From: a virus
Lineage: Duplodnaviria > Caudoviricetes
DNA length: 31,739 bases
Strand: one strand, 5' to 3'
Virus record (IMG/VR): IMGVR_UViG_3300035164_000012
Coordinates: 1-31,739 of that record
Shown here: positions 1 through 31,739 of the stretch, in pieces
Numbering within the stretch: position 1 is the stretch's first letter
How the letters are laid out: the number at the start of each line of letters is the position of its first letter
Made by a program: the position numbers and the translations under genes
Notes under the pieces: model-generated
Told to the model about the DNA's origin: nothing
Seen by the model: only the letters and a program-made list of their open reading frames with translations
The model's database searches: none

Positions 1-134
1 TCCTAGCGCTGGTGAGGTATCTTCTACTAAGCTTGAAATACCACTACCAGCATTTGCATCTACATAAGCTTTAACTGATTGTTGAGTTGGTACTTTTGTT
101 GCTGAATTACTAGAAAAATTATCTTCATCTACAA
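1..134. repeat. Terminal direct repeat, left copy (assembly circularisation overlap)
   Basis: 9-134 is identical to 31614-31739 (126 bp). 1-8 matches 31606-31613 with 2 mismatches. Implied circle length is 31605 bp. Confidence 0.95.
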
Positions 135-1410
135 CAAAATTCATTGATGCTGTAGAAGTATCACTATTCATTACTGCACCAGCAGAATTTACATTCGCTG
201 CATCTGTGACATCTGCACCTGCTTCTATTCCATCTAACTTATTTTTAAGTGTAGTTGTAAAATTTTCATCTGTTTGACTAGCAACAACAAAATCTATAGT
301 GCCGTCAGAATCTTGATATGTAACTGTAATACCTGTTTCAGTGTTACCAGTAAGCATACCTCCAACAATATCTTGAACTTCCTCATTAGTTAGGGTTGCT
401 GTAATGTAGCCAGCACCATTAGTGATATTTGAATTATTTAGAGAAATATTAGCAGTACCATCAAAGCTTTCCCCTGCAATAGTTCTGGCTGTAGCTAATG
501 CGGTTGCTGTCGCTGCATTACCTGTAATGTCTGAACTTATAGAGGAAGGTAAACGTGCATCTGAAACTGTACCACTACTTAAATTACTTGCATTAAGAGA
601 AGTGAGATTAGCACCGCTTATAGCTGGTAAAGTAGTAGGTAGTCTAGAATCTGGTACTGTACCACTACTTAAATTACTTGCATTTAAGGAAGAACCATCT
701 ATATAACCAGCACCATTAGTAATAGCATTATTATTTAAAGAAATATTTGCTGAACCATCAAAACTAACCCCCGCAATCGTTCTAGGAGTTGTTAGGGTTG
801 CTGCTGATCCTGTAGTATTTTGATTTCCAACAGTATTAACACCTGGTAAATCTATATTTGCAGTACCATCAAAACTAACACCGCCTATAGTTCTAGCTGT
901 AGCTAAAGCGGTAGCAGTTGCAGAATTACCTGTATATTGTGTAGATGATAAAAACTGTGTGCCTGCTGATTTTAAAACCTTACCTGAAGCTAAATCTAAA
1001 TGTTCTGAAAATGTCCAAGAATCTGTAGAATCGACCCAATTTATAGTCTTATCTGTTGCACCTTTTAACGTAATACCACCACCATCTGCTGTAGTATCTG
1101 AAGGTGTAGATACTTTACCAATTTCTATATTTTTATCTTCTACTAAAAGATTTTGTGTTGAGATGTTTGTAGTAGTTCCATTTACAGTTAAATCACCGCC
1201 AACAGTTAGATTACCAGGCAATAACCTATTTATATCTGGTATTGGAATATAGTCTAATGACTGCCATGCTGTTGTACCATCACCTATTTTAAATTTCTTA
1301 GTATCTGATTCGATACCCCATTCCCCAGCAAGTAATACTGTATTATTAGATGTCCAATTACTAGCAGTATCCCTTCTTTGCTTTTGTAAAGCATTTAATG
1401 TAATTGTCAT
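1..1410 (-). CDS. Tail fibre, N-terminal part (continues across the circular join into 31605-30355; about 886 aa in total)
   Basis: Not in the ORF track because it has no stop before the edge. ATG at 1410 gives MTITLNALQKQRRDTASNWTSNNTVLLAGEWGIESDTKKFKIGDGTTAW (Mtd-N/hyaluronidase-N-like anchor), then TARTIxGxSFDGxANI and LNASNLSSGTV repeats. Frame joins 30355-31605 (2661 nt). Confidence 0.9.
   Translation of the reverse strand, partial: MTITLNALQKQRRDTASNWTSNNTVLLAGEWGIESDTKKFKIGDGTTAWQSLDYIPIPDINRLLPGNLTVGGDLTVNGTTTNISTQNLLVEDKNIEIGKVSTPSDTTADGGGITLKGATDKTINWVDSTDSWTFSEHLDLASGKVLKSAGTQFLSSTQYTGNSATATALATARTIGGVSFDGTANIDLPGVNTVGNQNTTGSAATLTTPRTIAGVSFDGSANISLNNNAITNGAGYIDGSSLNASNLSSGTVPDSRLPTTLPAISGANLTSLNASNLSSGTVSDARLPSSISSDITGNAATATALATARTIAGESFDGTANISLNNSNITNGAGYITATLTNEEVQDIVGGMLTGNTETGITVTYQDSDGTIDFVVASQTDENFTTTLKNKLDGIEAGADVTDAANVNSAGAVMNSDTSTASMNFVVDEDNFSSNSATKVPTQQSVKAYVDANAGSGISSLVEDTSPALG
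566..684. repeat. 29-bp exact direct repeat within the tail fibre gene (566-594 and 656-684)
   Basis: actgtaccactacttaaattacttgcatt occurs twice, 90 bp apart, encoding NASNLSSGTV. Confidence 0.9.
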
Positions 1411-1412
1411 TT

Positions 1413-1913
1413 TTAAACAGAACTACCTGCATCTATTATATTAGTTCTAGCAGGTGATGAGCTACTTGTTAAGCCATCTAATATATAAGCTCTTGCAGTC
1501 GTTGTAGAATCACCAGCATCAAATAATAAATCACCTATATCAACAGGTACAGATACAAGTTCTACTTCTACATTCCATTTACTTACTATGCCATCAGATA
1601 TTGTTGGTGGTGTTGAATACAACCATGCGTAATCTGAAACCAACGCAACAGGTGGTGATGTATAACCACTCCATGTACTAGAAGATAAATAAAATATTTC
1701 AAAACTACCATTTTGACCATCATAATGTGTTCTTATCAGATTTACTTGCGTTTCTGTTAAGTTATCGAATGTAAGCTGTAATGTTTGATTTATTCTTCTA
1801 TTACCTCTCCTAAATCCTGTTGTAGAACCATTAGATGAAGCTTGTATAGCACTAGGAAAATCACCTTGTGTATATAGTCTTGTTGTTGGTATTATTGAAG
1901 GAAAAGTAGACAT
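1413..1913 (-). CDS. Distal tail (gpM/Dit-like) protein, paralog 2, with C-terminal extension
   Basis: MSTFPS..P..R start and LTF.NLTE..HY.GQNG motif, clearly paralogous to 1913-2284. Lies in the tail-tip region. Confidence 0.55.
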   Translation of the reverse strand: MSTFPSIIPTTRLYTQGDFPSAIQASSNGSTTGFRRGNRRINQTLQLTFDNLTETQVNLIRTHYDGQNGSFEIFYLSSSTWSGYTSPPVALVSDYAWLYSTPPTISDGIVSKWNVEVELVSVPVDIGDLLFDAGDSTTTARAYILDGLTSSSSPARTNIIDAGSSV

Positions 1914-2284
1914 TATAAAGGTACACTAATTAGCTCTATGGATGTACTATACCTATTAGGTGAGGATATACTAATTTGAAATGACTGTGCATATCTCCAT
2001 TGGTAACTGCTACTGCTAACAGGTGGTGTAGAATAACCTGCCCATACTTGACTAGACAAATCAAAAGGTTCAATAGTACCATTCTGACCATTAAAATGTG
2101 TTAATAAGGTTTGTGCTTCTGTTTCTGTTAAATATTCATATGTAATTGTTAATCTTTGTTCAAGTCTTTTTGTACCTAATAAAAATCTAACATTACCACC
2201 ACTAAGACCTTCATGTGTACTTTGTGGGTAAGACCCATATACTAAAGCTCTTGTTTCTGGCTCTAATGAAGGAAATGTTGTCAT
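1913..2284 (-). CDS. Distal tail (gpM/Dit-like) protein, paralog 1
   Basis: 123 aa: MTTFPSLEP..R, LTITYEYLTE..HFNGQNG, YQWRY, ending IELISVP. Size and pattern fit a gpM-like ring protein. Confidence 0.55.
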   Translation of the reverse strand: MTTFPSLEPETRALVYGSYPQSTHEGLSGGNVRFLLGTKRLEQRLTITYEYLTETEAQTLLTHFNGQNGTIEPFDLSSQVWAGYSTPPVSSSSYQWRYAQSFQISISSPNRYSTSIELISVPL

Positions 2285-4317
2285 TGTAAAACAGTAAAAG
2301 TACCAGATGTAACATCTAAAGATATTTCTGATTTATCATTACTATCAAGTGGAAAATGTGCAGCTTCTATATTACTTACACCATCATTGTCATAAGTAAT
2401 GCTATTAACTTGATAATATTCTATTTCTGTTCTATCATCTCCTACACTATTTTTTCTTTGTAACTGTAATTTAATAATATTTGTTGGTATAAGTGTTGTT
2501 GTTAACAATGGTGTAGAAAAACTTATATTATGTGTACTATGTTTTCTTCTAGCTAATTCATATTTTGCATATAGTATTGCATGATTTACATCTGCACAAA
2601 AATCTGACATATCAAATTGTTCTGTAGGAGAATCTAAAGCACTACTTGTAAATCGTACACTAACAGTTTTTCTTCTAGCAACTTCAGTAGGTATACATTC
2701 AGTATAAATACAATTAGCAACAAAATCTCTTCTTTCTTCTACACTTAAATAACCTTTTTGAAATGAACCTTGTATAATATTTGCCTCTGTAAATGTCATT
2801 GTAGGTGTTAGTGCAGTTGTATCTATTTGATTACTTCCATTAATAGGTAAAATTGGTGCAAATTGATATTTACCACCTACAGATAAAAATGATAAAAAAT
2901 AAAATGGTGATGTTTTTGTAATAAAGTCAACAATATTAACAGCCTTAGAAATTATGCCATTAAAAAACATACTGTTATTTGTACAGAAAGAAGAAAGACT
3001 TTGTAAATTTGAAAGCTCTACAGGTGCAACAATAGTTGCTGTATTATTACCATCAATTTTTTTATATAGTTTAAATAAATGCATAGCTAAATCTATAAAC
3101 TGGTTGCTTGCACCTTGTGTATAATTAGAACCTGTTAAACCTGCACTAAATAAATCTACTTTTACACCTTCTTCGTAGAATATATATAGTTGTTTTGTAG
3201 AGCTAGGAAAAGTACCAGAACCTGGTGTTTCATATAAATTTCCTGATGTAGCTAAAAATGTAATATCAGCAAAAGATGAATTGTTATTAGATGTATTCTG
3301 TACAACTGAACTTGTACCTACTGTTATCTCATCTTGTACACCTTCTAATGTGCCAGTACTTGCAGGGTTAGAAGATATTGTTTGTGTGTCTAGTGAAACA
3401 AATGTCCATTTATTAATAAATTTTGTTCTACCGCCACTAATTGCATTTAAAGCATTTAAACGACTTTGTGTATATGTACCAGCCGCAACAGTTGTAGAAT
3501 TAATTGGTGGTATAAGATTTCCGCTAAAAAATTGTGCATTTAAATCAACAATAGTACCTGGATTATTACCACCAAGTAAAGCACCTGTACTAAAATTACG
3601 CCTTTGATTAAAACCAAATTCCATACTGCTTACATTAAGATAAGTTTGGTAAGCAGTTGTAACATTATCTCCTGTTTCTGCGTCAAATACTTGTAATGAC
3701 ATCACAAAAGTAGTATTAGAAGTATCACCTGTACCGAATGTTTTTGTTCTAATACCCTCAAAATCTTTTCCTAAGTCTGGTTCAGTTTCTAAATAAGTAC
3801 CTGATGAAGCTTTTTTTATTTCATGCAAATATGTATATATATCATTACCGCAAAAGAGTCCAGTGCCAGTAATAGGGCATGAATTTGGTGATGATGCTAA
3901 AGATGCGGCAGTACTATAAATATGACTTAAGGTTATAGATGTATCATCTAAAAAACTAAGTTTTCTTAATCCTGTGAATGATCTAGATTTTGTTGGACTA
4001 CTTACAATTTCACCTTGCGATATAACAAACAATAGTTTCTGTACAAAACTTGCTGTACCTGCCTTTATTAAACTTGGTTGCATCCAAACACCACCTATAT
4101 CATTACTTCTTTTACCAAATACTAAAGGTACTGTTTCACCTGTTTTGGCTATTTTTTGTGAAACATCAAGGTCTGAATTAGGTTTTTTAAAATTTTCTAA
4201 ACTTTCATCTAATTTTTGTGCATCTTGACCTACTTCTGATTTTTTTTGTGGATCACCTGTAAAAACTGGTCTTAATTTTTGACCTCCAGCAATAAAACTA
4301 TACTTTCTTCCTGTCAT
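2281..4317 (-). CDS. Tail tip / baseplate hub protein (gpJ-like)
   Basis: 678 aa downstream of the tape measure. GETVPLVFGKR motif, FCTNNSMFFNG, and FTEANIIQGSF..YL pattern of tail-tip hubs. Confidence 0.7.
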   Translation of the reverse strand: MTGRKYSFIAGGQKLRPVFTGDPQKKSEVGQDAQKLDESLENFKKPNSDLDVSQKIAKTGETVPLVFGKRSNDIGGVWMQPSLIKAGTASFVQKLLFVISQGEIVSSPTKSRSFTGLRKLSFLDDTSITLSHIYSTAASLASSPNSCPITGTGLFCGNDIYTYLHEIKKASSGTYLETEPDLGKDFEGIRTKTFGTGDTSNTTFVMSLQVFDAETGDNVTTAYQTYLNVSSMEFGFNQRRNFSTGALLGGNNPGTIVDLNAQFFSGNLIPPINSTTVAAGTYTQSRLNALNAISGGRTKFINKWTFVSLDTQTISSNPASTGTLEGVQDEITVGTSSVVQNTSNNNSSFADITFLATSGNLYETPGSGTFPSSTKQLYIFYEEGVKVDLFSAGLTGSNYTQGASNQFIDLAMHLFKLYKKIDGNNTATIVAPVELSNLQSLSSFCTNNSMFFNGIISKAVNIVDFITKTSPFYFLSFLSVGGKYQFAPILPINGSNQIDTTALTPTMTFTEANIIQGSFQKGYLSVEERRDFVANCIYTECIPTEVARRKTVSVRFTSSALDSPTEQFDMSDFCADVNHAILYAKYELARRKHSTHNISFSTPLLTTTLIPTNIIKLQLQRKNSVGDDRTEIEYYQVNSITYDNDGVSNIEAAHFPLDSNDKSEISLDVTSGTFTVLQ

Positions 4318-4535
4318 TATTCATTACCCATACACATAATATAAGTCAATATTTCAGGTGGTACTACAAATCTAACAAACTTAAAAGTTTTAATTTTTTT
4401 TGTACCAGTTAAAATTGTATTATCAGATAATTTATAAACTCTTTTATTGTCAATTACATATCCTGTTGCATCTGTAACTTCTGTACCATCTTCTAAAATG
4501 GCATTTATTTTTTCAGCAAAAACTTTGATACTCAT
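4317..4535 (-). CDS. Small hypothetical tail-region protein
   Basis: 72 aa, overlaps both neighbours (translational coupling). Confidence 0.7.
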   Translation of the reverse strand: MSIKVFAEKINAILEDGTEVTDATGYVIDNKRVYKLSDNTILTGTKKIKTFKFVRFVVPPEILTYIMCMGNE

Positions 4536-5038
4536 GTTGCAATAAACCTACCCATTAAATCACTGCTTACACGTCTTGATGGTACTTGAGCTTTCTGTTT
4601 TGATATAGCAGGGCTAACTTTCCATGTAACAGAAGTATCATTTACTGTAGCGTTATCAATAGTACCTGTAAATCTACATACAAGATTAGCTGAATTACTA
4701 AATGTATCTTGTCCTATAGCTTGTATATAAAGTGATGCTATTACAAGACGATCACCCTCAATTGCTGTATCTGTAAGATCAATAATAGATGCAGTAGCAG
4801 CTAAGTTAATTGTTAAGTCACTTATACTTGCAGCTTCAGTAGAAGCAAAACCAGAAGCATCAAATGCTAAATAATTAAAATTAACAGTTTGATCTATATC
4901 TGAATCTGCTGTAAGATTTTGTGCTGACTGATAAAAATTTTGATAAGCATTAGTAGGTGATCTTTTGTTACTACTATTTAAAACGCTTGATTTATCTGCG
5001 TAATATTCTAAAAAAGTTAATATATCAAAATTAGCCAT
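4532..5038 (-). CDS. Minor tail protein (gpL-like hub subunit)
   Basis: Immediately after the tape measure, beta-rich, ends in a QVPSRR motif typical of gpL-like N-domains. Confidence 0.55.
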   Translation of the reverse strand: MANFDILTFLEYYADKSSVLNSSNKRSPTNAYQNFYQSAQNLTADSDIDQTVNFNYLAFDASGFASTEAASISDLTINLAATASIIDLTDTAIEGDRLVIASLYIQAIGQDTFSNSANLVCRFTGTIDNATVNDTSVTWKVSPAISKQKAQVPSRRVSSDLMGRFIAT

Positions 5039-6708
5039 TATCCTAAACCTAATGATCTTCTAGTTCTTAAATCAGATTGCAATAAAGTTAATGTTTGATC
5101 TATACCACTTTGTACAGCACTTGCTAAATCATTTGTGGTTATAAAATTAGTACCATCCATTTGCGTTACCGCACCTGTTGTGATATTTACATTTGGTGCA
5201 ACATATCCACCTTCTGCAAATCTTGGTACGGCTGAAGAACCTCTATACCCTGCTAAATAATTTTTACTAAATTGTGCGGCTTTTCTTGCTGGTATAACAT
5301 ATTCACTTCCAGCTTCACCTAAATAACCTAATGTAGGACTTGTAACAACACCACCTAAAGCCATTGGTGTGCCGCCACCTGATCCACCACCTGAACTACT
5401 GCCACTTGATTTAGCTTTTGCCCTTCTCCTTAGTAAATTTCTTAATGCTTTTAAAGCACTTTTTATACGATTCATAAATGCTGTTACAGGTGCGGTTGCA
5501 GCCGTTATTATATTTCTAACAAAATTAGGAAGTGCATTAAACGCATTTTGAATAGCAGTAACTACATTTTGAAATACATTACCTACAAATTCTGCAAATC
5601 CTGTAAATGGTTTTAGTAAAAATTGCCCTATAGCTGTCATAGCCTCGCCAATTTTATCTCTATTCGCAAAAATATGCCCTGCAATAGTACCAATAAGTTT
5701 ACCTAGTGCTATTAAACCTGCAATTACTGCACCACCAATTAAAAAAGGTGCTAATACAGGCATTAAACCAGTTATAGCAGGTACTATAGCAGCAAACATA
5801 GCCCCAAGTTTTATAGCAGCTATAGCTTTGATAGAAACTACCATAGCAGCAAATAAAGGTACTATTGCAATAATTCCTGGTAAGAGTAAACCAAGAGCAA
5901 TAACAATGCCTTTAACAGGGCCAGGTAAATTAGCAAATTTTTCAACTCCAACTGTTACTATATCTACTAATTTTTCTAATGCAGGTAAGACAGCAGAAGT
6001 TAACTGTACTTTTAACACATTAAATTTTTCACCCATTTGTGCAAATTTATCATTAAATGTTGCCATCCGTTCAGCATCTAATTGTGTAAATCCTGTGCTT
6101 AGATTTTGTATAGCTTCACTTCCTTGATTCATAACAGGTATTAACTTTGCACCCATACCAGTACCAAATACTTCAGCGGCATTTGCAGCAGCTAATGTTC
6201 TATCATCCATAGCTTTTATTTTGTCACTTATTTCAAAAAACATTGTGTCTAATGATTTTAATGATCCATCATTATTAGTTACAGAAACACCTAACCTATC
6301 GAATGCTTCTTTAGCAGTACCTACGCCATCTGATGCATCTTGCATATTTTTAGCAAGTGTTGGAAATGCTTTACTAAGAGTTTTAAAGTCTGTACCTCCT
6401 AAATCCGCAGCTTGTCTTAACTTATCTAATACAGGTACAGCAAGACCTGTTTTTTGACTCATTTTTTCTAATTGATCGCCTAACTGAAGAGTATCATTTA
6501 CTAACTTACCCATACCAGCAACACCTATAGCAGGTGCTAAATTTTTCATTACACCAAAAGCATTACTAGCAGCGGTTTTTAACTTGTTCATCGCTGTTGC
6601 TGTATTGTTAGTAGTTGTTTTAAGACCGCCTAAACTTTTCTGTAATCCACCTATTTGGTTCTGACCTTGTACCTGTGCTTTTATTGTATAAGAGGTAGAA
6701 AGATCCAT
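5038..6708 (-). CDS. Tape measure protein (short, 556 aa)
   Basis: Ala/Gly-rich helical protein with AFDRLGVSV..DGSLK, a hydrophobic central stretch, and C-terminal MALGGVVTSPT..GEAGSEYVIP..FAEGG motif. Follows the tail chaperones. Confidence 0.92.
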   Translation of the reverse strand: MDLSTSYTIKAQVQGQNQIGGLQKSLGGLKTTTNNTATAMNKLKTAASNAFGVMKNLAPAIGVAGMGKLVNDTLQLGDQLEKMSQKTGLAVPVLDKLRQAADLGGTDFKTLSKAFPTLAKNMQDASDGVGTAKEAFDRLGVSVTNNDGSLKSLDTMFFEISDKIKAMDDRTLAAANAAEVFGTGMGAKLIPVMNQGSEAIQNLSTGFTQLDAERMATFNDKFAQMGEKFNVLKVQLTSAVLPALEKLVDIVTVGVEKFANLPGPVKGIVIALGLLLPGIIAIVPLFAAMVVSIKAIAAIKLGAMFAAIVPAITGLMPVLAPFLIGGAVIAGLIALGKLIGTIAGHIFANRDKIGEAMTAIGQFLLKPFTGFAEFVGNVFQNVVTAIQNAFNALPNFVRNIITAATAPVTAFMNRIKSALKALRNLLRRRAKAKSSGSSSGGGSGGGTPMALGGVVTSPTLGYLGEAGSEYVIPARKAAQFSKNYLAGYRGSSAVPRFAEGGYVAPNVNITTGAVTQMDGTNFITTNDLASAVQSGIDQTLTLLQSDLRTRRSLGLG

Positions 6709-7025
6709 TATTTATTTTCTTTATTTAATGTTTCTACTATTTTAGCCTCTAATACCTGTAAGTCAGCAAGTATTTCTAAAGGTTTTTTTATTTGTTCTTT
6801 TTTCAATTCAAATATCCATCTAACTGCATTGTAATCAAGACCATAAATAACACCTTGATCCATACGCCATTGAGTTTGTATATCTAAAAATAATGTAATT
6901 GATAACCAGTTTTCTTTATAAACTTCAAACATTTGTACTTCTTTTTTTTGTTCTAAGGGCTGATCGAATAGTACAGCATCATCTTTATCTGTTTCGTCAA
7001 TAATACGATCACCGCACCAAAACAA
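6708..7025 (-). CDS. Tail assembly chaperone extension (gpT-like, DUF1799-like), probably made by -1 frameshift
   Basis: ENW..F....TQWR......GLDY motif. Reading frame is open up to the slippery site of the upstream gene. Confidence 0.8.
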   Translation of the reverse strand: MFWCGDRIIDETDKDDAVLFDQPLEQKKEVQMFEVYKENWLSITLFLDIQTQWRMDQGVIYGLDYNAVRWIFELKKEQIKKPLEILADLQVLEAKIVETLNKENK

Positions 7026-7036
7026 TGCAGCCCCTT

Positions 7037-7411
7037 CTAGTTTTTTGTTTTTTGTTGTGCTACAACTTCTAAATATTCAGTAACTAATAAATTTGCTAAA
7101 CCAGCAATATCTAATACCTGTTTTTTAGTAGCTTTTGTAAATGGCACAGGTTCATTACCATCTGTAATACCATCCCAACCAACTAATATTTCGTCTGCAA
7201 TCATAAGATCACTAATATCTATGCCATCTAGTATCCCCTCTTTTAGTTCTTTTTCTTTTTTTTGTGCTTTAGCACCTAGTTCATTAATCCTTGATTGTGG
7301 AATAATTTTAAATACAGCGTCAAATGTTTCTTCTTTTTGTGTACCACCATCACCAGGTGTATAAAAGACAATAGGATGTGTAAAAGTTGCTTCTTTTTTT
7401 AAAATAAACAT
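7037..7411 (-). CDS. Tail assembly chaperone (gpG-like)
   Basis: Between tail tube and tape measure. ILVGWDGI...PVPFT motif, ends ..KN at a slippery heptamer. Confidence 0.85.
   Translation of the reverse strand: MFILKKEATFTHPIVFYTPGDGGTQKEETFDAVFKIIPQSRINELGAKAQKKEKELKEGILDGIDISDLMIADEILVGWDGITDGNEPVPFTKATKKQVLDIAGLANLLVTEYLEVVAQQKTKN
7040..7046 (-). other. Programmed -1 ribosomal frameshift site A AAA AAC
   Basis: Minus strand reads CAA AAA ACA AAA AAC TAG. The -1 frame continues LEGAALFWCGDR into the 6708-7025 ORF. Confidence 0.85.
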
Positions 7412-7432
7412 AAATTTTATATAATCTCTTCT

Positions 7433-7444
7433 AGGGTATACCCT
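7433..7444. promoter_or_regulatory. Palindromic operator AGGGTATACCCT (copy 1)
   Basis: Perfect 12-bp palindrome in the tube/chaperone intergenic gap. Overlaps a minus-strand TTGCAT-17-TACCCT promoter-like arrangement. Confidence 0.65.
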
Positions 7445-7461
7445 TTTCTATTACTATGCAA

Positions 7462-8400
7462 CTAAGTAAAAGCAAGCGAGAACTCATCTTGGCCTGCGTC
7501 TGTAGGTGTTGCGTAGAAAGGTAGGTTTAACATAGTAATTCCATCAGAATCTTCATAGGTAGGCTGTCCTAAGTCAGTTTGTGGACAAGATACAGTAACA
7601 ATATTACCTGCACCACCAGAATGTACCCATGTGTTAGTACCAGTAGAAGTACCTGTAGCAAGTGAGAAAAAGTTTTTTGAAGACATTGCTACTGATTCTA
7701 TAACCATAGTTCCAGATGGCCTTCTATCTGTAATAAGTGCTTCTTTTGTACCGCCTACTAATTCTCTATAAATAACTTCATTTGCAAAATCTAATTCCCA
7801 TGATTGCAAAGCCCCAGAAAAACCAAATACAGAAAAACTTGATGTATTGCCATTTTTAAATAGTACAGGATCAGGTTGTAGTGATTTAGTCACAGTTGGT
7901 AAGGCTGTATCAGTTACAGCATTGAATATTCCCTGCATTTCAAAGTTTATTCTAGGTATTTCGTTTACTGCACAACTTATAGAAAAAGTACCTCTAGCTC
8001 CTGTTACCTTATGTCTAACACCATCATAGTTAACATATAAAGTAACACTATCTTGTGTAGCTAATGTAGAAGGTGTATATGTTACAGATGTAGACGAAAC
8101 GACAGCCTTTGAGAGTCCTGAGGCAAGTAAAATTGGGTCATATTTTGGCGGAGTTCCTGCACTTCCTGAACCTACCATATAAACACCAAAACTTACATTT
8201 ACCCTTGTATTAGCTAACAAAACTGGGTAGCCGCCTGGATATGGGCGGATTGTTTCCTGTTCTACTTCATCACTTGCTACTGGTTCTATTTCCAAATCAA
8301 CTACTTCAACATAGTTAGCTGAACCTGTAGCAGTAGGATCTGTACCATAGCTGCTCTCGAGCTTAGCTAATAAAGATCTTTTTCTATGAAGTTTTGGCAT
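7462..8400 (-). CDS. Major tail (tube) protein
   Basis: LLAKLESSYGTDP start and GSGSAGTPP motif, 312 aa, between the terminator-like protein and the chaperone. Confidence 0.88.
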   Translation of the reverse strand: MPKLHRKRSLLAKLESSYGTDPTATGSANYVEVVDLEIEPVASDEVEQETIRPYPGGYPVLLANTRVNVSFGVYMVGSGSAGTPPKYDPILLASGLSKAVVSSTSVTYTPSTLATQDSVTLYVNYDGVRHKVTGARGTFSISCAVNEIPRINFEMQGIFNAVTDTALPTVTKSLQPDPVLFKNGNTSSFSVFGFSGALQSWELDFANEVIYRELVGGTKEALITDRRPSGTMVIESVAMSSKNFFSLATGTSTGTNTWVHSGGAGNIVTVSCPQTDLGQPTYEDSDGITMLNLPFYATPTDAGQDEFSLAFT

Positions 8401-8424
8401 TTACCTAATAGACACTATGTACAT

Positions 8425-8453
8425 ATCATAAACCTTTATAAGAATAATGTAAC
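8425..8453 (-). promoter_or_regulatory. Putative promoter upstream of tail tube gene
   Basis: GTTACA-17-TATGAT in a 55-bp intergenic gap. Confidence 0.4.
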
Positions 8454-8455
8454 TA

Positions 8456-8881
8456 TCATGTACTTAAATCGTCTACATTTGTTCTATATCTAATGTCATA
8501 TTCGCAGCCGATTATACCGCCAGATTGATCCGCATCTATAAATTCAAATGAAGTATCAGCAGGTTGAATATCAATAGCATTACCATTTAGTGTTAAATCT
8601 GCCATTAGTCTACTGTGCATATTTTCTACAGTAGAATCTGCTGTTTGATGCGGTGTACCACTTCTTACAACAACACTAAGTCTTACAGTTAAGGTATGGT
8701 CTAGTGTTGGCAATGATGTTGTTTGTTCTACTACATCATTCTGCGGTTCAATAATAATACTAGGAGTTTCTGCCCTAGTTAATGCTGTTGTACGACTTCT
8801 AAAAATACGATCAGAAACACCTGTAGTACCTGCAAGTACTGTTGCGATTCTTGCTAATATAGTTTCTCTTTTAGTAGTCAT
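8456..8881 (-). CDS. Tail terminator / completion protein (gpU-like)
   Basis: MTTKRETIL..I...L, RIFRSR, ADLTLNG, Y.I.YRT pattern. Located before the tube gene. Confidence 0.75.
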   Translation of the reverse strand: MTTKRETILARIATVLAGTTGVSDRIFRSRTTALTRAETPSIIIEPQNDVVEQTTSLPTLDHTLTVRLSVVVRSGTPHQTADSTVENMHSRLMADLTLNGNAIDIQPADTSFEFIDADQSGGIIGCEYDIRYRTNVDDLST

Positions 8882-9168
8882 TATGTTTTCTGTAGACTAA
8901 TACGACAAAATACACCATCATTTTCTTTTCTAAGATCTCTTACTGTATATGAAACACTGTCAACTGTAATACTATCGCCAGAAACTAAACTACCAAAATC
9001 AGATGTTTTTGTAATTAATTCATATTCAGTACTAATAATCATATCTCCAGCCAATATTTGATCTGGTTGTTCTAATATTCCTTTTGCAGTAGTTCCCCCA
9101 GATGTACAGCTAACACCAAAATCATCTAGATATACATTTTGTGTTGTTGCATCTTCAGTAAATGGCAT
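8881..9168 (-). CDS. Head-tail joining protein (gpFII-like)
   Basis: 95 aa beta-rich, GDSITVDSVSYTVR....DG motif. Confidence 0.7.
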   Translation of the reverse strand: MPFTEDATTQNVYLDDFGVSCTSGGTTAKGILEQPDQILAGDMIISTEYELITKTSDFGSLVSGDSITVDSVSYTVRDLRKENDGVFCRISLQKT

Positions 9169-9333
9169 TTACTTTTTACTTGTTGTTTTTTTTACTTTTG
9201 GTTTTGGTGTATAGACTTCTGCCCTACCCATTGAGATTAATAATTCTGCGTCTGAATCTGACACATCATAAGTTTGACCTGCTTCTAGGCTGTTGCCACT
9301 AGCACATACGTTTTTTAAACATTTAACTTTCAT
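9169..9333 (-). CDS. Small head-associated protein (gpFI C-terminal-like), 54 aa
   Basis: Not in the ORF track. MKVKCLKNVCASGNSLEAGQTYDVSDSDAELLISMGRAEVYTPKPKVKKTTSKK, directly after the capsid gene, stop abuts the next ATG. Confidence 0.75.
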   Translation of the reverse strand: MKVKCLKNVCASGNSLEAGQTYDVSDSDAELLISMGRAEVYTPKPKVKKTTSKK

Positions 9334-9359
9334 AAAAAAAAGGGGTTGTTACACCCCTT
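9334..9359 (-). terminator. Rho-independent terminator after capsid gene
   Basis: AAGGGGT-GTAACA-ACCCCTT followed by a T run. Confidence 0.8.
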
Positions 9360-9371
9360 ATATTAAACCAC

Positions 9372-11963
9372 TTATGTGGTTACGTCTAAGATTGCAGCAA
9401 ATGACTGTGCGTGACGAACAGCAACATCAAATGCAACTACACCCTTAACAGATGTTAAGTTCTTAGCAAAGTCGTCTGAATCTTCACCAACAGTTATTTC
9501 AATACCAGATCCAAATAGACCTAAGATTGCCTGTGAGAAATCACCCATAACAACAGCAGAACACTCACCGCTAGTACTACCTTTTGTAAGGTTGTTAGGT
9601 ACTTGGTTAGTCATTGCTAAAGGATATCCGTTTACTGCTAATGGTGTACCGCCTCTACCAATCGCTGTAAGATCAGTATTAACTAAGAAAGCACCATCAG
9701 TTGCACTAGATCCACCTGCTCTTAGTTTCTTTAATGCACCGATAACTTTAGCGTTTGTTACATAAGAAATAGAATCAGGGTTAACACCTGCATTATCTTC
9801 CATGATTGCAGTTTCTAGATCTACTAATGCTTCTACTGTGATTGCACCACCATTTGTACCCATCGCCACACTTCCGATTCCCGAAGTCTGCATAATACCT
9901 GTAGGCTGTCCTGATGAACCAGTACCATTGAGAATACCTAAGTCAATTCCTACGTTGATCCCCGCTTGGAGGTCTGACCTCACAATTTGTTCAATTCCAG
10001 GAGTTGCTTGAATAAGCATATTTCTAGAATACTTAGACAATGTACCAAGTGTTTTAGGTGTCATTGTAACCTGATCAAATGTTGATTCAGCCTGTGATAA
10101 TGCACCTGTTTCAGAACTTAAGTATCCTGTTGAAGCAACACCTGATCTTCTAGGTATCGCAACATCACCAATTAAACCTGATAATGTTTGTACACCTAAA
10201 CCAACCATGACAGTACTATTACGCAATGCCTCGATGAAGTCATCAGCCATTAAATCAGTAGCAACTATGTTACCGCCAGTAGTAGCACCTGATGTTACAT
10301 AAGTAGCTCTTTTTGCTAATGCTCCAAAAGGTACAAATAATGATCTTCCGCTATTTGATCTTTGAGAATCTTTAGCAATCTGCTGTGAAATCTCTCTTGC
10401 AAAACCACTTCCAGAATTAGACCAATCTCCTGTAAGAAGACCTTTTAATCCAGATGTAATCTTGTAGTCTCTTACATATCTCTCTCTTTCTTTTGGAGAT
10501 AGTTGCTCTTCAATAGGCTTTGCTGTTTCAACAGGCTTTGCATCTATTCTTTCTAAAATAGCTGCTCTACATGAATCTACAGATGAACCATTGTTGATTA
10601 ACTGTTCTGCTAGGTCATCAAAACCACGCTTAGAACACATTGCGTTGATCTCTCTAATTCTTGTACGCTCTGCGGAAGCTGCTTTTTTAGTAGCTTCACT
10701 ACGCACAACTTCTAGATCAAGTTGCTCTTTTTCCATAATTGATTGTTTTTTTGAATTGGGCTGTTGTGCGTCAGTAGACGCTGCGTATACACGCTTACTG
10801 TCTATCATATCTTGTTTTTTAACACTAGGCATAGTGTTTTCATCAATTAATCCTCTACTTATCCCTACATCTGGTGCAGCAGGTGATGCAACTACAGAAA
10901 CTTCATGTGGTTCCCATCTTGTAGCTAAAAATGCATTACTTCCATCTATTTCACGTTCTTCCATCTCTAAAATGCGGTATCCTACGCTAATTGCACTTAA
11001 AATGCCGTCATCTATATCCCTTTTTACTTCCTGTGCCTTTGCATTTCTGCTTAATTCAACAACTGCACGACCTTTTTTCTTATCTTTATCTAAATATGCA
11101 TTTCTTACAATTCCTATAACCTGATCCATATCATGATTCCATAACACAGGTGCAACCCCTCCATTTAACCTACTGAAATCAATAGAACCTGTTTCGTGGC
11201 TTAGTATTTCCGTTCCAAAAGATCTTTCAACAGGGTACTCAGAACTAAAACTAAATTCGTATGTGTTTTCGTCTTTCTCTGAAAAAGATGTTTCACCACT
11301 ACGTTTTAAGACAGTTGTAACACTTCTTAATGAATTTATCTTAGTTAATGTACTGAACTTATGACCTACCTTCACATCTGTTGCCTCAAAATCACCATCT
11401 ACTTCTCTATAAACAGTAATTAATGCAGCAGGGTCATCTTCTGTACCAGTAATTTCAAAATCAGAATCAGGTACATTTATAGTTCCATCACGTTCAATAG
11501 AATCTATAACACCTCTTGCAGTACCACCGCTTGCGTTCCATCTAACTGAATCACCTACAGATAACTCATCTGGTTCTGCACGTTTTGCTGCACGTTTTGT
11601 TTTAGGCATAGCATCATTGTTTCTTAATTCTTTTATTCTAGCTGATTTTGCATCAGAAAAACTTTTACCTGCATCACCGCCCCATGCAGCCCACGCTACT
11701 CTGCCATTACTAGGGTATCCATCTTCACCTGGTCTAAAACCTTCTGCCTCTTTATCAACAGAATGTCTCGCAAACCATGCTGACATAGCGACTACAACAT
11801 CAGGTGATAATTCATTACCGCTTAATATTTGTGTTGCCCTTCTAGCAGCAACTTCTGTACCTCCACCTTCACCTTCTGATTTCCAATCTCTATACCTTTG
11901 CGCCTCCTCTCTCATACCTGCTGTAGGCATAAGGTCTATTTCTGTGCCGTTAATAACTGCCAT
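9372..11963 (-). CDS. Polyprotein: unknown N-domain + Tudor-like domain + HK97-type prohead protease + major capsid protein
   Basis: Protease motifs FSSEYPVER, PVLWNHD, ISVGY, EVSVVASPA. HK97-fold capsid motifs SESTFDQVTMTPKTL-like AESTFDQVTMTPKTLG, GTGSSGQPTGI, GDFSQ, FDVAVRHAQSF. Confidence 0.9.
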   Translation of the reverse strand: MAVINGTEIDLMPTAGMREEAQRYRDWKSEGEGGGTEVAARRATQILSGNELSPDVVVAMSAWFARHSVDKEAEGFRPGEDGYPSNGRVAWAAWGGDAGKSFSDAKSARIKELRNNDAMPKTKRAAKRAEPDELSVGDSVRWNASGGTARGVIDSIERDGTINVPDSDFEITGTEDDPAALITVYREVDGDFEATDVKVGHKFSTLTKINSLRSVTTVLKRSGETSFSEKDENTYEFSFSSEYPVERSFGTEILSHETGSIDFSRLNGGVAPVLWNHDMDQVIGIVRNAYLDKDKKKGRAVVELSRNAKAQEVKRDIDDGILSAISVGYRILEMEEREIDGSNAFLATRWEPHEVSVVASPAAPDVGISRGLIDENTMPSVKKQDMIDSKRVYAASTDAQQPNSKKQSIMEKEQLDLEVVRSEATKKAASAERTRIREINAMCSKRGFDDLAEQLINNGSSVDSCRAAILERIDAKPVETAKPIEEQLSPKERERYVRDYKITSGLKGLLTGDWSNSGSGFAREISQQIAKDSQRSNSGRSLFVPFGALAKRATYVTSGATTGGNIVATDLMADDFIEALRNSTVMVGLGVQTLSGLIGDVAIPRRSGVASTGYLSSETGALSQAESTFDQVTMTPKTLGTLSKYSRNMLIQATPGIEQIVRSDLQAGINVGIDLGILNGTGSSGQPTGIMQTSGIGSVAMGTNGGAITVEALVDLETAIMEDNAGVNPDSISYVTNAKVIGALKKLRAGGSSATDGAFLVNTDLTAIGRGGTPLAVNGYPLAMTNQVPNNLTKGSTSGECSAVVMGDFSQAILGLFGSGIEITVGEDSDDFAKNLTSVKGVVAFDVAVRHAQSFAAILDVTT

Positions 11964-13533
11964 CTGATCCGTCCGCTACGTTTTCTGCATCTTGTCCTGA
12001 TGGTGGATCTGTATCACCAAAAGGATCAACAGTATTAATAGGTTTAAACTGACTGCCACCCGATTTGTTGGTTGCACTTGGGTCTGTATCAGTGATAATA
12101 TTCAACTCGTCAAGTTTTGCCAGTTCAGTCTGTCTTGCTATAAGCAGTTCTTCTATATCTCCACCATTTTCACTAACAACATCTGTTAATGTTTTAAATC
12201 CACATCTAACTGCATCTTTCATTGCTGCTATTTCTTTTTGTGGGTCTACATAGCTATATCCTCTACATACCCATCTAACCTTTTCATATACTTCGGGTGT
12301 TGTTGAATAGGTAGGTAACGTAAGAGTGCCACTTAATACAGCCATCTCTAACCAATATTCGTATATAGGTTGGTAAAAAGTTTCCTTTAACATCTTTTGT
12401 ATAGTACGCCAGTGATCTCTATCCTGTAACATGGCTAACCTGCTACTACTGTAGTTAGATTGACTGTAGTCAGATGATATCGCCTCAAAACTGCACCCTA
12501 AACCGCTTGCCATGCTTCTAAGCATTGACCTTACAAATGGTTCAAACTCACCATTAGCTTTATCCAAGTCAGGTACAGATATACTTTCACCAGGTGCTAA
12601 GTATTTAAAAGTACCTGGTTCAAAACCGCTTACACGTTCATAATCAAATACCTCACCACCTGCATCTAGTTCACCTTCTGGACTTGTTATAAATCCCATT
12701 AGTGCAGAACTTGCACGTTGCCCTACAACAGTTGCCTCTATATATCCATCTAACTGGTGCAGATGATTTATTGCACTAGCTAAAAATGGTACGCCCCTAT
12801 GCTGACCTGGTCTTAGTGGCATAAATAAATGTATTACATCTTTTGCAGGTACAATAATATGCCTTCTGTCTCTAACAGGTGTTTCAAATGTAGTATCACC
12901 AGGGTGTTTCTTTAAAAACGCATAACTAACTGCCCTACCTTCTGGACTAATCTCTATGCCTAACCGCCAAACATTTTTATTATTCTTTTTTACACCTTTA
13001 TAATCTGCATCTAATTGTTCTGCCTCTAATATCTCTAATGAAAAAGGAATTTTACTTCTACCATATGCTTTTCTATGTATAACAATAAAACATTCACCGC
13101 TTTCTATCATTGACCTTACTGCTAATCTTTCTAGTTCAGAAAAACAAAGAACACCACGAATATCACAACTATCTTTCCTACCCCATTTACTCCATTCACT
13201 TTCTATAGACTCATTTAATCTAGTATTAGGACTACCGCCCCTCTGACTTTTTATTTGTGCTTGTAATGTTACACCTTGACCTACAACTTGGTTAGTTGCA
13301 TATCTTACAGCCTGTGCGGCATAGTTATTATTTCTTACTAAATCATGTACACGCTTTCTAAGAGTTTCAATAGAATTTTTATAACTTTGATCTGGTGAAG
13401 ATAAAGGTGTTACCCATCCAAGATTAGTTCTATCTACTCTTGCACCTGCATACATCCTTTTTAACCTATTTCTACGGCTATTTAAGTCGTTGTTAGATGT
13501 AAATAAGCCCTTCCAAGCGTTTCTTAAGCCCAT
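11950..13533 (-). CDS. Portal protein, lambda gpB family
   Basis: DLVRNN.YA, RPGQHRGVP, DYSQSNYSSSR, VDPQKE motifs. Confidence 0.93.
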   Translation of the reverse strand: MGLRNAWKGLFTSNNDLNSRRNRLKRMYAGARVDRTNLGWVTPLSSPDQSYKNSIETLRKRVHDLVRNNNYAAQAVRYATNQVVGQGVTLQAQIKSQRGGSPNTRLNESIESEWSKWGRKDSCDIRGVLCFSELERLAVRSMIESGECFIVIHRKAYGRSKIPFSLEILEAEQLDADYKGVKKNNKNVWRLGIEISPEGRAVSYAFLKKHPGDTTFETPVRDRRHIIVPAKDVIHLFMPLRPGQHRGVPFLASAINHLHQLDGYIEATVVGQRASSALMGFITSPEGELDAGGEVFDYERVSGFEPGTFKYLAPGESISVPDLDKANGEFEPFVRSMLRSMASGLGCSFEAISSDYSQSNYSSSRLAMLQDRDHWRTIQKMLKETFYQPIYEYWLEMAVLSGTLTLPTYSTTPEVYEKVRWVCRGYSYVDPQKEIAAMKDAVRCGFKTLTDVVSENGGDIEELLIARQTELAKLDELNIITDTDPSATNKSGGSQFKPINTVDPFGDTDPPSGQDAENVADGSDGSY

Positions 13534-13542
13534 TTAACTCTC

Positions 13543-14124
13543 CTAAAAGCGTACATAAAGGTTTTTAGGGTCTCCTAAACCCTGACTCTTTAAACTATAC
13601 CTCTTTTCACTAAATACTCTAGACTTTAATTCTGCCTCTCTTGCTCTAAGTTCTGGTAAATCTATACGCTTAAATCTTCTATTACCTATAGAATACTCTG
13701 CGGCCTTATCAGATATTATAGCTCTAATCGCAGCGGTAACAGCATCTAGGTCAATTTCCGTTTGTGTTCTATTATCGATTGCAGCAGGTGTACCTGAATA
13801 TTGTAATGATTGTTTTACTTCTAGCTCACCACTACCAATTTCAAATACCTTACCGCTTTTAAATGCTCTTGCAGACCAAAACCAGTTACCAGCATCAAAA
13901 CCTGCACTATCTGTTGCACTTATGGTAAATTGCCAGCCTGTACTGTTGGCGTATTGAGTACCAGTAACAGTATGCCCCTCACTTGCTGTATTTGTTCTTA
14001 AATAATATTCTAATGTCCAATCAGGACTACTAATAGTTTCGTTTATGCCAGCAGTTGTTGCTTCATCTACCCATTCAATAGTAGTACCAGCAGTTATTAC
14101 ACTTGGTAAGTCAGATTTCCACAT
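13543..14124 (-). CDS. Head completion protein (gpW-like C-terminus with beta-rich N-terminal domain)
   Basis: Between terminase and portal. C-terminal AEYSIGNRRFKRIDLPEL motif. Confidence 0.65.
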   Translation of the reverse strand: MWKSDLPSVITAGTTIEWVDEATTAGINETISSPDWTLEYYLRTNTASEGHTVTGTQYANSTGWQFTISATDSAGFDAGNWFWSARAFKSGKVFEIGSGELEVKQSLQYSGTPAAIDNRTQTEIDLDAVTAAIRAIISDKAAEYSIGNRRFKRIDLPELRAREAELKSRVFSEKRYSLKSQGLGDPKNLYVRF

Positions 14125-14129
14125 AATGT

Positions 14130-15995
14130 TTACCAGTTGTTAACAAAGTTATTAGTAGATGTTCTTTTTATTGTAGCTCTTTTAGGCTTAACTACATTAT
14201 CATCTTCATTTAATTTATTTTCTAACTGTTGCCACACTGTATTCCTGTTAAATTTACTTATATAAAAACACATAGCGGCGTAACTGTATACCCAAGTGTC
14301 TAAACACTCATTCCTTGTTGTTGCTTTCTTAACCCATTGAGGAACTTGAAACCCTGCTTTGTTTGTTTTTAGTATCTGTCTTTCTGCTGTTATCTGTTTA
14401 AAATATTCTTCACTTGTATTGGCATGAAAATGTATATAACCATGACTACCTACCTTGTTATTCTTTAACCTACCCATCAAAGTATTTTTTATGGTGTCAA
14501 CTCCTAATGGATATACAAGACCACCTTTTTTTATAGCTTTATTTACTTTCCTAAAATTTATATCAACTCTTGTAGGTCTACCTATTGCAGGTTTGTTTGC
14601 CTGTGATTGTCCTTTGATTGCAATTACACCCTGTGCAACTTTTTCTCTTGCAAACTGATAAACCTCTGATGTATGTAAACCACCTGAGTCAATAGCACTT
14701 ATTACAGGTACAAGACTTTTGCCGTTCTCATGTTCATACTGTTGATTTATAACTATCTGTAATTGTTTCCATACGTCTGCTTGATGAGGATCACCCCATA
14801 ATTGTACATGATCTATCAAAAATGCTTCTTCACCTTTACCCCATCCCCATGTACTAACTTCTAATCTATCTACCTGACAATCAACACCCTGAGTAAGAAA
14901 CAATACACCTTCTGGACACGTTGCCTGTTTATAACTTTCACATCTTTTTAACAAGCCTTCTGCACTCATAGAACTTACATAGTCTGTTTCAAAAGTCTCT
15001 GCCAGCCTAGTATTAACAAAAGTTTTTATCAATGGTGCATCACCTTTTGCCTTGTTAAACTCCATAAGCATTTCAGACCACGACAACCAACCTAAAGGTG
15101 AATAAAGGCCGTTTAGTCTATAACCTGCTGTTATTCCATCTCCTTCTTTCATAGGTCGCCATTCACCCATACGTAGCATTTTTGTTTTATGTGTTTCATC
15201 GAATAATTCACCGCAATGTATACATTTATATTTAGGATTTTTTTCGTTATCTTTTTCTAATTGTTTCCAATCTAGATATTGATATTTACCGCAACATGGT
15301 GCAGGTACGTAATATAAGCGTTGATCTGATGCTAAATATTCTGCTTCTATTCTTGAAAAATCTTTAATTGTAGGTGTAGATGTTAGTAATATCTTTTTGC
15401 GTGTACTAAATGTTGTTGCCCTTTTTTCTGCAAGTGCTACAGGATCACCTTCACCTGATACATCAGACGGAAATGCATCCACCTCATCTAAGCTTATATA
15501 TCTACATGGTGTGGATCTTAACCCTGTTGCTGAGTTAGCTCCTGTTATTATCATCATTCCACCAGGGAACTCTTTACTAAATAATGTATTGCCGCTATCT
15601 CTACTTCTAGCAGGTGCAATTTTTTTATTTAAACAAGGTGTATCATTTATCATCGGTTCTATTCTCTGTTTAGATAGTCTTTTACTCATATCAACAGTAG
15701 GTTGTACAAGTAACATAGGTGCAGGGGCATGATCTATTACATAACCTGCGAAACAGTTTTGCAATTCTGTTTTTCCACTTTGAGCCGCAAACATTAACAC
15801 CACACGTTGTATAGGACTTTGTGTACTAAGGCAATCCATAGGCTCTTTTAAATATGGTGTTCGTTCAACTCTATACTTTCCATGCTCACTAGAACTTTTA
15901 CTTGATAAAACTCTGTATTTATTAGACCATTCACTTACTGTTAGTTGCTCCTGTGGTTTTAAGCCTGCAAAAAACCCTTCTTCCCATGCGTTCAT
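14130..15995 (-). CDS. terL: Terminase large subunit, lambda gpA family
   Basis: Walker A AQSGKTE, Walker B ISLDEVD, STPT coupling motif, Cys clusters, GVDCQ and IDSGG nuclease motifs, RNECLD. Confidence 0.95.
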   Translation of the reverse strand: MNAWEEGFFAGLKPQEQLTVSEWSNKYRVLSSKSSSEHGKYRVERTPYLKEPMDCLSTQSPIQRVVLMFAAQSGKTELQNCFAGYVIDHAPAPMLLVQPTVDMSKRLSKQRIEPMINDTPCLNKKIAPARSRDSGNTLFSKEFPGGMMIITGANSATGLRSTPCRYISLDEVDAFPSDVSGEGDPVALAEKRATTFSTRKKILLTSTPTIKDFSRIEAEYLASDQRLYYVPAPCCGKYQYLDWKQLEKDNEKNPKYKCIHCGELFDETHKTKMLRMGEWRPMKEGDGITAGYRLNGLYSPLGWLSWSEMLMEFNKAKGDAPLIKTFVNTRLAETFETDYVSSMSAEGLLKRCESYKQATCPEGVLFLTQGVDCQVDRLEVSTWGWGKGEEAFLIDHVQLWGDPHQADVWKQLQIVINQQYEHENGKSLVPVISAIDSGGLHTSEVYQFAREKVAQGVIAIKGQSQANKPAIGRPTRVDINFRKVNKAIKKGGLVYPLGVDTIKNTLMGRLKNNKVGSHGYIHFHANTSEEYFKQITAERQILKTNKAGFQVPQWVKKATTRNECLDTWVYSYAAMCFYISKFNRNTVWQQLENKLNEDDNVVKPKRATIKRTSTNNFVNNW

Positions 15996-16489
15996 TGAGC
16001 TAAATTCTCTAATGCTTCTCTATGTTCAGTAGAAATAATATTATGTATAACAGTTGCATCATCTTCACCTGCTAATTGATGACTTAACCTGTCAGCAAGA
16101 TTTGTTAAAGCTTCTCTAATAGATCTACCAGTAGCAAAACTACTTTTTTTTATTTCATCAACACTAACTAGCTGTTCTTTCTTCTCTTCTACGTCTAATT
16201 TTGCAAGTTCTGCTAAAAAATATTCTCTTTTTGCCTTACTTTCACCATATGCAGGTATCTCATCCTCTGTTTTTGCGTCAATTTCCTGTTTTAGTTGCTT
16301 TCTAACAGTTGTATCCTTGCTTGGTAGTGCTTGAATATCCCATAATCTAAAAGCTTCCTCTTTGTTAACCATTCTTTTGCCGTTGTGGTTGACAATCGCA
16401 CTGTCTAGTTTACCTGTCTTAATTTTCTTCGAAACTGCTTGCCTTGACACGTTTTTCAACATTGCTAACTCTGCCATTGTTATAAGCAT
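15992..16489 (-). CDS. terS: Terminase small subunit (Nu1-like)
   Basis: N-terminal HTH (AELA..NVSRQAVSK), then KAKRE...AELAKL...LVSVDE. Overlaps the terL start. Confidence 0.85.
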   Translation of the reverse strand: MLITMAELAMLKNVSRQAVSKKIKTGKLDSAIVNHNGKRMVNKEEAFRLWDIQALPSKDTTVRKQLKQEIDAKTEDEIPAYGESKAKREYFLAELAKLDVEEKKEQLVSVDEIKKSSFATGRSIREALTNLADRLSHQLAGEDDATVIHNIISTEHREALENLAQ

Positions 16490-16500
16490 GATCTAATTTT

Positions 16501-16610
16501 GTAAACCTGATGATTTTATTATAGTAAACTTGTAAACCCCTAGTTAACCTCCACGCTAGAAAATAATCGTGCGTATGAACGACCCACAATGTTACAGCTA
16601 GAAAGAACCT
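16501..16610 (-). other. Putative cos packaging site (cosQ-like, cosN-like dyad, cosB-like repeats)
   Basis: Upstream of terS. AGGTTCT (cf. lambda cosQ GGGTCCT) at 16610-16604, dyad GTGGGT-N7-ACGCAC at 16587-16569, GTTTAC x3 plus GTTAAC at 16548-16501. Confidence 0.6.
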
Positions 16611-16615
16611 AGTGA

Positions 16616-17290
16616 CTACTTGGCAGTAGCTATAGCCTTAGACATTGCCTTGTTAAAGTGTTGGTCAAACCTACGCTGTACGACCTTACCTGCTATTGCA
16701 TCTAAGTTAAAGCGACCTGTGTAGTTAGGTTTGTTTGTAGTTGCAACAAAGTATGGAAACAACTGTTCTCTTGACCTTCTATATATACCTGGAGGCTTAC
16801 CTTGATTATGTGCAGGTGTACCAATAAAGAAACCACCTCGGGGATTACCACTAATACCTTTTGTTGTTCGCTTTAATGTTGAACGTGTTACGTTACCATG
16901 CCTATCTGTTTTAACAAAAGATGTAGGAATAAAAAAGCTTTTAGGTGGTATAGTGCCATCATCCTTAAGTCCACCAAAGTATAATTCAAATCCTTTAGGT
17001 AATCTAACACCTCCCTTGACACCATATCTTAAATACTTTGAGGCTTTATCTTTTGCAAATATATGTGAGACTAATGCAGTTTTTTTAGACTTAGATACTA
17101 GAAATGCTTTTTGTGTAAACTTTGTAGGCTGATCAAAAGCACCTAGTGTACCCTTACCTAGTGCAGTTTTAACATCAAATGCAGTATTGTTTATAGCTAC
17201 AGATGTAGCGAAAGGTAATTGTTTTCTATTGTTATTTAGAAATCTATCAAAGCCTTTTAGGTCTTGATCTATAGATAGTTGTATACCCAT
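16616..17290 (-). CDS. Neck / tail completion protein (gpZ-like)
   Basis: KQLPFATSVAINNTA...FDQPTKFT motif, basic protein ending ..FNKAMSKAIATAK. Confidence 0.65.
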   Translation of the reverse strand: MGIQLSIDQDLKGFDRFLNNNRKQLPFATSVAINNTAFDVKTALGKGTLGAFDQPTKFTQKAFLVSKSKKTALVSHIFAKDKASKYLRYGVKGGVRLPKGFELYFGGLKDDGTIPPKSFFIPTSFVKTDRHGNVTRSTLKRTTKGISGNPRGGFFIGTPAHNQGKPPGIYRRSREQLFPYFVATTNKPNYTGRFNLDAIAGKVVQRRFDQHFNKAMSKAIATAK

Positions 17291-17634
17291 TAGAAAGGTA
17301 TTGTAGCTGTCTCTTCTACTATAGTTGGTTGTGTTTGCTCACGCTTCTCTGGTAATACAAAGTTGTTTACATTAACTCTTAGTTGTTTTCTTTTTTGTCC
17401 ATCTTCTGTTTCATATGTTGTGTACTCAGCATCACCTGATATTGCTACTAAGCTTCCCTTTTTATAAGCATCTACTATAAGCTCCCATCTCTTACCCCAT
17501 ACCTGACAATCTATAAAAGATGTTCTATCCCTGCCATGTGATACGGCTATTGTAAATGATGCAAGATCATAAGCCCCTGCTTTTTTATATTCAGCGTCTT
17601 TTGTTAAACGCCCTGCGATTGATACATTAAACAT
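17290..17634 (-). CDS. ssb: Single-stranded DNA-binding protein
   Basis: IAGRLTKDAE, FTIAV, TSFIDCQVWGK, KKGSLV, C-terminal IPF. Confidence 0.92.
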   Translation of the reverse strand: MFNVSIAGRLTKDAEYKKAGAYDLASFTIAVSHGRDRTSFIDCQVWGKRWELIVDAYKKGSLVAISGDAEYTTYETEDGQKRKQLRVNVNNFVLPEKREQTQPTIVEETATIPF

Positions 17635-17821
17635 TGTTATCTGGTAAATAGTTTGAGATCAGGTAATTAATACCTGATGAGTAGGAATAATTGTTAGCTT
17701 TGCACCAATCTCTAAATTTTTTGTGATTAATGTGCGTAAGTTTTGAAGATACCAGAAAGCGGTTTTTCCAGTTAGAGGCAGCAACATCAATAGGTCTAGT
17801 TTCAAGTGGTTCATCAATCAT
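17627..17821 (-). CDS. Small putative ribbon-helix-helix DNA-binding protein
   Basis: Strand-helix-helix pattern FLVSSKL / HKKFRDWCKAN / SYSSGINYLISNYL. Confidence 0.45.
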   Translation of the reverse strand: MIDEPLETRPIDVAASNWKNRFLVSSKLTHINHKKFRDWCKANNYSYSSGINYLISNYLPDNNV

Positions 17822-18507
17822 GTGTTAACAGATAGCCATTCTTCTATAAAAGTAACGTGTTTAGGTTTTGTTATGTTATCTGATAACTTTTTGTTTCTAT
17901 CAAAATCAAACTCTATATATAAAGCATCAGCTAATGTGTTGTAGAGTTTTTTATCTTTAACAAGTAGCTTACCTACTATCTGTAGATAATATTGTTTAGT
18001 TTCATCATCTAACAACGTAGGCATACCTACAGCCTTATTATGTTTATCTATAAGTGCTTTATAGTTTTCATCAGGTAAAGGTATTGGTTTGTTTTTGTTT
18101 ATAGGTGTTACTTTCTCAGGAGTTGGATTAGCAAAATCACCATCATTATCGGGAATACCTGCGTTTTGTCCTAATATGCCAAGCTCGCAATATCTTCGGA
18201 AATAAGTTAATGCACCACCTTCTGCGTGTATAGGATTACCTCTTGTTTCTTTTATTAATGGTAATAAATATTTAGATGCAACTATTTCTCCTGATATGTG
18301 CATAAGGTTAGTTACTAATACATTTCTACCTTCTAGTATTTCTGTTGTATGTATTACGACTAATCCATTTCTAGCTAATACAGGATTTACTACAGATAAT
18401 ACACTTGATAAATCAGCAAACTTACCAAACTGTGCATTAGCTTTTTCTTCTATAGTTCCAACTTCTTGTATGAACTTACAAAGTGCTTTTGTTATTTCTT
18501 TAGTCAT
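17818..18507 (-). CDS. erf: ERF-family single-strand annealing protein
   Basis: KFADLSSVL...PVL..NGL, LMHISGE, GGALTYFRRY, DNDG motifs. Start moved to the ATG at 18507, which overlaps the upstream stop region. Confidence 0.85.
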   Translation of the reverse strand: MTKEITKALCKFIQEVGTIEEKANAQFGKFADLSSVLSVVNPVLARNGLVVIHTTEILEGRNVLVTNLMHISGEIVASKYLLPLIKETRGNPIHAEGGALTYFRRYCELGILGQNAGIPDNDGDFANPTPEKVTPINKNKPIPLPDENYKALIDKHNKAVGMPTLLDDETKQYYLQIVGKLLVKDKKLYNTLADALYIEFDFDRNKKLSDNITKPKHVTFIEEWLSVNT

Positions 18508-18601
18508 TAAGTTGTTTTGCAGCTTCAATAATTTGTTTACCTAGTTGTTCATTTGTCCAGGATTCTCTTTTTGCTACAAGATACCAATCTTTAGCTGTCA
18601 T
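18500..18601 (-). CDS. Tiny hypothetical protein (33 aa)
   Basis: ATG after an A-rich leader, MTAKDWYLVAKRESWTNEQLGKQ..., coupled to erf. Confidence 0.5.
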   Translation of the reverse strand: MTAKDWYLVAKRESWTNEQLGKQIIEAAKQLND

Positions 18602-18671
18602 TTTTTTTGTTTTATTTTTTGGTATGTATAGAAGCAATGCCATAATATTGAATATATTTTTCTTATTATAG

Positions 18672-18833
18672 CTATGGTTTACCCTTATGGCAATCATGGT
18701 TGTTTATAAACTGTCTTAATCGTTCATTATCTGCTATTACTTCTGCTAGTAGCTCATAAGGGTCATTTATCCCTGCTAACTCTGTTCTTAGCATTTTTAT
18801 ACGTCTATTATGTTTAGCTAATGTACAAGACAT
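18672..18833 (-). CDS. Hypothetical protein (53 aa), first gene of leftward operon
   Basis: Not in the ORF track. MSCTLAKHNRRIKMLRTELAGINDPYELLAEVIADNERLRQFINNHDCHKGKP, just downstream of the 18858-18886 promoter. Confidence 0.6.
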   Translation of the reverse strand: MSCTLAKHNRRIKMLRTELAGINDPYELLAEVIADNERLRQFINNHDCHKGKP

Positions 18834-18857
18834 TGCATTAGTAGACTTTATGAGCTA

Positions 18858-18886
18858 ACGATAACATATATATAGCGTTTGTAAAG
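18858..18886 (-). promoter_or_regulatory. Leftward promoter CTTTACAAAC-N13-TATCGT (extended -10)
   Basis: TG-T-TATCGT -10 element. The upstream decamer and spacing are identical to those at 23075-23103. Confidence 0.6.
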
Positions 18887-18975
18887 TTTTAATACAATCT
18901 ATGTAGTGTGCTGTTGTATTGCTGTTCTGTTCATGTTCCATTGTGGTACAAACCTAGTCAATTTATTACCCAAGT

Positions 18976-19533
18976 ATGTCCAAAACTAGACCAATTTTAG
19001 ACAGATCATTGATAGACAAAATCACAGCTATAAAGCCGAAATACATTACAACCAATGGTTTTATTAATATGCTTTTGGAAGATGCATACAATGATAGGGT
19101 TAACAAAAAGGTAAATTTGACAAATAATATAGACTATATATATACAAACAATAAAGAATTAGAGAATAAAGAATTAGAAAGAAAAGAACAAAAAGAAAAA
19201 ATTAATAAAAAAGAAAAACAAGAAAAGAATATACCAGATGATCTATTACATTTACAAACTCTTATAGATGATTTCTGGAAAGTAAAGAAAGGTAGTAAGT
19301 CAATACAGGCATGGAAACAACAGATAACAGAATATAGAAAGTTTATAGAAAAGTATGGTGAACAGGTTTTAAAAGATCAGTTAGAGGCAGGTATTCTTGC
19401 AGGTACTTGGAAGGGTTGCACTATAAAAAACTATGAATCAATAAACAAAATAAATAAAGGTTTTGTAGAAGAACAAAAAGTGCATCCTAATCAAAAGGTT
19501 GTTAAGTTTGATGAGATGGGGAACATAATTTAA
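18976..19533 (+). CDS. Putative replication initiator (RHH-like N-terminus, K/E/N-rich linker, helical C-domain)
   Basis: First gene of the rightward operon. Low-complexity linker encoded by direct repeats and an A-tract, as in lambda O-type initiators. Confidence 0.55.
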   Translation: MSKTRPILDRSLIDKITAIKPKYITTNGFINMLLEDAYNDRVNKKVNLTNNIDYIYTNNKELENKELERKEQKEKINKKEKQEKNIPDDLLHLQTLIDDFWKVKKGSKSIQAWKQQITEYRKFIEKYGEQVLKDQLEAGILAGTWKGCTIKNYESINKINKGFVEEQKVHPNQKVVKFDEMGNII

Positions 19534-19805
19534 TGGATAGTTTATTTAGTAATAGTGGCATTAGAACATTACGCAACATGGTTAGAAAAGGTCTTATAAA
19601 ACCAGAAGATTTAGATAATCCTCCTAGTGGTTGGTTTCTGTCTATGGGTTATGAAAGAGAAAATGGATCAGGAAGATGGAAGCGTACAATTCGTACTAAA
19701 AGTGGTGCAACTTCGTCAATTCGTGTACATAAACTTCCAAAATATAAAAATGTTCTTACAGGTAAAATAACTTTTGATCCTGTTATGTATGAAAAAACAT
19801 TATGA
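19533..19805 (+). CDS. Hypothetical protein coupled to putative initiator
   Basis: TAATG overlap, GGGGA ribosome-binding-like site upstream, 90 aa. Confidence 0.7.
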   Translation: MDSLFSNSGIRTLRNMVRKGLIKPEDLDNPPSGWFLSMGYERENGSGRWKRTIRTKSGATSSIRVHKLPKYKNVLTGKITFDPVMYEKTL

Positions 19806-20287
19806 ATATAGAAAAAATTGAAAAATTACTTAGGTTAGCTACTAAAAACCCAAATAAAAATGAGGCTATGGTTGCTGCAAGAAAATTTATAGAAGCTGTA
19901 CAAAGAGAAAATATTAATGTACATCTATCTAAAGAACAAAAACCCGCAACAGAAATAGAAATAAAACAGGCTATAGATAATGCTTATAGAAAAGGTATAG
20001 CAGATGTAAAAAATCATTTCCAACAAGAATTAGATAGAAACTTAAATGCAAAATATAATGAAGGTTTTTTAGATGGTAAAAGAGAAGGATATACTTACCA
20101 GGATGTACAAGATAGCTATAAAAAAGGTTACAAAGAAGGAAAAAAATCTAATTCTATTGAGGTGGCACAACCTTCAGAAATTACGAAAAAAGGTATAAAT
20201 GATTTTCAACTTGCTAGTAATACAAGTACTTTAGCTGGTCATTTATATTTTAGTAATGGTACAAGTACAATAAAAATTAATACATAA
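19802..20287 (+). CDS. DUF2786-like N-terminus plus GxxxG helical repeats
   Basis: EKIEKLLRLA..NPN.NEA..AA motif, then YRKG, YNEGFLDGKREG, YKKGYKEG repeats. Confidence 0.55.
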   Translation: MNIEKIEKLLRLATKNPNKNEAMVAARKFIEAVQRENINVHLSKEQKPATEIEIKQAIDNAYRKGIADVKNHFQQELDRNLNAKYNEGFLDGKREGYTYQDVQDSYKKGYKEGKKSNSIEVAQPSEITKKGINDFQLASNTSTLAGHLYFSNGTSTIKINT

Positions 20288-20905
20288 ATGGATATAAAAA
20301 ACATACTTGTACAAGATCCATTTGTTGAGTTTTATCCTGGACCACATAAGTACTACGATCTAAAACGTAAATGCTATGTAGCAAGATCTGTTAGTGATGT
20401 AATAAAAACATCTGATTTTGTAAGTAAGAACATGGAATTAGCAGCAGAAAGAGGTACTACAATACATGGTGCTGTGCAAATATGGTGCGAAACAGGTGAC
20501 AAGGCACTAGCACTAGCCTATGCAAAAGATTATGCACATTGGGTAGAACATCTTATAAATTACAGAATGTGGGAGACTTGGAAACCTTTAGTAAATGAAC
20601 TAAGAATGATAGATAGAAAAAGAGATATTGCAGGTAGTTGTGATGTTGTTTTACAGCATAAAGAAACTGGTATGCTTTGCCTTGCTGACTATAAAACACA
20701 GGAAAAATACAGCAAAAAGAACCATAGTTTACAAATGGGTGGTTATGTTAGTTTGCTTTATCAAAACTATCCTTCTATAACTTTATTTAGTTGCAGGGTT
20801 ATTTATATAACACCTGATGGCATAAAAACACAGGAATATAACCCTAATGAATGTATGTATGACTATGAACAGGCTAGAAAGTTATATTTTAAAAAATCTA
20901 CTTAA
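20288..20905 (+). CDS. PD-(D/E)XK exonuclease (RecB/Cas4-like)
   Basis: AAERGTTIH, E, AGSCD, LADYKT, LQMGGY motifs. Confidence 0.85.
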   Translation: MDIKNILVQDPFVEFYPGPHKYYDLKRKCYVARSVSDVIKTSDFVSKNMELAAERGTTIHGAVQIWCETGDKALALAYAKDYAHWVEHLINYRMWETWKPLVNELRMIDRKRDIAGSCDVVLQHKETGMLCLADYKTQEKYSKKNHSLQMGGYVSLLYQNYPSITLFSCRVIYITPDGIKTQEYNPNECMYDYEQARKLYFKKST

Positions 20906-21548
20906 TTTTATGTGTATGTTCTACGTTTGGTGGTGTTATTAGCTCTACATCTGCACATATCCTTGCCATCTCTGTACCTTCTTTAAATCGTATACCTTGT
21001 TTTAAATTATCTATACAGGTTTTGGCTCTACTCATTTCAAAGTTAAGACGTTTTGCAGCTAGTGATGCTTCATATAATTCATTTTGTTTTTTCATGGCTT
21101 TCCTACATTCTTTTATAGCTGTTCTATCTAATGGGATTGAAAAAGTAGCAGTGATACCGCCATTAACTGATACATTAGATTGTTTTTGTCCTGTTCTTAC
21201 TTGTTCAAAGTATAATATTTCACCTCTGTAACCAGCATCTACATCACCATCACCTATAGGTTTATTGTCATCATCAAAATTACCTTCTATATCACGTCTT
21301 GAATATACTGGCCTATCAAAATGCGATTCATAAGGTGTTGCAAAGCCATATGTTGTAGAGACGAATGGAGAAATATTTAATGTTGCACCCTGACAGGATA
21401 TTGTGTTCATTTGGTACTGAAACTGCCTAGAAGGAACCACCTGGACGGCTTGATTAACAACCGAACCAGAACTATTACTGGTCGTGTTAACAGAATTAGC
21501 TAAAACAGGGTTATTAAGTAAAAGTAATAAACATAAATATCTTTTCAT
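20898..21548 (-). CDS. Secreted protein, 4 Cys in mature chain, possible outer-membrane protomer
   Basis: Signal peptide MKRYLCLLLLLNNPVLA. Amphipathic strands TLNISPF and GITATFSIPL followed by a long helix. Confidence 0.75.
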   Translation of the reverse strand: MKRYLCLLLLLNNPVLANSVNTTSNSSGSVVNQAVQVVPSRQFQYQMNTISCQGATLNISPFVSTTYGFATPYESHFDRPVYSRRDIEGNFDDDNKPIGDGDVDAGYRGEILYFEQVRTGQKQSNVSVNGGITATFSIPLDRTAIKECRKAMKKQNELYEASLAAKRLNFEMSRAKTCIDNLKQGIRFKEGTEMARICADVELITPPNVEHTHKIK

Positions 21549-21973
21549 TGACTAAAGGTTGATAGCGTATCAGTTACATTTTCAATAGTAGTAGTCCTTA
21601 ATATTTGCGTATAATTAGTAATACCTGGTGTTTCTAATGTCTCGTAGTACATAAAACTTTCACCTTCATTAACAATACTAAATACAGGTTTATTATCTAA
21701 ATTAGGGGAAACATAAGTAGTGCCAACACCCTGTACAGTTGTATCAAGTTTTGTCCAACCAGCAGGAGCTAAATTACCTGTAGAACTTTTTACATTCTCA
21801 CCACCTATTGTTAACTGGTAGCCATTGCGTATATCAAAACTTTTTATGTCCTCAACTGTTGTAGATTTAGTTTCTGATCTTTGCGTTAATACCCCTTGCT
21901 GAAAATTAGGAATTACACTTTGAGCATATACAGGTACGCTAAAAAAACTTAGCAGCAATATAAACCTATACAT
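21545..21973 (-). CDS. Secreted Thr/Ser-rich beta protein
   Basis: Signal peptide MYRFILLLSFFSVPVYA, then VIPNFQQG, ends TLSTFSQ. Confidence 0.75.
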   Translation of the reverse strand: MYRFILLLSFFSVPVYAQSVIPNFQQGVLTQRSETKSTTVEDIKSFDIRNGYQLTIGGENVKSSTGNLAPAGWTKLDTTVQGVGTTYVSPNLDNKPVFSIVNEGESFMYYETLETPGITNYTQILRTTTIENVTDTLSTFSQ

Positions 21974-21981
21974 AGTTATTG

Positions 21982-22485
21982 CTAGTCAACTATTAATGTA
22001 GATGTTACCTGTCCTAATGCTTCAGTATTATGCCCGCCTGCTGTAAGTGTTATTGCATTTGCTGAAGTTATCGTACCTGCCAAATCCCCTGCTGTACCAC
22101 CAGCAATACTTGTAACATTATCAGAAAAATTAGGATTAGTACCAGTTGTAACAGCACTACCTGGTATTGCATCAGCTTGATTATATGACTGACTAAATGT
22201 AAAGCTATTACCTGCTGTTTTTTGAGTAACTGTAATAGATGGAGCAGTAGCTACACCACTTGAGACATTTAATGATCCTAATCCATCACTAACTGTTTGA
22301 CCTGCTGCGGTAGTGTAACTTGTATCCACTCCAGAACCGCTAATGCTATAGCTATTACCTAGTCTTGAAGAAGTTGTACTAGCACCTCCTACTGTAAGTT
22401 TTGTAGAGGCCGTAATGCTGTGGCTTAAATCTGCTAAAACAGGTGTAGAGGCCGTTAAAAGCAGTAAAGCAAATAAATTTTTCAT
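21982..22485 (-). CDS. Secreted Thr/Ser/Gly/Ala-rich beta protein
   Basis: Signal peptide MKNLFALLLLTASTPVLA, FTFSQSYNQADA and AGGTAGDLAGTI motifs. Confidence 0.75.
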   Translation of the reverse strand: MKNLFALLLLTASTPVLADLSHSITASTKLTVGGASTTSSRLGNSYSISGSGVDTSYTTAAGQTVSDGLGSLNVSSGVATAPSITVTQKTAGNSFTFSQSYNQADAIPGSAVTTGTNPNFSDNVTSIAGGTAGDLAGTITSANAITLTAGGHNTEALGQVTSTLIVD

Positions 22486-22491
22486 AAATTA

Positions 22492-22743
22492 CTATTTAGT
22501 AACCTTATTATCTACTAATTTAGCGTTATTACTGTTGTTTACGCCACTTTTCTTATTTCCTACTGAGACCCCGTATGAACCAAGCACCCCCGAAACCAGG
22601 CCAGCGGTAAAGGCTCCATCAATTCTTACCTTACCCATGTATCCAAGAGTCATCATTGATAAACTCCAAGTCAAAATCAGAAATCGGATAGCGTGACCAA
22701 ATATTTCACCCCATTCAATCCCTTCTTTTTCTTTTTCTTCCAT
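22492..22743 (-). CDS. Two-TM membrane protein (holin-like topology)
   Basis: Hydrophobic segments IRFLILTWSLSMMTLGYM and AFTAGLVSGVLGSYGV, with charged termini. Confidence 0.7.
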   Translation of the reverse strand: MEEKEKEGIEWGEIFGHAIRFLILTWSLSMMTLGYMGKVRIDGAFTAGLVSGVLGSYGVSVGNKKSGVNNSNNAKLVDNKVTK

Positions 22744-22789
22744 AGTTAACTACTTGGGTTATTATAAATATAGACATAAACTAAAGATA

Positions 22790-23020
22790 ATGGTGGAAGT
22801 TATAGCTGCTACAGGTGGTGCATTGCTTACGGCTTGTTTTGTATCAGTCGGTTCTATATCTTATAGAGGTAGGCAGTCTAGAGATGACTTAGTAAGAAAT
22901 ACAACAGCTATAGAATTATTAACAGATAAAATTGACGATATGCAAGACAATATGAAAGAAATTTTCCATAGGCTTAAGGAAGTAGAACTTGCCGTTGCAG
23001 AAATTAAGCCCAGGAGGTAA
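22790..23020 (+). CDS. Single-TM coiled-coil protein (76 aa)
   Basis: ATG at 22790 preferred to TTG at 22754. N-terminal TM, then heptads IELLTDKIDDMQDNMKEIFHRLKEVE. Confidence 0.7.
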   Translation: MVEVIAATGGALLTACFVSVGSISYRGRQSRDDLVRNTTAIELLTDKIDDMQDNMKEIFHRLKEVELAVAEIKPRR

Positions 23021-23069
23021 AAAAGGCTGTCTAGCTTTGCGATGGGGATTAAACAGCCCTAGATGACCA
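23019..23069 (-). ncRNA. Candidate ~50-nt small RNA with C-rich loop and intrinsic terminator
   Basis: 9-bp stem GGCUGUUUA/UAGACAGCC (the G-U pair works only on the minus strand), 16-nt loop, U6 tail, promoter immediately upstream. Confidence 0.55.
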
Positions 23070-23074
23070 TTTTT

Positions 23075-23103
23075 AATTTAACGTCTACAATATGTTTGTA
23101 AAG
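23075..23103 (-). promoter_or_regulatory. Promoter CTTTACAAAC-N13-TAAATT for candidate sRNA
   Basis: Same decamer, same spacing and same GT before the -10 as at 18858-18886. Confidence 0.55.
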
Positions 23104-23115
23104 CAAAACAAAGTT

Positions 23116-23280
23116 ATGTACAAAATTTTAAAACCTATACTGCTACGCTTTCTTACATCTACAGGTTGTAAAAGATTAATTGTAGATTTACTAAGGTCAA
23201 TTTGTAAGCAGACAACAAATACTTTAGATGATAAGGCTGTAGATATGTTAGAACAGCAATTATTTCCTAAATTAAATTAG
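23116..23280 (+). CDS. Small amphipathic-helix protein (54 aa)
   Basis: MYKILKPILLRFL...KRLIVDLL.....TTNTLDD.AV pattern, of a type recalled from cyanophages. Confidence 0.7.
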   Translation: MYKILKPILLRFLTSTGCKRLIVDLLRSICKQTTNTLDDKAVDMLEQQLFPKLN

Positions 23281-23285
23281 ACAAT

Positions 23286-23305
23286 AAAAAACCCCTTATG
23301 GGGTT
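23286..23305 (-). terminator. Rho-independent terminator ending the putative early operon
   Basis: AACCCC-ATAA-GGGGTT followed by TTTT on the minus strand, at a convergence point. Confidence 0.8.
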
Positions 23306-23308
23306 GTA

Positions 23309-23417
23309 AGTCAGGAGATAGATCAAGTCCAACACTTGCCCTGTCTTTCCTATAGTAGGTATTTTATAACTTTCAAGTTAGGGTATCTCACAAACCTAAC
23401 TATCAGGCTTCCCGACT
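23309..23417 (-). ncRNA. Candidate structured RNA (109 nt, multi-stem)
   Basis: Closing stem AGUCGGGA/UCCUGACU with nested stems GCCUG/CAGGGC, AGUUAGG/CCUAACU, CCUA/UAGG and CAAGU/ACUUG. Fills the gap between the last ORF and the terminator. Confidence 0.65.
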
Positions 23418-23426
23418 ATTTAGATT

Positions 23427-23618
23427 TTAATAAATGTCAACTATACATTCTGCCTGTTTTTCTATTGACTCTAAGATTAATTGAAATTCATATTGAACTT
23501 CTGGATTATCTTTAAAACTTTTTATTGTTGCCTTTAAAGACTCATGAACTAATCCATATTGATTATGTGATAAAACAATGCCTACGGCTCTTCTAGATGC
23601 TGATTTAAAACGTGTCAT
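23427..23618 (-). CDS. Hypothetical protein (early array)
   Basis: 63 aa, ATGA overlap with upstream gene. Confidence 0.7.
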   Translation of the reverse strand: MTRFKSASRRAVGIVLSHNQYGLVHESLKATIKSFKDNPEVQYEFQLILESIEKQAECIVDIY

Positions 23619-23818
23619 GATAAATAGTCCTGTGCTTTATAAATAAGATCAATAATTCCTTTATTCTTTGGATTATCATCTTGTAATTTACCTAGTAATA
23701 TATCTAGATCATTTACTAAATCAGCAGTATTAATATCAAAATTTTCTTTAAGTAGTCTTTGTTTTTTTTCTATTAAAGAAACAGCAATAATAAAAAATTG
23801 ATTTTCATTAAGTTTCAT
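23615..23818 (-). CDS. Hypothetical protein (early array)
   Basis: 67 aa, AAGGAGGT Shine-Dalgarno, ATGA overlap. Confidence 0.75.
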   Translation of the reverse strand: MKLNENQFFIIAVSLIEKKQRLLKENFDINTADLVNDLDILLGKLQDDNPKNKGIIDLIYKAQDYLS

Positions 23819-24018
23819 TTTTTTACCTCCTTAGAATACTTACCTTTTTCTATAAGCCAATCATATTTTTCAATAGACTTTTTGCAGTTTTGACATGATA
23901 ACTCTGACCATGAAAGATGATAAACCCTGCCTATGTTTTTGCAGTTAGGGCATTGTATTTTAGCCCCTGAATAGCGTTTACATCTTGAGAAACGTGTAAT
24001 AGGTACAAATATAGTCAT
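23815..24018 (-). CDS. Zinc-ribbon protein (early array)
   Basis: CPNC...VYHLSWSELSCQNC, perfect Shine-Dalgarno upstream. Confidence 0.8.
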   Translation of the reverse strand: MTIFVPITRFSRCKRYSGAKIQCPNCKNIGRVYHLSWSELSCQNCKKSIEKYDWLIEKGKYSKEVKK

Positions 24019-24203
24019 TAATTATTTACCTCCTTTTCTTCTATTTGTTTTATAGCTTCACTAATCAAATCTCTTACAGATTTTAGATAAATTAGACATT
24101 GTTTATCTTCTATAGACAGTTCAATCATGCGTATAGCAGACTTTTGTAAATTATTAAATACTCTTTGACCTTTTAATTCTTGTGTAAGTTTTTCTTTGCT
24201 CAT
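24018..24203 (-). CDS. Hypothetical protein (early array)
   Basis: 61 aa helical, ends KEVNN. Confidence 0.75.
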   Translation of the reverse strand: MSKEKLTQELKGQRVFNNLQKSAIRMIELSIEDKQCLIYLKSVRDLISEAIKQIEEKEVNN

Positions 24204-24367
24204 TTGTTTACCTCCTTTTCCTTAACTTTAAAATCATTGTGCATTGCTACTTCAATCATGTACTGTTCAAGTCTTTCAATTAATTCATTTCTTGTTTCAA
24301 GGTTTATCCAAGAACCTTCTTTGAGTGCTGAATAAATTTCAACTAATTGATGGTGTCTAAAATTCAT
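24200..24367 (-). CDS. Hypothetical protein (early array, 55 aa)
   Basis: Start moved to ATG 24367 (MNFRHH), which follows the perfect Shine-Dalgarno. Ends KEVNK. Confidence 0.75.
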   Translation of the reverse strand: MNFRHHQLVEIYSALKEGSWINLETRNELIERLEQYMIEVAMHNDFKVKEKEVNK

Positions 24368-24504
24368 TTGTTTACCTCCTTGCAAGCTAGTTCGTAGTTA
24401 GTTAGTTTGTTTTCACACGCTGTAAGTGTCATATCGTATAAGGTTGAATTAAGGGCTGTATAAAACAACCCTATAGCTGAAAGTATCATTAGAAAATTTT
24501 GCAT
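24364..24504 (-). CDS. Small membrane-anchored protein with 2 Cys (46 aa)
   Basis: Not in the ORF track. MQNFLMILSAIGLFYTALNSTLYDMTLTACENKLTNYELACKEVNK exactly fills the gap between neighbours. Confidence 0.75.
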   Translation of the reverse strand: MQNFLMILSAIGLFYTALNSTLYDMTLTACENKLTNYELACKEVNK

Positions 24505-24969
24505 TTAATTGTACCTGTGAGCTAATTTGTTTTCTACATAAATAGTTGTCCATGTTCCAACCATGTCATCGAAGAAACCTAATTGTTGTTGAATTTTTCT
24601 AGCTTCAGCCCATGTTTTAGGTTGCTTTTTAGCTAGTTTTTCCCATAAATTGAATTTTTTTATAAGTTCTTGTTTCTTCTTATATGATTCTTGTAGTTTC
24701 ATATAACCTAATTCAACCATTAAATCAATATAAGAGACCTCGTATTCTCTATAAAAATCTTTTTGTGTATCTAATATCCAATGATGAATAAATAAATAAT
24801 GGTCTGTATTATTCCAATTTACTTTTTCACTTCCTCCATTAGCTTCTTGATCTATAGAAGCGTAACAAGTTCTTCCTACACGTAATTCACAGTAAAAAGA
24901 AATACCTTGTCTACCTAATCTGTGAGAAAGTTTTGAAACAGTAATTGTTTTTGTTTTGGTTTGAGTCAT
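24505..24969 (-). CDS. Hypothetical protein, first gene of putative early operon
   Basis: 154 aa with GAGAGG upstream, directly after a near-consensus promoter. Confidence 0.8.
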   Translation of the reverse strand: MTQTKTKTITVSKLSHRLGRQGISFYCELRVGRTCYASIDQEANGGSEKVNWNNTDHYLFIHHWILDTQKDFYREYEVSYIDLMVELGYMKLQESYKKKQELIKKFNLWEKLAKKQPKTWAEARKIQQQLGFFDDMVGTWTTIYVENKLAHRYN

Positions 24970-25002
24970 TTGGAAAACCTCTCGGTTGTGTTTACACTAT
25001 TA

Positions 25003-25031
25003 AATGTACATCAAGGGTATACCCCTGTCAA
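25003..25031 (-). promoter_or_regulatory. Strong sigma70-type promoter TTGACA-17-TACATT with GGGTATACCC operator in the spacer
   Basis: -35 at 25031-25026, -10 at 25008-25003, palindrome at 25015-25024. Confidence 0.85.
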
Positions 25032-25035
25032 GTAA

Positions 25036-25647
25036 TTAGAATAAACTTAGTTGTTCTACTGGTATCGGTAGTCTGTTTTCATCACCCCATTGATCTCCGA
25101 ATGCATTTGCAATACCATCAAATGTCATACTTCTATTTTTTGCATTATTATCTTTTGCATACCAGGCAGGTAATTTTTTACCACTAGGAGATATATAAAA
25201 TTCACCCTTATCTACTATTTTTGTAGGTCTAAGTAATGGTAAATTCTTTAACCATAAACAGGTAGATTTTTGGTATGGATCTCCATATTCATAAGGTTGT
25301 ATTATCTGATCTGGTGGCCTAATTGCACTACTTATAACAGATATAGGATTTTCTATACACCATCTTGGTATGTTGCAGTTCATAAGTAAACGTACAAAAT
25401 CTAATGCTTCTTTCTGTTCTTTCTTTTTTCTATAAAAGTGTTTAGCACCACTACAAGCAAGGTGCTGACAACTAGGATGTGCCACCATTAAATCAAAACC
25501 ATCATTGATAATATCTCTTACATCACCCTGATAATGTTTACCTGGTCTTTCTGTTGGTAAAAAATCACAACTTATAGCATCATGTCCATTTCTAATAAAA
25601 CTGTCTCTTGTCTTACCGCTATATTCACAGGCTACCAATACCTTCAT
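25036..25647 (-). CDS. DNA cytosine-5 methyltransferase-like protein (short phage type)
   Basis: VLVACEYSG (motif I variant), DLMVAHPSC (motif IV), IENP (motif VI), K.TCLWL, RS.TF.GIA.A...QW (motif X). Confidence 0.75.
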   Translation of the reverse strand: MKVLVACEYSGKTRDSFIRNGHDAISCDFLPTERPGKHYQGDVRDIINDGFDLMVAHPSCQHLACSGAKHFYRKKKEQKEALDFVRLLMNCNIPRWCIENPISVISSAIRPPDQIIQPYEYGDPYQKSTCLWLKNLPLLRPTKIVDKGEFYISPSGKKLPAWYAKDNNAKNRSMTFDGIANAFGDQWGDENRLPIPVEQLSLF

Positions 25648-25985
25648 TTTATTAATCTTGCATACTGTTCAATAGTCATAACAACACGCCAATTATCACC
25701 TTCTTTGCATCCAGGTCTTTTATTAAATCTAACCATAGTTATAGCATGGTCTACTTTTGCATTTAGTCTTTGCTGTTCTGCTTCTCTAGGTTTTCTAAGT
25801 ACTGCTTCACTTTTATTTTTCATATCCGTTACTTGTACAACAGTATTAGGTATTCCTATGAGATCCCCCTTGTCTAACTCCATACCTGCCCCGAAACGTC
25901 TTTCAACTATATGACCTGTAGCTGCTGATAGATATATACAGGCTTCTCTTTCTGCCCTATCGCCCTTATTCTTTTGTAAGTTCAT
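25644..25985 (-). CDS. Hjc-like Holliday junction resolvase / nuclease-fold protein
   Basis: KNKGDRAERE, DKGDLIG and WRVVMT motifs. The expected ExK reads QVT. Confidence 0.6.
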   Translation of the reverse strand: MNLQKNKGDRAEREACIYLSAATGHIVERRFGAGMELDKGDLIGIPNTVVQVTDMKNKSEAVLRKPREAEQQRLNAKVDHAITMVRFNKRPGCKEGDNWRVVMTIEQYARLIK

Positions 25986-26251
25986 TTTTCTAATTCTTTA
26001 ATTTTCTTTTTAAGTGCTTCATATTCAACTAAATATTCTTTTGTAACAAACTCTGATTTATGGTTAAACAAATATCTATCACTTAAAGCACCTAATTTTA
26101 TATATAAATCATTAATAATTTTTTGTTTTGCCTGTTTAAATTCTTTATTTAATGCATCTTCTTCTTTAGGTTTTTTTGACCAATCAGAAACTAAAGTAAG
26201 TAACTCTTTTACACGCTGTAATGCATTTAATATACGTTCTGATGTTTTCAT
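25982..26251 (-). CDS. Hypothetical helical protein (89 aa)
   Basis: Start moved to ATG 26251 (ATGA overlap with upstream stop). Confidence 0.7.
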   Translation of the reverse strand: MKTSERILNALQRVKELLTLVSDWSKKPKEEDALNKEFKQAKQKIINDLYIKLGALSDRYLFNHKSEFVTKEYLVEYEALKKKIKELEK

Positions 26252-26562
26252 CTTATAGACCATGTAAAACCTGTTTCTATTTTAGTTGCTATTCCTTCTT
26301 CTCTTTCCTGTTGTTCTTTATCTTCAATAGCATTCATCATATCTTTTCTAAATTGATTTGTAGTATTACTATATTCCCATTTTTCTGGTTTACGTTTACG
26401 TGTTGCCTTAACACCTTCAATACTAAAAGTACTCATAATAATACTATCCAAGTAATATTTTTCTAACACCATCTTCTTCTCTGTTATCTGCATATCTATT
26501 TCTTTTTTCTGTAGTTGCAGTACTTTAAGTTGTCGTAACAATTGTTCTGGTTGTGCGTTCAT
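26248..26562 (-). CDS. Hypothetical coiled-coil protein (104 aa)
   Basis: Start moved to ATG 26562 (MNAQPEQLL), 2 nt after the upstream stop. Confidence 0.7.
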   Translation of the reverse strand: MNAQPEQLLRQLKVLQLQKKEIDMQITEKKMVLEKYYLDSIIMSTFSIEGVKATRKRKPEKWEYSNTTNQFRKDMMNAIEDKEQQEREEGIATKIETGFTWSIR

Positions 26563-26564
26563 AA

Positions 26565-26723
26565 TTAAATAGTAAATTCTGTATATTCTTTTGGTTGCCA
26601 ATCATCAGGTAGATGGTAAAGCCATTCAAGAAACATTCTTGCAGCGTTCATAACTTGTTTATCATCAAATTTTGCTAACCATTCTTCTCTTTCAATGGCT
26701 TCTAGTTCTTCTTCAAAACTCAT
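26565..26723 (-). CDS. Small acidic hypothetical protein (52 aa)
   Basis: Start moved to ATG 26723 (MSFEEELEAI), downstream of the 26758-26786 promoter. Confidence 0.7.
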   Translation of the reverse strand: MSFEEELEAIEREEWLAKFDDKQVMNAARMFLEWLYHLPDDWQPKEYTEFTI

Positions 26724-26757
26724 GACATTAAAAGGTAAAAAACAATAGCTTTTACAT

Positions 26758-26786
26758 AGTATGGGGTATACCCCTGCATTATGCAA
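26758..26786 (-). promoter_or_regulatory. Promoter TTGCAT-17-CATACT with GGGGTATACCCC operator
   Basis: Perfect 12-bp palindrome at 26763-26774 overlaps the spacer and -10. Confidence 0.7.
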
Positions 26787-26800
26787 GCCTTACTTTTATA

Positions 26801-27499
26801 TTAGCTATTTTTATTTAATTTACTCTTGATAGGCTTTTTTCCTTCAAACTTTGTACCTTTTTTATTAAATAGTTTTTTGAATCTTCCTATAAGCTGTTTA
26901 AACAATGGTTTTAGAACTCTATTTAACAAAGGTGTTAATGTAGCAGCCGTTGTTGCGACTACTGTTATAGCGAATGTTGAGCTAACTGTATTTATGCTTG
27001 GTAGGTATTTTTCAACTGCTGACGTGCTAGCCCACTGTACTACACATTCTTTTGTTTCTTCTACCCATACAAAACCAGTTACTTTTTCTGTACCTTTTGC
27101 ATTTAAATCACCAATTCTAGGGTTATTCTTTTTAGGGTCTGGACACTCTACCTTATTTTCTTCTGGTATTTTAGGTACTTTTGGCTCTTCTAAATCAGTT
27201 TCAGGTGCTTCTACGTTTGTAGGTGGTTTTGCTTCCTCTACAAGCAATATTTTTTTCTTGTCATACTGCAAGGGTACATAAGAAGGCAATGGACACACAA
27301 ACCTATTACCGCTAGGGTCATCTATAAATAACTGATTGTTTTTTGTACCATCATTTCTAAAGGTAACGCATGGCATTGATAGTGTTGGCGGCAATGTCCT
27401 TGTTATATGCTTTGTATTAGGTAAAGATTGCTCTACAGGTATATTTATAATTGGTATGCGTGGTATTGCTGAACTAGGTATTGTATCTATTTCTGGCAT
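26801..27499 (-). CDS. Pro-rich, 4-Cys protein with C-terminal membrane anchor
   Basis: Pro-rich N-terminal two-thirds, two Cys pairs, hydrophobic TFAITVVATTAATLTPLL, amphipathic basic tail. Confidence 0.75.
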   Translation of the reverse strand: MPEIDTIPSSAIPRIPIINIPVEQSLPNTKHITRTLPPTLSMPCVTFRNDGTKNNQLFIDDPSGNRFVCPLPSYVPLQYDKKKILLVEEAKPPTNVEAPETDLEEPKVPKIPEENKVECPDPKKNNPRIGDLNAKGTEKVTGFVWVEETKECVVQWASTSAVEKYLPSINTVSSTFAITVVATTAATLTPLLNRVLKPLFKQLIGRFKKLFNKKGTKFEGKKPIKSKLNKNS

Positions 27500-27732
27500 T
27501 AGATACTAAGCTTAGTTTTTGGTTTTGCAGGTAATGCAGGTTGTGTAAATCTTGGTATTTCTTTGTTTATTAAATTAGGCATATTACCTGTTAGTTCATC
27601 TAATATTTGTTTTTTAATTTTTTCTTGTCCTTTTGGACTTGTTATGTACTTGTAACCAAAGTAAACTGTAGTAATAGAGCCTAGTGTTAACACAAATGTA
27701 ATACAGGCAATAGCATTAATTATTTTTTGCAT
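27499..27732 (-). CDS. N-terminal TM protein with Pro-rich tail (77 aa)
   Basis: MQKIINAIACITFVLTLGSITTVYFGY, TAATG-coupled to the Pro-rich gene. Confidence 0.75.
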   Translation of the reverse strand: MQKIINAIACITFVLTLGSITTVYFGYKYITSPKGQEKIKKQILDELTGNMPNLINKEIPRFTQPALPAKPKTKLSI

Positions 27733-27865
27733 GATAAAACAAGCATTTTTAAAGGCATTAGTACCTGTAACTATTATAACTTTTATGGCTTTATGTGCTA
27801 TAGCTCCATTATGGGTCAGCTTGTCTTTAATGACAAAGCAAATAGAAAAGCATAAGGTTAATTAA
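27731..27865 (+). CDS. Small single-TM protein (44 aa)
   Basis: Not in the ORF track. MIKQAFLKALVPVTIITFMALCAIAPLWVSLSLMTKQIEKHKVN fills the whole gap between two minus-strand genes. Confidence 0.6.
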   Translation: MIKQAFLKALVPVTIITFMALCAIAPLWVSLSLMTKQIEKHKVN

Positions 27866-28031
27866 GCATTTCTTTTAATGCTTTGATAGCACCCTGATCT
27901 TCTAATAAAGGCTGTTGTAAAGCGTTTCTTTCATCTCTTAGTTTTCCTATTTCTTGATCTAGTTTTTGTGCTTTTGCAAGATTTTCATCAAACCTATTTT
28001 GTATTTCAGTTAGCTTTTGATTAATTTCCAT
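27858..28031 (-). CDS. Small coiled-coil protein (57 aa)
   Basis: Not in the ORF track. MEINQKLTEIQNRFDENLAKAQKLDQEIGKLRDERNALQQPLLEDQGAIKALKEMLN. Confidence 0.7.
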   Translation of the reverse strand: MEINQKLTEIQNRFDENLAKAQKLDQEIGKLRDERNALQQPLLEDQGAIKALKEMLN

Positions 28032-28116
28032 AATAATAAATTTAAGTTATAGCTAAAGTATACCCTGTTTTTACAATATTAGTAATTCTTGCAACAAGTA
28101 TTTGTTTTAATAGTAA

Positions 28117-28452
28117 TTAAAATGCAACTCCTTCTGCCTGTACAGGCGTATTAATTAAATCAATTTCTGCTTTTAAGCTTGTTTCTATAGCTGTAACAGC
28201 ATCAGTTCCAAGTGCATTTTTAACCCAAGAAACCATTGTTGCACTATCTGGTGTTTTTTTAGATGTATCAAAAGCGATAAAATCAGATGGCAATGATTCA
28301 GGCTTAGTAAAAACTACCTCTCCAGTACGTCTTGCCTTTTCTTCTGTGCCATCAATACCTTTTACTCTATATACAACATTTGTAAAATATCCATCAGCAA
28401 CATCTCTTTTACATTGTGTGCCGTTTATTTCCCATGTGCAAGTGATAGCCAT
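28117..28452 (-). CDS. Tail-fibre-associated hypothetical protein
   Basis: MAITCTWEI...V.YRV.G...FIAF...WVKNALG...GVAF pattern, recalled downstream of fibre genes in marine phages. Confidence 0.6.
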   Translation of the reverse strand: MAITCTWEINGTQCKRDVADGYFTNVVYRVKGIDGTEEKARRTGEVVFTKPESLPSDFIAFDTSKKTPDSATMVSWVKNALGTDAVTAIETSLKAEIDLINTPVQAEGVAF

Positions 28453-28509
28453 ATTAAATAAATTTCTGTATATATCAAGAATATATTAAATGTTAATAAT
28501 ATTCAATAA

Positions 28510-28902
28510 TTATTTTTGATTTGCTATGTAATTTATAAATTCTTCTGACAATAAAAACATCCATTTTCCATCTATTATTTTATTTTTAGTTAATGTATTA
28601 CTTAAATATGTCGAATCGACATCAGATGTTTTCAAAAAAGTATCAATACTATCTTGTGAAACATGACCTGTAATAACATTTTTCGTTATTAAACTATTTA
28701 TTATATTTTTTGCTTCCTCTTCAGTAAATCCAGAATCTAATACATCTTGAGAAGTAAAAGTAATACCATATCCAGCACCATTAACACTTGAATCTATATT
28801 TAAATAACCTTTTGAAGAGTCTGTAAACTTACTAAAATCTATAGTGCCACATTCAGCAACTTTTAATTCATCTTCTAATAAATTACTAAAATTATCTGTC
28901 AT
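28510..28902 (-). CDS. Hypothetical acidic protein
   Basis: 130 aa, very AT-rich, TAATG-coupled to the oxygenase. Confidence 0.65.
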   Translation of the reverse strand: MTDNFSNLLEDELKVAECGTIDFSKFTDSSKGYLNIDSSVNGAGYGITFTSQDVLDSGFTEEEAKNIINSLITKNVITGHVSQDSIDTFLKTSDVDSTYLSNTLTKNKIIDGKWMFLLSEEFINYIANQK

Positions 28903-29456
28903 TATCTAAAATTCCTTCCGTTCATCCATGCTACTAAACTATATCTTGTACCTTTAGTTATTGGTTTAACCCTATGTTTAACCCATGCAGGGAAAATAGC
29001 TACAGTTCCAGCTTTTAACTCAACTGTGAATGATTCCATTTGCATTGGGTTAGCTATCTCTAACTCACCGCCCTCGAAATCGTCATTTAGTAATAATGAC
29101 ATTGATAATTTTCTAGAATAATCCTCTTTATTATTAGATTTTACTGGAAGCATATCTGTATGCCAACCATAATAATCATTTAAACCATATCTAGTAACTT
29201 GTATTCCAGAATCAAAATGGTTCAAATCATAATTAAAATAGTGATTATTTGCACTTATAAAAATATTGTGAATAATACCAGCAATCCATGTATCCCATTG
29301 TAGCCAGTGTTGTTTAGATTGCCTTGCATATTGACCTTCAGTTTGAAAAGTTTTACTATCTACAAAATGTAAATTTTTACATTGATTATACATTTCATTT
29401 AGTATTATTTTTGGTAGTTTCGGATCTACAGTATATAAAAATTTTTCAGTAAACAT
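28902..29456 (-). CDS. 2OG-Fe(II) oxygenase (prolyl-4-hydroxylase / PKHD-like)
   Basis: WHTD (HxD), RKLSMSLLLNDDFEGGEL, HRVKP (distal His), GTRYSLVAW (RxS). Confidence 0.92.
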   Translation of the reverse strand: MFTEKFLYTVDPKLPKIILNEMYNQCKNLHFVDSKTFQTEGQYARQSKQHWLQWDTWIAGIIHNIFISANNHYFNYDLNHFDSGIQVTRYGLNDYYGWHTDMLPVKSNNKEDYSRKLSMSLLLNDDFEGGELEIANPMQMESFTVELKAGTVAIFPAWVKHRVKPITKGTRYSLVAWMNGRNFR

Positions 29457-30355
29457 TAGGGTGCATTACCTGTAAGGGTTCCTGAGTTGCTTAAAGTATA
29501 ACTAACGCCAGATAATTCAATATATTTACCGCCTGCCCCTCCATTACTACGATCAGAATTTGTCCCAGCATTACCAAATGAACCGCCTGCCCCTCCATTA
29601 CTACCAGTACCACCTGCTGTGGGTGCTTGAGCATAAAAAGGACTAAATAAAGCGCAAAGCGCAGCATTGTCACTACCATAACTACCCTGTGGATTTATAG
29701 CGCCACCTGGTGCGCCTGCTTGTCCGCTAGTTGCAGGGCTGTTATAACCTTGACCATTACCACCATTACCACCTGCACCACCTGCACCTCCATAACACTG
29801 CAAAGCACCATCAATATAACCATTTGTACCTGGGCCGCCATCATTACCTTTACCGCCTCCACCTCCGCCGCCTCTAATAGTACCTGAGTTAGTAACAGTT
29901 ACATTTGAGGAAGCAATAAAAATAGCTGAACCGCCAGCACCGCCAGCATTTGAATTAGTACTACCTGCACCACCTGCCCCTGATATAGTTCCAGCGTTTT
30001 GTATATTAAGAGTTCCACCCATACCTGAAGGAACTGTTATTGCTCTGTTACCAGTGCCACCTGTAGCACCAATTTCAGCACCAATAGGAATAACTAAAAT
30101 CTTAGTTGTATTTGAAGTAAAATTACTACTGCCAAATTCAGTAGATACATTCACGTTAGTATCACCATTACTTAAGGTTTCAGTTAAGGCTGCTGAAGCA
30201 CCATACCATTCACTAAAACTCATTGTAGCTTCAGAACTTTTACTAATTAAAGCTCTTATATCTGAATCATTTAATGAAGCTTGTGTACCAGATGAGCCAC
30301 CTGCCTCAATATGAATTTCATTAAGACTAATAGCTCCTGAACTAGGTAATGCCAT
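29456..30355 (-). CDS. Glycine-rich tail-fibre tip adhesin (T-even gp38-like)
   Basis: Short N-domain ending SFSEWYG, then LNIQNAGTISGAGGAG, GGAGGSAI, NSGTIRGGGGGGG and further GGxGG motifs. Directly follows the S74 fibre. Confidence 0.75.
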   Translation of the reverse strand: MALPSSGAISLNEIHIEAGGSSGTQASLNDSDIRALISKSSEATMSFSEWYGASAALTETLSNGDTNVNVSTEFGSSNFTSNTTKILVIPIGAEIGATGGTGNRAITVPSGMGGTLNIQNAGTISGAGGAGSTNSNAGGAGGSAIFIASSNVTVTNSGTIRGGGGGGGKGNDGGPGTNGYIDGALQCYGGAGGAGGNGGNGQGYNSPATSGQAGAPGGAINPQGSYGSDNAALCALFSPFYAQAPTAGGTGSNGGAGGSFGNAGTNSDRSNGGAGGKYIELSGVSYTLSNSGTLTGNAP

Positions 30356-31739
30356 TATTTAGCCCTTTTAAATTCTTCGACTTCTACTTTTAACTCTTTT
30401 ATAGCTTCTATAAGAACGCCTACCATTTTTCCATAATCAACAGATTGAACATCTTTTCCATGATGTGTACTTGTTTGTACAACTTCAGGTATTATTTCCT
30501 CTACTTCTTGTGCAATAACACCAATACTAGGCTGATTATTTTCTTTCCATTTATATGAAACACCTCTTAATTTTCTAACAGTGCTAAGTGCATTTTTAAT
30601 TGTTGATACATCTTTTTTAAGTTTAATATCAGAAAATGCAGTAATATTACCTGTAGCAGTTAAAGCACCTGTAACTGTTACACCTGCACTTGTAGTTTCA
30701 AACTTTTTACTGTTGTCGTAACGTAACTCTACAGTTCCATTAGGTACAAATTTAGCTATAGCGTCAGAATTATGTAAAATTTCTAAATTAAAAGCATTAG
30801 CTAAATTAATAGCATTAATAGTTGTATTATGATAAATTTCTAGATCGGTTCCAGCACCAAATAGTAGCTTTTTATGATCAGCAATAAAAACACTATCAGA
30901 AACATCTAATATTCCTGTTATATCTACGCCGTTGCTTTTTGTTTCTAGTTTTGTACTGTTGTCATATCTAAGTTGTACTTTGCCATTAGCAATGGCGTAA
31001 ATCATATATTCATTGCCAGCTTGATTTAAAATATAAATTGTATCTTGTTCAAGGAATAAAGGCCTACTATTTAGTGATTGTAGATAGTTACTATTATCTG
31101 ATAGATTGTGATAAATTTCTAAATCTGACCCTGTACCAAATATTGCTTTTCTATTATCTTGGAACAATAGGTTGCCACCATTTCCTAGTGACATTCTTAA
31201 GTTGTTATTAGTATAAAATTCTAATGATCCAGCATTTTCCTGTAACTTAGGACTAAAACCATCTGGGTTAGAGAAAAATATTGCTCCACCATCAGTACCA
31301 ACAGTTAAATTTCCAAAAAGTTGTGCACCCGCACTTTGAGTCTCAAACTTTTTACTGTTGTCGTAGTATAACTGTACGTTTCCATCATGGGTAACAATAA
31401 TTCCATCTTCATTGTCATGTGGTTGTATATAGATATTACTACCAACATCTGAATTTACGTTAGTTCTAATCGCTAAATGACCTGTATTATTATCTAAGTA
31501 TGTATTAGTTCCGTTGTGGTAAATTACAAAATCTCCACTATTACCAAACTGTACTGAGTTGCTGTCATCAATATTAATATTATGACCATTCGCATCTAAA
31601 GCACCACCTAGCTCTGGTGAGGTATCTTCTACTAAGCTTGAAATACCACTACCAGCATTTGCATCTACATAAGCTTTAACTGATTGTTGAGTTGGTACTT
31701 TTGTTGCTGAATTACTAGAAAAATTATCTTCATCTACAA
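30355..31739 (-). CDS. Tail fibre, C-terminal part with S74 intramolecular chaperone
   Basis: Frame is open from the window edge to 30355 (the track starts it at an internal Met at 31194). Three IYHN...YDNSxKxET modules, cleavage motif AFSDIKLKKDV, GVIAQEV, VDYGK, terminal coiled coil. Confidence 0.9.
   Translation of the reverse strand, partial: VDEDNFSSNSATKVPTQQSVKAYVDANAGSGISSLVEDTSPELGGALDANGHNINIDDSNSVQFGNSGDFVIYHNGTNTYLDNNTGHLAIRTNVNSDVGSNIYIQPHDNEDGIIVTHDGNVQLYYDNSKKFETQSAGAQLFGNLTVGTDGGAIFFSNPDGFSPKLQENAGSLEFYTNNNLRMSLGNGGNLLFQDNRKAIFGTGSDLEIYHNLSDNSNYLQSLNSRPLFLEQDTIYILNQAGNEYMIYAIANGKVQLRYDNSTKLETKSNGVDITGILDVSDSVFIADHKKLLFGAGTDLEIYHNTTINAINLANAFNLEILHNSDAIAKFVPNGTVELRYDNSKKFETTSAGVTVTGALTATGNITAFSDIKLKKDVSTIKNALSTVRKLRGVSYKWKENNQPSIGVIAQEVEEIIPEVVQTSTHHGKDVQSVDYGKMVGVLIEAIKELKVEVEEFKRAK
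31606..31739. repeat. Terminal direct repeat, right copy
   Basis: Matches 1-134, exact over the last 126 bp. Confidence 0.95.

What the first reader, a model, noticed from the sequence alone, without database searches (positions are those of the whole stretch)
20898..23280. Phage-encoded cell-envelope apparatus: three co-transcribed secreted proteins plus membrane partners
Seen: an operon of a 2-TM protein and three proteins with near-identical Sec signal ends (P-V-L/Y-A): 167 aa and 142 aa Thr/Ser-rich all-beta chains, and a 216-aa chain with 4 mature Cys. A TM coiled-coil gene and an amphipathic-helix gene are divergent from it, and three more membrane genes lie at 26801-27865. About 3.4 kb of a 31.6-kb genome goes to exported proteins that would not assemble in the cytoplasm with virions. 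Recalled, unverified: similar genes cluster in T4-like cyanomyoviruses as hypotheticals, implying a module shared between unrelated phages. Inference: a multi-component envelope machine, such as a surface fibre or plug with its own outer-membrane pore (superinfection exclusion, grazer evasion, aggregation) or a non-canonical lysis/egress system.
Basis: partly seen in the sequence, partly recalled or inferred. Interest (0 to 1): 0.85.

Follow-up and report, generated by a model that had tools for sequence, protein, structure and literature searches.

The report
Cyanophage exported-protein envelope gene cassette
This marine siphovirus carries a six-gene cassette of exported and membrane proteins that it shares with unrelated phages of ocean cyanobacteria, that is switched on late in a related phage and was not found in virus particles, and that would most likely act on the host cell envelope when the cell bursts.

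Summary
At 20898-22743 (- strand) four tightly packed genes encode a small two-segment membrane protein (p83) and three proteins with Sec-type signal ends (p167, p142, p216). They belong with p232 and p77 (26801-27732) to one six-gene cassette. In 87 related loci these six lie together as two convergent operons. The cassette occurs in T4-like cyanomyoviruses, T7-like cyanopodoviruses and two siphovirus lineages. It is the [quoted passage not shown] that Sullivan et al. noted in 2010 and left unexplained.

- All three secreted families keep a signal-peptide-like N-terminus.
- p167 and p142 are distant paralogues.
- The p216 model is a beta domain plus a 42-residue helix, with no solved relative.
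- The P-HM2 orthologues are mostly late genes.
- None is listed among virion proteins of S-SM1 or Syn9.
- Five cassette-bearing genomes lack the common endolysin families.
- In two podoviruses a reduced cassette sits beside a terminase gene.

My best reading is a late-acting envelope module for lysis or egress, at about 0.4. That function is inferred and not shown.

The parts
22492..22743 (-). p83: 83-aa small membrane protein with an acidic N-terminus, two moderately hydrophobic segments and a basic tail (Pfam DUF6450, phrog_21865/721). Orthologue of P-HM2 PHM2_191 (T4-GC 218).
   Evidence: synteny; orthologue position
21982..22485 (-). p167: Sec-signal protein rich in Ser, Thr, Gly and Ala, predicted all-beta (phrog_564). 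It is labelled 'OMP1' in some cyanophage records and is the orthologue of PHM2_197 (T4-GC 237).
21545..21973 (-). p142: Sec-signal protein (Pfam DUF6322, phrog_650) and a distant paralogue of p167. Orthologue of PHM2_196 (T4-GC 236). It is part of the reduced core found in podoviruses.
20898..21548 (-). p216 ('gp165' family, phrog_848/1755): Sec-signal protein with a beta domain, a 42-residue helix in heptad register and three conserved Cys. Orthologue of PHM2_195 (T4-GC 235).
26801..27499 (-). p232 ('gp164' family, phrog_570): conserved N-terminal domain with four Cys, a Pro-rich linker, a C-terminal hydrophobic segment and a strongly basic tail. Orthologue of PHM2_194 (T4-GC 234). In most relatives it lies convergent to p216.
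27499..27732 (-). p77 (phrog_568, labelled 'plasmid stability' in databases): N-terminal transmembrane segment plus a basic tail. Orthologue of PHM2_192 (T4-GC 414).
23092..23280 (+). p62 (phrog_2738): small amphipathic-helix protein that accompanies the cassette in siphoviruses and sits next to the reduced cassette in T7-like cyanopodoviruses.
22754..23020 (+). p88: N-terminal transmembrane segment followed by a predicted helical, charged segment. It is divergent from p83 and was found only in this siphovirus group (59 loci). An internal ATG at 22791 is the more likely start.
27731..27865 (+). p44: 44-aa single-transmembrane peptide next to p77. Present in this siphovirus group and in MED4-117.
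22744..22790 (.). AT-rich divergent intergenic region between p83 and p88. It would hold the promoters of the two units.
   Evidence: sequence; no consensus sigma-70 site was found here, so the promoter role is inferred
23290..23305 (-). GC-rich hairpin followed by a T run. It is terminator-like for leftward transcription coming from 23427 onward and would insulate the cassette region.

Best explanation
The region is one half of a conserved six-gene cassette of three Sec-exported proteins and three small membrane proteins. It would most likely build a late-acting complex in the cyanobacterial cell envelope that helps to break or open the envelope when progeny phage are released.

Shown directly:
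- the gene set, its signal-peptide-like ends and its hydrophobic segments;
- strong purifying selection on p216, p142 and p83;
- conserved synteny as two convergent operons in cyanomyoviruses, podoviruses and two siphovirus lineages.

Taken from papers:
- the P-HM2 orthologues are late genes, except the p216 orthologue, which is middle;
- none of the cassette's gene clusters is listed among virion proteins of S-SM1, Syn9 or S-PM2.

Inferred mechanism:
- p83, which is holin-like in size and layout, together with p77 and p232 would sit in the inner membrane. Their basic tails would face the cytoplasm. The Pro-rich linker of p232 would reach across the periplasm.
- p216 would oligomerise through its long helix and its cysteines.
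- The paralogous beta proteins p142 and p167 would lie in the periplasm or at the outer membrane.
- Together they would act at lysis, for instance as a spanin-like or outer-membrane-opening device.

No step of that mechanism was tested here.
For: 1. Exported and membrane character. The three N-termini have signal-peptide features. These features are kept in 204/211 p167 and 213/231 p142 homologues and are visible before the conserved mature N-terminus of most p216 homologues sampled.

2. One functional unit.
- The commonest order is p167>p142>p216> <p232 <p77 <p83, seen in 87 loci.
- Among the 72 loci with enough flank, the three secreted genes are in 72, p232 in 69, p83 in 62, p77 in 59 and all six in 56. 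The loci were chosen by a p216 match, so these counts are conditional on p216.
- The set occurs in P-HM2, in an Oinezvirus podovirus and in the cultured Prochlorococcus siphovirus MED4-117.
- A reduced set of p83, p142, p216 and p62 occurs in the T7-like phages NATL2A-133 and P-SCSP1u.

3. Timing in P-HM2 (Thompson 2016, supplementary file 6): PHM2_191 Late, 192 Late, 193 Late, 194 Late, 195 Mid, 196 Late in light and Mid in dark, 197 Late.

4. Not virion parts. None of T4-GC 218, 219, 234-237 or 414 appears in Sullivan 2010 Table S8, which covers the S-SM1, Syn9 and S-PM2 virion proteomes.

5. No other lysis candidates.
- No endolysin or holin family was recognised in any window ORF.
- Seven peptidoglycan-hydrolase Pfam families were searched in five cassette-bearing genomes. 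The only hit was SLT inside a 961-aa ORF of P-SCSP1u. The control for PF00182 was silent, so that family is uninformative.

6. Position. In NATL2A-133 the reduced cassette lies immediately before the small terminase gene, and in P-SCSP1u it lies beside the large terminase gene. From established knowledge of the T7 map, T7 keeps its holin and spanin genes around genes 18 and 19.

7. Shape of p216. The mature model has pLDDT 80, a beta domain at 26-121 and a helix at 124-165. In one heptad register 10 of 12 a/d positions are hydrophobic or small. Cys130, Cys160 and Cys180 are 90-100% conserved.

8. Restricted to viruses. Only 10 loci were found in 185,579 species genomes. Nine of them carry at least four of the six families and the tenth three.
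Against: - No muralytic domain, lipobox or known holin or spanin family was found in any of the six proteins.
- S-PM2 lacks the cluster according to Sullivan 2010 yet is a lytic phage, so the cassette is not universally needed for lysis.
- Late timing comes from one phage, P-HM2, and its p216 orthologue is a middle gene.
- Absence from virion proteomes is a detection-limit argument from one table.
- The topology of p232 is unclear. It has no signal peptide (1 of 245 by my rule), yet it has four conserved Cys in the N-terminal part.
- p83 is only weakly hydrophobic.
- The p167 model is poor, with pLDDT 65.
- No interaction was tested.
- The positional argument rests on two podovirus genomes.
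Confidence: 0.4

Rival explanations
1. The cassette is an envelope remodelling or superinfection-exclusion module. The exported proteins would coat or block receptors or the periplasmic DNA-entry route, so that further phages, or progeny re-adsorbing to debris, are excluded.
For: The proteins are exported or membrane-bound. p167 is the fastest evolving of the secreted proteins, with median dN/dS 0.255, as expected of a surface-exposed protein. The cassette is mobile across phage lineages that share hosts. Phage-encoded outer-membrane proteins that block receptors are discussed for other phages in a 2026 preprint, of which I read passages.
Against: From established knowledge, known exclusion genes such as T4 imm and sp are early genes and single proteins. 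Here five of the six P-HM2 orthologues are late in the light, and the set has six conserved parts. It is kept in small T7-like genomes beside a terminase gene.
Confidence: 0.2
2. The cassette is an auxiliary envelope or transport module that serves host physiology during infection, for example by changing nutrient or ion passage. That would be in line with its place next to psbA, hli and other host-like genes in myoviruses.
For: In cyanomyoviruses the cluster lies beside psbA, psbD and hli. Cyanophages are reported to carry other exported host-like proteins, namely pstS (Sullivan 2010 passage) and the DUF680 OMP-like family.
Against: There are no cellular homologues: only 10 loci in 185,579 species genomes, nine of them with at least four of the six families. 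The neighbouring hli03 is Mid (B) in P-HM2 whereas the cassette is mostly Late. No transporter or porin family matched.
Confidence: 0.12
3. The proteins are low-copy virion or morphogenesis factors, such as fibre chaperones or decoration proteins. The hydrophobic N-termini would then not be functional signal peptides.
For: The genes are co-expressed with structural genes in P-HM2. p167 is a Ser/Thr/Gly-rich beta protein like many fibre proteins. In the Oinezvirus record the cassette lies about 1.2 kb from a fibre gene.
Against: The cassette's gene clusters are not listed in the virion proteomes of S-SM1 and Syn9, which both encode the cluster. The signal-like N-termini with AxA-type sites are conserved across lineages even though the sequence itself drifts. 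The same cassette serves myo-, podo- and siphoviruses with unrelated tails.
Confidence: 0.05
4. The cassette is a selfish mobile element that persists through its own addiction or stability function, as the 'plasmid stability' label and Sullivan's mobility idea suggest.
For: [quoted passage not shown] The position of the cassette varies between lineages, and in the window it is split in two.
Against: The 'plasmid stability' label sits on a 77-aa membrane protein with no supporting domain match. In the p142 tree the versions group by virus lineage, which does not suggest recent spread (FastTree only). Purifying selection on six co-ordered genes argues for a function useful to the phage.
Confidence: 0.05

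Closest known systems
Cyanomyovirus cassette of hypothetical proteins T4-GC 218, 219, 234, 235, 237 plus 'plasmid stability' protein (Sullivan et al. 2010, PMC3037559)
   Same: It is the same genes. The P-HM2 orthologues carry T4-GC 218, 414, 234, 235, 236 and 237. The paper reports the cluster in 15 of 16 cyanomyoviruses and suspects a shared function.
   Different: In the passages I read, the paper gives no function and mentions no export signals. Here the set is shown to consist of exported and membrane proteins and to extend to podoviruses and two siphovirus lineages. Its Fig. S9 is in a ppt file that could not be read.
Two-component spanins (lambda Rz/Rz1, T7 gp18.5/18.7) and unimolecular spanin (T1 gp11)
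   Same: Both are late, non-virion envelope proteins. Features in common are a periplasmic coiled-coil-like helix with conserved Cys (p216), membrane-anchored partners (p232, p77) and a place beside terminase genes in T7-like genomes. The spanin features themselves are from established knowledge.
   Different: None of the signals has a lipoprotein lipobox. There are six parts in place of one or two. The secreted proteins are beta-rich. No spanin family matched.
Class II holins and pinholins
   Same: p83 is small, has two hydrophobic segments (the second rich in Gly, Ala and Ser) and ends in a charged tail. It is late in P-HM2.
   Different: It matched no holin family, only DUF6450. Its hydrophobicity is low. 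No partner endolysin is known.
Curli (type VIII) secretion genes csgA/B and csgE/F/G
   Same: Both have a co-transcribed pair of paralogous secreted beta-rich proteins of about 130-150 residues plus accessory exported proteins.
   Different: No Csg family matched. There are no curlin repeats and no CsgG-like lipoprotein. The resemblance is one of layout only and is recalled.
TonB-ExbB-ExbD and Tol-Pal trans-envelope systems
   Same: Both combine small inner-membrane proteins with a Pro-rich periplasm-spanning protein (p232 linker).
   Different: p232 is anchored at its C-terminus, not its N-terminus. There is no homology. No proton-channel residues were identified.
Cyanophage OMP-like family DUF680 / IPR056410
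   Same: It is another cyanophage-encoded exported protein family thought to sit in the outer membrane (passage).
   Different: It is a different family. None of the cassette proteins matched it in Pfam.

Membership tests
Sullivan-2010 cyanophage cassette (T4-GC 218/219/234/235/237 + 414) | Homology to the named gene clusters | tested here: met
   tblastn of the window proteins on the P-HM2 locus: p216 E 5e-43, p167 6e-18, p142 6e-11, p232 1e-14, p77 5e-6. The T4-GC numbers are in the record's notes.
Sullivan-2010 cyanophage cassette (T4-GC 218/219/234/235/237 + 414) | Clustered arrangement | tested here: met
   87 loci show p167>p142>p216> <p232 <p77 <p83. In the window the set is split into 20898-22743 and 26801-27732.
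Two-component spanin | Outer-membrane lipoprotein with a lipobox Cys | tested here: not met
   The signal ends are ...PVLA|N...PVYA|Q and ...PVLA|D. In a random 40 of the 156 distinct N-termini printed, the p216 homologues end in AxA-type sites.
Two-component spanin | Inner-membrane protein with an N-terminal TMD and a periplasmic coiled coil | tested here: inconclusive
   p88 has this layout but was found only in 59 loci of this siphovirus group. p77 has the TMD but only a short tail.
Holin (class II) | Small protein with two TMDs, a charged C-terminus, encoded in a lysis cassette | tested here: inconclusive
   p83 fits in size and layout. Its segments are weakly hydrophobic, and it matches only DUF6450 and unnamed PHROGs.
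Endolysin (any common family) | A muralytic domain in the cassette or elsewhere in the genome | tested here: not met
   No such family was found in 53 window ORFs. PF00959, PF01510, PF13539, PF01551 and PF00877 gave 0 of 5 genomes. PF01464 gave 1 of 5, inside a 961-aa ORF. PF00182 gave 0 of 5 but its control was silent.
Outer-membrane beta-barrel protein ('OMP1' label) | A closed barrel of amphipathic strands | tested here: inconclusive
   The p167 model has pLDDT 65, shows long terminal strands and no barrel. There were no PDB matches.
Outer-membrane beta-barrel protein ('OMP1' label) | A C-terminal aromatic beta-signal | tested here: not met
   p167 ends in ...STLIVD, and the family consensus ends in ...SExTVx. 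p142 ends in ...STFSQ, with Phe at position -3. The feature itself is recalled knowledge.
Virion structural protein | Detected in purified particles | tested here: not met
   The cassette's T4-GCs are absent from Sullivan 2010 Table S8, of which I read supplement 1 parts 3 and 4. S-SM1 and Syn9 encode the cluster.
T4 Imm/Sp-type superinfection exclusion | Early expression | tested here: not met
   The P-HM2 orthologues are Late or Mid. That T4 imm and sp are early genes is recalled knowledge.
Curli / type VIII secretion | CsgA/B curlin repeats and CsgE/F/G families | tested here: not met
   The Pfam scan of all cassette proteins at E <= 0.01 returned only DUF6322 and DUF6450.

The most novel reading that the evidence does not exclude
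The cassette is the missing lysis and egress machine of marine cyanophages. It would be an envelope-spanning device built from six proteins of unknown folds that opens the Prochlorococcus or Synechococcus envelope without a classical endolysin, holin or lipoprotein spanin. Myo-, podo- and siphoviruses that share these hosts would have exchanged it. It would then set the timing of a large share of oceanic cell lysis.
Probability: 0.3. Interest if true: 0.9.

Novelty: new variant of a known kind. Interest (0 to 1): 0.68.

Why it matters
Prochlorococcus and Synechococcus are the main primary producers of the open ocean, and phage lysis is a major route by which their carbon is released. My literature searches found no paper that names the lysis genes of marine T4-like cyanophages.

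This cassette is nearly universal in cyanomyoviruses. It is kept even in 31-47 kb sipho- and podoviruses, it is under purifying selection, and it has been unexplained since 2010. If it acts at lysis, a long-standing gap would become testable with existing cyanophage genetics. If it acts in exclusion or envelope remodelling, it would be a widespread determinant of phage competition in the sea. In either case six protein families, two of them Pfam DUFs, would gain a context.

Tried and rejected
Searches that found nothing:
- Sequence searches of p216, p142 and p167 against PDB chains found only a chance antibody hit at E 0.21. Profile searches with the p232 and p216 alignments found nothing usable.
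- Foldseek of the low-confidence p167 model found nothing.
- ESM Atlas: for p216 only its own family; for p232 no usable hit.
- NCBIfam returned no hit above its cut-off. PADLOC was not searched.
- The first homologous-protein run listed only near-identical relatives, so the other two were not spent.
Single proteins were used instead.
- Earlier findings of this scan: nothing.
- Rfam and tRNA scans of the window: nothing.
- Sequencing runs: no RNA holder listed, and one doubtful run held 8% of the words.

Not available:
The queue was full, and three calls were made too early and not sent on. No interaction test was made.

Literature:
- 'DUF6322' occurs in 0 papers.
- 'cyanophage' with 'gp165' occurs in 5 papers; the 3 listed were not relevant by title.
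- 'cyanophage' with 'signal peptide', 'outer membrane' and 'hypothetical', with 'T4-GC', with 'endolysin', 'holin' and 'Prochlorococcus' and with 'spanin' gave no listed paper that assigns a function to the cassette.

Set aside:
- The median dN/dS of 1.09 for p232 came from same-length pairs without alignment and is not trusted.
- I first took the convergent PD-(D/E)XK exonuclease gene at 20288-20905 for the 'gp164' partner. tblastn showed that gp164 is the p232 family.

Full report
WHAT THE WINDOW IS. The window is a whole virus record of 31,739 bases, rated 100% complete, with about 33% G+C. It encodes a lambda-type large terminase and portal, a fused protease-capsid protein, a tape measure and tail proteins, so it is a siphovirus. 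The closest large terminase among named phages is that of Synechococcus siphovirus S-CBS3, at 44% identity. Close relatives are numerous in marine viral contigs: 80 loci have p216 at 66-99% identity. No tRNA, Rfam family or integrase was found.

THE OBSERVATION. The four minus-strand genes p83, p167, p142 and p216 are separated by 6 nt, 8 nt and a 4-nt overlap. p167, p142 and p216 start with a short basic stretch, then a hydrophobic run, and end in PVLA, PVYA and PVLA. p216 has four Cys after the signal.

The genes are real. p216 hits 416 phage records and p167 hits 408, all cyanophage or marine. All have PHROG families, and two have Pfam DUFs: DUF6322 for p142 and DUF6450 for p83. Median dN/dS against close relatives is 0.066 for p216, 0.118 for p142, 0.107 for p83 and 0.255 for p167.

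THE REAL UNIT IS SIX GENES. I fetched 292 loci in all. I searched their ORFs with profiles built by three rounds from each window protein. The commonest order, in 87 loci, is p167>p142>p216> <p232 <p77 <p83.

Seventy-two loci have at least 2.5 kb upstream and 3.5 kb downstream of p216. Among them the counts are as follows:

| Family or set | Loci out of 72 |
|---|---|
| p167, p142 and p216 | 72 |
| p232 | 69 |
| p83 | 62 |
| p77 | 59 |
| all six | 56 |

By query group, all six were found in 17/20, 9/10, 16/19 and 14/23 loci. The loci were selected by a p216 match, so these numbers are conditional on p216. Genes lying beyond the flank count as misses.

In many close relatives of the window virus, p232 and p77 follow p216 directly. 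In the window's own variant a PD-(D/E)XK exonuclease gene (20288-20905) takes that place, and p232, p77 and p44 lie at 26801-27865.

WHERE ELSE IT OCCURS.
- In Prochlorococcus myovirus P-HM2 the orthologues are PHM2_197, 196 and 195, convergent to 194, with 192 and 191 in the same leftward unit as 194. Their notes give T4-GC 237, 236, 235, 234, 414 and 218. They lie beside hli and psbA.
- In Synechococcus phages the first gene is sometimes labelled 'OMP1'.
- The full set is in an uncultured Oinezvirus podovirus.
- The full set, with p62 and p44, is also in the cultured Prochlorococcus MED4 siphovirus MED4-117. Its record annotates separate head and portal genes and not the window's fused protease-capsid gene.
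- A reduced set of p83, p142, p216 and p62 is in the T7-like phages NATL2A-133 and P-SCSP1u.
- BFVD lists further T7-like carriers of the p216 fold: P-SSP10, P-SSP3, S-RIP1 and S-TIP37.
- Across 1.84 billion representative proteins, only 199 clusters match p216 at E <= 0.001.
- In one genome for each of 185,579 prokaryote species, only 10 loci match p142. Nine of them carry at least four of the six cassette families and the tenth carries three. They look like phage contigs inside MAGs, single-cell assemblies and one isolate assembly. I found no cellular homologue.
- In a quick p142 tree the window group is one well-supported clade next to the Oinezvirus copy and apart from the myovirus clades. 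That does not suggest recent transfer. The tree is FastTree only and carries long-branch warnings.

PRIOR KNOWLEDGE. Sullivan et al. [quoted passage not shown] They suspected a shared function and mobility. This is the same cassette. I found no later paper that gives it a function in the listings. The library holds only open-access papers, and Fig. S9 of the 2010 paper could not be read.

PROTEIN FEATURES.
- Signals. Signal-like N-termini are kept in 204/211 p167 and 213/231 p142 homologues by a crude rule of mine. Only 73/262 p216 homologues passed that rule. In a random 40 of the 156 distinct upstream stretches printed, most myovirus p216 homologues show a long basic stretch, a hydrophobic run and an AxA-type site just before the conserved mature start.
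- Paralogy. p167 and p142 are distant paralogues. hhalign gives probability 92% and E 6e-7 over 65 columns, and the iterated p167 profile also finds p142 members.
- p216. AlphaFold2 on mature p216 with 62 aligned sequences gives pLDDT 80.4. The model has strands between residues 26 and 121, one helix at 124-165 and a short C-terminal part. In one heptad register the helix has 10 of 12 a/d positions hydrophobic or small. Cys130, Cys160 and Cys180 of the mature chain are 90-100% conserved. No solved structure resembles it.
- p167. The model is poor, at pLDDT 64.9. It is all-beta with long first and last strands and has no matches.
- p232. It has a conserved N-terminal part with the motifs PGCVE.H and CD.G.PSY, a Pro-rich linker, a second Cys pair, a conserved hydrophobic stretch and a tail with 13 basic against 1 acidic residue.
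- p77. It has an N-terminal hydrophobic segment and a basic tail.
- p83. It has an acidic start, two moderately hydrophobic segments (the second rich in Gly, Ala and Ser) and a basic tail.

TIMING AND LOCATION, FROM PAPERS. Supplementary file 6 of Thompson et al. 2016 (PMC5082946; rows read) gives these classes for P-HM2 genes:

| P-HM2 gene | Window counterpart | Light | Dark |
|---|---|---|---|
| PHM2_191 | p83 | Late (E) | Late (D) |
| PHM2_192 | p77 | Late (E) | Late (D) |
| PHM2_193 | none in window | Late (D) | Late (D) |
| PHM2_194 | p232 | Late (D) | Late (D) |
| PHM2_195 | p216 | Mid (C) | Mid (C) |
| PHM2_196 | p142 | Late (D) | Mid (C) |
| PHM2_197 | p167 | Late (E) | Late (E) |
| PHM2_198 (neighbouring hli03) | - | Mid (B) | Mid (B) |

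A field metatranscriptome study lists the p216 orthologue group ('g165') among periodically expressed cyanomyovirus genes (PMC7238727, supplementary table 1). Its class was not stated in the text I read.

Table S8 of Sullivan 2010 lists every gene cluster detected in purified S-SM1, Syn9 or S-PM2 particles. None of the cassette's clusters is in it, although S-SM1 and Syn9 encode the cassette.

MISSING CANONICAL LYSIS GENES. None of the 53 window ORFs scanned matches an endolysin, holin or spanin family (18 of them again). Seven peptidoglycan-hydrolase Pfam families were searched in six frames in five cassette-bearing genomes: the window, P-HM2, MED4-117, P-SCSP1u and NATL2A-133. Six families gave nothing. 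SLT gave one hit, inside a 961-aa ORF of P-SCSP1u. The PF00182 control was silent, so that family says nothing. Distant or novel lysins are not excluded.

INTERPRETATION. The set is exported or membrane-bound, mostly late, not listed among virion proteins, confined to cyanophages and kept in small genomes. In NATL2A-133 the reduced set lies immediately before the small terminase gene, and in P-SCSP1u it lies beside the large terminase gene. From established knowledge of the T7 map, T7 keeps its holin and spanin genes around genes 18 and 19.

I therefore favour a late-acting envelope complex that serves lysis or egress, with confidence about 0.4. In that reading p83 is holin-like, and p232, p77 and p216 are spanin-like in layout but not in family. 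This is inference. Against it:
- No enzyme, lipobox or known lysis family is present.
- S-PM2 lacks the cassette.
- Timing comes from one phage.
- The topology of p232 is unresolved.

The rivals are exclusion or surface remodelling (0.2), a physiological envelope module (0.12), virion or morphogenesis factors (0.05) and a selfish stability element (0.05).

VERDICT. The specific pictures of a fibre, a plug or a pore are untested. The cluster is already in print as an unexplained cassette. What is new here is its envelope character, its wider spread, its late non-virion profile and the lysis hypothesis.

Noticed in passing
window 1-1410 (-) and 30355-31737 (-): Two tail-fibre ORFs run off opposite ends of the window. 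The one at 1-1410 has an ATG start, an Mtd_N domain and an open 3' end. The one at 30355-31737 has an open 5' end and a Peptidase_S74 chaperone domain at its end. They are probably one gene of about 930 aa cut by linearisation of a circular or permuted genome. Two bases at the right end do not fit the frame, and I did not resolve this.
   Followed up: no
window 9372-11963 (-): An 863-aa ORF fuses a TUDOR-like N-terminal piece, an S78 prohead protease and an HK97-type major capsid domain in one frame.
   Followed up: no
window 20288-20905 (+) versus relatives: A PD-(D/E)XK exonuclease gene overlaps the 3' end of p216 by 8 nt, convergently. It is present in 9 of 20 well-flanked relatives. In the others p232-p77 occupy that place. 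So the cassette is split by a rearrangement in the window's variant.
   Followed up: partly
L297 (Nonlabens xiamenensis strain 1Q3, contig of 188,235 bases): An assembly of a flavobacterial isolate holds a 188-kb contig with the whole six-gene cassette in cyanomyovirus order. It may be a T4-like phage contig of unclear origin in that assembly.
   Followed up: no
window, whole: No endolysin, holin, spanin or integrase family was recognised in any ORF scanned. The phage also carries a 2OG-Fe(II) oxygenase (28902-29456), a DNA methyltransferase (25036-25647), RusA (25644-25985), Erf (17818-18528) and SSB (17290-17634).
   Followed up: partly
window 26801-27499 (p232): Same-length comparisons with close relatives give a median dN/dS near 1 for p232, against 0.07-0.25 for the secreted proteins. 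This may reflect the fast-changing Pro-rich linker or unaligned indels. It was not checked with a codon alignment.
   Followed up: no
L302 23960-24124 (-) in MED4-117: An unannotated 54-aa ORF in the GenBank record of MED4-117 matches the p62 family at E 4e-23. It lies just upstream of the cassette, as in the window.
   Followed up: partly

Follow-up and report, generated by a model that had tools for sequence, protein, structure and literature searches.

What kind of RNA closes an array of small genes in a phage genome, and what does it do there? The question is raised by a 31,739-nucleotide viral contig (the window, below, means this whole stretch), on whose minus strand a preliminary description had drawn a multi-junction RNA at positions 23309-23417, at the 3' end of a putative early operon. 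The sequence and all of the quoted stems are present there, 9 nucleotides from the stop codon of the upstream ORF (23427-23618) and 3 nucleotides from the terminator stem at 23305. The minus-strand array of small ORFs that the element closes starts at a promoter-like sequence at 25031-25003. The features are collected in Table 1.

The 31.7-kb window, a phage contig, encodes lambda-like head and tail proteins, and a 133-nucleotide terminal repeat (2-134 and 31607-31739) marks it as probably a complete circular assembly. Neither an integrase nor a DNA polymerase was found among the 52 ORFs scanned, and the window contains no tRNA or tmRNA and no second copy of the element. The nearest relative of its terminase is that of Synechococcus phage S-CBS3 (44%). 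Of the 56 cultured phage records matched by the 62-residue gene adjoining the element, 53 bear the name Prochlorococcus, Synechococcus or cyanophage, and we accordingly infer a picocyanobacterial host. A contig from a sequencing run of unrecorded type (X7) joins positions 23419 and 23817, so that some relative would lack the last two small genes and carry the element behind a 67-residue gene (23815-24018), as it likewise does at loci L001, L023 and L047. In a seawater metatranscriptome, one 219-nucleotide contig of depth 6 spans 23265-23510; it carries neither strand nor ends and may be DNA, the two metatranscriptome sets (X1 and X2) resembling a single data set whose RNA nature is a guess. 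A palindromic GGGTATACCC-type motif recurs at three promoter-like sites in the window (25031-25003, 26773 and 7443; minus strand); 60 of 159 phage contexts also have it 3' of the element. It is a candidate operator.

Table 1. Features of the element and its surroundings, in window coordinates.
Feature	Position	Strand	Basis or remark
Element, long junction-bearing relative of sRNA-Xcc1	23309..23417	-	covariation; model from host copies only, 80.5 bits
63-residue ORF, last of the small-gene early array, swapped among relatives	23427..23618	-	no PHROG or Pfam match
Convergent 62-residue cyanophage gene (phrog_2738)	23092..23280	+	database match
Hairpin and U tract like an intrinsic terminator, present in part of the family	23284..23305	-	sequence
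Likely early promoter of the element-ended operon (TTGACA, palindromic spacer, TACATT)	25003..25031	-	consensus match only
P1 5' strand, 7 firm pairs from G2	23410..23417	-	pairs with 23309-23316
P1 3' strand	23309..23316	-	covariation
P2 5' strand, CCU	23405..23407	-	pairs with RGG at 23339-23341
Inserted module without Xcc1 counterpart	23371..23404	-	GAN joiner 23402-23404, P3 hairpin 23376-23401, UGARA joiner 23371-23375
P4 arm	23343..23370	-	P4a 23368-23370 with 23343-23345; P4b hairpin 23349-23359
8x3 A-rich internal loop, T-loop-like	23360-23367 / 23346-23348	-	8-nucleotide pattern common to 22 of 23 Xcc1 members
P5 hairpin, variable loop	23324..23338	-	4 of 4 pairs covary
7-nucleotide joiner J5/1	23317..23323	-	A at position 5 in 113 of 114 distinct cores

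Conservation and covariation of the element

The element is a genuine conserved structured RNA of about 110 nucleotides. The preliminary description had proposed to judge it by its folding against shuffled controls and by covariation among homologs. By the first measure the window sequence, folded alone, does no better than its shuffles (z -1.43; 14 of 200 equally good); its minimum free energy structure is without P3, and the consensus fold lies 8.4 kcal above that minimum. The homologs, however, do covary. One exact pattern recovered 77 viral loci, and more patterns, run on viral and metagenome contigs, gave 158 distinct phage versions drawn from 476 occurrences, many of them redundant; most matches to the loose patterns were chance and were discarded, and the counts omit partial or degenerate copies (such as L246, L292, L535 and L625), copies bearing N and loci whose flanks are short. 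A number of motifs were set by the parse, which also demanded P1 and three pairs of P3, so conservation there is partly built in; two-sided pair changes are not. When 58 versions (56 chosen to be diverse, and two that are GC-rich) are aligned with MAFFT, 98.8% of cells are paired and a compensatory change is seen at 17 of 28 pairs, which none of 500 shuffles matches; slid controls on the same alignment are only 24-50% paired. RNAalifold independently recovers P1, P3, P4b and P5, with P2 and P4a not recovered. Among 64 host copies placed on the model alignment, 21 of 28 pairs covary, with the caution that a fitted alignment leans to its structure.

Helices P1, P3, P4 and P5 as first drawn therefore hold, through covariation in the 58 sequences and agreement with RNAalifold. 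The strand had been called from a G-U pair in P1, and that argument also stands, the pair of G5 being G-U in 82 and G-C in 76 of the 158 versions. Loop lengths vary freely (the P3 arm from 10 to 112 nucleotides, the whole element from about 92 to 130) and the flanks are unrelated, while unpaired nucleotides stay near-invariant across 40% to 65% GC. Among natural variants L285, L323, L533 and L696, one is without P4b, two are without P5 and one has the 112-nucleotide P3 arm; they should help to delimit a minimal core.

Revised anatomy and kinship with sRNA-Xcc1

The element appears better drawn as two three-way junctions and an A-rich internal loop, a reading that follows from redrawing P2. Its order would be P1, a 2-nucleotide joiner, P2 (CCU/RGG), GAN, P3, UGARA, P4a, the 8x3 A-rich loop, P4b and a single A, with P5 directly after P2 and a 7-nucleotide joiner leading back to P1. 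The first pair of P1 is loose, formed in 134 of 158 phage versions and 35 of 64 host copies, and its eighth alternates among A-U, G-C and U-A. All six pairs of P3 covary in the 58-sequence alignment. The longer P2 of the preliminary description has no covarying pair among its five, and CCU/RGG with a P4a helix of 2-3 bp (GYN/RRC) fits better. The closing U of P2 is U-G in 143 and U-A in 15 of the 158 versions, in a motif fixed by the parse, and hosts show some one- and two-sided changes there. The middle pair of P4a is U-A in 86, C-G in 26, U-G in one and unpaired in one of 114 distinct cores, a change that is largely one switch between phages and hosts, though some hosts retain U-A or U-G. 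Two observations count against the redrawing: the original fold is 2.5 kcal lower in the window sequence (-21.8 versus -19.3), and the third P4a pair is unpaired in 33 of 64 host copies. The C for which P2 and P5 had been said to compete belongs to P5, whose first pair alternates among C-G, G-U and G-C.

A pseudoknot suggested earlier, between GAUA in the P3 loop and UAUC in the 3' joiner, is not conserved, the former occurring in 57, the latter in 59 and both in 30 of the 158 versions. Complements of any 4 bp between loop and joiner number 50 against 41.7 in shuffles, 32 of 1000 of which reach 50, a weak excess in a test that ignores relatedness. Nor do the distinct cores support covariation between loop and joiner.

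Three known motifs invite comparison with the joiners and the internal loop. The hammerhead core consists of a complete CUGANGA with an invariant GA, plus a UH cleavage site. The element does place a stem between CUGAN and GAAA within a three-way junction, but the two nucleotides after CUGAN are covarying P3 pairs (AG, GA, GC or GU), the cleavage triplet is absent and Rfam gives no match, in keeping with the earlier judgment that this is not a hammerhead. Between the GAN and UGARA joiners we predict tandem G.A pairs plus an N.U pair; the sequence pattern is conserved in the 114 cores, partly because search patterns fixed it, and the pairing is putative. Such tandem G.A/A.G pairs on one helix would recall the k-junction of the TPP riboswitch and DUF-3268, in which, according to extracts of PMC10573300, the third helix likewise leaves from the opposite strand after a 2-nucleotide connector (in the element RA, then P4a). 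The position equivalent to 2n is G in 111, A in two and U in one of the 114 cores. In its covariation-based fold the element differs in having 0-1 nucleotides between P2 and the first G, where the same extracts give a loop L1-L3 of about 3 nucleotides. For the T-loop pentanucleotide, the consensus stated in part of PMC7583486 is UGxRA. The UGARA of J3/4 fits it but is probably engaged in the G.A pairs; the internal loop resembles a T-loop whose third position varies, but matches the consensus imperfectly, reading U-A-x-A-A, with G at position 2 in one of 30 host cores and two of 23 Xcc1 members.

No Rfam family reaches its cut-off in the window, and at gathering level none matches the element in the window or in 40 loci. 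At E-value level, matches other than sRNA-Xcc1 (RF02221) were weak and chance-like, RsmY appearing once with 21.7 versus 57 bits. The preliminary description had found no family to assign: this is right as to Rfam membership, but it overlooked a clear relative, as well as the many copies in hosts. Model R2, built from host copies, saw neither the window nor Xcc1 in training; it gives the window 80.5 bits and, at E up to 1, falls on the Xcc1 RNA, in the right orientation, at 13 of 21 Xcc1 loci. The element is thus homologous to Xcc1, from which it differs by an added junction and another genomic setting, and it lies outside Rfam membership. The cut-off for RF02221 is 53 bits; the best long form reaches 25 bits and the window gives no match. 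Host and GC-rich phage copies score 20-25 bits (a host copy 25 bits, E 0.026; a GC-rich phage copy, E 8e-4), and a search of seven host loci gave no Xcc1 match at E up to 1.

The comparison set for Xcc1 came from matches in 13 of 151 gammaproteobacterial genomes, two of them, unpublished, being set aside; 23 copies were compared. The two forms share, in the same order, a similar closing helix, a loop-bearing arm, a 3' hairpin and a joiner of about 7 nucleotides with a conserved A. In both, a short strand rich in purines faces the 8-nucleotide A-rich internal loop, whose pattern 22 of 23 Xcc1 members show; five of the six Xcc1 variants of this loop recur in phage copies, the sixth in a host copy; the arm with this loop is capped in both by a CCC/GGG-type hairpin. 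They also share a multi-copy habit on mobile DNA. Xcc1 differs in that its arm runs uninterrupted from P1 to the loop, by eye over a variable length of about 12-16 bp: the junction GAN-P3-UGARA of the cyanobacterial and phage form occurs in none of the 23 members. It differs in placement as well, since 22 of 23 members precede a ribosome-binding site and start codon within 60 nucleotides, whereas the long form mostly follows genes. It differs finally in range, the long form being found in cyanophages and picocyanobacteria and not in the sampled Gammaproteobacteria.

Published accounts, as far as extracts of them go, place Xcc1 in tandem in a Xylella island, adjoining C4 and isrK (PMC12189769), in APSE phages (bioRxiv 2020.03.17.996009) and in integron cassettes, ahead of symE (bioRxiv 2025.06.18.660453). 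Its Rfam structure has been revised, according to part of PMC11701678. Extracts elsewhere cite it as a virulence-linked trans-acting sRNA whose targets are predicted, not demonstrated, and the main text of a JAR3D survey does not mention it (PMC13085918). Titles and abstract openings in the literature describe no long form. PMC10690425 presents 8,495 viral candidate RNAs, and the element may be one of those without a name; its motifs find no match in four of that study's supplement files.

Distribution and genomic context

Model R1 found the element in one of 151 genomes sampled across the cyanobacterial phylum, in 14 of 151 from that genome's family and in 35 of 51 from one picocyanobacterial genus, with up to 22 copies each; with R2, 38 of 151 genomes from the order proved positive. 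These hosts appear to be picocyanobacteria, judged partly from their glutamine-II riboswitches and from DUF1651 genes, whose taxonomic range we take to agree with that call. Among 151 genomes of Gammaproteobacteria the long form was not found, and the lone weak match among 151 Pseudomonadota looks like a short RNA of the Xcc1 type. GTDB contigs scanned with a pattern had yielded 40 matches, none of them the element; the pattern missed the host copies, later found by the covariance model, because their fixed motif differs. Searches by blastn with four versions against 50,697 cultured phages, and with one against 72,556 plasmids, gave no meaningful match, and Synechococcus phage S-CBS3 has no model match. 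Of 80 loci that share the neighboring gene, 30 carry the element, and most of the others differ in gene order by eye.

Phage copies mostly lie at the ends of genes. A same-strand stop codon occurs within 30 nucleotides upstream in 150 of 159 phage contexts (median 6 nucleotides) and in 33 of 62 host contexts. The ORFs upstream are diverse, 93 of them falling into 28 protein clusters, so that no partner protein goes with the element. Next downstream, 53 of the 159 phage contexts have a terminator and 60 an early-type promoter, while 29 pass directly to the stop of a convergent gene. With such variable 3' neighbors, and with 106 of these contexts lacking a terminator, the element would in many phages be the sole strong 3' structure. 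In hosts a terminator starts 5-25 nucleotides downstream in 39 of 62 contexts, compared with one on the opposite-strand control. Contexts with a same-strand ORF that begins within 60 nucleotides downstream number 18 of 159 in phages and 11 of 62 in hosts, by a criterion slightly different from the gene-start test applied to Xcc1. In the GC-rich phage group, the element stands about 22 nucleotides ahead of a co-oriented gene that precedes the terminase genes, and two divergent phage copies sit behind a terminator.

Host copies are often clustered or close to tRNA genes, and their cassettes are laid out as promoter, gene, element and terminator. Genome G510 holds five dispersed copies of a unit of about 850 bp, consisting of promoter/leader, ORF, element and terminator and 97-99% identical within the unit; its ORF is Gln/Tyr-rich, looks secreted and has no Pfam match. 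In genome G519 the 3' end of this unit stands at contig ends in four copies. The unit contains no transposase, and no MITE-type target duplications were seen by eye.

Further modules accompany these genes. Host island genes (L821-L825, L734, L759) share a repeated promoter/leader module, like phage early promoter leaders, that ORF calls misread as an N-terminal extension. In 17 of 62 host contexts, an A/C-rich linker with a CUCACA motif lies 30 nucleotides 3' of P1; it would recall the Yfr1 motif or a vestigial leader. Directly 3' of some phage elements lies a second conserved module of about 55 nucleotides (L278, L218, L255, L189, L356, L510 and L533; also L025, L046 and L138); in seven variants a stem with a GAUAAGC loop is followed by its complement GCUUAUC just ahead of the terminator. 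From its sequence it looks like a self-addressed pseudoknot or switch; it has no Rfam match, and a hatchet-like reading finds no support in Rfam. A third conserved non-coding module, of C/G-rich hairpins in about a dozen variants (loci including L194, L210, L167, L225, L376 and L500), occupies the stretch that leads from the element or terminator to the convergent gene.

Candidate functions

An ordinary riboswitch is unlikely for the window element, as the preliminary description had also judged. Quite possibly, if still short of probably, the element is a cis-acting processing mark that is cut by a host RNase, possibly RNase P. On the mRNA it would fold into a compact, tRNA-like shape, in which the T-loop-like internal loop would take up the invariant A of J5/1 and the tandem G.A pairs would bend P3 away. 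P1, P2 and P4a would stack as 7+3+2 or 3 pairs, that is, 12-13 bp from G2 to the internal loop, which is about as long as the acceptor and T stem of tRNA together. A host ribonuclease, predicted to be RNase P, would then cut at the foot of the closing helix P1, a cut likely to end the upstream message and free a stable small RNA, and one that may affect mRNA lifetime.

Several observations are consistent with such a mark. A 7-bp helix starting with G is present, as in the acceptor helices of tRNA-like substrates that RNase P cleaves on the 5' side, the cut itself being a prediction. The Rfam model of Xcc1, of 87 positions, begins at P1. The position behind the stops of unrelated genes, the varied 3' neighbors, the host copy numbers, the dispersed G510 unit and the adjacency of C4, isrK and Xcc1 in Xylella also fit. 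Extracts of PMC2996969 report for Xcc1 a single Northern band of about 100 nucleotides, 88 by RACE, and by analogy with that band a discrete processed RNA is plausible. Bacterial RNase P cleaves non-tRNA substrates that include the phage c4 precursor (PMC4919922, in part). The near-invariant unpaired core exceeds what a plain hairpin barrier needs, which argues that a specific fold or reader is required. On the other side, the tRNA-like reading must accommodate a non-cloverleaf, in which the loop arm follows the 5' strand of P1 and the 7-nucleotide joiner precedes its 3' strand, a second T-loop position that is mostly A rather than G, the seemingly variable length from P1 to the loop in Xcc1, and a consensus fold that in the window sequence lies above the energy minimum. 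The ends of Xcc1 could also stem from its own promoter, and its placement before genes suggests a regulatory leader, which counts against a processing mark.

It is unlikely that the released 3'-UTR RNA acts in trans, as a decoy or sponge for a protein such as a host RNase, an RNA-binding protein or a tRNA-directed defense. The conserved faces are unpaired and tertiary-like rather than seed-like, nearly all relatives of the window's phage group carry the element, the window and five complete or partial phage records tested have one copy each, and the title of Chen 2011 calls Xcc1 trans-acting. Hosts, however, carry 1-22 copies tied to cassette ends, an arrangement that a trans-acting factor does not need, and a host benefits little from a sponge directed by phages against defense. 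Many copies per chromosome, typically just after the stops of unrelated genes, favor action in cis, and the anti-defense sponge that the preliminary description had offered is accordingly disfavored.

More doubtful still is a c4-like attenuator, in which P1 would compete with the downstream terminator or a nearby antisense target and so gate read-through. The c4 antisense RNA of phages P1 and P7 (RF01695) is, in extracts of PMC4919922, a small phage-operon RNA processed by RNase P, and it neighbors Xcc1 in Xylella (PMC12189769, in part). The host terminators 5-25 nucleotides downstream would suit this reading, as would terminator arms that resemble P1 strands, the ORF starts close downstream (above all in Xcc1) and the seven phage variants with a second self-complementary module ahead of the terminator. 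Yet the element's flanks, searched for 300 nucleotides on each side and, for the window copy, through the whole window, have no complementary target sites such as c4 has. The longest complement within 300 nucleotides shows no excess, observed over shuffled lengths being 7.45/7.42 upstream and 7.74/7.56 downstream in phages and 7.07/7.10 and 7.43/7.13 in hosts, and a copy of P1 within 80 nucleotides is seen for 0-1 of 125 elements in phages and 0-1 of 30 in hosts. Native pairs of element and terminator barely beat swapped ones (27 and 16 of 200 swaps as good in hosts, 67 and 87 of 200 in phages), so that co-adaptation is not significant, though hosts lean slightly that way, and the phage contexts that lack a terminator also speak against attenuation. 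The RF01695 model matched in none of five genomes, where controls also gave no match.

We give little credence to an undescribed class of self-cleaving ribozyme that would set the 3' end of its carrier mRNA without a host enzyme. The element is compact, has two junctions with near-invariant unpaired nucleotides, has spread in multiple copies on phage and island DNA and is present where a terminator is absent; on the other hand models of known ribozymes give no match at E up to 10, part of the hammerhead core is missing, no pseudoknot is conserved, and half of the inner junction is missing from Xcc1. Just as doubtful is its extension, that the Xcc1 scaffold as a whole is an unrecognized self-cleaving class whose enlarged form excises itself from phage early and host island transcripts; if true, the mobile gene pool of picocyanobacteria would have a portable, protein-free 3'-end module.

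Least credible is a single-stranded DNA signal for recombination or mobility at cassette ends, like attC or REP, with incidental transcription: gene content does shift at the element's 5' edge (the 23419-23817 joint, from the run of unrecorded type), the G510 unit ends just past element and terminator, Xcc1 is placed in integron cassettes by extracts of bioRxiv 2025.06.18.660453 and one host copy has an ORF resembling a Y1 transposase some 3.5 kb away, but G-U pairs abound on the transcribed strand together with apparent RNA-type motifs (tandem G.A, T-loop-like loop), the dispersed unit shows neither target duplication by eye nor a transposase, Xcc1 is an expressed RNA (PMC2996969, in part), and shared modules can anchor recombination whatever their function.

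The long form, with its inserted junction, enlarges a known but poorly understood bacterial small RNA. The phage and host alignments reveal which nucleotides matter, and the many picocyanobacterial copies make cleavage, ends and structure directly testable. The shared cassette design of promoter, gene, element and terminator links cyanophage early operons with host genomic islands. The extra junction of this relative, its occurrence in another phylum and its position at the other end of genes suggest that the Xcc1 family serves mobile DNA as a portable cis-acting module.
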